From Promethearchaeota archaeon (GTDB lineage Archaea > Asgardarchaeota > Lokiarchaeia > Sigyniarchaeales > SOKP01), in assembly GCA_030599585.1 (NCBI GenBank), contig JAUVNS010000015.1, positions 32,001-96,000 on the forward strand: a DNA stretch of 64,000 bases, read 5' to 3'. The position numbers and the translations under genes were made by a program. Below, piece by piece: positions 1-64,000 of the stretch. The first letter of the stretch is position 1; every line of letters begins with the position of its first letter. A model generated the notes under the pieces. The model saw only the letters and a list, made by a program, of their open reading frames with translations, had not been told where the DNA came from and did no database searches.

Positions 1-124
1 TAGAAGAGTTAAAAACTGAGCTATATGCTTAACTTTTTTAAAAATAATACAACGAATAAATAAATACTCTTATTTTTAGTTCATTTTAATAACATTAATT
101 AGGTTACCTTAATGACGAGTTATT

Positions 125-955
125 ATGTACGAAAAGGAATTGGGAATAATTGGTGTTGGTAAAATTGGTTCTGCTCTCTTAAAAAGAATAATTTCTACTA
201 ATACAATCGATAGGAATAAAATTATTATTTTTGATGTAGATGAAGAGAAATTGCTCACCCTATCAAAAGATTTAAATGTAGATTGTGCTAATAGCAATAT
301 AGATTTAGTTAATTCATCTAAACATGTTTTACTTGCAGTAATCCCTCAAGTAATGGATAGTGTTTTGAGAGAGATAGAAACAGCAATATCTGGAGAGCAT
401 GTAATAATATCTATTGCAGCGGGAGTTTCTTTTACTCACATAACTAAAATAATTACGAATCCCATATCATTAATACGCATAATGACGAACACTCCAGCTC
501 TTGTAGGTGCAGCAGCTACAGCGATAGCTCGTAATGAAAATGTCAAAGAATACCAAATAGAGTTTGTTAAAAGAATATTCAATTCTGTAGGGATGGTAGT
601 TGAATTAGAAGAACGACATTTAGACGCAGTAACTGGTTTATCCGGAAGCGGTCCTGCTTACATATTTATAATTATTGAAGCTTTGGCTGATGGCGGCGTA
701 AAAATGGGGCTACCTCGGGACATTGCCCTAAAATTAGCTGCTCAGACCCTCTTAGGTTCTGCAAAACTTCTATTGGAAACAAACATACACCCCGCAGCAC
801 TGAAAGATATGGTAGCAACTCCAGGAGGAACTACTATTACTGCTATACACGAACTCGAATCTGCCAAAATAAGAGCTACATTAATTCGAGCAGTAGAAGC
901 TGCAACAATAAAATCTAAATCGTTAAATTCAGCAAAAGCAAATAATAATCGATAA
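125..955 (+). CDS. proC: Pyrroline-5-carboxylate reductase
   Basis: N-terminal GIIGVGKIG Rossmann motif; TGLSGSGPAY and VATPGGTT signature motifs. Confidence 0.96.
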   Translation: MYEKELGIIGVGKIGSALLKRIISTNTIDRNKIIIFDVDEEKLLTLSKDLNVDCANSNIDLVNSSKHVLLAVIPQVMDSVLREIETAISGEHVIISIAAGVSFTHITKIITNPISLIRIMTNTPALVGAAATAIARNENVKEYQIEFVKRIFNSVGMVVELEERHLDAVTGLSGSGPAYIFIIIEALADGGVKMGLPRDIALKLAAQTLLGSAKLLLETNIHPAALKDMVATPGGTTITAIHELESAKIRATLIRAVEAATIKSKSLNSAKANNNR

Positions 956-1004
956 TTAGTTTTATAAAACTTTTTATGCAAGATTTTCTTGTTATCTGTT
1001 AGAA

Positions 1005-2216
1005 ATGCCAAAATTATCCAAATTTGGAGAAGATTTTTTACTACTGGCACTCAGAATTGACAAACACATTAAAGGTTATGTCGATTTTTATTTTGGTCCA
1101 GAAAAACTCCGGCAAATTGTAGATCATGAGTCTCTAACAGCTCCAAACACATTGTTAAATGACTCTAACAATTTAATAAAACAACTGGGAGCTCAAGGTT
1201 ACAACAAAGAACGCGAATGGTATATCGAAAAGTTATTGGTCGCTATGAAAACCTCAATAGAAATTTTATTAGGTTCTGAAATTTCGATTAAAGACCAATT
1301 TACAAGACTTTATGATGTAGACCTACAACCCGCTAAAGAAGCTGATTTAGATAATTTAAAGGAAGAGTTTGAGAATGCGTACAAAGGATCTGGAAGTTTA
1401 GAAGAACGAATGAGTAAGTTAAGAGTACAGCGTAAGGTTCCTAAATCTGATGTTTTCGTTTTATTCAAAAAAGCGCTTAAAATTGTGAAAAGTCGAACTA
1501 AAGAATTGTTTGGTAATCTTTTACCCAAAAATGAATATATTATTATAGACTTAATAGGGGACAAAAACAGCGATAAAACAAAATGGTCTTATTACAACTG
1601 GTACTTGGGAAATTATATTTCCCGAATTGAAATTAATCCAAATTACAATGTGTATTGGAGCTCACTTTTATCCTCTGCCGCTCATGAGGGATATCCTGGG
1701 CATCATACGGAATTTGCTGTTAAAGAACAATGTTTATATCGAAAATTATATCAATTCGAACATTCCTTATTAATACTTCACTCACCCAAATTAATAATTT
1801 CTGAAGGAATTGGAAATTTAGCAATTTCTGTAATGTTTTCAGATATGGATGCTGCAGAAATTAGTTTAAGAGAATTTTGTCCAAATACATCCAAAACGGA
1901 TTCTTTTGATGTAGTGGCTTCACAAAACAGTGTAAGAAGAAAATTGTCTCTTTTTTGGTATAATCTTGCATACCGTGCGCTAATTGACGAATATAGTACC
2001 GAAGAACTAATCTGCTATGGAAAAAATTTTGAAGTTTTCAGTGAAGATACGATTCAAAATAACCTAAAAAGAATGATAGATCCTGTGTATTCAAAAAACG
2101 CTTTTTTATATGACCTTGGGACCAATCTCATTAGAAACAAGTATGGAATTGTTCCATCAGCTAAAAATTACCAAAATTTGCTTAAAACTGCGATATTACC
2201 CTCAAATTTAAAATAA
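1005..2216 (+). CDS. DUF885-like putative zinc metallopeptidase (copy 1)
   Basis: HEGYPGHH motif plus downstream ISEGIG; closely related to 15361..16575 over its full length. Confidence 0.7.
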   Translation: MPKLSKFGEDFLLLALRIDKHIKGYVDFYFGPEKLRQIVDHESLTAPNTLLNDSNNLIKQLGAQGYNKEREWYIEKLLVAMKTSIEILLGSEISIKDQFTRLYDVDLQPAKEADLDNLKEEFENAYKGSGSLEERMSKLRVQRKVPKSDVFVLFKKALKIVKSRTKELFGNLLPKNEYIIIDLIGDKNSDKTKWSYYNWYLGNYISRIEINPNYNVYWSSLLSSAAHEGYPGHHTEFAVKEQCLYRKLYQFEHSLLILHSPKLIISEGIGNLAISVMFSDMDAAEISLREFCPNTSKTDSFDVVASQNSVRRKLSLFWYNLAYRALIDEYSTEELICYGKNFEVFSEDTIQNNLKRMIDPVYSKNAFLYDLGTNLIRNKYGIVPSAKNYQNLLKTAILPSNLK

Positions 2217-2467
2217 AAAATTAGATTTTTCCTAGCACATAATCTGGTGTTGGAGAAGTTAAAAACAATTCTTTAGATTTGAAAATTAAAAATTCAATTA
2301 ACTTTTTAGATTAGATTTCTTCAGCATAAAAATTTTATTAAAGAATCCCAAAATAACAAATTCGTAGTTTAAATAATCACTTTGGAATTAAATATAAAGT
2401 GAAAAAAAAGAGAAATGATTTCTAATTCAAAGTTAATATTTTTCAATTATCCAAAGGAGTGAGTAAT

Positions 2468-2497
2468 ATGCCTGGTGAGGACGGAATAGCACCTTAA
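2468..2497 (+). CDS. Candidate micro-peptide MPGEDGIAP (9 aa)
   Basis: ATG CCT GGT GAG GAC GGA ATA GCA CCT TAA, preceded by SD-like AAGGAGTGA; one of four MPG-x5-P micro-ORFs. Confidence 0.6.
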   Translation: MPGEDGIAP

Positions 2498-2651
2498 TTT
2501 TGTGCTTTTTATAAAAACACTCGAAGATTGTGTTTTTATAAGAGCATCATATATTTTTTCTTCTTTTTTTAACTCAAAGATTAAATAATTTATATTAGAA
2601 ATAAAATTAAAATTTATCAGAAAAAGAAAATAATACAACTTAGTGATTAAA

Positions 2652-2681
2652 ATGCCTGGTCGAGATAGGTTTCATCCTTAA
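2652..2681 (+). CDS. Candidate micro-peptide MPGRDRFHP (9 aa)
   Basis: ATG CCT GGT CGA GAT AGG TTT CAT CCT TAA, preceded by SD-like AGTGA. Confidence 0.6.
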   Translation: MPGRDRFHP

Positions 2682-2834
2682 TTTGATGTCGCTAATAAGA
2701 GTAGTATTTTTTTAGCTCGAAGTTTAAAGTGTTTATATCTAAAATGTAATAACACTTATCCTAATAAGAAAATATTACAATTAAGAGAATAAAATACAGC
2801 AATATACTCTACATGGATGAACTATAGACGAGTA

Positions 2835-3818
2835 TTATATGATTTCTTTACCTCTTTCTATAAAATTGATTGTCTTTTGATCGTTTATTGTTAAGGTAAA
2901 TGTTTTAATGTCTGGTTCATATGTGTTATAAATTTCATATGCATCTTTTTCTTCTTCTTTTCTGCAAAAGGTATACACTGAGCGACCCAATTGATTCATA
3001 CTTACTCCAATAACATCCAATTTGTTTAAGTTGTTAAGTAATTCCTTTGTTTTATCTAAATTTAAAATCTCCATAATTTGTGTATTTTCTACAAATTCAT
3101 ATGATGCCTTAATAAAATTCTTGTAATTGGGTTTTAATAATAATTTGTTCAAAGCTAATTTGCCTGCTTTTTTTATGTTCGAACTTAATTTTTCATCTGT
3201 TAGTATTGATTTGGTTTTTATAGCTCCGAAAGAGCCACAAATGACTAGAAGATCTTCAGGACTTTTTAAACGCTTATAGTTACAAGGATAACCTGGTTCT
3301 TTTAGAATACATAAACCACCCCCTAATTGGCCACAAACGGTCCCCAATCCCGTTTTATTAACAACTTCAGCAATGTGAGCTATCCTACCGCTTTCTAAAT
3401 TAGTCAAATTTAGGTTCAATAGTTTGTTTAATCCAAAGATCGTTCCCAATGCTCCTGACCCACTTGCTCCGTAACCACAACCAACGGGTAAATCAAAAAA
3501 GTGTTCTATTTTTACATTAATCGGGGAATCAATCAGTTTTCTAATATACTCGTATATGAAATAAGATGTTTCTGCTTTATAATCTAATTTTTCTTCATTA
3601 ATGTAAATCGAGCACCGACTTTCCTCTTCTCTTTCGAGCTTTTTACAAGATATTGCCGTTTTCCCTACCCCACTTACGTTAAACCCGGCTCCTCGAGAAC
3701 CAATTTTTTCCGGATTTTTAATTGGAATCCCGTTTTCTTTATCTACAATTTCAAAAAACCCCGATATACGGTGAGGAACTTCAACAATAATTTTATTTGT
3801 AGTACTTACCATACCCAT
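2835..3818 (-). CDS. Pantoate kinase (GHMP kinase family)
   Basis: VPHRISGFF, GSRGAG, LPVGCGYGASG GHMP loop, AHIAEV..TGLG. Confidence 0.88.
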   Translation of the reverse strand: MGMVSTTNKIIVEVPHRISGFFEIVDKENGIPIKNPEKIGSRGAGFNVSGVGKTAISCKKLEREEESRCSIYINEEKLDYKAETSYFIYEYIRKLIDSPINVKIEHFFDLPVGCGYGASGSGALGTIFGLNKLLNLNLTNLESGRIAHIAEVVNKTGLGTVCGQLGGGLCILKEPGYPCNYKRLKSPEDLLVICGSFGAIKTKSILTDEKLSSNIKKAGKLALNKLLLKPNYKNFIKASYEFVENTQIMEILNLDKTKELLNNLNKLDVIGVSMNQLGRSVYTFCRKEEEKDAYEIYNTYEPDIKTFTLTINDQKTINFIERGKEII

Positions 3819-3884
3819 TAAATATTTACTTGACCCAATTTAATTATATATTAATTAAAAAATAAAAGTCAATTATAGTTTATT

Positions 3885-4592
3885 ATGACAAAGAATATTG
3901 TGATAAAGTTTGGGGGCTCTCTTCTATTTTCTGGAGGGGGAACTATAAATTATAAAAAAATTACCGAATTTTGCGATTTAATAAAAAACGACAAAAATTA
4001 CGATTCAATCGTTATCGTATGTGGAGGAGGAAAGATAGCTAGACAATATATTAAAGCAGTAAGAGAATTTACCAAGAATGAAATATTATGTGATATGATA
4101 GGAATTGACATAGCGCGAATAAACTCCCGATTAATAGTAGCTAACATGAAAGAATTTGCTTATCCTCAGGTTCCAGAATCATTTGAAGAATTATCGACAG
4201 CGATCATTACTAGTAAAATTGCAGTAATGGGAGGATTACAACCGGGGCAATCAACGACTTCTGTAGCTATTCAAGTAGCAGAATTTCTAAAAGCAGAGCG
4301 TTTAATAATCCTTACTGATGTTGATGGCATTTACGATAAAGATCCGAAAGTATTTGAAGACGCAAAATTATTGAGAGAACTTGATTACGATTCCCTTCAA
4401 AAAATTATAATAGAAATATCCGGCGATAAGCAAGCTGCGGCCGGAGAATATAGGATTTTTGATGCCGTTTCTTTGCAGATCTTAAAAAGAAGTAATGTAG
4501 TTGTATCGGTAATTTCGGGTTCGAACCTAGATCAGTTTAAAAAATTATGGAATAACGAAAAAGCGAATGTAGGCACAACAATCACGAAATAA
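3885..4592 (+). CDS. pyrH: UMP kinase
   Basis: VIKFGGS, VCGGGKIARQYI, PGQSTT, TDVDGIYDKDP. Confidence 0.93.
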   Translation: MTKNIVIKFGGSLLFSGGGTINYKKITEFCDLIKNDKNYDSIVIVCGGGKIARQYIKAVREFTKNEILCDMIGIDIARINSRLIVANMKEFAYPQVPESFEELSTAIITSKIAVMGGLQPGQSTTSVAIQVAEFLKAERLIILTDVDGIYDKDPKVFEDAKLLRELDYDSLQKIIIEISGDKQAAAGEYRIFDAVSLQILKRSNVVVSVISGSNLDQFKKLWNNEKANVGTTITK

Positions 4593-4658
4593 CTTTTTTT
4601 ATAATAAAATATTAAAATTTAGCACATTTTTCTAACATAGTAATTAAAAACTTAACAC

Positions 4659-4904
4659 GTGAGTAAAAAGAGAATGTCTCAATCTACTTGGAAAGACCAG
4701 ATTAAAAAAAAATGGGGACCTCATAGCCATTGTCCTATTTGTGGAAAAGCAATGCCAACAGATAAGCAATTTTGTAGCCAAAACTGTCGAGATAATTACC
4801 ACGGCACCCAAAAAAAGCAGAAAAAAAAAAGCAGAATTCAAATGATATTCATGTTTGGTATGATGGCAGTTGTTTTCGTATTCATGTTTCTTTTCACAGG
4901 ATAA
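4659..4904 (+). CDS. DUF2116-like Zn-ribbon membrane protein
   Basis: PHSHCPICG..FCSQNC followed by a C-terminal TM helix; typical neighbour of pyrH. Confidence 0.75.
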   Translation: MSKKRMSQSTWKDQIKKKWGPHSHCPICGKAMPTDKQFCSQNCRDNYHGTQKKQKKKSRIQMIFMFGMMAVVFVFMFLFTG

Positions 4905-4981
4905 AAATCAAGCAAAATTGTGCTTCCCTTTTCTATTTGACATAAACTTGGAAGTAATTCGATAATTAGCGCCTTAGGATT

Positions 4982-5100
4982 GCAGGGATAGCCAAGCGGT
5001 CAACGGCGGTGGACACAATCGAGAACACATAATATGTTCTCGAGCCACACTCAAGATCCATTGACATAGGTCTACAGGGGTTCAAATCCCCTTCCCTGCA
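4982..5100 (+). tRNA. tRNA-Leu(CAA) with 36-nt intron (5015..5050) at non-canonical position 32/33
   Basis: Acceptor stem GCAGGGA/TCCCTGC, T-loop GGTTCAAATCC; removing the intron gives anticodon arm GTGGA-CTCAAGA-TCCAT; BHB core GTGG/CCAC with ACA and ACT bulges. Confidence 0.9.
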
Positions 5101-5164
5101 TCTTCAATATTTACAATAAGAAGAGAAACTCGTAAAGTTACTTCTAAAATATTTATTACTTCAT

Positions 5165-5524
5165 TTAGCTCTGAGAAATTTCAATTAGTGCTTCCTTCAG
5201 TAAATCCATTAAAGGTTTGATAACCTCTTGATCTTCTTTTACGTGTCTTAAAAAAAGTAGAAGCAATACGGGCTCTTTAAGGTCGGAAGACATCTTTTCG
5301 ACGATAATTTTGCTTAGAATTTTACTTTGAACTCCAAATATTTGGTGAGAAGCGGAAGACGTTTTCATATTCTCAATTATAGAAGGAATTCCTAACGTTA
5401 CGGTTCCGATACCCATTCCTTCTTCATCGGAAATAAGTACGAGATAGCTTTTTAGTAATTTAAAAATAGAAATATGTAAACAAATATTGTCTATTTTTTT
5501 TTGTTTTTCAATAAGTGGTTTCAT
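5165..5524 (-). CDS. Hypothetical protein, possibly proteasome assembly chaperone PAC3/PAC4-like
   Basis: 119 aa; YLVLISD..GIGTVTLGIP pattern; fold resemblance only. Confidence 0.45.
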   Translation of the reverse strand: MKPLIEKQKKIDNICLHISIFKLLKSYLVLISDEEGMGIGTVTLGIPSIIENMKTSSASHQIFGVQSKILSKIIVEKMSSDLKEPVLLLLFLRHVKEDQEVIKPLMDLLKEALIEISQS

Positions 5525-5559
5525 TTTAATGTATCACTTTACGCCTAAAAAGTAGATAT

Positions 5560-6363
5560 TCAAATCCCAATTTCTTTAATGGCTTCATTTACTTCGTAAT
5601 TTTTATGCACAACTAAATATAATGCTTTTACAACTTTTGTAGGATCTTCTGCTTGAAACACATTTCTTCCGAACGCCACACCTGCTCCACCAACTTCTAT
5701 GGATTGTTTAGTTACTTCTAGAATTTCTCTCAAACTTGCCTTTACACCTCCAGCTATAATAACCGGCGCCATACATCCAGCAACAACCTCTTTAAAAGAA
5801 TCAGGATCTCCAGTCCAATTTGTTTTTACTAAGTCTGCTCCGAGTTCCGCGGCAACTCTTGCGGCGATTTTAACAACCTGAACATCGTACTCGTTGTCAA
5901 TATTTTCTCCACGAGGATACATCATTGCCAAAAGTGGTATCCCAAATTCTCGACACTCGCGCGAAACATTTCCCAAGATTTCTAACATTTCTGGATCAGT
6001 TTTTGTTCCAATGTTAATGTGTAAAGATACGCCATCAGCACCCAATTTTACAGCTTCCAATACATTATTTACTAAGACCTTGTAATTTGATTCTGGGCTT
6101 AATGATGTGGATCCGGATAAGTGTAGAATCAATCCGATATCCGGACCGTATCCCCTATGCCCATAAAGTGGAATCCCAACATGTCCTAAAACCGCATTAG
6201 CACCACCTAAGGCAATTTTGTTAACAATTTCTCCTAGATTTCTTTCTATTCCTTTAATAGGTCCTAATGTTAATCCATGATCCATAGGAACTATAATTGT
6301 TCTTTTTGTTTCTCTATTAAATATTCTTTCTAACCTAATACTTTTGCCTATGTAACCAGAAAT
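5560..6363 (-). CDS. DhnA-type class I aldolase / 2-amino-3,7-dideoxy-D-threo-hept-6-ulosonate synthase
   Basis: PMDHG, AMMYPRG, ELGADLVKT, GRNVFQ; frame extends 26 codons upstream of the called ATG through conserved GKSIRLERIF to an ATT codon behind GGTGA. Confidence 0.9.
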   Translation of the reverse strand: MSGYIGKSIRLERIFNRETKRTIIVPMDHGLTLGPIKGIERNLGEIVNKIALGGANAVLGHVGIPLYGHRGYGPDIGLILHLSGSTSLSPESNYKVLVNNVLEAVKLGADGVSLHINIGTKTDPEMLEILGNVSRECREFGIPLLAMMYPRGENIDNEYDVQVVKIAARVAAELGADLVKTNWTGDPDSFKEVVAGCMAPVIIAGGVKASLREILEVTKQSIEVGGAGVAFGRNVFQAEDPTKVVKALYLVVHKNYEVNEAIKEIGI

Positions 6364-6476
6364 AGTTTATTCACCAATAAATCAATGGTTATATAATTAA
6401 ATTTAACTATAGAATATATATTATAATAGTTAGCATTTTTTTAATTCTTTTAAAACAAACTCGTTGTTAAAATTGA

Positions 6477-6701
6477 ATGTTAGAATCCAAGGACGATCAT
6501 TCGATTAAAGAAAATAATGGAAATATTAATTGCTATAACTGTGGTAGTAAAATTGCAAATGTCAATCTTAAATATTGCATAAATTGTAATACTATATTAA
6601 ATCCAAACGATTTAAAGTGGAGAAACAGTTTTATTTATTTTATCAGCTTGCTATGCTTAATTCCAATCCTAATCGCGCTTTTTTCTAGCTGGTTATCTTA
6701 G
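6477..6701 (+). CDS. Small Zn-ribbon membrane protein
   Basis: CYNCG..CINC plus a C-terminal hydrophobic helix. Confidence 0.6.
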   Translation: MLESKDDHSIKENNGNINCYNCGSKIANVNLKYCINCNTILNPNDLKWRNSFIYFISLLCLIPILIALFSSWLS

Positions 6702-6791
6702 CCTTAATAGATTGTGTTCAAACATAATTTCATAGCTAAAGAATGTAAATCAACAGTTTAATAAATTGGGTAGGAAACGATATAAATATGC

Positions 6792-7298
6792 TTATTCAGG
6801 AGAAAAAACTACATCGGAAATTCGTTGCCTACGTATGTCAAAATCATGATCAAGATGAAGAGTAATACAATGTTGATCCTTCATCTGAGAATTACTATGA
6901 ACATAGCTTATTGGAACGACAGGTAAATCAGATTTATTGATATAATTTTTAGGGATGGGTACTGGAATTATTTCTTTACATCGTTCACAATTTACTAAAA
7001 CAACTTTAATTTTATCAGATTCTAACCTTTTCAATTTTTGTAAAAGATCAGCAGATAACCCTGGAGAATTAACCGTTAGTTTATTCTTCTTTTTTGGCGA
7101 TTCTGGAACTAAGGGGATTCCTAATTCGACATCCTCAACAGTCGAGAAATCTAAATTTGATTTATCCTTTTTTTTTTTAATTTTAATAGAAGATTTCTTC
7201 TCGTCCTTATTTTTTTTGCTGGAAAATTTAGGATTTGACTTGGGAGTTGTGTTTTTGATTACTGTAGGTTTTTTATTGTCTTTATTTGGATTTTCCAA
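6792..7298 (-). CDS. Hypothetical protein, Lys-rich N-terminus and C-terminal putative Zn site
   Basis: CERC ... H ... H; TTG start behind AGTGA. Confidence 0.65.
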   Translation of the reverse strand: MENPNKDNKKPTVIKNTTPKSNPKFSSKKNKDEKKSSIKIKKKKDKSNLDFSTVEDVELGIPLVPESPKKKNKLTVNSPGLSADLLQKLKRLESDKIKVVLVNCERCKEIIPVPIPKNYINKSDLPVVPISYVHSNSQMKDQHCITLHLDHDFDIRRQRISDVVFSPE

Positions 7299-7385
7299 TT
7301 ATATCACTATATTTGAAATTATTCGATTTCTATAATAATATCGTTCGTAAATCATTTATATCTTTGTACTTAAGCTCGTGAGAAC

Positions 7386-7994
7386 CTAAACTCCAAAAAT
7401 CTGCCTTAGTTCAGAATATATTTTTGATAGCTCTGATATGATAGGTGTGTTGTTTTGTTGAAGATAATAATTAATGTATCCCGAAAGGCCCTCGCTATCT
7501 TTAATCCATTCTAAAAACGACTGAACCTCGCCCTTCAGTTGAGGATCTATGTTTGCTGCAACACTTGGCTGACCCTTTCCACCAGCAGTGCCTAATTGGC
7601 TATTTGGATCGATGTAAGTTTGTTTTGAGCTTAATTCTGAAACTGCTCTTGCTGTATCCATAGTAGCTCCCATAGGTTCCCCATCGGGCTCGAGATAAAC
7701 AAGTATTTTATGTTCTTCGTCTTTCGATCCAATAATGTGTCCTTCACCTCGAATTGAAGTGGCAACTAGTCTCTCTGACGTACACTGAAGAACTGAATAT
7801 TTCACACCTGATACCATTACGAATCTTGCATTCAAACTATTCCAACTAGATATTACTTTACCGACATCGGAACTAATATCCCAATTATCTGTTGAGTGAA
7901 GAATAGTGTCTCTTCCTTGAATTACAGCGGCAGCGATAATGCTTGGATCTTTTTGTAATAAATTGTGAACAACAGTAGCTGGATCATTTGGCAT
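7386..7994 (-). CDS. Asgard profilin-like protein with C-terminal extension
   Basis: STDNWDIS, SGVKYSVLQCTSERLVATSIRGEGHII resemble Loki profilin motifs (TENWNIS, GIKY..TEERKIGTNITGKGH). Confidence 0.8.
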   Translation of the reverse strand: MPNDPATVVHNLLQKDPSIIAAAVIQGRDTILHSTDNWDISSDVGKVISSWNSLNARFVMVSGVKYSVLQCTSERLVATSIRGEGHIIGSKDEEHKILVYLEPDGEPMGATMDTARAVSELSSKQTYIDPNSQLGTAGGKGQPSVAANIDPQLKGEVQSFLEWIKDSEGLSGYINYYLQQNNTPIISELSKIYSELRQIFGV

Positions 7995-8098
7995 TTTTTT
8001 TTTCCAATTTTTTAGATTAAAATATCCTATACAGAAATAATAATAATAATAGTATAAATATAATTATAAAAGTTGTATTAAAATTTGTGTTTAATCAT

Positions 8099-8626
8099 CT
8101 ATTCATCTTTTGATGTCTTAATATTGATTCTTCCAAACTTAGGTTTATGTTGAAATTTGTTACTGTTATCGTTCGAATTATTCATAGTTTTGTTTCTGTT
8201 TCGGAAGGTTAGTTTATTATTTAAAAACATTTTATGTTCTAAGTCGTTTTTTCTTTGTGCATTAAAGTGGTCTTTTAAGGAACCTTCATCTCTAAACATT
8301 TTTCCACACACAGCACAACTATAATACGGTTCTCCTAATAGACCTTTAGGTGTTTTAACAACAATTGGGAATTTTTTTCTCCCCTTCAATAAGCCCCCCT
8401 CTTTCCGACACCTATGTCTTATTAATTTTCCATACGGGGGGTATTGAAAAAACATTTTACTTCCGTGAGTACATTCCCAGTATAAAACATCAGCTCCGCA
8501 CTTTTTACAAACAGTTTGAAAAGATCGAAGATAACAGTGTTTTCCGTGACTTTTATAAAAATGTCGCATTATATAATTAGAAATTTCTAACTTATTAAAA
8601 TTTTTTGATGAAACGATATAAGCCAA
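8099..8626 (-). CDS. Zn-finger protein (CxxC..CxHG and C2H2-like)
   Basis: CKKCG..WECTHG; YSCAVCGKMF..LKDH. Confidence 0.65.
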   Translation of the reverse strand: MAYIVSSKNFNKLEISNYIMRHFYKSHGKHCYLRSFQTVCKKCGADVLYWECTHGSKMFFQYPPYGKLIRHRCRKEGGLLKGRKKFPIVVKTPKGLLGEPYYSCAVCGKMFRDEGSLKDHFNAQRKNDLEHKMFLNNKLTFRNRNKTMNNSNDNSNKFQHKPKFGRINIKTSKDE

Positions 8627-8737
8627 TTTTTTAAAAGAGGTTTTTTATTAACTGATAAATCCATAAAACGCAAACATTTAAATGTATGATTTTAATTATA
8701 GAAATTAAGGAATTGAACTTTATGTGGGTATAAGTAA

Positions 8738-9667
8738 TTGGATCTTTCAATGCCTCAAAATAATTTAAATTTATGCCCAGAATGTGGGAATGCAAATCTA
8801 ATTTCTGATAACGCAAGAGGCGAAATAGTCTGTAATGTATGTGGTTTAGTTTTAAGCCAAAACCTTATTGATTCAGGTCCAGAATGGAGAGCCTTTTCTT
8901 CAGAAGAAGCAAATAAAAAAGCTCGAGTAGGAGCACCAACAACATTGACGCTTCATGATAAGGGACTAAGTACTATGATTGGTTGGAAAAATAAGGATGC
9001 TTTTGGTAAGAGCATAAGCCCTAAAATGAAAGCCGAAGTCTATCGATTGAGAAAATGGCATGTTCGAACGAGAACTAACAAATCAATAGATAGAAATTTA
9101 GCATACGCAATGAACGAGTTAGATCGATTTTCATCGCAATTGAGTGTGTCAAGAGAGCTAAAAGAATCTGCAGCTCATATATATAGAAAAATGGCCCATA
9201 AGAACCTTATACGTGGAAGATCAATAGAAGCAATGTTGATAGCATCTATTTATCTATCATGCAGATTAAATAATATCCCTAAAACTCTTGATGATTTTAC
9301 CGAGTTTGCTTTAGTTGATAAAAAAAAAATAGCTCGATGCTATAGGCTAATTTTAACAGAATTGAAGATAAATATTCAGGTTTCTTCACCGATTAATTTC
9401 ATTCCTCGCTTTTGTGCTGAATTAAATCTTTCGGGTAGAACTCAAAACCGAGCTGCAGAATTATTAAAATTAGCTAAAAAATATCATTTAACCGCTGGAA
9501 AAGCACCAACCGGTCTAGCTGGGGCTGCGTTATATGTGGCAGCAATACAAGAAGGAGAAAGGAGGACTCAGAAAGAAATTTCTCTGGCCGCTGGTGTTAC
9601 TGAAGCTACTATTAGGAATAGGTATAAGGAAATAGTAAATCATTTAAGATTTAATTTAAATCCCTAA
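8738..9667 (+). CDS. tfb: Transcription initiation factor IIB
   Basis: CPECG Zn ribbon, GPEWRAF, LHDKGLST, two cyclin repeats, GVTEATIRNRYKE. Confidence 0.97.
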   Translation: MDLSMPQNNLNLCPECGNANLISDNARGEIVCNVCGLVLSQNLIDSGPEWRAFSSEEANKKARVGAPTTLTLHDKGLSTMIGWKNKDAFGKSISPKMKAEVYRLRKWHVRTRTNKSIDRNLAYAMNELDRFSSQLSVSRELKESAAHIYRKMAHKNLIRGRSIEAMLIASIYLSCRLNNIPKTLDDFTEFALVDKKKIARCYRLILTELKINIQVSSPINFIPRFCAELNLSGRTQNRAAELLKLAKKYHLTAGKAPTGLAGAALYVAAIQEGERRTQKEISLAAGVTEATIRNRYKEIVNHLRFNLNP

Positions 9668-9707
9668 AGAGCATTGAAAACGAGATAACAATAAAATTGG
9701 TAGAGAT

Positions 9708-9857
9708 TTAAATAACTTTAATCCGTTTTATTACATCAGGGCGTTTTTTATATAATATACGAAAACCACAGTGAGAACATTTTATCCCTGGAAGTGCGTT
9801 TAATTCTTTTTTAGAGACATCTTTTCCGCAACTTTTTCGAGCACAAACATATTTCAT
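9708..9857 (-). CDS. rpoP: DNA-directed RNA polymerase subunit P (Rpo12); not in the ORF track
   Basis: Manual translation MKYVCARKSCGKDVSKKELNALPGIKCSHCGFRILYKKRPDVIKRIKVI, with the CxxCGxRILYKxRP signature. Confidence 0.93.
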   Translation of the reverse strand: MKYVCARKSCGKDVSKKELNALPGIKCSHCGFRILYKKRPDVIKRIKVI

Positions 9858-9957
9858 AATTTTTAAAATTAATTAAAGTTAAAAAATTTTTCGCACATAA
9901 TTAAAAATGCTGACAAAATTCCTTAAAATATAGAATTTGTTAAGAAAATAAATAGAA

Positions 9958-10773
9958 TTATATGTATAATGACTTTCTCTTATCCTCAGTATCAACAAAC
10001 TGAAATGTATTAAGATCTTTCTCTAATTGGTCTCTTTTGTCTTGTAGATTTTTAGTTATATTCTCTATATTATCAAGTGAATATTTCTTTTTAATTGGTA
10101 AAGTGAACGATTTCTTTAACATCTCCAAAAGTGTTATTGACGCCTTTAAATCAGTTATATCTTCATTTACCATAGCGATGTTATCTGTTTCTGCTAAAAG
10201 AACTATTCCGTCTAAATCAAACCGGGCTTTTGCTAGTGTAGGGATTAACCCATTAGCACCAATAATTACTCCTTTTTGAATCTTATCACAATTGGTTTTA
10301 GCAATAAAATTTTCTAACAACTCTCGGTTTGTCGAACTTGCATATATTTTTGGAATTTTTGTATTGATTTTGCGACTATTTATTGGATATGCTCCTAAGG
10401 CTATTATCAATTTAATTTTACATTGAAATATAATTTCCGCAAGGAAATTTGAAATTCTATAGATACCTTTAGGTGTTAAACTCTGAGCGTCCGCAGTAAT
10501 TAAAAAAATATCTCTTTTTTGTTCAGGATCTTTCCAAAATAAAATCTCTGCTTTAGGAGCGGACAACATACTATCGTCCACTATAGCTCCTGCTGGATAA
10601 TCATCAAATATAAAATCCATTAAGTTTTTAGCGTCTAATTGTCCTATTAAAGAATCAATCGCAAATTTTCCTACATCGGCTATTCCTGGCATACCTAAAA
10701 TACATATTGGATCGTTAAAATCCTCCTCGTTAAAATCAAAATGTTTAATAATTCTTATCCCAGACTCTGTCAT
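9958..10773 (-). CDS. PAC2-family proteasome assembly chaperone
   Basis: GMPGIADVG, ITADAQ, IIALGAY, IIGANGL, LLAET. Confidence 0.85.
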   Translation of the reverse strand: MTESGIRIIKHFDFNEEDFNDPICILGMPGIADVGKFAIDSLIGQLDAKNLMDFIFDDYPAGAIVDDSMLSAPKAEILFWKDPEQKRDIFLITADAQSLTPKGIYRISNFLAEIIFQCKIKLIIALGAYPINSRKINTKIPKIYASSTNRELLENFIAKTNCDKIQKGVIIGANGLIPTLAKARFDLDGIVLLAETDNIAMVNEDITDLKASITLLEMLKKSFTLPIKKKYSLDNIENITKNLQDKRDQLEKDLNTFQFVDTEDKRKSLYI

Positions 10774-10973
10774 TTTTTTTAGCTTAACTATTATTTTATG
10801 ATATAATAAGAGTCATAATTAAGTCTTTAAAATCAATGTGTTATCCTAATAGACACAAGATTTACCGTAATAGTAATACATTCATAATATCACAAAAATT
10901 TTATTTTCTGAAGTATCATTAGATATATCGGATTTTGTACCGACAATATTTAATTTTTTTTAATCATTTAGAA

Positions 10974-11567
10974 GTGACCGAGCTAAATTATGCATGTCTG
11001 AAATGCGGGGCATGTTGCCACGAAATTGAATACAAAAAAAGAATCCCCTTGTATCCTGAAGAGGCGAATATCTTAATCGAGATAGCAAAAAAACGAGGAA
11101 TTGCTTTAAAGATTATAGAAGACTTAGTTTTTCCTGATATTTTAAATAAAAAAATTTTAATTGTAACATACAAAATATTATTTGACAAAAAAATAAATGG
11201 ATGCCCTTTCTACGATAACAATTATGGTTGTACAGTTCACGATACAAAACCCTTAGCATGTAAAGCATATCCTTTAGCTTTAAAACAAGTAGATGCTTTT
11301 AATTTTCAAATTAGCGTTGATCCCTTATGCCATTATGTAATTAAGCACTATGATCTAATAAAAAATGCTAGTTTCTCGACTATGAAAGAAATTTTTAAAA
11401 ACGAATATCCAAATGCACAAAACCATTTAACAAAAAATAAAAATTTAATGCTGAAAATTAAGCAACTTGAATTTGAAAAAAAAATTAAGATTTCTAGACA
11501 AATAAGTTTAAAGGATTTCAATACATATTTGAAAGAATGGGAAAGGGAAGAATTAACTACGAATTAA
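10974..11567 (+). CDS. YkgJ-family cysteine cluster protein
   Basis: CLKCGACC, CPF..CTVHDTKPLACKAYP; start moved to GTG 10974. Confidence 0.8.
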   Translation: MTELNYACLKCGACCHEIEYKKRIPLYPEEANILIEIAKKRGIALKIIEDLVFPDILNKKILIVTYKILFDKKINGCPFYDNNYGCTVHDTKPLACKAYPLALKQVDAFNFQISVDPLCHYVIKHYDLIKNASFSTMKEIFKNEYPNAQNHLTKNKNLMLKIKQLEFEKKIKISRQISLKDFNTYLKEWEREELTTN

Positions 11568-12217
11568 TGATTGATTCTATTATGAAAAAATTTATATCTT
11601 TACTCTCAGGTGGTTTGGATAGCCCAATCGCAGCATACTTAATGATTAAAAAAGGATTTACTCCTACTTTTCTCTCGTTTTTAACTTCAGACGATTACGA
11701 AGGTTCTATGAAAAATAAAGTTATTAAAATTGTAAGAATCTTATCAAAGTTTACAAACGATGAATTGAAAATATTATTCATTAACCACGACAATAACTTA
11801 GACGCTTTTAAAGAATTTTGTGACAGAAAATTAACATGTGTTTTATGTAAGCGATTAATGTTAAGAATAGCTAAGAAATTAGGAGAATTAAATCAAACAA
11901 ATATCATAGTTACTGGTGACATTTTAGGAGAACAAGCAAGTCAAACTCTCGACAATTTATACGCCTATAACAATATTATCTCTGGTTGTGTAATGTTAAG
12001 GCCATTAATAGGATGCGATAAACAAGAAGTAATAGATTTAAACAAGCAAATAGGGTCCTATAATGCCTCTTCAGAATCCTCAGCAGGATGCACTTTTAAC
12101 CCTCAATACCCTGAAACTCATGCGAAACTTGGCGAAGTCCTCAATTCAGAAAAAAAAGTAAATATTGAGGAGCTGATTATGAAATCGATTAAGAATGCAG
12201 AGATTTTAAAATTTTAA
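11567..12217 (+). CDS. ThiI-like PP-loop tRNA sulfurtransferase (catalytic domain only)
   Basis: LLSGGLDSPIAA, CVLCKR, TGDILGEQASQTL, RPLIG; no THUMP domain. Confidence 0.82.
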   Translation: MIDSIMKKFISLLSGGLDSPIAAYLMIKKGFTPTFLSFLTSDDYEGSMKNKVIKIVRILSKFTNDELKILFINHDNNLDAFKEFCDRKLTCVLCKRLMLRIAKKLGELNQTNIIVTGDILGEQASQTLDNLYAYNNIISGCVMLRPLIGCDKQEVIDLNKQIGSYNASSESSAGCTFNPQYPETHAKLGEVLNSEKKVNIEELIMKSIKNAEILKF

Positions 12218-12598
12218 ATCTAAATCGTCAATAAATTCATTAAATTCATCATCTTTCAGCTCAGATTCTTTAAAATCAGGCAAAAATTCACAGATTACTT
12301 GAGCTAATAAATGTTTACAAAACGATCTTCTTCTTTGAATCACTACGGATTTATAAAAGTCTTGGCAAGAGCAGTACAATTTTGGATATAACAAATATTC
12401 ATCATTTTCTCCCAAAGCTATCCAAACAACTCTCCTCGAAGGGTTAAAGGTATATTTTGTTATACCTCTTTTTATAACCTTTAAAACCTTGTCGACTTTG
12501 TCAGGAAAATTTGTATCAATGAAATTCAACAATTCTTCATCAATAACGCCTTTCTTTTCAGCCATCAAAGATATATCAAATAATAAATCTTTTGACAT
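12206..12598 (-). CDS. SWIM zinc-finger protein
   Basis: YCSCQDF...CKHLLA. Confidence 0.8.
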   Translation of the reverse strand: MSKDLLFDISLMAEKKGVIDEELLNFIDTNFPDKVDKVLKVIKRGITKYTFNPSRRVVWIALGENDEYLLYPKLYCSCQDFYKSVVIQRRRSFCKHLLAQVICEFLPDFKESELKDDEFNEFIDDLDLKF

Positions 12599-12647
12599 TT
12601 GATCATCATATATTATTTATAATTGATAAATAAAAAGGATCTTAAGA

Positions 12648-13952
12648 TTGAACCATATTTTATATTTTCCAACAAGATATTTCCCCGCTATTTCGGGCGC
12701 AGAATTTTATATCCAAAGTATGGCAGAAATATTAAATTTGAAATACAACTATGATATTCAAGTCTATACTTCCACTGCAATTGACTTTAAAGCTTTAAGA
12801 GAATCAAGGGGGAGAATTATAAAACCAGGGGAAAAATATTACGAAAATGTAAACAAGTTAAAAATTACTCGCTTTCCTGTTAAGTATAACATTTCACAAG
12901 ATGAAAAGCTAACACTCGTAAAAAAAGAAGCATCTTACGAGGGTTTAGAACTATCTGACGAGTGTCTGATTGAGTATTTAAGAAATGGACCCTTCTTGGA
13001 AAAACTCCTTAAAAACATGGTGCGCCCCACTGAGATTTCCTTCGATTTAGTTCATACAAGCTTCTTTCCCTATTTTAATACAATCTTAACTCTGATGTTA
13101 GGAAAACTTACAAATAAACCAACTGTTTGTACTCCCTTTTTTCATTTCTCAAATCCCAGATATCTTAACAAAAACTATTTCGAAGCAATGCACAAGTTTG
13201 ATAAGATAATTGCTTGTACTCATCTTGAAAAGAAAGTATTAATTGAAACAATGGGCATTCCAGAAGAAAAAATAAAAGTTATTTCTATGGGAGTAGATTA
13301 CAAGAAATTTATATTACCAAAGAAGCTAACTCCTAAGAGATTTAATTTTAAACAGAAGTATTTTAAACCAAATGAAAAGAATCACAGAATGGTATTATTC
13401 TGTGGATATAAAAATTATGAGAAAGGAGCAATTTCAATTTTAAAAGCAATTCCTTACATCTTAAAAAAATTTAGAAAAGTGTATTTTGTCTTTATTGGGC
13501 CATCTACTATTGCGTTTAATAGAGAGCTCTCTAAAATTCAGAAAGCTATCCATCCTCGAGTTATTAACTTAACTCCGGATAATTTAACGGGATATTACGA
13601 TGTAAAGAAAATCGCAGCTTTCAACGAAACTGATGTTTTTTTGATGCCAAGCCGAAGTGATGCGTATGGTATTGCTTTTCTAGAAGCTTGGGCTTCTGGT
13701 AAACCCGTTATAGGTGCAAATATTGGGGCGACGCCAGAAGTTATAAGAGATAAAGTTGATGGGTTACTTGTTGAGTTTGACGATTATATTGACATCGCCG
13801 ACAAAGTTGTATTGTTATTAAAAAAGAAGCGATTAAGCAAAAATTTAGGATTAGAAGGTAGAAATAAAGTTCAAGAAAGTCTTTCTTGGGACATAATAGC
13901 TAAGAAAACGCACGAAACATATCAAGAATTAATTTTAAAAGAAGGTGAATAA
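12648..13952 (+). CDS. Glycosyltransferase family 4
   Basis: FPAISGAE; MPSRSDAYGIAFLEAWASGKPVI. Confidence 0.9.
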   Translation: MNHILYFPTRYFPAISGAEFYIQSMAEILNLKYNYDIQVYTSTAIDFKALRESRGRIIKPGEKYYENVNKLKITRFPVKYNISQDEKLTLVKKEASYEGLELSDECLIEYLRNGPFLEKLLKNMVRPTEISFDLVHTSFFPYFNTILTLMLGKLTNKPTVCTPFFHFSNPRYLNKNYFEAMHKFDKIIACTHLEKKVLIETMGIPEEKIKVISMGVDYKKFILPKKLTPKRFNFKQKYFKPNEKNHRMVLFCGYKNYEKGAISILKAIPYILKKFRKVYFVFIGPSTIAFNRELSKIQKAIHPRVINLTPDNLTGYYDVKKIAAFNETDVFLMPSRSDAYGIAFLEAWASGKPVIGANIGATPEVIRDKVDGLLVEFDDYIDIADKVVLLLKKKRLSKNLGLEGRNKVQESLSWDIIAKKTHETYQELILKEGE

Positions 13953-15174
13953 ATTGAAAAAAATATCTGGAAATCCCTATTTAAATAAAAAGGAGGGAGA
14001 ATTATTAATTGACGGCATCCTACTTAATGAAATTTTAAAAACTTATGCAACTCCCTTAATTATTTTTTTAGAAAATAGAGTTAGAAATAATATAAACACC
14101 TTTAATAAAGTCTTTAAATCTGTATTTAACAATTTCCAATGTTTTTATTCTTTCAAGGCTAATTTCCTTCCTGAAATATGCAACATTATTCAATCAGAAG
14201 GCTTAGGTGCTGAATTAATTGGACTACCTGAACTAAAGTTAGCGTTGAAATTACAATTTCCTCCAGATAAGATAATAGTAGGCGGTCCTTATTTGCCACA
14301 AGAGCTTATCGAAAAATGCGTTCAAGAAAAAATCAAAGAAATTGTCGTATATAACATTAATGATTTAATTAAAATCAACGCTATGGCTGAAAGATATCAA
14401 ATGGTTCAAGATATTTGTCTAAGGGTTAATACTCAAAAATATGGAACTAAATTAGGTATTTATTTGAACCAAATAAATGTAAATAAATTAAAAGTAATTA
14501 TTAATGAATGTGAAAACCTTAGAATTACAACCTTATTATCTCATTATTCTACTCAGATGAATAACTTTGATCTTTTTATAAAAAATGCAGAAAACGTTAT
14601 GGATAGTACTAAAATTTTGTTCGATGCTGGAATTAATATCGAAAACATAAATTTGGGAGGAGGATTTCCTGAAGCAGTAATAATGCCAGAAAATCAGTTG
14701 AAAGAGCTAGCTTCAAAAATACATTTCCTTGTAAGTAATTTTGAGATCAGTTTTAAAAACATCTATTTTGAGCCAGGACGTTATCTGGTTGGGGATGCAG
14801 GCTTACTCATTGCTAAAATTATCAAAGTTACTGATGATAGATGGATTTTCTTAAACATAGGTAATCACATCTGTCCTAAATTTTCAAAATCCTCTATGAG
14901 ATTTTATAATGCCACAAGAATTGAGGAACCACATAAATTTAAAACATCAATAGCAGGAATTATTCCTACCGATCAAGATGTGTTAGCTAAAGATTATTTT
15001 TTTACCCACGACCTAAAAGAAGGAGATATGGTGGTTATTACAAATGCAGGAGCCTATAATCTGACCTTTTCTAATCGATTTCCCTATATCCTTCCCAACA
15101 TAATTCTCGTTACAGATACAAATGCTAAAAATATTTTTAATCCCTCAGTAAATCATGATTTTTCTATTAATTAA
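13945..15174 (+). CDS. lysA: Diaminopimelate/ornithine decarboxylase family (group IV PLP enzyme)
   Basis: YSFKAN PLP lysine, INLGGGF, FEPGRYLV, NAGAY; substrate uncertain. Confidence 0.7.
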   Translation: MNKLKKISGNPYLNKKEGELLIDGILLNEILKTYATPLIIFLENRVRNNINTFNKVFKSVFNNFQCFYSFKANFLPEICNIIQSEGLGAELIGLPELKLALKLQFPPDKIIVGGPYLPQELIEKCVQEKIKEIVVYNINDLIKINAMAERYQMVQDICLRVNTQKYGTKLGIYLNQINVNKLKVIINECENLRITTLLSHYSTQMNNFDLFIKNAENVMDSTKILFDAGINIENINLGGGFPEAVIMPENQLKELASKIHFLVSNFEISFKNIYFEPGRYLVGDAGLLIAKIIKVTDDRWIFLNIGNHICPKFSKSSMRFYNATRIEEPHKFKTSIAGIIPTDQDVLAKDYFFTHDLKEGDMVVITNAGAYNLTFSNRFPYILPNIILVTDTNAKNIFNPSVNHDFSIN

Positions 15175-15175
15175 A

Positions 15176-15316
15176 CCTCCGAAAAGAACGTCTATAACTG
15201 TGTTACACGAGCTCGAGTCAGCAAAATTACGCATAACTCTAATCAGAGCAGTGGGTGATGCTACATTAAAATCAAAATCGTTAAATTCAGCAAAAACAAA
15301 TATTAATCAAGAGTAA
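15176..15316 (+). pseudogene. proC: Orphan 3' fragment of proC
   Basis: Translates PPKRTSITVLHELESAKLRITLIRAVGDATLKSKSLNSAKTNINQE*, matching the ProC C-terminus TPGGTTITAIHELESAKIRATLIRAVEAATIKSKSLNSAKANNNR; no start codon. Confidence 0.88.
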
Positions 15317-15360
15317 TTTTCTTTAAGTTATTTTAGAAGTATTTTTGTGATCTGATACAA

Positions 15361-16575
15361 ATGGTAAAATTATCCAAGTTTGGAGAAGATTATTTACAAT
15401 TAGCATTCCGGATTGATAAGCACATTAATGGATATATAGATTTTTATATTGGTCCGGAAAAACTTAGGCATGTTATAAGTAATGAATCCCTAACAGCCCC
15501 AAAAAAATTATTGGATGATTACAAAGATTTGATAAAACAATTAGGATCTCAAGGGTTTAACAAGGAGCGCGAAATATATATAAAAAAAATGCTTATAGCA
15601 ATGAAAACATCTATCGAACTAATTATTGGTACAAAGATTCCTATAAAGGAACAGTTTTTAAAACTTTACGATGTTGCTCTTAAGCCCGTAGATGAGTCAG
15701 AATTTAAGAATTTAAAAGATGAATTTGATAAAGCTTATCCCGGTTTTGGAAGTCTAGAAGAACGAATGAAAAAATATAGAATAAGGCGAAAAGTTCCTGA
15801 GAAAAAAGTATTCGTATTTTTTAAGGAAGCACTTGATCTCGTTAGAAAGCGAACAAAAGAGTTATTTCTAGACATATTGCCAAAAGAAGAAAAAATAATT
15901 TTAGAGTTAGTTAATAACAACGAATCAGACGAAAAAATAAAATGGAATTGTTATAACTGGTATTTAGGCAATTGTACTAGCCGAATCGAGGTAAATCCAA
16001 CTTTTGGTATGTATTGGACGGCTTTTTTAATATATGCCTCTCATGAAGGTTATCCAGGGCATCATACTGAATTTGTCTTAAAGGAGCAAAAGTTATTTCG
16101 GGAACAAAATCAATTCGAACATTCTTTATTAATACTTCATTCACCTAAATTGATAATAACTGAAGGTATTGGGAATATAGCAATTTCCGTACTCTATTCA
16201 AATAAAGAATTAGCAGAAAAAGGCTTAAGTAATTTTTGTTCAGATCCCTCTAAAGATGATCCTCTTGAAGTATTGATAGCACAAAATAATATAAGAGGTA
16301 AAAATTCGCTTTTTTTGTATAATCTAGCTTATCGTGCTCTCATAGATAGATATAATAATGATGAGCTTCTTGATTATGGAACGAGCTTAGAAATTTTTAG
16401 TGAAGAGGAGATCAGAAATCAATTAAAAAGATTATCTAATCCAGTTTATTCTAAGAACGCTTTTATGTATGAACTTGGAAGCAATCTTATTAGGAATAAA
16501 TATGGCGGTGTTCCAAGCATTAAAAATTTTAAAAATTTGCTTATTAATCCAGTTTTGCCTTCTGACTTAATCTAA
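15361..16575 (+). CDS. DUF885-like putative zinc metallopeptidase (copy 2)
   Basis: HEGYPGHH motif; colinear paralogue of 1005..2216. Confidence 0.7.
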   Translation: MVKLSKFGEDYLQLAFRIDKHINGYIDFYIGPEKLRHVISNESLTAPKKLLDDYKDLIKQLGSQGFNKEREIYIKKMLIAMKTSIELIIGTKIPIKEQFLKLYDVALKPVDESEFKNLKDEFDKAYPGFGSLEERMKKYRIRRKVPEKKVFVFFKEALDLVRKRTKELFLDILPKEEKIILELVNNNESDEKIKWNCYNWYLGNCTSRIEVNPTFGMYWTAFLIYASHEGYPGHHTEFVLKEQKLFREQNQFEHSLLILHSPKLIITEGIGNIAISVLYSNKELAEKGLSNFCSDPSKDDPLEVLIAQNNIRGKNSLFLYNLAYRALIDRYNNDELLDYGTSLEIFSEEEIRNQLKRLSNPVYSKNAFMYELGSNLIRNKYGGVPSIKNFKNLLINPVLPSDLI

Positions 16576-16752
16576 TAGATATTTTAGTGTTAATGCAATT
16601 CTTTAATCCCAAAATTTGTCAAAATTAAAATTTTATTGAAGTTTAAATAGGTTTTTGAAACTAATTTAATGAAGGAAGGAAGTAATTTGATTCATTCTTC
16701 ATATTTCAAAGTTTCGATTAAAAACATTTAAGTTCATATAAAGGTGGAAAAA

Positions 16753-16782
16753 ATGCCTGGTAGAGATAATATTCAACCCTAA
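16753..16782 (+). CDS. Candidate micro-peptide MPGRDNIQP (9 aa)
   Basis: ATG CCT GGT AGA GAT AAT ATT CAA CCC TAA, preceded by SD-like AAGGTGG. Confidence 0.6.
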   Translation: MPGRDNIQP

Positions 16783-16954
16783 TTTGGAGCTTTTCATAAA
16801 AATCATTCAATATAATATTTTTATATAAGCCCATATATTTCTTCTTCTTTTTTAATTCGAAATTTATATAACTTTCTTAAATAGTATTATTGAAGGTTCA
16901 TTTATGAATCCACAAATGATAAAAAAACATAGAACTTAACTTGTGTGAAGATAA

Positions 16955-16987
16955 ATGCCTGGTCAACCGGGAACATTTCCTAAATAA
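16955..16987 (+). CDS. Candidate micro-peptide MPGQPGTFPK (10 aa)
   Basis: ATG CCT GGT CAA CCG GGA ACA TTT CCT AAA TAA, preceded by GTGTGA. Confidence 0.55.
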   Translation: MPGQPGTFPK

Positions 16988-17379
16988 AATTTATTTACAA
17001 GTAATATTTTTATCTTTTCTCTTTTTTTTTAACTTTGTCGCCTGTTCGTTGTTTACCCTTAATTTAAATGTTTTGATTTCAAACGCTTCTTTTTCTTTTC
17101 TTTTTTACAGAACGCATAAATAGAGCGTCCTAATTGATTAAAACTCGTTTAAATAACATCTAATTTTGTTAAATCATCTAAGAAATCCTTAGTTTCATCA
17201 AATTTTAAATTTCTCTAATCTGTGTATTTTTTATAAATTTTAATCTCTCAATAAATTATGATTCTTAAATTACGTAAAACCTTACTACATATCTTGTAAG
17301 TAATATGTGAATATCATATTCATTCTAATTTTTTATTTATATTATTTCTATAACGAAAATATAACAACAGTCGTTTTAA

Positions 17380-18492
17380 ATGGAATCTCTAATAAGGAAT
17401 GCTAAAAAAAGAGAAGTAATAAGACCAACCCGAGAAAATTTTGGCTACGCGAATATAAAAATAGTTGGATGCGGGGGAGCCGGTAACAATACTGTCAATC
17501 GATTAATGAAAATAGGAATTCGAGGAGCAAAATGTGTGGCCGTAAATACAGATCTCCAACATTTAGAAAGTGTGGAATCTCATATAAAATTGTTAATTGG
17601 AAAAAATTTAACAAGAGGGTTGGGTGCTGGAGGTAATCCAGATGTAGGAAGAGCTGCTGCTGAAGAGTCTCGTGAAGATTTAACTAAAATACTTAGAGAG
17701 TCTAACTTAGTTTTTATAACATGCGGAGAAGGGGGTGGAACAGGGACTGGTAGTGCACCTATTGTTGCAGAAATAGCTAAACTTGAAGGAGCTATAGTTG
17801 TTGGAGTAGTTACTTTACCCTTTGAAACCGAAATTGGGCGCATTGATAAAGCACAAATCGGTCTTAACGAATTAAAAAAATATGCCGACACTTTAGTAGT
17901 TATAGATAATAACCGTCTTTTAGACATAGCTCCAGACTTGCCCATTATCGAGGCGTTTAGCGTTGCAGACGAAGTATTAGCAACTATGGTCAAAGGAATA
18001 ACTGAAACGATTTCGCTACCATCACTGATTAACTTAGATTTTGCTGATGTTAGAACAATTTTAAGTACTGGAGGCGTAGCAATAGTCGGAGTAGGAGAAT
18101 CTGGTGATAAGAATAACCGCGTAGAAGACGCTATTGAAGACGCTCTCAATTCACCGCTATTAGATGTATCTATTGATGGTGCAAAAGGAGCTCTGATTCA
18201 TATATGTGGGGGAAACGATATGACTTTAGCTGAAGCAAATTCAGTTGCAAAGAAAATATCGGAAAAGATGGATGTAAACAATGCCATGGTTATTTGGGGC
18301 GCACGTGTAAACGATGAATTTGACGGCTACCTTAGAGTTATGCTCCTTATTACAGGCATAAAATCACCACAGATTTTTGGGAAGAAGGTCTCAAGTATTT
18401 CTTCTTTTAATGAAAATATGTTACCTAAGAATCTTAATGAAAGCAAACTTTCTAACGATATCCTTAATATTAGAGAGCTTTCTATTGACTGA
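17380..18492 (+). CDS. ftsZ: Cell division protein FtsZ
   Basis: GCGGAGNN, GEGGGTGTG tubulin signature, NLDFADV. Confidence 0.97.
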   Translation: MESLIRNAKKREVIRPTRENFGYANIKIVGCGGAGNNTVNRLMKIGIRGAKCVAVNTDLQHLESVESHIKLLIGKNLTRGLGAGGNPDVGRAAAEESREDLTKILRESNLVFITCGEGGGTGTGSAPIVAEIAKLEGAIVVGVVTLPFETEIGRIDKAQIGLNELKKYADTLVVIDNNRLLDIAPDLPIIEAFSVADEVLATMVKGITETISLPSLINLDFADVRTILSTGGVAIVGVGESGDKNNRVEDAIEDALNSPLLDVSIDGAKGALIHICGGNDMTLAEANSVAKKISEKMDVNNAMVIWGARVNDEFDGYLRVMLLITGIKSPQIFGKKVSSISSFNENMLPKNLNESKLSNDILNIRELSID

Positions 18493-18538
18493 AAAACTTT
18501 TTCTCCTCCTTTTTAAATCTTCTTCTCTAAACATTTAT

Positions 18539-18898
18539 ATGAACGATAAATACAGTCTAAAAACTCAAAATGAAGTTAATTCAATTTTAGAAAGATTAAG
18601 CCAGTGGAAAAACGTGTTTATTTTTGAAGTGAGGTATTTTTATGAAGGATGGGCGATCTATATGAGAGAGAAGAACATGTATCCAAGACATCTGGTGATA
18701 TTTAAATCGTATTCTAACGATTATTACTCTATTAAAAGTTTTGAAATTCATTTCAGTAAAAAGAAGGAAACTTATCAAGAGCTTTATATTAATGAGAAGA
18801 TTGACACGGTCCAACAGGTGCAATCTGAAATTAAAGAAATTATTTATGGGAAGTATATTTTAGATTCAATTACAAAATTGAATAATGAATCCATTTGA
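18539..18898 (+). CDS. Hypothetical protein
   Basis: 119-aa ORF from ATG 18539; the upstream part of the called ORF overlaps ftsZ. Confidence 0.6.
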   Translation: MNDKYSLKTQNEVNSILERLSQWKNVFIFEVRYFYEGWAIYMREKNMYPRHLVIFKSYSNDYYSIKSFEIHFSKKKETYQELYINEKIDTVQQVQSEIKEIIYGKYILDSITKLNNESI

Positions 18899-18938
18899 AA
18901 CTTCATCGCTCAAATACTTAAATTTGGACGAATTAACT

Positions 18939-19496
18939 TTAAAATTGAGGTTTGTACATTTTTCGAAATTCTTCTCTCTTTTTCTCGTTATATTTGTTTT
19001 CTAAAAATTTCAGTACAGAGTGGTGAGGCATTCCGCTTAACAACATATTTACTGCTTTTCTTGATATTTGTAGATTGTCATAATCAGATATAATCGAAAC
19101 AGTTTTTCCATAAACAGAAACGTAACTCTCAGCAAATCTTTCTATCGCCCTTCTCATCTCTCCATTTCTACCAATAATTCTACCCTTTAATCTTTTTATT
19201 TTCTTCTCAGATTTGCCTAATAAATTGTAAAGATTAAAAACTTCCATGTCAAAAGTCTCATCTAATAATTTCATAGCCTTTACCGGATTAAATCCTCTAT
19301 TGATAGCGTTCAGAATTTTTTCAGCAATAAAAGTATTAAGGGGGCCGTATTTCGGGTGATCAATTAAAGGTCTTACTTCGCAATCTCCAGTTTTGCTGTC
19401 TAAATTAATTTGAATTCCCAATGCGTCTTCAATATCTTTTTTTGTTTCACCGTTTTTTCCGATTAATACAGCAATTCGATTTTGTCCTATTCTCAT
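18939..19496 (-). CDS. KH-domain rRNA-processing protein (Dim2/Pno1)
   Basis: RIAVLIGKNG, AINRGF, GRIIGRNG; adjacent to rio1. Confidence 0.92.
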   Translation of the reverse strand: MRIGQNRIAVLIGKNGETKKDIEDALGIQINLDSKTGDCEVRPLIDHPKYGPLNTFIAEKILNAINRGFNPVKAMKLLDETFDMEVFNLYNLLGKSEKKIKRLKGRIIGRNGEMRRAIERFAESYVSVYGKTVSIISDYDNLQISRKAVNMLLSGMPHHSVLKFLENKYNEKKREEFRKMYKPQF

Positions 19497-19546
19497 ATTT
19501 CTAATTTAAATCATATGTTTTTAACAACATATATTTTTTCATTTAT

Positions 19547-20410
19547 CTATTCTAAGTTTATTACTTCGTAGTAAAAATCTTCTCGATTTGGTACTTCTAC
19601 TCCTATTGTCTCAAAATAATTAAAAATATTTTTGATGTCCCTTACTAATAATATTTCTGCTTTTGGGTGATGTATTGTTACTGCTTGCGATATGTCAATT
19701 ATTACTGGTTTTTGATTGTGGTATAAAATATTAAATTCAGATAAATCTCCATGCACTAAAGCTGCTTTTTGATATAAATTTTTAATAAAATAGAGGACTT
19801 CGCTTAATAAATTAATAGGGTCCTTCGGAAATTTAATATCTTTGAGCTTGGGTGCTGGAATTGAACCAAAACCGATGTAATCCATTATTAAAATATTATT
19901 TTTTATAAAAAGAGGTTCAGGTACATTTAAACCCACTTTGTAAGCTCTTTTTAGATTTTTAAATTCTTTACTCGCCCATAAATATATTATTTTAGAAACA
20001 TTATGCGGTATTCTTTTAAACCTAGGATCTCCGATAATGTAATTTCTCATCCATTTTGAAGTATTTGTATCAATCTTATATATTTTTACTGCGTATTCCT
20101 TATTATTTTGACCGTAAGCAAGATACACATTTGCTTCTTTACCCGCGGAAATTATTCCTTCGATACGGCTTAAAATTCCAGATTTTAATATTTTGCTAAC
20201 TTGTAAATACATTCTTTCATCAAATACCGAATCTACAGTAGCCCTCTTCTTAGTTTGATCTATTTTTTTAACTCGTTTTGAATCAATCTGCTTTTTGACT
20301 AAATTATCTATATTTTTTTCGAAGTCGTCCCCCATAAGGTCGTTATTATCACTATTATCGAGTTCTTCTTCTTCTTCGTTCCACTCCTCTTCGGGTTGAT
20401 TTTTTCCCAA
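19547..20410 (-). CDS. rio1: Rio1 serine/threonine kinase
   Basis: ISAGKEANVY, AVKIY, LVHGDLSEFNIL, IIDISQ. Confidence 0.93.
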   Translation of the reverse strand: MGKNQPEEEWNEEEEELDNSDNNDLMGDDFEKNIDNLVKKQIDSKRVKKIDQTKKRATVDSVFDERMYLQVSKILKSGILSRIEGIISAGKEANVYLAYGQNNKEYAVKIYKIDTNTSKWMRNYIIGDPRFKRIPHNVSKIIYLWASKEFKNLKRAYKVGLNVPEPLFIKNNILIMDYIGFGSIPAPKLKDIKFPKDPINLLSEVLYFIKNLYQKAALVHGDLSEFNILYHNQKPVIIDISQAVTIHHPKAEILLVRDIKNIFNYFETIGVEVPNREDFYYEVINLE

Positions 20411-21331
20411 TTAATCCACCCCCTTAATGGGATTTAAAGATATTTTATTCTTAAAAAAAAAAGAAAAGTTCTTAACATGTTTAGAACTGTTTTCATCTCT
20501 TAGTACGACTTTATTCTTAGTAATATTTTCAACTAAATATGTGACCTTATTGATTACAACAATGTCATTTTTCTTAACTGGTAAGAATTTTATAAGGGCT
20601 TTTAATCTATAAAGACCTCTTCCTTTTTGAGAATCTCTACCTACCAACTTTTTTGTCCGATTTAAAATAAAGGTAAAATTCGCTTTCATATGTGAAATAA
20701 TTCGGTTCATCAACTCGTTTGTGCTTAAGTAGAGATCCACACCAAGATTTTGATCTTCTATTTTTGAAATATACTGAGTTTGATTTTTAGCAAATAGATT
20801 TTCTACGAAAATCGAGATATGGCCTAAAGCTTCTTCAATAACTCCAAATTGAGACCTATCAGTCACCCTCAATTGGATAATCGAAATGTAATACATTCCT
20901 GCTCTTAAATTAGTGCAATTTTTACATAAATCATAATTAATGTTCAGTTTTAGGGTATGTTGATGTGATATCTTTTGATCATCCCTTAATTTCCCCAATA
21001 CAGTAACATCCATAGAAGTTAATAAATCTCGCGAAGAGTATACAAGTCTATCGAATGAGAACGAGAATATTATCATATCTTGTTTTACGTATTTTTTTAA
21101 TAAAAAACGAATTAACGCTGCTTCAATGATTTTGAACAAATCTTTACTTTCAGATGCTGTCCAAACCTCTTTTTTAGCATAATTTTGGCAATCAATACAT
21201 AACTTAAAGTTATAATTATTAGGCAACTCAAACAATGGATTTTCGGTTAAATAACAATTAAGGCACATACCAAAATGAGGTGCAAATTCATCAATTACTG
21301 TACCACATATCGCACAAAATCTGTGAGGCAT
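20411..21331 (-). CDS. NMD3-family ribosome biogenesis protein
   Basis: Four CxxC pairs, YYISIIQLR, GVDLYL, KKLVGRD. Confidence 0.88.
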   Translation of the reverse strand: MPHRFCAICGTVIDEFAPHFGMCLNCYLTENPLFELPNNYNFKLCIDCQNYAKKEVWTASESKDLFKIIEAALIRFLLKKYVKQDMIIFSFSFDRLVYSSRDLLTSMDVTVLGKLRDDQKISHQHTLKLNINYDLCKNCTNLRAGMYYISIIQLRVTDRSQFGVIEEALGHISIFVENLFAKNQTQYISKIEDQNLGVDLYLSTNELMNRIISHMKANFTFILNRTKKLVGRDSQKGRGLYRLKALIKFLPVKKNDIVVINKVTYLVENITKNKVVLRDENSSKHVKNFSFFFKNKISLNPIKGVD

Positions 21332-21627
21332 TAAAACATCATTTTCATAGCCATTGGAATTTTATTAATTTTTCTAACTCCTTCTTTGGGAAGTATTTTC
21401 TGAGCTATAGCCATGTTTGTTATATTTTCTCCAACTATATTAAAGTATGACGCTCCTCTTAATATTTCAATTGCTTTGTCGATAGCTAGAAGATCCCCCC
21501 CAAAAAAGGCGGAACCAATCTCAAGTCTTAAATTGCCTTCAGTAAAAATTTTATTTAATAATTCTTCGTCGCAACAAGCAATTGTCTCCATGTCGCTGCG
21601 TCTATGGATTTTAAGATATACTTTCAT
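21331..21627 (-). CDS. DUF424 family protein
   Basis: IACCDEELL, FFGG, NIVGE, IP.A; typical neighbour of aIF2-beta. Confidence 0.85.
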   Translation of the reverse strand: MKVYLKIHRRSDMETIACCDEELLNKIFTEGNLRLEIGSAFFGGDLLAIDKAIEILRGASYFNIVGENITNMAIAQKILPKEGVRKINKIPMAMKMMF

Positions 21628-21648
21628 TTCGCACTCATTAACATATGG

Positions 21649-22071
21649 TTATTTCTCTTTAATTTCTTCTCTCGCTCCGCAAGCTGTGCATTTAAGAAAA
21701 ATCTTTTTACCTTCTTTTTGAATGTCCGTATCTGGTTTATTGCAGATTTTACATCGTACGTAAGTTTTCGAGTAAACCTCAATGAGTCTATTTAATACTT
21801 GTTCCTTGTAAATACCCTTTAAAAACAATTGTTGCCCCCGTATTTCTCCCATGGTCCCTACTTTTTTGAGAAATATTCCTATAAAATGCTTCCGATCTCT
21901 ATTTAAAATATTGATAATCCTGTTAAAGTTTGTAATGTAAGTGTTTTTTGCTTCAAATCTTATCTGAACTTTAGGTATCTCAAATCTAGATAACTTCTTT
22001 ACATTCTCCGGAATGTTTTCATAAGCTTTATCAATTAATTCGTCATAATTATTTATATCCATTTCATTCAA
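21649..22071 (-). CDS. eif2b: Translation initiation factor 2 subunit beta
   Basis: RFEIP, ITNF, YVRCKICNKPDT..CTACGA. Confidence 0.95.
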   Translation of the reverse strand: MNEMDINNYDELIDKAYENIPENVKKLSRFEIPKVQIRFEAKNTYITNFNRIINILNRDRKHFIGIFLKKVGTMGEIRGQQLFLKGIYKEQVLNRLIEVYSKTYVRCKICNKPDTDIQKEGKKIFLKCTACGAREEIKEK

Positions 22072-22179
22072 CCTGTTCTTAATATTTCTACATTGTTCTA
22101 GAATTTACCTTACAAAATTAATTTTACGATTTTGAGAATGAAATTAGCAATAAAGAGTAAATCTTGTGAATGATGCTGT

Positions 22180-22932
22180 TTAGTAACTTTGGTAGATATT
22201 TTCTTCAGTTGGATAAATCCTTGATTCCATAACTAAGTCGTTAATATAAGTTCTTAGTTTGTTTTCAGAAACTTTCGTTCTTCGCTGTAATTCTTCAAGA
22301 CTTATTCCGTTCCCGTCTTGTGAATACTCATAAATTATGGTAAAAATATCTTCTTTAACTTTATCTACTTTAGGCGATTTCGTTTCACTAAACAGTTTTT
22401 CTACATCAATATCGCTCGGTATGTCGTCAAAAAACGTATCTTCTTCTAACTCAGAGCCAGTATCTTCAGGGATCTCATGGAGATCTCCAGATTTGATTTT
22501 TTTAATTACATCAGCTTCTCTTAACAAAACATAGTTAGGGTCATTTATTTTCTTGATAAAGGCGATATTGTTAATTTGGACTTTCTCACCAAAAAAACCA
22601 ATTCTTCCTAATACATCAACTAATACTCCTTTAGTTCTATCTCTATAATTTTCTACATCTACATCCCACTTTACAGCAGAAATGATACCTGTGCCGTCAT
22701 CAAGTTCAAATCTTAAATTGGTGCTAACTTCTTCCGTTGGAGAATTAATATCGGAACTTCTCTTACTCATAAATTCTTCTCGATTAGTGATTGTAGCAAC
22801 AATTCTAACTCTTTTAAGAGTTCCAAAAATGGTATATAGCGAATTCTTCGGAGTTATATACCTACCTTCTAACAGATGCTTTATCAAACAACGAATTGGA
22901 GGTGTGTATTCGTAAGATCTTGCGGCATTCAT
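22180..22932 (-). CDS. RPA32-like ssDNA-binding protein (OB fold + winged helix)
   Basis: RVRIVAT..FELDDGTGII..VDVLG, acidic linker, C-terminal wHTH (GISLEEL..LVMESRIY). Confidence 0.75.
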   Translation of the reverse strand: MNAARSYEYTPPIRCLIKHLLEGRYITPKNSLYTIFGTLKRVRIVATITNREEFMSKRSSDINSPTEEVSTNLRFELDDGTGIISAVKWDVDVENYRDRTKGVLVDVLGRIGFFGEKVQINNIAFIKKINDPNYVLLREADVIKKIKSGDLHEIPEDTGSELEEDTFFDDIPSDIDVEKLFSETKSPKVDKVKEDIFTIIYEYSQDGNGISLEELQRRTKVSENKLRTYINDLVMESRIYPTEENIYQSY

Positions 22933-23181
22933 AATTAAAACATTTTTTCTTTTCTTTTATATTATTTTTAAACTATATCGCATAAAGAAATGATTATTAA
23001 ATGCTAAATATAACCTAATTAATCTAAATTTTATTCTTTTATAAAATGATATTTTTGAAAATGAATAATTCCTTATTGATTTATTATTATTGAAGTTAAA
23101 GAGGTATTAAGTTTTCAAAATACTATAGAAAATTTCAAGAGAACTGTAAAAAAGAGACTGAGACTACCAACAATAAAAGAA

Positions 23182-23309
23182 TGGTAGCGGGGGTTCGATT
23201 TGAACGAACGATCTCAGGGTTTCTCATCCAAAAGCGTGAAAAATTTATTTTTTCCACACATTATTAAGATATGAGCCCTGCGGCATAAACCAGGCTAGCC
23301 CACCCCGCT
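23182..23309 (-). tRNA. tRNA-Met(CAT), initiator type, with 49-nt intron (23221..23269) at canonical 37/38
   Basis: Reverse complement AGCGGGG...CAGGG-CTCATA|intron|A-CCCTG...GTTCAAATC...CCCCGCT-ACCA; A1-U72 and three G-C pairs in the anticodon stem; BHB core CTCA/TGAG. Confidence 0.92.
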
Positions 23310-23466
23310 TAGGTTTTTTTTATGAGCATCACTCTTAAAATATAGATCATATAATTATTTTTTCTATTAATTTCTTTTCATTTTTGAAGTAGATATTAGT
23401 GGTGTTTTTTTAGTACAATCTATATTATCATGTAATTATTTAAAATAAACTCACAAATTTATTGAA

Positions 23467-24162
23467 ATGGCTGATTCTCATTCAAAAAGCTTTTTTGGGC
23501 AGAATACAGGGATAATTGTTAGCAGTTCTTCAAGTTCAGATCCATTTATGTTTATCCATTGTTTTAAAAAAAAACCAAATGGAGTTTGGGAAAAACCATC
23601 ATATAGTGAGGGCAAAGCGGTTAAGTTTTCATTAGAAGAGATCGTAATGATATTAAGAGTTTTGAACCATAAAACTCAAAAATGGCAATGTCAACACGTC
23701 TTTAAAGATAAAGAAACCTCCGTATTTTTTAATTGGGAAGATATTAATCATGAAGTTCTTTGGATCAATGTAGGTAATTACTCAAAAAGGCTCCATTTAG
23801 CTCAAACTGAAATTTTGCGTCTTCTTTTAACCCATTTCCTTAATGAAAAAATAGTATATTCTACCTTACAAAAGAAACGCAATCAAAAAAATCAGTTCCA
23901 ATCAAACAACCATAACATCCAGTTAGATGATAAAATCCTTTCGCATAAACCTAAAAATACGAAAAAACCCCCAAATGACACCAGTGATCTTTATGGATCT
24001 ATCGTAGGAGAAACGGAAAAAGCAGTTTTAATTGACTTTAAAAACAAAGAAGAGTGGATACCAAAATCTGCCATAAGTAACCAATATCTTCCAAAGAAAA
24101 ATGTTAAACAAAAATTTCTGATTAATAATTGGATTTTAAAGAAATTAGAATTAATTATATAG
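23467..24162 (+). CDS. Hypothetical two-domain protein, possibly nucleic-acid binding
   Basis: 231-aa ORF; C-terminal ETEKAVLI..WIPKS module. Confidence 0.6.
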   Translation: MADSHSKSFFGQNTGIIVSSSSSSDPFMFIHCFKKKPNGVWEKPSYSEGKAVKFSLEEIVMILRVLNHKTQKWQCQHVFKDKETSVFFNWEDINHEVLWINVGNYSKRLHLAQTEILRLLLTHFLNEKIVYSTLQKKRNQKNQFQSNNHNIQLDDKILSHKPKNTKKPPNDTSDLYGSIVGETEKAVLIDFKNKEEWIPKSAISNQYLPKKNVKQKFLINNWILKKLELII

Positions 24163-24255
24163 CTAGCAAATACATTTTTAAAATAAAAAGAATAACCTTA
24201 ATTTTTACTCTAAATTAACCTTTCTATCACAATAATTAGCATTTACTAGCGTTTT

Positions 24256-26049
24256 ATGACCTTACTCGATCTTATTGTAGATTTCTTATTAAACCCTTGG
24301 TTTATCATCTCTTTAGTTTTTTGGGTTATTGTGTTTATTTTTGTCTTTTTACTCAGAAACAAAAAAGAGGCTTACACTTTATTTTTCCCTTTACTCGCTA
24401 TGTTTAAGACCAAAAAACTCAATAACCTCATTCAAAGAATATCGAAAAAAGGCCCTCGATTTTGGAGAATATTTTGGAATATTGGCATATTTGTATCTTT
24501 TGGATTTACAATTTATGGTTTTTACTTTTTCTATAGTAACATTTTAAACCTTTTGTTCCAACCTAGCATAGAAAACGCTTTTGTTCTCCTTATCCCCGGG
24601 GTTACAATCGACCTACCAGTCTTCATGTACCTGTTATTGCCGCTATTATTTATAGTGACGACACACGAATTTGCTCATGGTATTTCTGCTAGTATTGATG
24701 GGGTAGAAATTAAATCAACAGGTGTACTCGGAGCTGGTTTGTTTTTTTTAGTTGGGTTTGGCGCTTTTGTAGAAGTTGATGAGAGAACATTAAGATCGTC
24801 GAAATTTAAAAGAAACACTCGGTTAAGAATAGCTGCTGCAGGAACATATGTGAATGCTATAACTGCAGGTGTAGCGTTCCTATTAATATTAAGTTTTCCA
24901 GCTATAGTTTCTCCTTTCTATGTACAAACAGTTCAAATTAATAACGTGTTAACGCCTCAAGAGGGAGGTTTTAATTACGGAAACCTTGAGAGTGGAGATG
25001 CTATAGTTGCAATCAAACGTCAAAACGATCCTGATAGCCAATTTTTAAACCTTGATTTATCTCAGGACATTAGTCTTACTTCAATACTGAGTAATTCTAC
25101 TAGCGTTAAATTCGCAATAGGAGATAATCTAACTTTTAGTACTTACAATCCATCTAGCGATTCCTACTCTAAGAAAAATGTTACTGTGGGTCCTCGATAT
25201 GATATAGGAATCCGTTATGCGTATATTCCAAATGGTACAGGATTAATTATTACTTATAATTATTCGAGTAGTACTGCAACAAACATACTCATATCCAAAG
25301 TGAATGGTACGGCTATAAATGTCTCAAATGACGATACTTTAGCATTGTTGCTAACTGACTTTAATCTAAAAGCTATAAACCTGACAACTGTCTCAGGAAA
25401 AGATTATATTTTAGATGTAGAAATTGTTGGCGTTTATATTGGTGTTCAAAGTAATTCTTATTGGATGCATAAAAATGACTTTGCAAAATTTTTTACGAGT
25501 AATTGGCCAGATTTCCTAATCAGAGAGCTTATATGGCTTTTTATAATATCTTTTAGCATAACCCTGTTTAATATGATGCCCCTACCCATTTTTGACGGGG
25601 ATAGATTCCTAAAAGAATTAATTGATTGGATATTTGGCGAAGACTATAAATCTAAAAAGAAAAAGATTGATAGATTAATCTATAAAGGAACTGATACGGA
25701 GTGCAAATTAACAGAATACCGAGTTGAAAATATAGAATACGTTAAAATTCTTCTGAAGGAGGATAATAAGGGTATACAAAATGGTGAAGTCCTCTTGGGA
25801 AAAGATAATTATGAATTAGTAGACTCAATAGGAGACGGATATAAAGATACTGTATCCGTGAAACTTCCTGAAACTACGAAACTAAAAAAAAATTCAGTCT
25901 TTGAAGTTTCTTTCGAATACTTGTACGATGATAAACGAAAAATTAAAAAGATTGTTTTAAATACGGTAAGATTTGTAGCGCTAGGGCTTATTCTTGGGAA
26001 CTTCGTGCTATCATTTTCGCTATTTGGATTTAATCTTCTTGGTTTTTAA
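24256..26049 (+). CDS. Site-2 protease (M50) with PDZ-like insert
   Basis: HEFAH, GAFVE, RIAAAG, FNMMPLPIFDG. Confidence 0.92.
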   Translation: MTLLDLIVDFLLNPWFIISLVFWVIVFIFVFLLRNKKEAYTLFFPLLAMFKTKKLNNLIQRISKKGPRFWRIFWNIGIFVSFGFTIYGFYFFYSNILNLLFQPSIENAFVLLIPGVTIDLPVFMYLLLPLLFIVTTHEFAHGISASIDGVEIKSTGVLGAGLFFLVGFGAFVEVDERTLRSSKFKRNTRLRIAAAGTYVNAITAGVAFLLILSFPAIVSPFYVQTVQINNVLTPQEGGFNYGNLESGDAIVAIKRQNDPDSQFLNLDLSQDISLTSILSNSTSVKFAIGDNLTFSTYNPSSDSYSKKNVTVGPRYDIGIRYAYIPNGTGLIITYNYSSSTATNILISKVNGTAINVSNDDTLALLLTDFNLKAINLTTVSGKDYILDVEIVGVYIGVQSNSYWMHKNDFAKFFTSNWPDFLIRELIWLFIISFSITLFNMMPLPIFDGDRFLKELIDWIFGEDYKSKKKKIDRLIYKGTDTECKLTEYRVENIEYVKILLKEDNKGIQNGEVLLGKDNYELVDSIGDGYKDTVSVKLPETTKLKKNSVFEVSFEYLYDDKRKIKKIVLNTVRFVALGLILGNFVLSFSLFGFNLLGF

Positions 26050-26062
26050 TTATATTGCTGAT

Positions 26063-27064
26063 GTGATTTTCATAAACAATATTGATAGCTCCTATAATAT
26101 TTTTCTAAAAACTGGTACATGCGACTATTGCAGTAAAAATTCGCTGGTAGTTCACAGAAAATATTCTGGCGAATTAATATGCACTAATTGTTTTACGAAA
26201 AGAATTGAGAAAAATATTTACCAGACAATATCTAAATATAAAATGTTAAAACCAAAAGATAAAATCGTAGTGGGTATCTCTGGTGGAAAAGACTCTCTTT
26301 CTTTACTATATAACCTTAAGCAAATTCAAGCAAATAGTTATCATTCGAATCCATTAATAGCAGTAACTATCGATGAAGGGATTAGAGATTATAGAAGTAA
26401 TAGTACAAAGAACGCAATTGAATTCTGTAAACAGCATAAAATAAAACATGAAATAGTTTCGTTTAAAGAGAAAACCGGTAAAACATTAGATGAGATAGTA
26501 GAATTGAAAAAGAGAGCTACTAAAAATACATATGCTTGCAATTTTTGTGCTACTCTTAGAAGAAGAATCTTAAACGAAACCGCAAAAAACTTAGGCGCTG
26601 ATGTCCTCGCAATGGGTCATAATTTAACAGATATAGCAGAAACTTATTTAATGAATATTCTTTTTAAAAGATTCAAGCTTATTGCTAATCAGTATCTTTT
26701 CAAAGAAGAAAGTAAAGAAATTAAGAAGTATTTCGTTAGACGAATCACTCCGCTAATGAAAATTCCAGAAGAAGAAATATATCTCTACGCAAACCTAAAA
26801 AAAATCAATTATTACCCTTCTCATTGCCCCTACAGAGAAGAAGATCCAATTTTAAGGAAACGTGTTCTAGATTTCATTCAAGAATGCAAAAAATTTAGCC
26901 CTGAAATAGAATTCAATTTACTGAACGGATTTTTGGAGAGTTCTGAAATTTTTTCTAAACATTACATACATAAATCATATAATACTTGTAAAAAATGTGG
27001 GTATCCGTGCGGTAAAACAAATATCTGTTTATACTGCAAATATCTAAGTGAGTTTAGAAACTAG
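26063..27064 (+). CDS. TtuA/Ncs6-like tRNA 2-thiolation protein (TIGR00269-like)
   Basis: SGGKDS, CNFCATLRR, GHNLTD, terminal Zn fingers; start uncertain. Confidence 0.88.
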   Translation: MIFINNIDSSYNIFLKTGTCDYCSKNSLVVHRKYSGELICTNCFTKRIEKNIYQTISKYKMLKPKDKIVVGISGGKDSLSLLYNLKQIQANSYHSNPLIAVTIDEGIRDYRSNSTKNAIEFCKQHKIKHEIVSFKEKTGKTLDEIVELKKRATKNTYACNFCATLRRRILNETAKNLGADVLAMGHNLTDIAETYLMNILFKRFKLIANQYLFKEESKEIKKYFVRRITPLMKIPEEEIYLYANLKKINYYPSHCPYREEDPILRKRVLDFIQECKKFSPEIEFNLLNGFLESSEIFSKHYIHKSYNTCKKCGYPCGKTNICLYCKYLSEFRN

Positions 27065-27066
27065 TT

Positions 27067-28062
27067 TCATTTGACGAGTTGCTCTCCGAATATTTTCAAA
27101 TCATCATATTCTCTGATTTCCCCTCTAAAAAGCGGAATTTCGATAAGTTTTTTGCCAAGTTCATCTCTAAAAACTTTCTGAATTTTAAACAAATTACTAG
27201 CTTGCATCTTTCTTCTCGATCGGCAAAAATCACATAAATCTTCTTCATCTTGATATAATTGGTTTACCACAATATTTGAAACAGGGATGTTATATTTTAG
27301 TAGTTCACTTAAAAGGCGTCCCGTCTCTGAAATAGCCATTTCTTCCGGTATCATTACTACAACAAACGAGTTTATCGTGGGGTTAGTAAGATCATCTCGT
27401 GCTCTAACGATTGAATCTTTTAATCTCTCTAAAACTTCCAATGAATTATCTTTTTTTTTTTCTCCGCTTGTAAAAAGACTCTTCATCATTCCCATAAGAT
27501 TTCCTAATTTTAATCTCATCTTCAATAATTTACCTATCCAGCCTGATAACGTTTCTGGAAGGCTTAAAAATCTCAATGTATGACCCGTTGGGGCCGTGTC
27601 AAATATCACTAAATCGTAATCGTGATCAGTTTCTATAAATTCTAAAACCTTTAATAATGCGAAAGCTTCGTCTATCCCAGGAGGACTCATTGAGGTGATA
27701 TCTTGTAAATCTTCCATCATTGGTAATCCGCCCATTATATCTGGCATTTCCATTCCTTCTCCCGGGCTCATACCAGTTAAACTTTTATATTCTGACATAT
27801 CCGCTTTAGGGTCTATTTCTAAAGCAGTTAAGTGTTTTACACCAGGTATTTTTGTTGGTTCTCCGGGGGGAAGTGCTATCCCAAAACTGTCTCCTAAAGA
27901 ATGAGCGGGATCAGTACTGATAATTAAAGTGTTTCTTCCGTGTTCTGCTGCCCAGATCGCAGAACTTGAAGCGCAGGTTGTTTTTCCGACGCCTCCTTTC
28001 CCACCAAACATTATTATCTTTAAACTTAATAACATTTCAGATAAGTTCATATTATTCCACAC
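27067..28062 (-). CDS. ArsA/Get3(TRC40)-family ATPase
   Basis: GGKGGVGKTT, STDPAHSL, DTAPTGHTLRFL, Met-rich insert and CxxC typical of the Get3-like branch. Confidence 0.92.
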   Translation of the reverse strand: MWNNMNLSEMLLSLKIIMFGGKGGVGKTTCASSSAIWAAEHGRNTLIISTDPAHSLGDSFGIALPPGEPTKIPGVKHLTALEIDPKADMSEYKSLTGMSPGEGMEMPDIMGGLPMMEDLQDITSMSPPGIDEAFALLKVLEFIETDHDYDLVIFDTAPTGHTLRFLSLPETLSGWIGKLLKMRLKLGNLMGMMKSLFTSGEKKKDNSLEVLERLKDSIVRARDDLTNPTINSFVVVMIPEEMAISETGRLLSELLKYNIPVSNIVVNQLYQDEEDLCDFCRSRRKMQASNLFKIQKVFRDELGKKLIEIPLFRGEIREYDDLKIFGEQLVK

Positions 28063-28140
28063 TAATCCTTCTAATTAATTTCTGTAATACTCTTACATTT
28101 TATTAATGAAGCTCATAAAATAAAAACTATAAAACTTACT

Positions 28141-29415
28141 CTAATAAGTTAATTTGAATCGAAGAATTGCGACTATTCCCCCGAAAGTGCTATATAACAT
28201 TTCTCCTTCTTCAGTATCCGGAGAAATTATAATTACATCAGTTCCCATGGTTTCTGCTATGGAACCAAGCTCTTCAATTATTAGGACAGCATTGCTTACA
28301 TTAAAGGTGTTAGAACCGCAATCAGGACAATTTTCATCTTGAATAGACAATTTTAATTTATTCACTTCCCGCTCCCGTGCTGTTCGAGATTCTTCGTATT
28401 TACAATTGGAACAAGTGATATTTACTTGATAAGTATCTAATTTTTCAGAAAGAATTAATTTGGCTACAGCACCCATATTTAAAGCTTTTTGCACTTCCTC
28501 AAGACCGTATGCAACTAAACCAGTCTCTTTTGAAACCGCATTTAAAAATGATTGCATTACTTGTTTTTCTTTAATATACTTTACGTTAGCTATTTGATCT
28601 TTAATTTTATGAATCAACGCACGGATTCCCTCAATTCCACCATAACCAAGATCAACAACATCCAAAATTTTCTCTCGTAATCGATAATCTAAACTTTCAT
28701 CGTTTACAAATTTTTCTTTAGAAGGTCCTGGTCCTCCTATGAAAATTCCTTGTAATTCTTCCATGCCTAAAAATAATTTGTTGACTTCATCAGAGATTCT
28801 TCTGTAAAATCTCGTTTCTGCTTCTTCCATTTGCCGTTCGAATCTTTTCTGAGACTGCCCTCCAGCTTTATGCTTACCATGGACCCCGGAAGTAAAATCT
28901 CTCACTATTTCTACGTGGTTTCCTCTTAAATATCCTACAGCAGACTCCTTTCTACCTATACTAAGTAATCCATAAGTTTCCTTTGTTTCGAGCATATCCT
29001 CTAACGGCCATAATAGAAACTCGCTTGCACAATGATATCTAAAGGTTAAAACTTTTTCAGGGGGATGGACAATATACATCTCATTCTTCTCTGTTCCAGG
29101 AGTATTGTTTTGCGGGATCGCACCAGAAAACATAACTAACCCATTTTCAGGAACTATTGTAATGTTTTTCAACTGACCTAAAAGACTTGATATGCTTTCT
29201 AAAACGTTTTTCCGAGTTAATTTTGACTTAATATTCTGACTTTCACTTACTTCATTCTTAAGGTGATTTGTAACATCAGAGATCTTACGATCGTGAGGAA
29301 TATACAGCGAAACTAACTCCGTGTGAAAACCCTTCTTCTCCTTTAGCTGTTTAAGTAACCTCTTTGTTTGATATATTTGTAAATCATTACTTTTACGCTC
29401 TTCAGTTAAAGCCAT
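28141..29415 (-). CDS. prf1: Peptide chain release factor aRF1
   Basis: NIKS, YHC, GGQS, FGGIVAILRF. Confidence 0.97.
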   Translation of the reverse strand: MALTEERKSNDLQIYQTKRLLKQLKEKKGFHTELVSLYIPHDRKISDVTNHLKNEVSESQNIKSKLTRKNVLESISSLLGQLKNITIVPENGLVMFSGAIPQNNTPGTEKNEMYIVHPPEKVLTFRYHCASEFLLWPLEDMLETKETYGLLSIGRKESAVGYLRGNHVEIVRDFTSGVHGKHKAGGQSQKRFERQMEEAETRFYRRISDEVNKLFLGMEELQGIFIGGPGPSKEKFVNDESLDYRLREKILDVVDLGYGGIEGIRALIHKIKDQIANVKYIKEKQVMQSFLNAVSKETGLVAYGLEEVQKALNMGAVAKLILSEKLDTYQVNITCSNCKYEESRTAREREVNKLKLSIQDENCPDCGSNTFNVSNAVLIIEELGSIAETMGTDVIIISPDTEEGEMLYSTFGGIVAILRFKLTY

Positions 29416-29508
29416 AAGAATCAACAAAAATTAAAAAGATCCAAAAGATTAATAGTTTTTCTTTATTTCAAACTATAAAAACAACGATATATGTGAAACC
29501 TTTAAATT

Positions 29509-30297
29509 ATGACACCTATTAATGACCAAAATCCCATAATCCCCATAGATCATCCCCGTTATGAAAGTTTAAAATATAGGCACAAGATAATTGAGGGAAT
29601 GAAAAATTTAATTGTTGCTGAGGCCGGTTTAATTGCTCATGGGCGAGGAGAATGTTTTGATTACATGCTAGGGGAAACAACCAACGAGACAGCAAAAGAA
29701 GCTATAATTGCTGCAGTTGCATTGCTTCTTACAGCATCAAATGCCGTTATTAGCGTTAATGGAAACACTGCAGCTTTATGTCCAAATGAATTAGTAGAAC
29801 TATCAGAGATTATAAATGCACCACTTGAAATTAACCTATTTTATAGAAAAAAAGGAAGAATTGAAGCAATTAAGAATGTATTACAAGGTGCGGGAGCTAA
29901 AAAGATTCTGGGGCTCGACGAACGTATTATGGTCGAAATAGAAGAATTGTCTAGCAATAGAAGAAATGTGGATCCGAATGGTATAAAAATCGCTGATGTC
30001 GTATTCGTCCCCCTTGAGGACGGAGATAGAACAGAAGCTTTGAAAAAAATTGGGAAAATAGTAGTCGCAGTCGATTTAAATCCAATAAGTAGAACTTCTC
30101 TATGGGCTGACATTACAATAGTAGACAATTTTATAAGAGTAATGCCGGAAATGATTAAGATTGCTAAGAAATTAAAAGACGCCGATGAAAAAGAACTAAT
30201 AAATATTATTAAAAGATTTGATAATAAAAAAAATATTCAAGCGTCTTTAAACACAATAATTAAATACACAAAAAAACAAAAAAAAAAGCTTTTATGA
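29509..30297 (+). CDS. Phosphopantothenate synthetase (archaeal PPS)
   Basis: HPRYESL, GLIAHGRGE.FDY, VPLEDGDR, DLNPISRT. Confidence 0.93.
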   Translation: MTPINDQNPIIPIDHPRYESLKYRHKIIEGMKNLIVAEAGLIAHGRGECFDYMLGETTNETAKEAIIAAVALLLTASNAVISVNGNTAALCPNELVELSEIINAPLEINLFYRKKGRIEAIKNVLQGAGAKKILGLDERIMVEIEELSSNRRNVDPNGIKIADVVFVPLEDGDRTEALKKIGKIVVAVDLNPISRTSLWADITIVDNFIRVMPEMIKIAKKLKDADEKELINIIKRFDNKKNIQASLNTIIKYTKKQKKKLL

Positions 30298-30423
30298 ATT
30301 TATGAAATTAAGGAACAGCATTTAAAGCTTTTAGTTAATTAAAAAAGCTTAAAAAGTTCTAAAATAATACTTATTTAGCAACTATTTAATATATAAAGAA
30401 CAAGTTCTAGGGCTCATATAATA

Positions 30424-30948
30424 ATGGGTACAGAAAAAGATACGCAGATCAATTCCTCCAGCAATTTCCGCGACACCAACCCTATTGTGGTAAGAAGATG
30501 TACCCTAGAGGATCTAGAAGGCGTTATCAAAGTAAACGAACAAGAATTACCAGAAGATTACCCCTATTTCTTTTATAAAAGTATCCTAGATAATTATCCT
30601 GAGTCATTCCTCGTAGCGTGTAACAGTAATAAGGAAATTATCGGATACATAATGTGGAGAGTTGAAAGAACCCCCGCAATTACAAGCCTGAAATTAAAAA
30701 ATAATGGACATCTCGTCTCTATTGCCGTCTTAAAAAACTATAGAAGATTAGGAATTGCTACCACGCTCCTATCTCACTCCATGAAAAAAATTAAAAAATA
30801 CAAAATTGACGAATACGTGTTAGAAGTAAGGATTAGCAACTTTGAAGCTACTAACTTATACAAGAGATTTAAGTTCATTACTCACAGCATAAAAGAAAAG
30901 TATTATAGAGACGGAGAAAATGCCTATTACATGGTCTTCAAAGCGTAA
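30424..30948 (+). CDS. N-terminal acetyltransferase (Ard1/RimI-like GNAT)
   Basis: LPEDY, GHLVSIAV..YRRLGIA, LEVRISN, YYRDGENAY. Confidence 0.9.
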   Translation: MGTEKDTQINSSSNFRDTNPIVVRRCTLEDLEGVIKVNEQELPEDYPYFFYKSILDNYPESFLVACNSNKEIIGYIMWRVERTPAITSLKLKNNGHLVSIAVLKNYRRLGIATTLLSHSMKKIKKYKIDEYVLEVRISNFEATNLYKRFKFITHSIKEKYYRDGENAYYMVFKA

Positions 30949-30956
30949 ACATCAAA

Positions 30957-31961
30957 TTAAAAAGAACGCTCTAATCCCTTAATTAAAGTAGTTAATAACT
31001 CATTTGTGACTACTTCTATCCTCAACTTTTTACCAAATTCTACAATTCTGCCGTTAATAAAGTCAATTTCGGTAGGCTTTCCCTTCAAAACGTCCTGCAA
31101 CATTGAGTTTTTGTTGTCATACGTTTTCTTCGCTACAGAATACATTAACTCGACGTAATCTCTATTCGATAGATTTACTTGCTTCTCATGCGCTATTTCT
31201 AAAGCCTCCTTAACCGCCTTTCCCATTAATTTTCTTAAAGAGTTTTTCTCTAATAGCTGCCCATTTTTTAAACCCGTAAGAGCACCTATGGCATTAATAC
31301 CAATATTTACAAAAACTTTTTCCCAAGAGCATTTTATAATATCCTCAACAAACTCCGTCGGCAGACCCCCGGTGCTCATCAGATTTTTTAAAAACAGTAA
31401 ACTCTCCTCCGCTCTATCGTAATCATCAATATTCGAATTATCTGGTTTCAAATAAGCAAATCCAATTTTTGTAAATCCTATACCAGTGTGACGCACATGC
31501 CCATAATCCTCTAATTGAGCCCCATGAGACGTAATTATTCGTAGAATCTTATTCTTATTGCAATATTCTTTTACTATAGCCTCGTTACCAATACCATTTT
31601 GTAGGATTATAAACCAATTACTTGACTCAATTAAACTCTTAAACTGAATCATCGTTCTCTCGGTATCGTACGCCTTTGTCGTAAGAAAAAGAAAATCAAA
31701 CTTATAGGATTCACTTATTTCAGAGGATCCCGTAAAATCATTAACGCTTTCGTAAGCTTTAATGTTTTTCAAAAATATATCTTTATCGGAAGCAGTCAAG
31801 CGTAATCCTTCCTTGTTTATCGCAACGACGTGATTTCTCCTTCCAAAAAAAATTATCTCTAAAGGATTCTCGTCAGAGTGAATAGAGGCAAGATATCCTC
31901 CAAACAAACTACCTATTGACCCTGCTCCAATAAATCCAATTTTTACTACTTTTTGACTCAA
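30957..31961 (-). CDS. panE: 2-dehydropantoate 2-reductase
   Basis: GAGSIG, LQNGIG, WEK..VN..IN, SMLQDV..TEIDFING. Confidence 0.93.
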   Translation of the reverse strand: MSQKVVKIGFIGAGSIGSLFGGYLASIHSDENPLEIIFFGRRNHVVAINKEGLRLTASDKDIFLKNIKAYESVNDFTGSSEISESYKFDFLFLTTKAYDTERTMIQFKSLIESSNWFIILQNGIGNEAIVKEYCNKNKILRIITSHGAQLEDYGHVRHTGIGFTKIGFAYLKPDNSNIDDYDRAEESLLFLKNLMSTGGLPTEFVEDIIKCSWEKVFVNIGINAIGALTGLKNGQLLEKNSLRKLMGKAVKEALEIAHEKQVNLSNRDYVELMYSVAKKTYDNKNSMLQDVLKGKPTEIDFINGRIVEFGKKLRIEVVTNELLTTLIKGLERSF

Positions 31962-32025
31962 AGTTTAACTAACTCTTCTTAGCAATAAAAATCCTACTTC
32001 AATTCTTTAATGGTACTCACATATA

Positions 32026-32904
32026 TTAGTTTAAAAACTTATCCAACCCCGTTTGACCCGAAGAAAGCGTACCAGATTTTTTCTTTATGTCTAATATGTT
32101 AACTCGCTCAGGGTCGTTTCTTGGTTCTAAATCCAGTTCGCGCAGCATCATCAAAGAATTTTTTGTCGCATAACCCGAAAAGTGATTGTTAAAATAAATG
32201 CCGACGGTATCAGCTTGATCTATCACATCCCTAATAGATACCGCCCATTTCCTTATTTCTTCGTCTTTAAAGTAATAATCGAACCAAGGTTTTTTACCAT
32301 AACCGTGAAATCTAATATAAGCAAAGCTAGTATCCGTAACATCCATCCTAGGAGGTAATAAAGGCTCTATCACAGCACAATATGTAACCTTCCGCTTTTT
32401 CAAATATTCAAATACTTCCTCATTCATCCACGATAAATGCCGGAACTCTACAATTAAATGATACCCATCGCGTTTTAGGTCACCCGGCCAAGATCTAACG
32501 AATTCTTTAAGCGCTCCGAAGTGATCTACCCTATTGAACGAAGGAGGTAGCTGTATCAAGAACCCCAATAATTTTTTCGAATCAATTAAAGGCTGCATCG
32601 CAGTTAAATAATACTTCAAATCAGCCGAACACAAATCTACATCCAACTTATGCTCGTGAGTTATACTCTGGTGTAGTTTTGCCGTAAATAAAAAATTTGA
32701 AGGTGTCTTATCCACCCAGTTCTTAACTATCCAAGGCTTAGGAACGTTATAAAACGTCGTGTTGATCTCCGTAGTGTAAAATATCTCCGAATAATACGAA
32801 AGATAATCCCCCTTTTTTATCCCCTTCGGATAAAAAGTCCCTAACCACTCATCATAACCCCATCCCGAGGTCCCTATTAATACTCGCTTTACTCTCTTTT
32901 CCAT
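32026..32904 (-). CDS. DUF72 family protein
   Basis: IGTSGWGY, EINTTFY, QLPPSF, EFRH.SW, YIRFHG, YFNNH. Confidence 0.92.
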   Translation of the reverse strand: MEKRVKRVLIGTSGWGYDEWLGTFYPKGIKKGDYLSYYSEIFYTTEINTTFYNVPKPWIVKNWVDKTPSNFLFTAKLHQSITHEHKLDVDLCSADLKYYLTAMQPLIDSKKLLGFLIQLPPSFNRVDHFGALKEFVRSWPGDLKRDGYHLIVEFRHLSWMNEEVFEYLKKRKVTYCAVIEPLLPPRMDVTDTSFAYIRFHGYGKKPWFDYYFKDEEIRKWAVSIRDVIDQADTVGIYFNNHFSGYATKNSLMMLRELDLEPRNDPERVNILDIKKKSGTLSSGQTGLDKFLN

Positions 32905-32949
32905 GATTAAACGATTAAAACTTTTAACCTGTAAAAACCCTTTAATTGC

Positions 32950-33059
32950 TAATTTTCTGTAATATAATTAATAATTTTCTGTAATATAACTAGTAATTTT
33001 CTGTAATATAACTAGTAATTTTCTGTAATATAACTAGTAATTTTTTTTTAATATAATTG
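32950..33059. repeat. Tandem 22-nt repeat TAATTTTCTGTAATATAACTAG, about 5 units
   Basis: Head-to-tail units with no spacers; first and last are degenerate. Confidence 0.9.
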
Positions 33060-33180
33060 GTAAAAAATGCAAAATATACTCCTATTTGAACCAAAGAACA
33101 TAGTATCCAGTGAAATAAATCATACCCCTCTTAGCGAATTTCTTAATTTTTTATTTTTCCCACTTAGTAGTCCTTAGTCA

Positions 33181-33213
33181 TTAATCCTTAATCCTTAATC
33201 CTTAATCCTTAAT
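33181..33213. repeat. Tandem heptamer (TTAATCC)x4 plus partial unit
   Basis: ttaatccttaatccttaatccttaatccttaat, with degenerate units just upstream. Confidence 0.9.
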
Positions 33214-33369
33214 ACAATAATACAATATACTCTATAAATAAACTATATGTAAAATTTTATCAGCTCTTCATATTTACCAAATACAATATTCATCACAGAG
33301 CTCCAACCTCCCTTTTAAAGTTTACCAATATCGACCATAAAATTTTTAATTAACAAATTACTCTAATAT

Positions 33370-33602
33370 TTCGTCGATGAGTTTTTAATTTGTGATCTAT
33401 CGTTATCCCTATTACCATCGATAAGTTATTGGATGTGGAAAAATATCTCATCTAACCCTGATGACATACCGCCAATAGCGGACACCGGCCTTATAGAAGT
33501 GGATCAGAAGAGACTAACGTCAAAATGCATGATACCACAGGAAATAAGTGCCTAAAACGACCAATTCCTCGGTTGTTTCAGGAAACCGGTCCAAGCACGA
33601 GC
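33370..33602 (+). ncRNA. Candidate structured non-coding RNA of unknown class
   Basis: GC-richer non-coding island; hairpins CCGC/GCGG and CCTAAAACGACC/GGTTGTTTCAGG; closing pair GGAC..CCGG/CCGGTCC; CTGATGA box-like motif. Confidence 0.35.
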
Positions 33603-35653
33603 AAAAAAACATAAAAAAATATTTACCTTACTACAAAACAACGAAAAAAACAACGATTCGTGCTCAAAGGAACACAACTCCCCATAAAAATATGAAAATA
33701 TACATTATTTTCGTCTCAATTTTTAATTTCAATCTCTAAATAAGTATTGTCTCCGAATACACAAGCCTTTTCACAGGCAATCTGAATCTTTCCTCAAGTA
33801 GACGCCAATTACGCCATCGCTATTTGGTGGATATCTTGGCTTGGGCACCGATGAAGAGCGTGACAAGCTGCGATAAGCTCGGGTTAGTCGCATGTAGACG
33901 CTGACCCCGAGATTCTTCAATCGGACATCCGCTTGCGGCCCAATAATCCGCAAGATTCCCGTTAGGGAAGGGGAACCCTGGGAAGTAAAACATTTTAGTA
34001 CCAGGAGGAAAAGAAAACAATCGTGATTCCGTTAGTAACGGCGAGCGAAAGCGGAACAGATCAAACCGAATCCCTTGGGGAAAACCCAAGGGAGATGTGG
34101 AGTGTGGACCTCGTACGGCCTAATCAACTAAGGTGAATACCCCTGAAATGTTGAGCCATAGAGCGTGACAGCCGCGTAACCGTAAATTGGAAGGCTGCTG
34201 CGAGGTATCCCGAGTAGTGCGGGATGGTTTTCTCGTACGAACGTGCCAGATACACGCTGGCAAATCTAAATATGTCCCAAGACCGATAGTGAAATAGTAG
34301 CGTGAGCAAAAGATGAAAAGAAACCCGGAAGGGTCGTGAAAAGCGCTTGAAACCAAATAGTTTAGTAAGGATGCAGCCCGAAAGGATAGATTCTGCGCGA
34401 ATGCGTTCTGGCGACAGAACATCAGAGTGCAGAGGACTAGGGTTGCATCATCAGTCTGGAATCATTGGCCAGGGAGTTTATAGTAGTGGCGAGCTTAAGT
34501 GCCTTACGGCATGTAGGCGTAGGGAAACCAATATTCTTGCAATCTAATTATCACATTAGAATGAATAGCGTACCAAGGAGTAGTTTTGCTATTCCAACGG
34601 GACGTTCTGATTTCTCCTAAGGGATTAGACCAGAAGAATGGTCTTAAAGGGCCTAAAGTCACTGCTGTAAAACCCGAAGCCGGTCGATCTATTCCTGGTC
34701 AAGATGAAGTCGCTCGAAAGGGTGATGGAGGTCTGCACCAGTGCTGACGTGCAATTCGCTTGGATGAACTGGGAATAGGAGCAAAAGGCTAATCTAGATC
34801 GGTGATAGCTGGTTCTCCCCGAAGTTGGTGTCAGCCAATCCTCAGGCGAGGTAGCTAGTGGCGTAGAGCACTAATTGCGGAACAGGGAGAAGAAATTCTT
34901 CACTCCGCTCTTAAACTCCGAAACTGCTAGCACTGTAGACCCTGGGAGACGGGTTAGTGGGCGTAAAGTCCATTGCCGAGAAGGGAACAACCTAGACTTG
35001 GGTTAAGGTCCCTAAATGCAGGTTAAGTGTTAAACGAAAGGGCGTTATATTTCTAAAACAGCAAAAGGATAGGTATAGAAGTAACCACTCCCTAACGAGT
35101 GTGTAACAACTCATTTGCCGAGAAATATAGCCCCGAAAATGGACGGGGCTTAAATCTGCTACCGAGACCCAAGAGCACGGGCGGAAGAACCCCGTGATCT
35201 GGTAGGGGAGCGTCCAGGTTGGGCAGAAGCAGGTGCGTGAGTTCCTGTGGACCGACCTGGAGCGCAGATCCTGGTAATAGTAAAAGCATAGATGGGTTAG
35301 AATCCCATCCGCCGAAAGGGCAAGGGTTTCTTCGCAATGCGTCGTCAGCGAAGAGTTAGTCGATCCTAAGCGCAATCTTAACTGAACTGCGCGAAAGGGA
35401 AACAGGTTTATATTCCTGTACCATGGCGCTACAAATAGCGGTAACGCATGACTGTATGCTAACAAATCCGGGTAAGTGGAATAGGGTCGTCGTACATCTC
35501 CCTATTTAAATGTAATAAAGCTGGTAAATAGTGTAAAACTTAGACCCAGCTCAAAGCATGAATAGCCATCCAATTGTGGAAGGTTCCGCTGAGCCCAGGT
35601 TTTAATAAAAAGGCATCAGTAAGAAACGCCGTGATCGTACCCAGAACCGACAC

Positions 35654-35684
35654 AGGTTTCGACAGCACCGTCGAGAACGTCGAC
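35654..35684 (+). other. 31-nt BHB intron in 23S rRNA
   Basis: CGAC/GTCG core with two ACA bulges; excision restores conserved AACCGACACAGGTGCCCC. Confidence 0.8.
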
Positions 35685-36584
35685 AGGTGCCCCTAGGTGA
35701 GTAGCCTAAGGCGTATTCGTGTAAAGGAGGCTAGGGAAATCGACAAATTAGAGCCGTAACTTTGGGATAAGGCTTGCTTGGGAACTTCTTCACGCAGCTT
35801 CGGCAGTGTGCGGGGGTACCCAAGTCGCAGTAACTAGGGGGGGACGACTGTTTAATAAAAACATAGGTCACTGATAGAGCGAAAGCTTGTTTACAGTGGC
35901 TGAAACCTGGCCAGTGGCAGTTTGATCAATCCGGGTTACAACCCGAGTAAGTCCTGCTAAACGCCGGGAGTAACTATAACTCTCTTAAGGTAGCCAAATG
36001 CCTTGTCTGGTAAGTTCAGACGTGCATGAATGGTCCAACGTTCTCCCTATTGTCCCAGCCTTCTGACGATTGAAATTACACTCCGGCGAACGGTCCGGAG
36101 ATACCTGGTGGGACGAGAAGACCCCGTGGAGTTTTACTGCAGCCTGTTGTTGTGGTTTTGAACTGAATACAGAGTGTAGTCGGGAGCGTAGATGCCGTAA
36201 TTTCGGTTACGGTGGAGCAACCTTGGAATACCGGCTTTCCTTTTTGAAATCACTAACGGTGCACTAGCATCGGACATCCGCAGGTGGGCAGTTTGGCTGG
36301 GGCGGCTCACTCTAGAAAAAATATCTAGAGTAACCAATGGTCAGCTCAGGCGGGTCAGGAATCCGCTGAAGAGTTTAAGAGCAAAAGCTGGCCTGACTGG
36401 ATTCTGATTACCAAGGAATCCTGAGGCTAACGCCTGGTCTAGCGATCCTTAACTGTGCTCGTGTGGCTGGTTGAGGTGATAGAAAAATTACCCCGGGGGT
36501 AACAGAGTTGTCACGAGTAAGAGTTCCTATCGACCTCGTGGCTTGCTTCCTCGATGTCGGCTCTTCCTATCCTGGGAGCGCACA

Positions 36585-36614
36585 TTACACAAATCGACTC
36601 GATTTGCGTGCGCA
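36585..36614 (+). other. About 30-nt hairpin insertion in 23S H91 (probable BHB-like intron)
   Basis: Interrupts conserved CCTGGG..CCCAAGGG; CGCA/TGCG core each followed by CAT; inner hairpin CAAATCG/CGATTTG. Confidence 0.6.
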
Positions 36615-37306
36615 TAACTCCCAAGGGTGGGGCTGTACGCCCATTAAAAGGGAACGTGAGCTGGGTTTAGACCGACGTGAGTCAGGTCGGATTCTATCTA
36701 CCAGGTATGTGGGATGACTGAGGGTAAGGGAAAATCAGTACGAGAGGAACATTTTGCCGGCGCCTCTGGTGTACCGGTTGTCTGACAAGGCATCGCCGGG
36801 CAGCTACGCGCTAACTGATAAGTGCTGAAAGCATCTAAGCACGAAGCAGGCCCCGAAATTAGTCATCCAATCTTACTTCATATTGTATAATGTATATGCT
36901 ATGTATTTAGCTTAGCTGAGTTAGGAAGGACCCCCTGTGAGGACCGGAAACTAGCTCGAAGTGTGCGTGCGTGAAAGCGTGCGTGTGTAGAAAAGGTTAT
37001 AAGTGAAATGGATGGTGTGTTAATTGTCGAGAGCGGGGCGCGGTGACGCGAACCGTGGGAGCGAGACGAGCGCACCCGTATAAGACGGGATTGGTGAGAT
37101 GGGGGTGTACGTGCCGAGCTTTCGGGCGAGGTATTCAGCCCGCCATTCTCAATAGCGCGAGTGTGTGGCATTCGAAAGAGGAAATAAGGGTTCAGGCTTA
37201 GAGTGAATCAGGTTTGTGTGAATGGCAGACAATGCGTTTGTTTAGTAGTTTAGTTTGTTTCGAAGTTAAGAAGTGAGATGGAGGTATTTTGTATTTGGTT
37301 GGGTAT

Positions 37307-37462
37307 GGGTTGTGTTCCGGAGTTTTTACTCCATTTTTTATTTTCTTTCTTTTAGTTTTTATGTTCTTTGTAGCGTTTGTGTTTCGTTGTGTTCCTTTGT
37401 TATTTTTTCTATTTTCTTATCCTGAAGTCCGTTGGGGTTGTGTTCCGGAGTTTTCACTCCAA
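37307..37462 (+). repeat. Dispersed ~155-nt composite repeat with two GGGTTGTGTTCCGGAGTTTT(C/T)ACTCCA cores
   Basis: Near-identical organisation to 40602..40760; core hairpin GGAGT-N4-ACTCC. Confidence 0.9.
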
Positions 37463-37594
37463 ATTATTTTTTTTGTAATTTAACTCAATTTACACTCAGC
37501 TCGATTATTTTCCTAGAAATAAAACCCCTAGTGTATCTAAAATCTTTTTCTAAAAAGAAAAAGAGATTTAATAAAAAGGCAATTAGATGTAAAT

Positions 37595-37756
37595 ATGCCG
37601 AAATGTGGATTTTGTAAGCGCGAAATTTCTATAAAAGATTTTGTAAAGGGAATGGGTAAGGGCTATAATGTTGAGAAAACAATGCATTGGAGAAAGAAGG
37701 TCTGTATGTTCAGCTGTCCCCACTGTGATACAATCTTAGGCTTCGGGTTTGATTAA
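37595..37756 (+). CDS. Small Zn-ribbon protein (53 aa); not in the ORF track
   Basis: MPKCGFCKREISIKDF...MFSCPHCDTILGFGFD. Confidence 0.75.
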   Translation: MPKCGFCKREISIKDFVKGMGKGYNVEKTMHWRKKVCMFSCPHCDTILGFGFD

Positions 37757-37793
37757 GAAAATAAGGAGTGTGATAGAATGTTTGTATTGCGTA

Positions 37794-37821
37794 GGGTTGT
37801 GTTCCGGAGTTTTCAATTCCA
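37794..37821 (+). repeat. Dispersed repeat core
   Basis: GGGTTGTGTTCCGGAGTTTTCAATTCCA. Confidence 0.85.
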
Positions 37822-37966
37822 TAACTTTTTATTTATTTTTATTTAAAATATTATTTATTGTTTAATCAAAACCTAGCATATTTTAATACAAAAAAAATAT
37901 AATATTGATATAGTCATTATTAGATATAACAACCGAAATTCATTTTAAAAAAGGTAAAATATCGAT

Positions 37967-38131
37967 ATGTTAGTCTGTAAAATCTTAAAAGGGCAAATGG
38001 ATCGTGTAAAAGCAGAAAAAGACATCAACAGTTTTCTCTCATCAATGCCGTTAGAGTTAGAAGATTTTATCATTTCTCAAGTTGCACGGAATAGTAAAAT
38101 CGTTACAACAATAATTTACAAAGCGAAGTAA
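37967..38131 (+). CDS. Small hypothetical protein (54 aa); not in the ORF track
   Basis: MLVCKILKGQMDRVKAEKDINSFL...VTTIIYKAK; AAGGT upstream. Confidence 0.55.
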   Translation: MLVCKILKGQMDRVKAEKDINSFLSSMPLELEDFIISQVARNSKIVTTIIYKAK

Positions 38132-38217
38132 AAACGGTCTAAAGAATATAAATTTTAAATATTTTTTATTTTTCGATTTCTTTAATATTTAAATCCAATA
38201 AATCTAAATTTTATATA

Positions 38218-38862
38218 ATGACAAATATTTATGAAGGTTGGGCACGCTTTTATCAAGAACCGAGATCGACTTTTTCCATTAAAAAAACTGGTTTTATATT
38301 TATTTCAGAAAATTTGCTAACGTTCAAGTCTTATGAAAAAGGAGTATTCTATGAAATTCCCTTTTCCCAAATGAAAGATATTAGTATGGATAAGTATTGT
38401 ATAAAGATTTTTACTGAAAATGGTAATGAATATAGCCTCTTTCCTTTAAAAAATAAAACAACTCAAGATAAGAAAAGAATTCCTTACATATTTAACATGC
38501 TAACTGAATTGAGAAAAGGACAACCTATTGAAGAGCTTAGAATTATTGAAAAACTTAAGCAGATAATGAAAGTTTCATCAAAAATAAGCGTTAAAATGTT
38601 AAAGGAATTATTTAAATTGGAAATAGGAAAAACGTACGAGATTGTTTATAACTGGGCAAGTAAATTTGGTTTTACAGTCGAAGGAGATTATTTAATTGTA
38701 AATGAATCAGCAGTTTTAGAATTTATTAAATTGCTAGATGACAGACCTGAAGTAGATACTAAAATCGAGGGAGGAAAAACAAACTGTTCTTATTGTGGAA
38801 ATTCTATTGAGGTTAGTTTAAAGATTTGTCCATATTGTGGGAATGAAAATGTTAAGTTTTAA
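38218..38862 (+). CDS. Hypothetical protein: possible PH-like N-terminus, helical domain, C-terminal Zn ribbon
   Basis: WASKFGFTVEGDYLI module; CSYCG..CPYCG. Confidence 0.65.
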   Translation: MTNIYEGWARFYQEPRSTFSIKKTGFIFISENLLTFKSYEKGVFYEIPFSQMKDISMDKYCIKIFTENGNEYSLFPLKNKTTQDKKRIPYIFNMLTELRKGQPIEELRIIEKLKQIMKVSSKISVKMLKELFKLEIGKTYEIVYNWASKFGFTVEGDYLIVNESAVLEFIKLLDDRPEVDTKIEGGKTNCSYCGNSIEVSLKICPYCGNENVKF

Positions 38863-38869
38863 ACTTATT

Positions 38870-38955
38870 AACTTTTTTATTTTCTTTCTTTTTATTTTTG
38901 TAGTATTTGTAGCGTTTGTGTTTTGTTGTGTTCCTTTGTAATTTTTTCTATTTTT
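38870..38955 (+). repeat. Internal segment of the composite repeat (no core hairpin)
   Basis: TTTTGTAGTATTTGTAGCGTTTGTGTTTTGTTGTGTTCCTTTGT matches 37365-37400 and 40652-40693. Confidence 0.8.
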
Positions 38956-39060
38956 TCTGTTATTTTCTAGTTTCTTTTAGGTTTAAACCTTAAATACTTA
39001 CAAACATGTTATAATCTATTAAATCCAGCCTTCAAACAAATTATTTTATATAAGAAAATT

Positions 39061-40539
39061 ATGAAAACTTCAAAAATTACTTCTATATTCTTACCCTTAT
39101 TCTTTTTCCAAATTATTATTGGTGTAAATTTATTTCCCCTTGTAAATAATGATTTGACAAATCTACCAGTTATAAGTGGCAACTGGGAATCTCCTGTTGA
39201 GTTAGGATCTTTTACGTACTCTGATAATGTCCGAAATACATTTATTTTAAATGATACTGCTTTTATTTTGGTTGATGTTTATGGAATGGTTATAGTCGAT
39301 ATTAGTAATCCGTTGAACCCACAATATTTAGGAAGATATGCAGAATATTCCAAAAATGTTCAAGTTATAGATGATATTGCCTATCTTACAAGTGGTAATG
39401 GTTTTTTCATTGTTAATGTCTCGGTTCCTAGTTCCCCTTCTTTACTGGGAGAAAATAACACTTTTGATTGTGATGGGTTATATGTTGACGGAGATCTTGC
39501 TTTTGTTGGTTGTCGATATTATGGAATGGTTATTTTCAATATATCCAATCCCACTATGCCTGACTTTGTAGGAGAATACGTAAATGGTTCAAATCAGGAT
39601 TATGACGATATTTTTGTTGCAAATAATACTGCTTATATTGCTGACTACCAAGGGGGAAATCTTAAAATAATCAATGTAACGGATCCTTATAATCCTGAAA
39701 TTCATGGAATCTACGATTATGATACAGTTGAGGGTGGTCCAAATGATGTATTTGTGGTAGATGATATCTGTTATCTCTCTGATTACGATGGTGGATTAAA
39801 AATAATTAATGTAAGCGATCCCGAGTCTGTAGTTACGTTAACAACATACAATTCTGGAGGTTGGGTATCAGGGGTGTTTGTTTCAGATAATATAGCTTAT
39901 GTCTCAGATTATCTAACAGGAATAAGAATTTTAAATGTATCCAGTCCTTCCAGTCCAGTCTTATTAGGATCATTTTATGATCCCAGTGAAAATGCTTATA
40001 GTATATTTTTTGCTAATTCAATTCTGTATGTTGGTTGGGGTATGGAAGGCTTGAAAATTATTGACCCGGGTTATGATTCTGATGAAGACGGATGGTCTGA
40101 CCAAGTCGAGATCTATTTACATCAAACCGATCCAGACGATCCAAACAGTTTTCCAGACGTAATAGCTCCAGTTATTACGATTATTTCACCACAACCTTCT
40201 ACTAGTTATGGAATAGATGCTCCTGATTTTAATATATCTATCATTGAATCAGATTTAGATGCTACTTGGTATACAATACAAGGTGGTTTATTTGAATATC
40301 AATTTACTGGATTAAATGGCACGATAGATCAAGAAGGATGGGATGTGACTCCTGAGGGAGAGATTTCTATTACATTTTATGCTGAAGATGGAGCGGGAAA
40401 TATAGGGAGTGAGAGCGTCGTTGTTATAAAAAGCATTCCTACTCAACCAGAAATCCCCGGATATAATATTTATCTCTTTCTGCTAGGAATTCTTTCAGTT
40501 GCAATAATACTGCTTGTTAAAAAAATGAAAAAATTCTAG
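39061..40539 (+). CDS. LVIVD-repeat cell-surface protein with Loki-CTERM-like anchor
   Basis: Signal peptide; repeated G(L/M)xI(I/V)(D/N)(V/I)SxP; DSDEDG; C-terminal IPGYN-TM-KKMKK. Confidence 0.85.
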   Translation: MKTSKITSIFLPLFFFQIIIGVNLFPLVNNDLTNLPVISGNWESPVELGSFTYSDNVRNTFILNDTAFILVDVYGMVIVDISNPLNPQYLGRYAEYSKNVQVIDDIAYLTSGNGFFIVNVSVPSSPSLLGENNTFDCDGLYVDGDLAFVGCRYYGMVIFNISNPTMPDFVGEYVNGSNQDYDDIFVANNTAYIADYQGGNLKIINVTDPYNPEIHGIYDYDTVEGGPNDVFVVDDICYLSDYDGGLKIINVSDPESVVTLTTYNSGGWVSGVFVSDNIAYVSDYLTGIRILNVSSPSSPVLLGSFYDPSENAYSIFFANSILYVGWGMEGLKIIDPGYDSDEDGWSDQVEIYLHQTDPDDPNSFPDVIAPVITIISPQPSTSYGIDAPDFNISIIESDLDATWYTIQGGLFEYQFTGLNGTIDQEGWDVTPEGEISITFYAEDGAGNIGSESVVVIKSIPTQPEIPGYNIYLFLLGILSVAIILLVKKMKKF

Positions 40540-40601
40540 GGATTAAACCAAATAAGCGATAAAAATGTTTTGATATGAGAGATGATAAGTAAGTAGGTTA
40601 A

Positions 40602-40760
40602 GGTTGTGTTCCGGAGTTTTTACTCCAACTTTTTTATTTTCTTTCTTTTTGTTTTTGTAGTATTTGTAGCGTTTGTGTTTTGATGTGTTCCTTACGTTAA
40701 TTTTTTCAATTTTCTTATCCTGAAGTGCGTTGGGGTTGTGTTCCGGAGTTTTCACTCCAA
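40602..40760 (+). repeat. Dispersed ~155-nt composite repeat (full copy 2)
   Basis: Two cores plus TTTTCTTATCCTGAAGTGCGTTGGGG linker, as at 37307..37462. Confidence 0.9.
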
Positions 40761-40830
40761 ACTTTTTTATTTTAGATAAATTAAACAATTAATTCTCTTT
40801 TTATATCGCTTCATTTTGTGTCTATCATTC

Positions 40831-43011
40831 TCAATAGAATAATGTGATAAAAATTGGAGCAGTAAAGATAATTCCAGTAAGAACAGAAATGATTATTAAT
40901 ATTATACCAATTTTATGAAGATCTTTTGTGGGATCAGATAAAATTTCTCTTCCGAAAAATCCAATTAATAATGTTAAAAATGTTAGAACAAATCTTAGAG
41001 TAGATAGATCAAATGAATTCACAAAAATTAATGGATTTATAATTGAAATTATATATATTATACCAGAAGTAATCATCAATATTAACATAAAAAAGATTCC
41101 TATTATCCAACACCAAATCCTACCCGCTATAGGAATCTCTAAGTCAATATCGAATTCTATGATTTTTTTTAATTTTTTCCTTCTTGGTATATTGAAAGAT
41201 ATGATATCAGAAGATAAATCTGTAGGTAATTTAGTATATAACCCTCTGAGGATATCCTTCATCTCTTTAGCAAATCTTATTCTATGAAATCTAGGAGCAT
41301 ACGCTAAAAAGTAATAAGAGCAATCCTCCCGTAAGTCTATCGTTAAAGGATAAACATTTTTTTTTTGGTTGAAAAAATTAACTATAGATAATTTATTATA
41401 AATGAATTCTCTATTTATTTCACTCATTAGTGATGAATAATAGATGTATTGAGTTCTAAAAAGTAAAAAAGGATTATTAAATAGAACTATCCATAATATT
41501 GCACTTATTAGGACTGGTGCTAGTAAGATTTCAAAAAATAATGAAGAAATGAGAAAAACTGCCATAATAACATTAAAAAAAAATCTCACTCCTCTAAATT
41601 TCTTAGATAACGATGTTTTCCTATTTATCATTCTCGAATATTTCTTATTCTTTCGAATTGTTTTTTTAGTTATGATTTTCAAATTGAATTCTTCATTATT
41701 TATTGCACTATCTAAATATATAGGGATGGATGTTTTATGGAAAAAACCTTCATAACTTGTTCCTAAAGGAAATACTTGGTTCCCATCTAAGAAAATTTCA
41801 ATTGAGACTGGATTAAATGATTTATAATCTCGTATACATTTATCTAAATCTCTAAAAACAAATTTGTAAATTTCATTGTATAAGATTTCAGATAAGCTAT
41901 CTAGAAATAGCTTCCTTTTTATATTATCTTCTGGTTCTTTATTCTCACTATTTGTTTTAATCAAGAAACTTGTTATTTTTTCTTCGAATTTTTCTTTTAA
42001 TTTCCCGTGTTTCATCAATTTATTATGAGCTTTTGTAAATAGCATTAAAACTTGTGTAGTAAGGAGTGAAGTTACTGCTAAAATTATGAATGGAGATACA
42101 AACAATATTAGATAAATTATCCAAATAATTATATCCCCTACTATTAGATACCTTGATAAAAGAAAAAATGAAACCAAAAAGTAATAAGGAATTAAAATAC
42201 CGTAAAGAATCCATAACCATTTAAATGAAGTGTTATGATGAAGATAGACTTTTTTTTTTGAAAATGGATAACGTATTATATCTTCAAAATTCCCAGATTT
42301 CTCAATATGTTCTCTAATCTTTACTTTACTAATTTCTTCTTTAATCTCTTCTGAAATTTTAATTTTTTTTAACTTCGTTTCTCGTTCTTTATTATTTATC
42401 TCTTTTTCTATGAATTCTTCAATATTTTTAAAATTCGAATCTGATGGATTTAATATTTTTTCAAAAATAAAATGCCATATAATTTTTTCAAATAAGGTTT
42501 CTGATTCAGTTTCTAATAATATAGCATTTAAATTTTTTATTGGGTGTTTAATTAAACCATGTTGTTGAACTATTTCTTGATATCTAGGTGTTTTTTCTAT
42601 TTCTTGAATCTCTATAGTTAGTTTTTCATGAATTTTTATTGTTTCACTAACATATTCCTTATCCTTTACTTTTGCTAATAATCTATCAATTTTATTTAAC
42701 TTTTCTTTTATATCTTCAAAATTTTCAATATATTTCTTAATTTCTTTATTTCTCTTAAAAAACGCTTTATTATCAAGATAATTTTGATATTCCTCAACTG
42801 TTTTCTCAGGGATCCTAAAATAAGTGAGAGGTAATTCTAGTTTATAGTTAGAGTCTTTTGATCTTTCACTTTCCTCAAATCTTATTAAATATGAAGTCTC
42901 TTCCTCCACTTCATTTATATCATTAAATTTTAATATTTTTGATTCTCTCTTTATATGATACGGTATTAGTTTCCATTGTTCACTTCCAGAGGTATTATTT
43001 GAATCTTCCAT
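40831..43011 (-). CDS. Large multi-pass membrane protein of unknown function
   Basis: 726 aa; coiled-coil N-terminus and about 7 hydrophobic helices. Confidence 0.7.
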   Translation of the reverse strand: MEDSNNTSGSEQWKLIPYHIKRESKILKFNDINEVEEETSYLIRFEESERSKDSNYKLELPLTYFRIPEKTVEEYQNYLDNKAFFKRNKEIKKYIENFEDIKEKLNKIDRLLAKVKDKEYVSETIKIHEKLTIEIQEIEKTPRYQEIVQQHGLIKHPIKNLNAILLETESETLFEKIIWHFIFEKILNPSDSNFKNIEEFIEKEINNKERETKLKKIKISEEIKEEISKVKIREHIEKSGNFEDIIRYPFSKKKVYLHHNTSFKWLWILYGILIPYYFLVSFFLLSRYLIVGDIIIWIIYLILFVSPFIILAVTSLLTTQVLMLFTKAHNKLMKHGKLKEKFEEKITSFLIKTNSENKEPEDNIKRKLFLDSLSEILYNEIYKFVFRDLDKCIRDYKSFNPVSIEIFLDGNQVFPLGTSYEGFFHKTSIPIYLDSAINNEEFNLKIITKKTIRKNKKYSRMINRKTSLSKKFRGVRFFFNVIMAVFLISSLFFEILLAPVLISAILWIVLFNNPFLLFRTQYIYYSSLMSEINREFIYNKLSIVNFFNQKKNVYPLTIDLREDCSYYFLAYAPRFHRIRFAKEMKDILRGLYTKLPTDLSSDIISFNIPRRKKLKKIIEFDIDLEIPIAGRIWCWIIGIFFMLILMITSGIIYIISIINPLIFVNSFDLSTLRFVLTFLTLLIGFFGREILSDPTKDLHKIGIILIIISVLTGIIFTAPIFITLFY

Positions 43012-43383
43012 AATCCATCCTTTTTAATATTAATGAATTGTTCATCTATTTTTGAAAATATATTAGACTTTTGACAAAATTGACTTTTTTAATATAATCC
43101 TTAATAATATTTAAATGATCATGTATACTAACTTATACATTTAAAGAATAATGAAAGCATTTTTAAAAAACATTGTTAAAAATTATGGAAAGTCAAAAGA
43201 AATATGACGCGAAGCTTGGGTTGAAGGGAAACCTGAAAGTGGTTATGTATTTGACTTTTTTGATTCTGATTGCATAGTACATAGAGAAGGGTTTTTTTCA
43301 TATTAACTTTTTATGCTATTAATTTATATCTTAAGATTTCTTCTGGAAATTAAGTCTTTTTGAAATTTTTTTGGGGATATCAA

Positions 43384-44430
43384 ATGAGCGAGGATGATTA
43401 TATAGATATTTATGATGAGAATGACCAAAATTGGAAAAAGTTGAAAAAAATTTATACTTTTGACGAGTTTGATCCAAATTTTTGGATAGGAACTGGATTG
43501 GAATTTGATGATAGCTATACTACTCTTTATGGTAGCATACCTGAAACTATAATACCTGTAGCAACATGGGGAACTGACTTTTATGTTGAAGAAAATCATA
43601 TTCTCTCCCCAGATGTTACTAACTTCATCGATTTAGTTAAAGATTTAAGTTCTAATAAAAATTTAATTGAAAGCTTTGAAAAAATAAATGAGGTTCAAGA
43701 TGATATAATAACTGGTAATTTAGCTAACGCTAAAATATTAGCCATACAATTATTAAAAGAATTCCAAAGAGAAAAATCCGATTTCGGTATAAAAAGAGCA
43801 AGAGAATTGATTAAACTTACTGAATTCGATCTTTCAAATGTTGTTCAGAAGAAGAAGATTATTCACGAATCAATTTATAATAATAAAATATCCAGATGCT
43901 TATTACACAAAGAAATTGATGCTAAATGTGTAAAGTTGAACGATATTAAGGAGACTATAGAGACTCCTGAAATCTTTGGATTTATCATGTATCAATTTCT
44001 TGGAAAGAAGTTTAAATTTAAAAATTTATTCCATTTCATAAAAATTAGAAGATATAGAAAAGAACAAGAAAAATTGAAAGAGTTAATAACAGAAATTAAT
44101 AATAATCGGTTAATAAATATTAAATACCCAAAAGATTCTACTAGTTTAGAAGTAAAAACTTGCGATTTTTGCAAAATCGCCCGCAGTTATGATTTCGGGA
44201 TTCTATTATTATCCCCACTTAATCCAAATGCTTTCTTAGAAGCCGGAATGTTTATGAGTTTGGGCAAAAGAGTTATTCTAATAAATAATGAAAAAGTTGT
44301 GAAATCAGCCCCATTCGATTTAACTCCATTTTTTTATATAAAATATCGTAATGTTAACGAATTGGAAGCAAATTGGAATAGGAAAATTCCGAACTTTATA
44401 GAAGATATGATAAAACAATATATACTATAG
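43384..44430 (+). CDS. Protein with C-terminal nucleoside 2-deoxyribosyltransferase/TIR-like domain
   Basis: DFGILLLSPLNPNAFLEAGMFMSLGKRVILI...PFDL..IKY. Confidence 0.6.
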   Translation: MSEDDYIDIYDENDQNWKKLKKIYTFDEFDPNFWIGTGLEFDDSYTTLYGSIPETIIPVATWGTDFYVEENHILSPDVTNFIDLVKDLSSNKNLIESFEKINEVQDDIITGNLANAKILAIQLLKEFQREKSDFGIKRARELIKLTEFDLSNVVQKKKIIHESIYNNKISRCLLHKEIDAKCVKLNDIKETIETPEIFGFIMYQFLGKKFKFKNLFHFIKIRRYRKEQEKLKELITEINNNRLINIKYPKDSTSLEVKTCDFCKIARSYDFGILLLSPLNPNAFLEAGMFMSLGKRVILINNEKVVKSAPFDLTPFFYIKYRNVNELEANWNRKIPNFIEDMIKQYIL

Positions 44431-44537
44431 ATTATCATTTCTTGGATTTTTAAATCTAGAATCTCTAAGTAAGATTTGGGGAGAATTATTTGATAGCTCC
44501 ATTAAAATTGGGTTTATACCATTCAAAGTATTATTTA

Positions 44538-45605
44538 TTATACCTTTTCAAAAACCCATTTGTCTAATTGGTGATAAATTAGTTCAAGTAAATTTTGAGA
44601 ACAATCTAGACCATAATCCTCTTTAATTTGAAGGAAAACTTTAGTGATATGTTTGCAAAATCGCTTACTCCATTTTCTATCTGTTAAGAAATCAGTACAA
44701 TCATGCTTTAATATATTATTTTCAAAATCTATTATAAGTTGATAATCTGTTTTGGTTCCTTCTATAAGACTATAAGCTTGCCTATTTTTATCAATGGATA
44801 AGTTTTTTATAACGACTTTGTCTATTTTTTTTCTGTCCCGATGCAGGTCCAAATATGAAAAATATAATAGTAAGTCATCAAAATTGAATTCTGTAAAAAC
44901 TGGCCAATTTTCATGTGGATAATGTCTTCCCGCAACTATGATATTGATTTCACCAGCATTTTTTTCCTTAAAAGCTCTTGCTAAATCCCATGTTGTTGAT
45001 CCTGTAGTAAAAATATCGTCTAAAATTAAAACCTTATTCTTTTCCAAATTAGTAATGTCGACTCTATGGATACCTTTAATCTCATCGTATCTCTCTAAGA
45101 ATTTTTTATGTTTATGCTCTCCAATTTCCATTAATCTTACAACTTTATTTGATATATCTTGAATTTTAAAACCTGCTGTTTTAAACTTTTTAATTAAAGG
45201 AGCTAAAATAAAATCGCATTGGTTCACTTCAGTAGTATTAAATTTTGGGACAATAGTTATATAATTTGTGTCTTCTATTAACTTAGGATATGTTTTGGTT
45301 AACTGGAATAGACCATCAGCAATTAAATCGCCAGCATACTTTTTAAATGTCTTCTGCTTCCTAAATTTTAGAATATTGACGACTTCTGTTAAATTATTAA
45401 TTGGTATTTTTTCATAATTATGATATATTCCAAGGGCTTTTACTTCATTAAAATACCAACCATCATCTTCAAATGGAGGATTCGCACAAGTATAACATAA
45501 ATGTTGGTCTTCACTATAAGGGTTCATACATTTTTGACAATAAGGTTCATTGATAATCCTTACCGGTATTTTTCCTTTAAGATAAATAAAGTTAGTTTTT
45601 GTCAT
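44538..45605 (-). CDS. ComF-like phosphoribosyltransferase with N-terminal Zn ribbon and C-terminal SWIM-like finger
   Basis: CQKC..CYTC; VLILDDIFTTGST PRPP loop; HDCTDF..FCKH. Confidence 0.82.
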   Translation of the reverse strand: MTKTNFIYLKGKIPVRIINEPYCQKCMNPYSEDQHLCYTCANPPFEDDGWYFNEVKALGIYHNYEKIPINNLTEVVNILKFRKQKTFKKYAGDLIADGLFQLTKTYPKLIEDTNYITIVPKFNTTEVNQCDFILAPLIKKFKTAGFKIQDISNKVVRLMEIGEHKHKKFLERYDEIKGIHRVDITNLEKNKVLILDDIFTTGSTTWDLARAFKEKNAGEINIIVAGRHYPHENWPVFTEFNFDDLLLYFSYLDLHRDRKKIDKVVIKNLSIDKNRQAYSLIEGTKTDYQLIIDFENNILKHDCTDFLTDRKWSKRFCKHITKVFLQIKEDYGLDCSQNLLELIYHQLDKWVFEKV

Positions 45606-45626
45606 TCAATACAACGAGAAGATTTG

Positions 45627-46637
45627 TCAGTATTTCGTCAAACTTGTCTGCTTAGATAGAATGTTACTTTTACCGAGATTTAATCTTTTCCTTTCTTCAT
45701 ATTCATTCAGTAGTACTTCTACCACAAAATCGACATCATCTACAGAAGTAATTTTCCCCCCTCCTTTTTCGTTAAGTATCCAATTAGGAATAAATGCTTG
45801 TTCAACCTCATCATCGATGGGTTCAACTGCAAAAGCGGGCTTTCTTTGTTCTAATCCGTATTTAAATTGCCACCTTGTTCCGCTGTGTTCAGTCCCTTCA
45901 ATAAAAATGTTTCCTAATCCTAACCCACTAGTAATGCGATTTCTAATTTGCAATGCTCTTTTTATAACATTTTCTAACGGAAATCTTTCTGATAAGATTG
46001 CTCCATTTTCTATTAACTTTTTTACTAAATATTGATTTTCTTTAGGGTAAAGATTTAATATTCCGGAAGCAATCACCCCTATCGCCCTACCGCCCTCATT
46101 TAATGCAGTTTCTATCGCAATAGTATCAATTCCTCTTGCCAATCCACTCACAATTGTGAATCCTTTTTCTACTAACCTTTTAGATATCAACTTTGTCATT
46201 TTTGTTCCATATTTCGTTGGATTTCTTGTTCCTATTATAGCAACTGCTCTCTCATCTTTTGGTTTGATATCACCTTTGATAAATATCAGTTTAGGTGGTC
46301 TTTTTAGGGTTTTTAATAAAGTAGGATACACTTTATCAAAATAACTTAGACATTTAATGTTATTATCTTGACAAATTTGCAAATCTTCTTTTATTCTCTC
46401 AAACGTCTTTCCTCTGTTCTTATTGGCAAACTTACTAACTTTCTCATCTAAACCTCTAATCGGGACCTCATCAACAGATTTAAGATTTGTTAACAATTTC
46501 CTAAAATCATTTTCTGTATAATTTACGACCTCACTAAATGAAACTCTATCTTTAATTATTTTAAGTGCTTGCAGAGACAAAGGAACTTCTCTGCTTAAAA
46601 AAATGTAATCCACTAGATGAATTTTCTGCACCAACAC
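45627..46637 (-). CDS. dprA: DprA/Smf (SLOG) protein
   Basis: YPTLLK..PP, VAIIGTRNPT.YG, IVSGLARGID, RNRITSGL. Confidence 0.9.
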   Translation of the reverse strand: MLVQKIHLVDYIFLSREVPLSLQALKIIKDRVSFSEVVNYTENDFRKLLTNLKSVDEVPIRGLDEKVSKFANKNRGKTFERIKEDLQICQDNNIKCLSYFDKVYPTLLKTLKRPPKLIFIKGDIKPKDERAVAIIGTRNPTKYGTKMTKLISKRLVEKGFTIVSGLARGIDTIAIETALNEGGRAIGVIASGILNLYPKENQYLVKKLIENGAILSERFPLENVIKRALQIRNRITSGLGLGNIFIEGTEHSGTRWQFKYGLEQRKPAFAVEPIDDEVEQAFIPNWILNEKGGGKITSVDDVDFVVEVLLNEYEERKRLNLGKSNILSKQTSLTKY

Positions 46638-46894
46638 ATGAACCTTAAGTACTATTACCTATAAATTTAACAACAGTAATAGGGATTAATAATTTTTGTG
46701 TTTTATTTTATTCCGATTTTCTTCAATAAACAGTAGTCTTAAGATAAAAATAGAATATTTTAACTATATTAAAACTACAGATCACATTAATGAAATGACA
46801 AAATAATCAAATTTATTTGTTAGAGCGATTTTGGGATATTAAACGGGTTTGACATTCTAAGTTAATTTAATTTTTATTTTAAGGAATTTCGATT

Positions 46895-47896
46895 ATGGAG
46901 GAATTAAAAAAAGATTTAGAAAGAATATGTGGGCCATTATTTAAGGACTTACAAAAAGAGGTTGATTTATTTATGCTAATGATGGATAGCTTAGAGGATG
47001 ATAAAAAATCATCAATAACGCATGTCTTTGAGAGAAATTTAAGGTGGAATAATCTCACAATAGAAAAAATAAATGATCCTTTTTATTTAGAACAAACTCT
47101 CCAATTTTTTAAAGAGATTAAGCAATCAAACTTTGATCATTTTGATGATGGGGATAGGACAGGAAATTATAATCATTATTCTCATGGTTATTCTATGAAC
47201 CATATCATAAATCCATTGAAGGAAAAGCTAAATGAAATTGTAGCTTTTAAGGAGCAATACTTTGATGAGATTTATTTATATGGGATAAAGACAAAACTTG
47301 AAGAAACCCCCGAAGAATATATTAAAATTGATTTCAACGAGTTTGGACTTCCATATTACGCTAATTTCTTTAAAAGAATTAATAGAGCTGCGGCAGATGA
47401 TGTATTATTTACAATTATTCCCGTTCTATTACGGTGTGTTGTTGAAGATATCCTACACTTAATACTTCTTAAAAGCTTACACAAAAAACATATTGAATTA
47501 TACTACGATGTCTTTAATAATAGAATTCGAAATCTTTCACAATTAATTGCTTTATTCGATTTGTTGAGGAAGAAAGAATTTAAGAGAGTCGTCAGCATTA
47601 CCGATGATATTATAAAGGCATTAAATGAAATTCGAAGTCGAGGAAATTATAGTATTCATGATGTGGATGAAAATATAACTCGAAGTTTTGTAGATCAATG
47701 GAATGAACGAATAGAAATTACTTTACGATCTCTTTTAAAATCATACTTAGTCCTAAAAGATGAAACAATCGAAATCTCACCTGAAAGAGAACAATTTATA
47801 ATAGAAAAATTAAGTATAAAGAAAAAACCCATTAAATTAAAGGAAAGTAATACAAAATCAAGAATAAAAACCCGCCGAAAATCTAGCAAAAAATAA
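46895..47896 (+). CDS. DUF4145/HEPN-like protein
   Basis: LLRCVVEDIL and IRSRGNYSIH (RxxGNxxxH). Confidence 0.55.
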   Translation: MEELKKDLERICGPLFKDLQKEVDLFMLMMDSLEDDKKSSITHVFERNLRWNNLTIEKINDPFYLEQTLQFFKEIKQSNFDHFDDGDRTGNYNHYSHGYSMNHIINPLKEKLNEIVAFKEQYFDEIYLYGIKTKLEETPEEYIKIDFNEFGLPYYANFFKRINRAAADDVLFTIIPVLLRCVVEDILHLILLKSLHKKHIELYYDVFNNRIRNLSQLIALFDLLRKKEFKRVVSITDDIIKALNEIRSRGNYSIHDVDENITRSFVDQWNERIEITLRSLLKSYLVLKDETIEISPEREQFIIEKLSIKKKPIKLKESNTKSRIKTRRKSSKK

Positions 47897-47921
47897 CTTC
47901 TACCAAAATTAAATTTAGATC

Positions 47922-50789
47922 CTAATACAAAATATCAATAGTTTTATTCAAATGAGGAATTATTTTTTTTCGATATTTTTTAACTTGCTCTATTGTCAAA
48001 ACCTCACGATGGGTAATTCTGTTTCTTATATTAACAATCGATTCACTTGCTTTCTGAATTATGTCTAATTCTTCATTAGTAAATTTATCTTTTAAACATA
48101 ATCGAAATTCTTCAAGATCTGGATCTTTTTGTTTGTTATGAAAATCTTTAATGATTCTAATCCACTTGCCGAGAGTGATATTCTTATTTTCTATTAACCA
48201 TCCAAATTTCTGATTCAAATCATGTGAAGTGTCTCCTCTCATATATTTGTTCTTAAACTTTTTAACTAATACTGAAAAGTGGCCAGCTATCTTCTCATTA
48301 AACATATTCTCTAAAGCTTTTGAATATCCTAAAATGATATCAGAAGCGTCAAAACTATCATCTTTGTTTCTATAGTCGAGAATTTTTCTTTCTGAGGTTT
48401 TTAATATATTTTTAATCTCAACATTTTCAATATTAAAAATATTGATTATAGATTTCGAAGAAGCGTCAATTATAAGTAATTCATTCTTGTAATTCTGTAT
48501 TTGAGCTTCTTTTCTCCCGAGTTTTTCTGCAATCAAAATTGCTTTTTCTAATGTTTTTTTGGCATTCTCATAATCTTGCTTTCTAGCGTAAATTTGAGCT
48601 AGATTTCGATAAGCAAAATCAAAATTATTATCTAATTCGATTGCTTTATAGAAGTATGAAATAGCACTATCATGATCACCTAAATCGGAGTAGACTCCCG
48701 CGATATCATTAAAAATTGTTGCTTGAATTTTTTCATCTTTTATATATTCCAGTTCTTTGTTGAAAAATTTAATTGCTAACTCTGAAAATCCATTTTCTGC
48801 TAGTACATAACCAAAATTAAGTAAAAAAAAATTGCATATTTGTTCCTCTAATTCATTCAGCATTGGTAGTAACATAATGAATTTAGCTTTTTTTAATGAA
48901 TTCATTAAATTCTTAAACCAAAAGTCAAAAAAAGGAAGAGCGTTGGGATTTTCTTTAAACAAGCGATAAATTTCTTCTAATTTGCTTTTAGATTTTTCTT
49001 TATTATTTGCTATAAAGAGAAATATGAAATAGTACAATTCCGATTGAAAATCCTTCTGTAATAACAGTAATTTTTCAAAATAAGCCTGAGACTGCTCCCA
49101 ATCGCTAACATAAAAATAAGATAGGGCTATTCCCAGATAAATTTTATCATTATAATTTTTGATAGCGTATTTCTCTGACAACTGATGCGCCATGTTAAGA
49201 AATTCGATAGAGAGATTAAAACTGAAGGTTTTTTGAAGAAATATACCATTCTTGATTAAAACCTCAATATCTTTTCTATATTCAAGAGAAGATAATTTTT
49301 TTTGAGACATGCCAGTCTCTTCAAAAGTTTTAATCCTATCTTCTAAATCGTCGATTTCATAATTGCTTATTGTTTCATCAATAAATTTTAGTGCTTTCTT
49401 TAAATAATCTCTTTCTAATTCAAAATTATGCATTCTCTTTGAAGCGATTGTTAAATTTTTATAAAGGGCAAACTTTTTACCAATGCTTTTCAAACTGCCG
49501 ATTACTTCTTCGGCTTGTAAAAAGATTTCATTCATTTTAACCGTATTTCCGAATTGACCGTAACATTCACCAATATTTTTTAAACATACTCCTTTTTGGT
49601 AATCTAAGTTAAATTCTGGTTTATCCTGTGTAGATCCCTTAATATCCCTAAAAAAAGAACTAAGACTAGCTTGTTTAATCCATTTATAAGCTTTTTCATA
49701 GTAAAAGATTGCTTTTTCGTAATTTTTCAAATTCCTATACACGGTGGCTAAGCTCTCAAAAAAAGAATACTTTTCTGAATCGTTTACTTGGTCCATGTAG
49801 GAATCTAGTATGATTAAATATATATCAAGTGCTAGATCATAGAACCCATTTTTGTTCAGATAACTAGTAGCGAGTTTCCATATCCAAAAATCCCATTTAT
49901 ATTCATATTTTTGAAGTAGGGATATTAAATCGTCAAACTCAAATTTCGTATTTAAAAGGTTTAGTTTTTCTTCAAGACTTAAATCTGTAAAATATAACAT
50001 AGAAGCAACAGACAATAGATTATTGAAGAACATTGGATATTGAGATACTGTATCCACAGATTCTTCTACATCTAATACTTGAAATACATTCATCCTCAAT
50101 TTTTCTTTTAAAGGGTAAGCGAATAAATTTTCTAAATCAACTGGATGATAAATAAACGGGTTCTCCACATCGTAAAGAACGCTGTTATCTAAATTTTCTA
50201 ACAAGAATGACTTAAGAATAAATTCATACAAGACTGGGTGAGAATCTTCTTCATATGGAAACACAGTCCTAAAAAGTTCGCTGACATAAAATCTTGATGT
50301 TTTGTATTCTTTTAAATATGATTGTACATTTGCAGCATTTTCTAAATCTTCCTTGTTCAAATAATATTTAAGTAGTTGCTGCAAATAATTTATTGCATAA
50401 GAATTTGTACCAGATAGTTTTTTCAAAATTTCTGATGGCGTATCTATGGGTGATATCATATTTGCTTTTGGAACTTTAGCTTCTAATGATGTGATAATAT
50501 CTTCCTCGTACATAATACTTTGAGCAAGTATCTCGGATATTTTAGGCATAACTTTCTTATAGATTTCTTTATCACTTAGAATTCTATAAAAAATTAAATT
50601 CTTGAAGGCAACATCCCTATTTCTCCTTATCAAGAAAGAATTATCCAAGCCAAGATGTTTTGCTATTTCAATTCTCTCTTCCTCTGAAGTTTTTAAAATT
50701 TTATTCCTAAAAGTCTTTTGATATTCAAGACTCCAATTTATCCATGTGAAATGAATTCGCATGAAATTAAGATTAGATGAACTAGTCAT
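47922..50789 (-). CDS. TPR-repeat protein with C-terminal HEPN-like domain
   Basis: Multiple TPRs (LATVYRNLKNYEKAIFYYEKA, AISYFYKAIELD); KALE..ITLGKW..IRNRITH (RNxxxH). Confidence 0.75.
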   Translation of the reverse strand: MTSSSNLNFMRIHFTWINWSLEYQKTFRNKILKTSEEERIEIAKHLGLDNSFLIRRNRDVAFKNLIFYRILSDKEIYKKVMPKISEILAQSIMYEEDIITSLEAKVPKANMISPIDTPSEILKKLSGTNSYAINYLQQLLKYYLNKEDLENAANVQSYLKEYKTSRFYVSELFRTVFPYEEDSHPVLYEFILKSFLLENLDNSVLYDVENPFIYHPVDLENLFAYPLKEKLRMNVFQVLDVEESVDTVSQYPMFFNNLLSVASMLYFTDLSLEEKLNLLNTKFEFDDLISLLQKYEYKWDFWIWKLATSYLNKNGFYDLALDIYLIILDSYMDQVNDSEKYSFFESLATVYRNLKNYEKAIFYYEKAYKWIKQASLSSFFRDIKGSTQDKPEFNLDYQKGVCLKNIGECYGQFGNTVKMNEIFLQAEEVIGSLKSIGKKFALYKNLTIASKRMHNFELERDYLKKALKFIDETISNYEIDDLEDRIKTFEETGMSQKKLSSLEYRKDIEVLIKNGIFLQKTFSFNLSIEFLNMAHQLSEKYAIKNYNDKIYLGIALSYFYVSDWEQSQAYFEKLLLLQKDFQSELYYFIFLFIANNKEKSKSKLEEIYRLFKENPNALPFFDFWFKNLMNSLKKAKFIMLLPMLNELEEQICNFFLLNFGYVLAENGFSELAIKFFNKELEYIKDEKIQATIFNDIAGVYSDLGDHDSAISYFYKAIELDNNFDFAYRNLAQIYARKQDYENAKKTLEKAILIAEKLGRKEAQIQNYKNELLIIDASSKSIINIFNIENVEIKNILKTSERKILDYRNKDDSFDASDIILGYSKALENMFNEKIAGHFSVLVKKFKNKYMRGDTSHDLNQKFGWLIENKNITLGKWIRIIKDFHNKQKDPDLEEFRLCLKDKFTNEELDIIQKASESIVNIRNRITHREVLTIEQVKKYRKKIIPHLNKTIDILY

Positions 50790-51084
50790 GATAAAATATA
50801 TGCATCATTCATTTTTGTTTTGCTTCAAAATTATAATCAGTTAAACCTACAGAGCCTTTTAAAAAGAATTTATTCAATTTTCAAAAAATCTTAAAAATTT
50901 CACTAAATTAAAGGATTTGCGTCTAAATGATGATTTAATTATATTAAAATAAAGAATATTCTCATATTAAAATTTAAGTGGCTTTTTTTCTATTTATATA
51001 AACGAAGAAATATTATATTATGATAAATTTGTGTTAGGCTTGCCTCTTTTGTTTTATTATTATAAATCGCTAATACTTTTTAGG

Positions 51085-51522
51085 TTATGAGATGTCCGAG
51101 AATCTTCTTTCTAAGATAATAATTAATTTCTGTGCATCTTCTGTTTTTTTCTTACTTAATTCAGCGTACATCGCACATAGGACTCTAAACTTAGTTTCAT
51201 TCATAACCGAAAATTTTAATGAGTTTTTACATCTATCAAAATGATCTCGTATTTTGATTTTGTAGGCTTTTTCTTTGATGTATTCGTTTTTATCCTGTTC
51301 AGTCAAGAAACTTAATAGATAATAATGCTGTTCTGGATTCAAATCAAATAACTCAAGCAGATCAAAAATTCTTTCAAAATCTTCAATTTTTCTACTATTG
51401 ATTATCTTTTCTCTAAGTAAAGCAATAGCAACAGACTTTTTGATTTCTTTATTCTGATACTTCTGATAAACTTCGTCCGGTGTCAAATATGATAAATCAG
51501 GCATCTCAAATATAATATCCAT
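51085..51522 (-). CDS. Hypothetical helical protein
   Basis: 145-aa ORF; no recognised catalytic motif. Confidence 0.55.
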   Translation of the reverse strand: MDIIFEMPDLSYLTPDEVYQKYQNKEIKKSVAIALLREKIINSRKIEDFERIFDLLELFDLNPEQHYYLLSFLTEQDKNEYIKEKAYKIKIRDHFDRCKNSLKFSVMNETKFRVLCAMYAELSKKKTEDAQKLIIILERRFSDIS

Positions 51523-51671
51523 TTATAATTATTTAAATTTCGATTAAATTAAATCAACTTCTATATTGTTGTCTTTTTCCTTGATGATTATTTGTCGTAT
51601 TTAATATACTGGTAGAATAATTTATTTACTTTGGGCCTCTCTCGATTTTTCGTAATTTAAAATAAAAAGGA

Positions 51672-53195
51672 TCATCGAATTTGCATCAATTTTCTTATAT
51701 TATCTGGTATTCCGTAAATGGCTATAGACGCTAATAGTTTACTGAAATTTTTGAAATTTCTAATTAGTCTGTTATCCTCTATAGTATCAGCAGTCAAATT
51801 ACTGAGATCGTCTCTGCTACTTTGAATGTCTTCTTCCTTAGTTGGAATAGTTTTTGTATCTGTTCTGATCGGATTCTCAACAAAATAATTTGAATTAGGA
51901 GATTCATTATCATTCTTTTCTCTTCCCTTGTTATAACAGTATTGCATAGCACATGCGGTGTAATAAACTGACCAAGCTAATAACTTTTCAACTTTATCAT
52001 AGAATAACCGATGGATACTATTCTCTCTTCCATTATTTTCGATATCTTCCTTCCAATCCCAATAAATATCAGATGAATATGGTGTATTATTTAAATATAA
52101 CCCACTCTTCTCAGCTTCAAATAAATTACTACCTGTAAAAGGTATGTGTTGATGATTTCCATCAGTTCTAAAAGCGGTATTAATTGTTTCGAGAGCCATG
52201 AAGGTTGCAGCAAGACTTGGCGGAATCGGAATAATTGGACCAAGAATTGCTTTGTGTGTGTTCCATGAGAAGAAAACTGATTCAGGACCTCCATTAGATC
52301 CATATGATTTATCCCATTTTGTTAAACTTGCTAATTGATTTTCAAACCATGTGTGATACATAGTTTCAAGATAAACATGCTTGTGTGTTGATGATTTTAA
52401 GACATGTGCAGGTACCATTAGGTCCGCAATATAATGAGTCATTGCACCTAACCAACCTGCTGCTGCTTCAGGTTGCATTGCTGAAACTCTGTTTCCATCT
52501 TCGTCTATTTTTGTATTTCCAATAGACTTTATAGCTTCTTCTCCAAGCAATGTAATTTTACTTATACAGGCTGGATCTTCAAGACCAAAAACATACAAGT
52601 TATTACCAATATTTTCTTCTTTAAAATGAAAAAGATCTGTTCCACCTTGTCCAACCCATTTTCCCCCCCATCTCTCTAAATCTTTAACTCGTGTATCTTC
52701 ATTTTGGATGTAGATTTCTTGAATATCTGGATAGTCAGTTTTTTTCATATCTGGCATCTGTGTTGCAAAAAGAAAAGTGAAATAACCTCTAATTATTTCA
52801 TGTCGATTTGAGGAAGTAAAATAATTAGCTTTCCATGCTGGCCATTTGTTTCTAGCGATATCTGAGTTTATTAACCAAGTCCAATCACTGAAAAACAATG
52901 GATTCTTAATTACATCTCTTAATGTTCGCAATGCAGCATCTGCTATCCAATCGTGAGTTCCATAATGTGAACCATCATAGCCTTGTGCTCCAGGAACACT
53001 ACTTTTTCCAAAAACATATTCAGTTGGATTTTTAGGATGTCTATATCTATCATCTGTCATTACTGTGCCAGGAAATCCCATACCCCAATAATTAGGACCA
53101 TTATTACAAGCGATTGTATCCGAAATTAATACTCCAAAGACTATTACAAAAACTATAGCAGATAAAAATATTATGCTAATTTTCTTTTTATTTAT
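51672..53195 (-). CDS. Secreted Zn-dependent phospholipase C / P1-nuclease fold protein
   Basis: GTHDWIAD, MPD, LGAMTHYIADLMVPAH, HTWFE; frame extends upstream through a signal peptide to ATA 53195 behind GAGGTGA. Confidence 0.75.
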   Translation of the reverse strand: MNKKKISIIFLSAIVFVIVFGVLISDTIACNNGPNYWGMGFPGTVMTDDRYRHPKNPTEYVFGKSSVPGAQGYDGSHYGTHDWIADAALRTLRDVIKNPLFFSDWTWLINSDIARNKWPAWKANYFTSSNRHEIIRGYFTFLFATQMPDMKKTDYPDIQEIYIQNEDTRVKDLERWGGKWVGQGGTDLFHFKEENIGNNLYVFGLEDPACISKITLLGEEAIKSIGNTKIDEDGNRVSAMQPEAAAGWLGAMTHYIADLMVPAHVLKSSTHKHVYLETMYHTWFENQLASLTKWDKSYGSNGGPESVFFSWNTHKAILGPIIPIPPSLAATFMALETINTAFRTDGNHQHIPFTGSNLFEAEKSGLYLNNTPYSSDIYWDWKEDIENNGRENSIHRLFYDKVEKLLAWSVYYTACAMQYCYNKGREKNDNESPNSNYFVENPIRTDTKTIPTKEEDIQSSRDDLSNLTADTIEDNRLIRNFKNFSKLLASIAIYGIPDNIRKLMQIR

Positions 53196-53240
53196 CTCTT
53201 TTCACCTCTTATTTTATTTTTAGAATGTATATATTCGATT

Positions 53241-56200
53241 TTAGAAACCTCCCATGGTTATTAATTCATTAGCGAGGATAGAAAACCCTGAGTTAGTAAA
53301 ATAAGTAAAAAAACAGAAAACCATGATAAGTGTTGAAATGACGGTGTGTACAATCATAACTGTTTTGATATTTTTCGTCCCTACACTCGACCTCGCAGCT
53401 CCACTTGTTAGAACAAGAGTAGATGTTAACCCTACAACCGAGCTAAGAAACGAGACAATCATCATCGGATATCCTCCAAGTAAATCATTCCAAGTTGGCG
53501 GATTATTTTCTTGGGATGGTACAAAAATTCCGTCCTCATTTTCTTCCCAATTGGTTCCAGCTACATCGGAGTTTAAATCTACTATTAATAATGCCATTAG
53601 AAATCCTGAAAATTTAGTTATTAAATTAAAATTAAAACCACCTCCATCTTTGTTTGAGAAAATTAGTGCAGTAAGAAAACCTAGGCTTTTAACAAACATG
53701 TGGAACCCCAGGCCTATAAGAGAACCCATATCGGAAGTAGTGAAGGCAAAGTTAATATAAGCTAAGAAATCAAAAACAATGTTTACAGCTGCCATTGTAG
53801 CGGCGATAATTTGTGCAGCAATCTGGATTTTTGGTGACTTACAGACTGCTAAAAATGTTGTTGTTATATAGCTGACCGTCATGATTACTGCCCCCACTAT
53901 CCCCTCCATCCCTAAACCATTCGGGTGGCCATAGAAGAATGTATTTTTCATGTTCTCAAAGCTTCCCATATGCCATATCCGTTTATCCGTGTTGACTTTT
54001 GTGTTATGTGCTTGATTATCTTCTACTTCGAAGCTAAAACCCCACGCTCCGGATGTAAAGTTATAGGTGTTCAAATCAGAACTCTGTTCGTATTTATAGG
54101 CATAGTGTCCGTCTCCAAACACATCGATGAAATATTCATCGTATCCTTCGGGACCAGGACCGTAATGTCCTCCGGTCCACTTCATATTTATAGGGTTTAG
54201 TGGATCGTTTGGATGATCGAGGTTAAATAGCGTGAGTTTAGGGAGGAATTCAAATCCATTGTTCCAGTGTTGTTCATGAGTTCCGTCGGGATCTTCAATG
54301 TAAACCCAAAATCTTAATATAAATTCGTCAGAAACTGGTGATAGCACAGGTGATTCCGAGTCCTCGCTGAGTAATCGGTTCCAGGTTAAATCTTCGACGT
54401 ACCATTTCCAGATGATTGGTGGAAGGTTAGTTCCAATAATTCTCGGCTTAAGGAGTGGTCCTTCAAACCAGCATGGAATGTATTCAAACTCGATCCCCTC
54501 ATCAATATATTCGTCTTCTGGCTCTAGATTCTCTTCATCTTCGATAGTTTGGTAATCCCATAGGACGGACACCGAACCATCCGAAAAAACGGCTTCGTAG
54601 TAATAGTTAAGAGTTGTCGGTTCATCGATGGAAATGTAGTTGGAAAAATTGAGTGTTCTACTATAGGTATTAAAACTCATTTCTTCGTAATTGTAAGTAG
54701 ACGCTAGACTCATTGGGAAGGTAGTTATCGTTTCGTTTGGCCATTTCAATTTGAGATATACTTGTTCTGGTGTGAGTCTGTCGAGAAAGTCGCATCCGGT
54801 TGCGGTGAACTCGAACTCACTATCGATATATCCGGAGAAAGGATCTAAATATGAGCTTAAGAAATAGCTCCTGTTATCGTGGAATAGAGGACCGATTGCG
54901 TATCCACACCAGGGCCACCTCGTTGTTCTGTTCACGACGCTCGCTTTAGTAATAAAGCAATAGTGCCACTGTCCGTTTCGCTGATCGAAGTCGAAATCTT
55001 GCCCAAAGTCGACAGTGCGATTAAACCTTACCCAATTGTAATAGGTGTCAAACGACTGTCCCGGAGTTTCGTCCATCGAATAATTATAAACAATCCCAGA
55101 TGGACTTACGAGCACGAGAGTGACGTAGTCGGGAGCGTATCCTTGCGGTTGATGTCGGTATAAAGCGTGAAAGTCGTATCTTAGCCCTCCTAGGTGATCG
55201 TATCCGCAACCGAGCTCAGGTGGAGTAGTTACGTTGCTGTCAGCCCCCATGAAATCCTCGAGGATCGATCCGAGTTTCGTGTCCATAGTAAGAAGGGGGA
55301 AATAAATATCAAAGTATTCCCAGTAGGTCCATGTTATATACGCTTCGACTCGCACATCGTAGTCGGCCATTTCAAGTTCGATAAATGCTATGCGAGTATC
55401 GACTCCGTATGGTATAGCCCAGTTAATTCCCCAGTCGCACTCGAATTCGCTGAATATGCTTGTTAAATCGAGCGTAACTCCGATGCCCAAGAATATTATT
55501 GAAATAGTTAATACTTCGAGGGCAAGACAGATGTATGCAACCACGATTAAAGCAGCTCGAATGAGACACCAGAGGAGGTTTGCGAGGAAGGTAAGAAGAA
55601 TTAGTCCTACTCCGTTTGCATTGTTGTCGTTGAGTTGAGTTATACTTATAATAGTTAGCGAGAAGATCATAATGAGTCCGATGGTTGGTAGAATAAATGG
55701 TAGTAAGAATAACCAAAAGAACACGGGATTGTAAGGATTTGGAGCGTTTCCGTAAGAAGAATCTTCGTAGCCACCAGCCCACAGAATAAATTTCGAGACG
55801 GTGTTGGGCACATTGAGCAACACAGCGCTCGTCCCGTTAAATTTTGTAGAAACACAAGTATACGCAATACTAAGATCTGTTAATGTTTGGTTGTTTTCGT
55901 CAAGTGTTTGATTGATTGCGCAGGTGAGGAGGAGATCGAGCAGTTCCATGGCTTCTTGGGACGTCATTTGATATCTAACGAACACGAAATCTGCGTCTCC
56001 GCACTCCTCGTCAACAATGTTCCCATCCCTATCGATGGAGTAAAACTCAAACTCACCTTCAATATTGCTATAGAGTATTGTTTGGTCCAATAATCCGTTT
56101 TCTATGAACGCGTTGATTTTAGTTTTCGTGAACAAGCTGGTCGGGATTACGATGGCGTTTGCTCCTTGAACGAACGGGGTGCCTACTCCGGAATCGATTA

Positions 56201-59200
56201 TGTGTAATTGGAAGACGTTCATTCGTTCTTGTTGTTGGTAATGTCCGTTGAATAACGTATTGTTTTCCGAATAGATTGCTACGGTGTTAACTTTGTCTAC
56301 TGTAATTTTTTTTATGTTTACCATAATTTCGTCTGTTCTCCCGAATTGTCCGGTGTGTTGGGCAACAAGCGCTTGCGTTTCTAGAGAGGAATCAAGGTCA
56401 TAAAAATCAGAATACCACACTCCATCAAAGCGGTTTAAGTCTCCAAATACGATGATTTCCCATAGGGTGAAGAAAAATTGGACTTGGTTACTTTGTAGGG
56501 TCACATCGTCGCTAATATCTATGTAGTAGCGATATCCTTCTCCTTCGTTCCACCAAGCGGTGTGATGGGTGATGTAAGCACCTGCTCCGTAAGCTTCGGT
56601 CGTTGCTCTTTTACTAGTAGTGAAAAAGCCTACTTTATTGTTCTCGTCTACTCCATTAGGATCGATAATATCGTTGATCTGTAGGTAAATTCCAATTTTA
56701 AGCAATGGATCTGTAGTAGGCCATGCTTGATTTCGATAGCTCGCAAAGACGGGAGAAATTTCGAGAATGATATTTCTGAGGGGGTCTCTATCCTTCGTAT
56801 CAAATGCACCATCTCCATCGGTATCTTTATTGAGGGGGTTAGTGTTTGTAGTGAAAATTTCGTAGCTATCGCTCCACCCATCGGAATCCGTATCATGTAG
56901 TGCTGGATCTGTGATCCAGGCGTGAGTGTCAAGCGGTCCTGCTTCGATATAGGTATCTGTTTCAATGTAAAACTCGAGGAGGGCGAGCTGGTCTTGGTTC
57001 GCTTCCGAAGATTCTAGTCTCACAGTAAAGGAATATTCCCCATACACATCCAATATGGACTTATCTTGGAACAATTCAAACAGGTCAATTGTATTAGAGT
57101 ACCATTCGTAATTATCGTAGTTGTTCTGCTGGGTTATATCGATAAGAATGGATTTTTCCAACCTATTGTCTACATATTTTTTGGCGAGTTCAACTTCTAC
57201 GATCGTACCTGTATGGATTACCCCGATCGATTCAAACGCGAGATGAAGTTCAGCACTAAATATTCTCCCGATTTGTGGAATGTCTAATTGATAAGTCGTA
57301 GTTGTATTGGAGTTAAATTCTGTAGAATTAATAATTCGCTGAGTGGTGTCATATGTATCTTTTACGTCGATTTTCTGCGTTCCTTCCACGAGCAGATTCA
57401 TTTCCACTCCATCGAGTATTCCATCGTTGTCAAAATCCTCGTCGTGCGGGTCTAGATATCTACAAAATTCGAGTTCGAATTGTTCTACAAGACAACCGGC
57501 GGTAGGATCGTTCACTTCTAAAATGTAATTTCCGTAATAGTTAAAACTAAGAGAAATGTTATTCATGATTTCGCTGACATCAATCACGTGTGAGAAATAT
57601 CTCGTTCTATTTGTAGTGGTTTCGAATAAAATAGCGTTGTATCCTTCGTGTCGAATAGTTACGGTTAGGTTCTTCACGTTCTCGTCTTTAATACCGTATT
57701 CTTCATTTTGACTTGCTCCATATTCTCCAAAGGAGAGAGCTACTGATATTTGGGCGGTTGTTGCTTTTTGAAACATGTATGGAAAATGTAGCGAAACGGG
57801 ATTTGACACGTTTACTCTAATCTCGTGATTATTAGGATTTTCTAGTGTTACCGTATAGAACTTCATTTCGGAGCCATCTGACGCAAAATCTCGGTCGCAA
57901 TCTGCCTCTAAAGGGTTTGTTCTAAACCCTAAAAGCCCCCACCCGTAAAATTCTTCTCCGTCTTTAATTCCATCCATATCAGAATCCGAATTATTAAGGC
58001 TGGTGCCAATGTCTATCTCTATTTTATCTGATAGAAAATCGGCGTCTTGATCGTAATTAATAGGAAATGGGTCTATCGAGTCTTCTAATAAATCTCCATC
58101 CGAATCTTTTAGCCTAGGATTACTCCCGGTTTGATATTCTTCGTAGTCAGAGAGACCATCTCTATCGGTATCGAAAATTAAAGGCTCGCTAGAGACAAAT
58201 AAAGTTTTAGACCCTTCAAAGAAATTAATCGACACATTCCAGCCATAAAACTCAATCGAATCTTTCAGTAGGTCGTAGTCGCTGTCCTCGTTCAACGGGT
58301 TTGTGCCAATGGAAAGCTCTCCAATTCCAGAAGAGTCCAGTCCATCGCAAAGTCCGTCGCCATCTGTGTCGGGATTGACAAAATTAGTGCCGAGTATCCA
58401 TTGCTCGTACTCATCAGAAATGAGATCGTTATCTGCATCAGAAAAAGTTTCCAGAGATTCACCTGTGTGTCCTAATAATTGTTCAATATTATCTGGAACG
58501 CTATTTTTGTTATTATCGATAATGACATTTACGATAAAAATTGCCACGCTTTCTTTTCCGGAGGGATCTACGACTTTCACTTGCCCTCTATATATTGCAG
58601 TATCAGTACATGTAAATGTCATCGTGCTAGTTGCTTTCCCGATGTTGTCGCTATAGGTGTAGTTGTTGTCTCCATCGGTAATCTCCCAATAAAACTTCAA
58701 TTTATCAATGTCGAAAACGCTGTCATACCCGTAAGCATTGAGTTCCAATTTTTCTCCAATGTTGGGTCCGTTATACACATAGTTTGAAACGAAAACTTCA
58801 GGTGCGATATTATTTACCATTAATGTTATATTTTCCGAAGCTACTTGACCGTTTTGATTAGAAACATTTAAAGTAAAGCTGTAATCTCCATCGTCTAACA
58901 AGATTGAAGGGCGTTTATTGTTTGAGATATGAACACCGTTTTGATCGTACCACGAATAGGATAACGTAGGTTCGTTCTCTAACGAGTCGTACGCTTCCAC
59001 ATCTAGATTAACCATTTGACCTTCGATATTTTGAGGGAGCGTAAAGGGACCTAGAACCTCTAAATCGATCATTCCTTCAGTTTCATTCTTTTCAATACGA
59101 TAATTTTGATCATTATGGATATATATTGTTTTTGAAGTTCGATCCAATGCTCCATTATCGTCTTTAACGCATAGTTCGACGGTATATTGTCCGGAAGTAT

Positions 59201-60149
59201 CGTAAGCGTGGTTGACGTATTTTCCAAAGGCCGTGTGATTATCGCCAAAATCCCATATATACATTAGCGAATTATAATCGCTTTCAGTGTCAACACTTAG
59301 TTCTGCGTTAAATTCTATGCCGTCCTCTGATATTACTTGATCAAAGTAAGCTTCAGGATGTGTGTTAACAATTTCTATATATTCTGTTTTTTGAGATAAA
59401 GCGCCTTGATCGTCGAAAATGGTAATTGTAACTGGATATATACCTGCGTTTTCCCATTTATGAACTATTGAATTTTGAAGAGATGTTGTTTGGTTATTAT
59501 CTGCGAAATTGTAAGCATATTTTAGAGCTCCAAATTCTAAATCTACTCCGGATTCAATTAAGTCTACGACGCTTACCCTAGCAAGTTCGTCTTCGTGCGC
59601 GGAATTTGGTACCGAAACTTCAAATTGTGGAGCATTATTCTTGATTTCAATAAATAGTGCCTTACTGATAGAAAATCCATTTTGATTCCACACGTGAATT
59701 AAAGGCGTGTATTTTCCTTGTACATCATAGGAATGTCTAATGTTATTGGAACTGTGGTTTAACTCTACGCTCGTTCCATCCCCGAACACTATGGCTCCTT
59801 TCGAAAAACTTCCTATAACAGTCCAACTAAAGGTGATGTCTTCATTTACGTCTACTTCACGTTTATTGCCTTTGAACACAACATCAATGTTAGTTTGTAT
59901 TAGTATGAAATACAATCCAGAAAACATCGCGAAAAGCAGGACACCAATCAGTAACGAAGCCTTCGCTTTTCTGGACTTGAATTTTTTTACCAAGTTATTC
60001 CGCTTTTCTTGTTGGTACCCTGGCAAGCGAAGATTCTTCCGACTTTTCTTACCAAAAATTGTAGGTTGGAATGCTTGTTGCCAAAAAATTTGCCTTCTTT
60101 TTTCTCTTCTTCTTATCTTTTTAGCTGAATTTTCAGTTTTATTGGGCAT
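53241..60149 (-). CDS. 2302-aa membrane-anchored surface protein with PKD domains and DxDxDG Ca-binding repeats
   Basis: FGDG/WDFGD PKD motifs; many DTDGDG/DSDGD repeats; N-terminal, central and C-terminal hydrophobic helices. Confidence 0.85.
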   Translation of the reverse strand: MPNKTENSAKKIRRREKRRQIFWQQAFQPTIFGKKSRKNLRLPGYQQEKRNNLVKKFKSRKAKASLLIGVLLFAMFSGLYFILIQTNIDVVFKGNKREVDVNEDITFSWTVIGSFSKGAIVFGDGTSVELNHSSNNIRHSYDVQGKYTPLIHVWNQNGFSISKALFIEIKNNAPQFEVSVPNSAHEDELARVSVVDLIESGVDLEFGALKYAYNFADNNQTTSLQNSIVHKWENAGIYPVTITIFDDQGALSQKTEYIEIVNTHPEAYFDQVISEDGIEFNAELSVDTESDYNSLMYIWDFGDNHTAFGKYVNHAYDTSGQYTVELCVKDDNGALDRTSKTIYIHNDQNYRIEKNETEGMIDLEVLGPFTLPQNIEGQMVNLDVEAYDSLENEPTLSYSWYDQNGVHISNNKRPSILLDDGDYSFTLNVSNQNGQVASENITLMVNNIAPEVFVSNYVYNGPNIGEKLELNAYGYDSVFDIDKLKFYWEITDGDNNYTYSDNIGKATSTMTFTCTDTAIYRGQVKVVDPSGKESVAIFIVNVIIDNNKNSVPDNIEQLLGHTGESLETFSDADNDLISDEYEQWILGTNFVNPDTDGDGLCDGLDSSGIGELSIGTNPLNEDSDYDLLKDSIEFYGWNVSINFFEGSKTLFVSSEPLIFDTDRDGLSDYEEYQTGSNPRLKDSDGDLLEDSIDPFPINYDQDADFLSDKIEIDIGTSLNNSDSDMDGIKDGEEFYGWGLLGFRTNPLEADCDRDFASDGSEMKFYTVTLENPNNHEIRVNVSNPVSLHFPYMFQKATTAQISVALSFGEYGASQNEEYGIKDENVKNLTVTIRHEGYNAILFETTTNRTRYFSHVIDVSEIMNNISLSFNYYGNYILEVNDPTAGCLVEQFELEFCRYLDPHDEDFDNDGILDGVEMNLLVEGTQKIDVKDTYDTTQRIINSTEFNSNTTTTYQLDIPQIGRIFSAELHLAFESIGVIHTGTIVEVELAKKYVDNRLEKSILIDITQQNNYDNYEWYSNTIDLFELFQDKSILDVYGEYSFTVRLESSEANQDQLALLEFYIETDTYIEAGPLDTHAWITDPALHDTDSDGWSDSYEIFTTNTNPLNKDTDGDGAFDTKDRDPLRNIILEISPVFASYRNQAWPTTDPLLKIGIYLQINDIIDPNGVDENNKVGFFTTSKRATTEAYGAGAYITHHTAWWNEGEGYRYYIDISDDVTLQSNQVQFFFTLWEIIVFGDLNRFDGVWYSDFYDLDSSLETQALVAQHTGQFGRTDEIMVNIKKITVDKVNTVAIYSENNTLFNGHYQQQERMNVFQLHIIDSGVGTPFVQGANAIVIPTSLFTKTKINAFIENGLLDQTILYSNIEGEFEFYSIDRDGNIVDEECGDADFVFVRYQMTSQEAMELLDLLLTCAINQTLDENNQTLTDLSIAYTCVSTKFNGTSAVLLNVPNTVSKFILWAGGYEDSSYGNAPNPYNPVFFWLFLLPFILPTIGLIMIFSLTIISITQLNDNNANGVGLILLTFLANLLWCLIRAALIVVAYICLALEVLTISIIFLGIGVTLDLTSIFSEFECDWGINWAIPYGVDTRIAFIELEMADYDVRVEAYITWTYWEYFDIYFPLLTMDTKLGSILEDFMGADSNVTTPPELGCGYDHLGGLRYDFHALYRHQPQGYAPDYVTLVLVSPSGIVYNYSMDETPGQSFDTYYNWVRFNRTVDFGQDFDFDQRNGQWHYCFITKASVVNRTTRWPWCGYAIGPLFHDNRSYFLSSYLDPFSGYIDSEFEFTATGCDFLDRLTPEQVYLKLKWPNETITTFPMSLASTYNYEEMSFNTYSRTLNFSNYISIDEPTTLNYYYEAVFSDGSVSVLWDYQTIEDEENLEPEDEYIDEGIEFEYIPCWFEGPLLKPRIIGTNLPPIIWKWYVEDLTWNRLLSEDSESPVLSPVSDEFILRFWVYIEDPDGTHEQHWNNGFEFLPKLTLFNLDHPNDPLNPINMKWTGGHYGPGPEGYDEYFIDVFGDGHYAYKYEQSSDLNTYNFTSGAWGFSFEVEDNQAHNTKVNTDKRIWHMGSFENMKNTFFYGHPNGLGMEGIVGAVIMTVSYITTTFLAVCKSPKIQIAAQIIAATMAAVNIVFDFLAYINFAFTTSDMGSLIGLGFHMFVKSLGFLTALIFSNKDGGGFNFNLITKFSGFLMALLIVDLNSDVAGTNWEENEDGIFVPSQENNPPTWNDLLGGYPMMIVSFLSSVVGLTSTLVLTSGAARSSVGTKNIKTVMIVHTVISTLIMVFCFFTYFTNSGFSILANELITMGGF

Positions 60150-60223
60150 ATAAGCAATAAAAAGTGAATGTATATAAAAGAAAAATAGCTAAAAAAAAAA
60201 AATTTAATTTAGGAATATATCTC

Positions 60224-60382
60224 CTAATATTTTACTTGTTGTTCTAATCCACAACTTGCGCATACATACCTATTAGCCCTTAGTTGGACCGTGTTTCCTC
60301 CACATTCCATACATTTCTTTTTGGAAGAAACCCATTTAGGGCGTCCAGCAATTTTATCCATTCTTCTTGAAGATTTAGTCAT
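60224..60382 (-). CDS. Small basic Zn-ribbon protein
   Basis: CMECGG..YVCASCG. Confidence 0.65.
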   Translation of the reverse strand: MTKSSRRMDKIAGRPKWVSSKKKCMECGGNTVQLRANRYVCASCGLEQQVKY

Positions 60383-60652
60383 AATTACATGAAGACCTCT
60401 TTTGCAATTCATTACTCAAGATATGATTTGAGTATTCACTTTCCAAATTGCTAAGACCTCAATTCAATGAATTGGTAAAATTCTTCGCAGAAGAATCTCT
60501 AATAAGCGCTCTTGCTTGTTAGGGGGAGTCTTATTATATAGGGATGCTCTATTATCGCTTTTAGTCCTATATTATTACTTACTAGGTAATTTCACTATTT
60601 ATGTTTTCATGTTCATTCTGGAGTTTTAACTTAAAGTGAGCTGTTAGGTGTA

Positions 60653-60680
60653 GGGGTTGTGTTCCGGAGTTTTACTCCAA
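60653..60680 (+). repeat. Dispersed repeat core
   Basis: GGGGTTGTGTTCCGGAGTTTTACTCCAA; truncated copy AGTTGTGTTCCG at 61021. Confidence 0.85.
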
Positions 60681-60748
60681 ATTAAATTTTCTACCATCGT
60701 TTTTCTACAATAAAGTTAAATTTTTTTTTGGTTTATCTTATTATAGTT

Positions 60749-60994
60749 ATGAGGAGAAAGAACCAAGGGACCCTTTTGATAGTTGTTGGTGTAATGTTGA
60801 TAATTTTTTTTCCTGTTTCTTCGGTGTCTAATGGTATAGGTTCGATTGGGCTTTTTTTTCCGTACGATCCGTTATCTTATTGGATGATTTGGTTGATACA
60901 GTATGGCGTGTTATCTATTATTATGGGTATAATTGGCGTGTATTTTATTGTTACTGGGTATCGGTATAGAAAATGGTATCGGGAAGTTGAGTAA
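60749..60994 (+). CDS. Small two-TM membrane protein
   Basis: Two hydrophobic helices; lies between repeat cores. Confidence 0.6.
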   Translation: MRRKNQGTLLIVVGVMLIIFFPVSSVSNGIGSIGLFFPYDPLSYWMIWLIQYGVLSIIMGIIGVYFIVTGYRYRKWYREVE

Positions 60995-61078
60995 CGATTT
61001 TATCGAGATCGAAGTTGAGAAGTTGTGTTCCGATTATTATCTTTTTAATACCTATTCTCTATCTTAATGAGTCAATTC

Positions 61079-64000: not shown

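What the first reader, a model, noticed from the sequence alone, without database searches (positions are those of the whole stretch)
2468..16987. Four hidden MPG-x5-P micro-peptide genes paired behind two DUF885-like peptidases: candidate undescribed peptide system
Seen: each HEGYPGHH gene is followed by two tiny ORFs about 185-200 nt apart. They are MPGEDGIAP (2468-2497), MPGRDRFHP (2652-2681), MPGRDNIQP (16753-16782) and MPGQPGTFPK (16955-16987). All start MPG, have Pro at position 9, stop within one codon of it, and follow SD-like motifs (AAGGAGTGA, AGTGA, AAGGTGG, GTGTGA). Shared residues use synonymous codons (Arg CGA/AGA, Asp GAC/GAT, Ile ATA/ATT, Pro CCT/CCC) while the flanks have diverged. 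The first pair has no co-directional gene downstream, so they are not simple leader peptides. Known: HExxxH-type motifs in DUF885 proteins suggest a Zn metallopeptidase fold. Inference: a fixed frame with a hypervariable 5-residue core next to a putative peptidase looks like a signalling/recognition peptide or minimal RiPP system. An alternative is a small RNA with fixed ends and a variable 15-nt core.
Basis: partly seen in the sequence, partly recalled or inferred. Interest (0 to 1): 0.9.

Follow-up and report, generated by a model that had tools for sequence, protein, structure and literature searches.

The report
Nine-residue peptide signals in Asgard archaea
A group of sea-floor archaea related to the ancestors of complex cells carries many tiny genes for nine-amino-acid peptides beside a protein-cutting enzyme and, elsewhere in the genome, beside a large gene-control protein, which looks like an undescribed signalling system.

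Summary
The four 9-10-codon ORFs are at the stated coordinates (4 in the window; 0.02 expected). 122 units from relatives share TATA, SD, ORF, hairpin and U-tract. They are protein-coding: core GC by codon position is 0.61/0.44/0.16, 1 of 66 has an in-frame stop (about 20 expected), and dN/dS is 0.07 at the fixed ends and about 1.3 in the core. All 45 close copies of the DUF885-like gluzincin carry a unit downstream; bacterial homologues do not. The scan had already noted this enzyme-peptide pair in other genomes. New here: the enzyme seems dispensable (not found in several peptide-bearing genomes). The more widespread partner is a ~1200-aa protein on another contig (metal-free gluzincin domain plus Lrp/AsnC units), head-to-head with a peptide gene (17 of 17 closest members), usually followed by an MFS gene. 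Within a genome its peptide resembles the enzyme-linked ones (P=4e-5) despite different codons; window unit 1 differs from it at one residue. Best reading (0.5): leaderless peptide ligands for this regulator, cut or tuned by the peptidases, working like streptococcal LCP/RopB with unrelated parts. Expression, binding and export are not shown.

The parts
1005..2216 (+). DUF885-like gluzincin, copy A (403 aa, no signal peptide seen; H227, E228, H233/H234, E267 and Y369 invariant in 45 close copies)
2368..2375 (+). TATA-like box 100 nt before unit 1; across 122 units such boxes peak 100-129 nt upstream
   Evidence: promoter function inferred
2454..2462 (+). SD motif of unit 1, complementary to the 16S 3' end found on the same contig
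2468..2497 (+). micropeptide unit 1 (9 codons); differs at one residue from the regulator-linked peptide on contig C40
2502..2570 (+). hairpin (14-bp inverted repeat) and U-tract after unit 1, terminator-like
   Evidence: family-wide hairpin z mean -2.9
2652..2681 (+). micropeptide unit 2 (9 codons); its hairpin is weak (z +0.9) and it may be decaying
15173..15316 (+). remnant of the proC 3' end, marking cassette B as a copy of cassette A
15361..16575 (+). DUF885-like gluzincin, copy B (404 aa, 62.5% identical to copy A)
16642..16649 (+). TATA-like box 111 nt before unit 3
16753..16782 (+). micropeptide unit 3 (9 codons), followed by hairpin and U-tract
16955..16987 (+). micropeptide unit 4 (10 codons); orthologous to a stand-alone unit between lysA and ftsZ in G011, so probably older than cassette B

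Best explanation
Each unit is a small stand-alone transcript (TATA, ~80-nt leader, SD, 9 codons, hairpin, U-tract) making a leaderless peptide; loss of the first Met would give an octapeptide with Pro at both ends and a five-residue code between (coding and selection shown; Met removal and stability inferred from general MetAP and exopeptidase rules, from memory). The peptide is most likely the ligand of a ~1200-aa cytoplasmic regulator (G000:C40:27313-30930) whose N-terminal gluzincin-like domain has lost its metal ligands and could bind peptide without cutting it, followed by Lrp/AsnC DNA-binding units (head-to-head linkage and fold shown; binding inferred). The MFS gene behind the regulator-linked peptide is a candidate exporter or target (linkage shown, role inferred). 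The DUF885-like enzymes have intact catalytic residues and were recruited later, in two geometries, next to extra peptide genes; most likely they hydrolyse and so reset or tune the signal (inferred). The cassettes in this window are such enzyme-plus-extra-peptide modules that use the same peptide 'dialect' as the genome's regulator.
For: Coding. Fixed ends dN/dS 0.07, core about 1.3 in 33 disjoint close pairs, some with ~91% flank identity and most or all core residues changed. Regulator linkage: divergent unit 200-350 nt upstream in 17 of 17 closest members with complete upstream DNA, in four more from a second genus, and related 8-10-mers beside about a dozen distant members. Regulator in 108 of 135 family genomes, enzyme in 36 of 135. 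Fold: residues 15-207 match M1 aminopeptidase gluzincin domains (Z 7.8-8.2, about 165 aligned, rmsd 4.4-4.6), 208-372 match Lrp/AsnC (Z 7.5-8.2; best Foldseek rows, E 2e-3 to 1e-2); LREAY stands where HExxH would. Same-family MFS beside the regulator in 28 of 70 loci. Within-genome match of regulator-linked and enzyme-linked cores: P=4e-5 (BLOSUM), 3e-4 (identity), 5e-4 without this genome; 46 of 60 shared residues use different codons and flanks are only 0.40-0.68 alike. Enzyme fold DUF885 Z 22, M32 Z 14.8; catalytic residues invariant.
Against: No expression, peptide, binding or cleavage data. The regulator's domain matches are moderate (Z about 8, model pLDDT 75, pTM 0.59), in the range that can be a common arrangement. 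Many distant regulator copies show no clear peptide, including this genome's second copy on C12. The 11 genomes of the permutation test are kin, so the P value is overstated. The peptides are polar, unlike the hydrophobic LCPs, and export is not shown. Enzyme pocket residues did not covary significantly with peptide change. No regulator lies in the window itself.
Confidence: 0.5

Rival explanations
1. Minimal RiPP: the DUF885-like enzyme matures the peptide (trims a tail or closes a head-to-tail ring with a Pro-Pro-Gly turn) into a metabolite.
For: 45 of 45 close enzyme copies and 12 of 13 in a second clade have an adjacent unit; a few precursors have 1-2 residues after the Pro and short N-terminal extensions around the same core; the fold is carboxypeptidase-like.
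Against: 110 of 111 nine-codon units end at the Pro, leaving no follower for ATP-free transpeptidation; intact units occur in near-complete genomes with no enzyme found; no tailoring enzyme is linked; most tails are explained by one-base changes at the stop.
Confidence: 0.12
2. Protease-effector pair: the peptide is an inhibitor or activator of the neighbouring cytoplasmic peptidase (Pro-ended peptides inhibit ACE-type gluzincins; from memory).
For: Tight linkage kept in both co-directional and convergent geometry; ACE, M3 and M32 are fold relatives; one unit has an in-frame stop at a site lacking the enzyme.
Against: Peptides persist intact without the enzyme and sit head-to-head with the regulator family-wide; a basal clade of 14 enzymes has no peptide; pocket covariation not significant.
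Confidence: 0.12
3. Antagonism: the peptide is an exported inhibitor or a jamming signal aimed at relatives, and the enzyme gives immunity by destroying it.
For: Diversifying core, patchy presence and up to 10 enzyme copies per genome, linked MFS.
Against: Producers without the enzyme exist; peptides in one genome converge rather than diverge; no warhead-forming enzyme.
Confidence: 0.12
4. Cis-acting leader or ribosome-stalling peptide (Pro-stop) controlling read-through of the hairpin terminator.
For: Invariant Pro before the stop and a hairpin 3-8 nt after it; at the regulator locus an MFS gene follows in the same direction.
Against: Most units have a convergent gene or another unit downstream, including window units 1-2; a diversifying core and a genome-wide dialect are not expected of an attenuator.
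Confidence: 0.08
5. Small non-coding RNA with fixed ends and a variable 15-nt core.
For: Each unit looks like an independent short transcript with a conserved hairpin.
Against: Third positions vary where first and second do not, all four Pro codons are used, core GC 0.61/0.44/0.16, in-frame stops avoided, length changes in whole codons; no Rfam match.
Confidence: 0.02

Closest known systems
Leaderless communication peptides (LCP/SIP) and RopB-clan receptors of Bacillota (PMC10518010; PMC13361665)
   Same: Ultrasmall SD-led ORF of 8-10 codons with no export leader, divergent from a cytoplasmic transcription regulator, with candidate target genes behind the peptide gene; species-specific codes; occasional C-terminal extensions.
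   Different: Archaeal; receptor candidate has a metal-free gluzincin domain and Lrp/AsnC units instead of HTH plus TPR; peptides are polar and Pro-capped, not hydrophobic; extra peptide copies ride with a dedicated metallopeptidase; nothing shown experimentally.
Rgg/SHP and other RRNPPA systems (PMC13361665)
   Same: Divergent regulator-peptide gene pair; several copies per genome.
   Different: SHPs are longer precursors needing Eep, PptAB and Opp; receptors are TPR proteins; no homology seen here.
DUF885 (PF05960; 3iuk, 3o0y, 3u24) and M32 carboxypeptidases (1k9x)
   Same: Fold and HEGYPGHH plus downstream Glu motif.
   Different: About 400 aa instead of 550, below the Pfam cut-off; 130 bacterial homologue loci show no such peptide; no substrate for DUF885 found in 16 papers listed.
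Microcin C (mccA heptapeptide with MccB, pump and immunity peptidase; from memory, abstract PMC9239234)
   Same: Very short ribosomal peptide gene, MFS gene and a peptidase nearby.
   Different: No adenylating or other modifying enzyme; sequence is hypervariable; peptidase family differs.
Lrp/AsnC regulators
   Same: HTH plus RAM unit at residues 208-372 of the regulator.
   Different: Fused in several copies behind a pseudo-peptidase domain in one 1200-aa chain; usual ligands are free amino acids.

Membership tests
LCP/RopB (RRNPPA) | 8-10-codon leaderless ORF with SD | tested here: met
LCP/RopB (RRNPPA) | peptide gene divergent from its regulator | tested here: met
   17 of 17 closest regulator loci; the window's own units are not next to a regulator
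LCP/RopB (RRNPPA) | receptor with N-terminal HTH and C-terminal TPR domain, homologous to RopB | tested here: not met
   no Pfam or NCBIfam match over all 1205 aa; first 430 aa fold as gluzincin-like plus Lrp/AsnC; the rest was not folded
LCP/RopB (RRNPPA) | hydrophobic SIP-like peptide | tested here: not met
   core rich in Gly, Thr, Gln, Asp, Glu, Asn as well as Ile, Val, Ala
LCP/RopB (RRNPPA) | peptide secreted, re-imported and bound by the receptor | not testable with these tools
   MFS linkage and family-5 peptide-binding proteins in the genome are only compatible with it
DUF885 (PF05960) | Pfam gathering score | tested here: not met
   21.1 and 13 bits against 32.4
DUF885 (PF05960) | DUF885 fold | tested here: met
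   Z 22.1, 359 aligned, rmsd 4.3 to 3iuk; Foldseek E 1e-6 to 3o0y
gluzincin metallopeptidase | two His ligands, catalytic Glu, third ligand Glu | tested here: met
   H227, E228, H233, H234, E267 invariant in 45 copies; which His binds metal was not determined
gluzincin metallopeptidase | peptidase activity | not testable with these tools
   needs an assay
RiPP | leader or follower around a core | tested here: not met
   110 of 111 nine-codon units end at the Pro; extensions in a few
RiPP | dedicated modifying enzyme needed for the product | tested here: inconclusive
   enzyme not found in six peptide-bearing genomes of 83-100% completeness; could be missed in assembly gaps
Lrp/AsnC | HTH plus RAM domain | tested here: inconclusive
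   consistent moderate structural matches, no sequence-profile match

The most novel reading that the evidence does not exclude
One family of Lokiarchaeia has independently evolved peptide cell-to-cell signalling: hypervariable Pro-capped octapeptides are exported, sensed by a receptor built from a dead metallopeptidase fused to Lrp/AsnC units, and destroyed or edited by dedicated DUF885-like peptidases, giving lineage-specific dialects.
Probability: 0.33. Interest if true: 0.95.

Novelty: categorically new. Interest (0 to 1): 0.86.

Why it matters
I found no description of peptide signalling with an intracellular receptor in archaea in the library searched (the library is incomplete). If the reading holds, Asgard archaea use genetically encoded signals read by a receptor class unrelated to the bacterial TPR receptors, so the logic is familiar but every part is new. 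It names a testable ligand for a giant Lrp-type protein and a first candidate substrate class for DUF885-like enzymes, and all parts can be tested in vitro with synthetic 8-mers without culturing the host. Even if the signalling reading fails, a family of over 100 distinct 27-nt genes with a diversifying core, missed by gene callers, is a solid finding.

Tried and rejected
No RNA holder listed for window 900-2900; contigs of four DNA runs cover the locus but gave little on the micro-ORFs. No PDB sequence match for the enzyme or the regulator; no NCBIfam family; ESM feature search gave no usable hit for the regulator. Rfam: only a tRNA in 1-20000. Bacterial homologues: Pro-ending SD ORFs in 6 of 130 loci against 2 of 95 control windows. 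Covariation of guessed pocket residues with peptide change: partial r 0.19, reached by 882 of 3000 matched random sets; sites were guessed from secondary structure, so this is weak. No shared palindromic operator between regulator-linked and enzyme-linked promoters in a simple scan. The frame-0 stop count is circular and was not used; the unconstrained pattern was. wrongly counted a stand-alone copy as enzyme-linked; one search is the corrected test. Co-folding of peptide with either protein was not sent, because the tool asks for chains of 30 residues or more. Regulator not found outside this family in 196 other genomes of the phylum searched.
Full report
Observation. The four micro-ORFs are present as described. 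The strict pattern M-P-G-x5-P-(x)-stop occurs 4 times in the window and 7 times in the genome; a Markov model gives 0.02 per window. The three other copies are two behind a third enzyme paralogue on C11 and one on C40 with no enzyme nearby. The genome belongs to the Promethearchaeota (Lokiarchaeia): a same-genus contig is record SOKP01000131.1 (the match of contig length and position is my inference).

The units are coding. I collected 122 distinct units with 106 distinct peptides from relatives. 111 have 9 codons. All four Pro codons occur at position 9, and third positions vary where first and second are fixed. In the variable core, GC by codon position is 0.61, 0.44 and 0.16, against 0.20 upstream. 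A class-wide search that left the 15 core bases free found 66 SD-led hits in 17 of 161 genomes, none with the reversed control pattern, and only one with an in-frame stop; shuffled cores give a stop in 31%, about 20 of 66. 115 of 122 have an SD 4-10 nt before the start, matching the 16S tail on this contig; TATA-like boxes peak 100-129 nt upstream; a hairpin follows the stop (mean z -2.9) and then a U-tract. In 33 disjoint close pairs, dN/dS is 0.07 at positions 2, 3 and 9 and about 1.3 at positions 4-8, where pN (0.34) exceeds pS at the fixed codons (0.20). Pairs were picked for flank likeness and counts are small, so diversifying selection is likely, not proven.

The enzyme. The 403-aa protein models well (pLDDT 91.7) and matches DUF885 structures (Z 19-22), then M32 carboxypeptidases (Z 12-15), M3, MATCAP and ACE. 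Metal ligands, catalytic Glu and Tyr369 are invariant in 45 close copies. A pattern-free scan anchored on the enzyme's 3' end and a quick tree show three groups: a basal archaeal clade of 14 without peptide; a clade of 13 in which 12 have a convergent 9-11-mer ending in Pro; and a clade of 53 with co-directional units, apart from two paralogues of this genome and one copy at a contig end. All 45 close copies with enough downstream DNA have a unit. Bacterial homologues have none above background. Linkage kept across two geometries argues for function rather than hitch-hiking (inference). In the window, cassette B is a copy of cassette A carrying a proC remnant, inserted beside an older unit that stands alone between lysA and ftsZ in G011.

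The enzyme appears dispensable. Following the C40 unit led to a conserved locus: a ~1200-aa gene, a divergent peptide unit 200-350 nt away, then usually an MFS gene. All 17 closest members with complete upstream DNA have the unit, among them genomes where the enzyme was not found (G013, G014, G017, G044, G048; G049 also has a unit and no enzyme). Peptides here run from 8 to 14 residues; two have the same Pro-Gly-x5-Pro core with a short N-terminal extension and an Arg-Tyr tail. Distant members have other 8-10-mers, for example a set ending in Gly-acidic-Gly; many have no clear candidate. The gene occurs in 108 of 135 family genomes and was not found outside the family; the enzyme occurs in 36 of 135. 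The same MFS family flanks it in 28 of 70 loci.

What the large protein is. It has no profile match. A model of its first 430 residues (pLDDT 75) gives a gluzincin-like domain at 15-207 (Z about 8 to M1 aminopeptidases) with LREAY in place of HExxH, and an Lrp/AsnC unit at 208-372. Further Lrp-like units are read from sequence only. These matches are moderate but agree with one another. A peptidase fold without metal ligands is a plausible peptide-binding sensor (inference).

Link between the two loci. In 11 genomes with both kinds of unit, the regulator-linked core is closer to an enzyme-linked core of the same genome than of other genomes (P=4e-5 by BLOSUM, 3e-4 by identity, 5e-4 without this genome). 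46 of 60 shared residues in the best pairs use different codons and flanks are only 0.40-0.68 alike in AT-rich DNA, so recent copying does not explain it. Here, window unit 1 and the C40 peptide share 8 of 9 residues with four synonymous differences. The genomes are kin, so the P values are overstated, but the pattern points to a shared reader of both kinds of peptide.

Mechanism and verdict. Shown: coding, anatomy, selection, both linkages, both folds, the within-genome match. Inferred: Met removal to a Pro-capped octapeptide, binding to the regulator, hydrolysis by the enzyme, export by the MFS. I put the ligand-regulator-peptidase reading at 0.5 and its cell-to-cell form at about 0.33; an intracellular circuit would fit equally well. 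The closest known system is LCP/RopB: 8-10-residue leaderless peptides divergent from their regulator (PMC10518010, PMC13361665). It works like that system at best; it is not a member, since no TPR receptor or hydrophobic peptide was found. I file it as categorically new for its parts, with a familiar logic. Earlier notes of this scan described the enzyme-peptide pair in other genomes, the large protein alone and the C40 unit alone; none of the notes shown to me joined them.

Noticed in passing
G000 C52:~60050-60160, C23:~74790-74900, C12:~58800-58900 (L061, L315, L062): The three distant enzyme paralogues of this genome (the C23 copy is broken) lack a Pro-ended peptide but have a convergent SD-led 37-aa hydrophobic ORF (start deleted in C12). 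C52 and C12 share FEN1 and downstream neighbours: duplication or part of the 8.9% contamination.
   Followed up: partly
window 15173-15316: 47-codon remnant of the proC 3' end before enzyme copy B.
   Followed up: yes
window 4982-5100: tRNA match spanning 119 nt for a 71-position model, so probably intron-containing.
   Followed up: no
L287 ~1050-1080 (G004:C174): A unit with an in-frame TGA at a site where relatives have the enzyme and this genome does not: a likely pseudogene of the cassette.
   Followed up: partly
G000:C12:4513-8154 (L403): Second, distant copy of the 1200-aa regulator with no clear divergent peptide.
   Followed up: partly
L393, L396, L419, L430, L431 upstream of the regulator: Longer divergent ORFs of 13-20 codons, Gly-rich at the end, that may be precursor forms of the same signal.
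   Followed up: no
L293, L291, L311, L348, L310, L302: Extra stand-alone copies of the regulator-type unit at other loci, sometimes encoding the identical peptide as the regulator-linked copy in the same genome.
   Followed up: partly
L312:2430-3500 and orthologues: The gene after the MFS is an Fe-S plus CdhD-like protein, a candidate target linking the circuit to the Wood-Ljungdahl pathway.
   Followed up: no
G000:C41:37165-38301: A family-5 solute-binding domain inside an open frame of 2407 aa.
   Followed up: no
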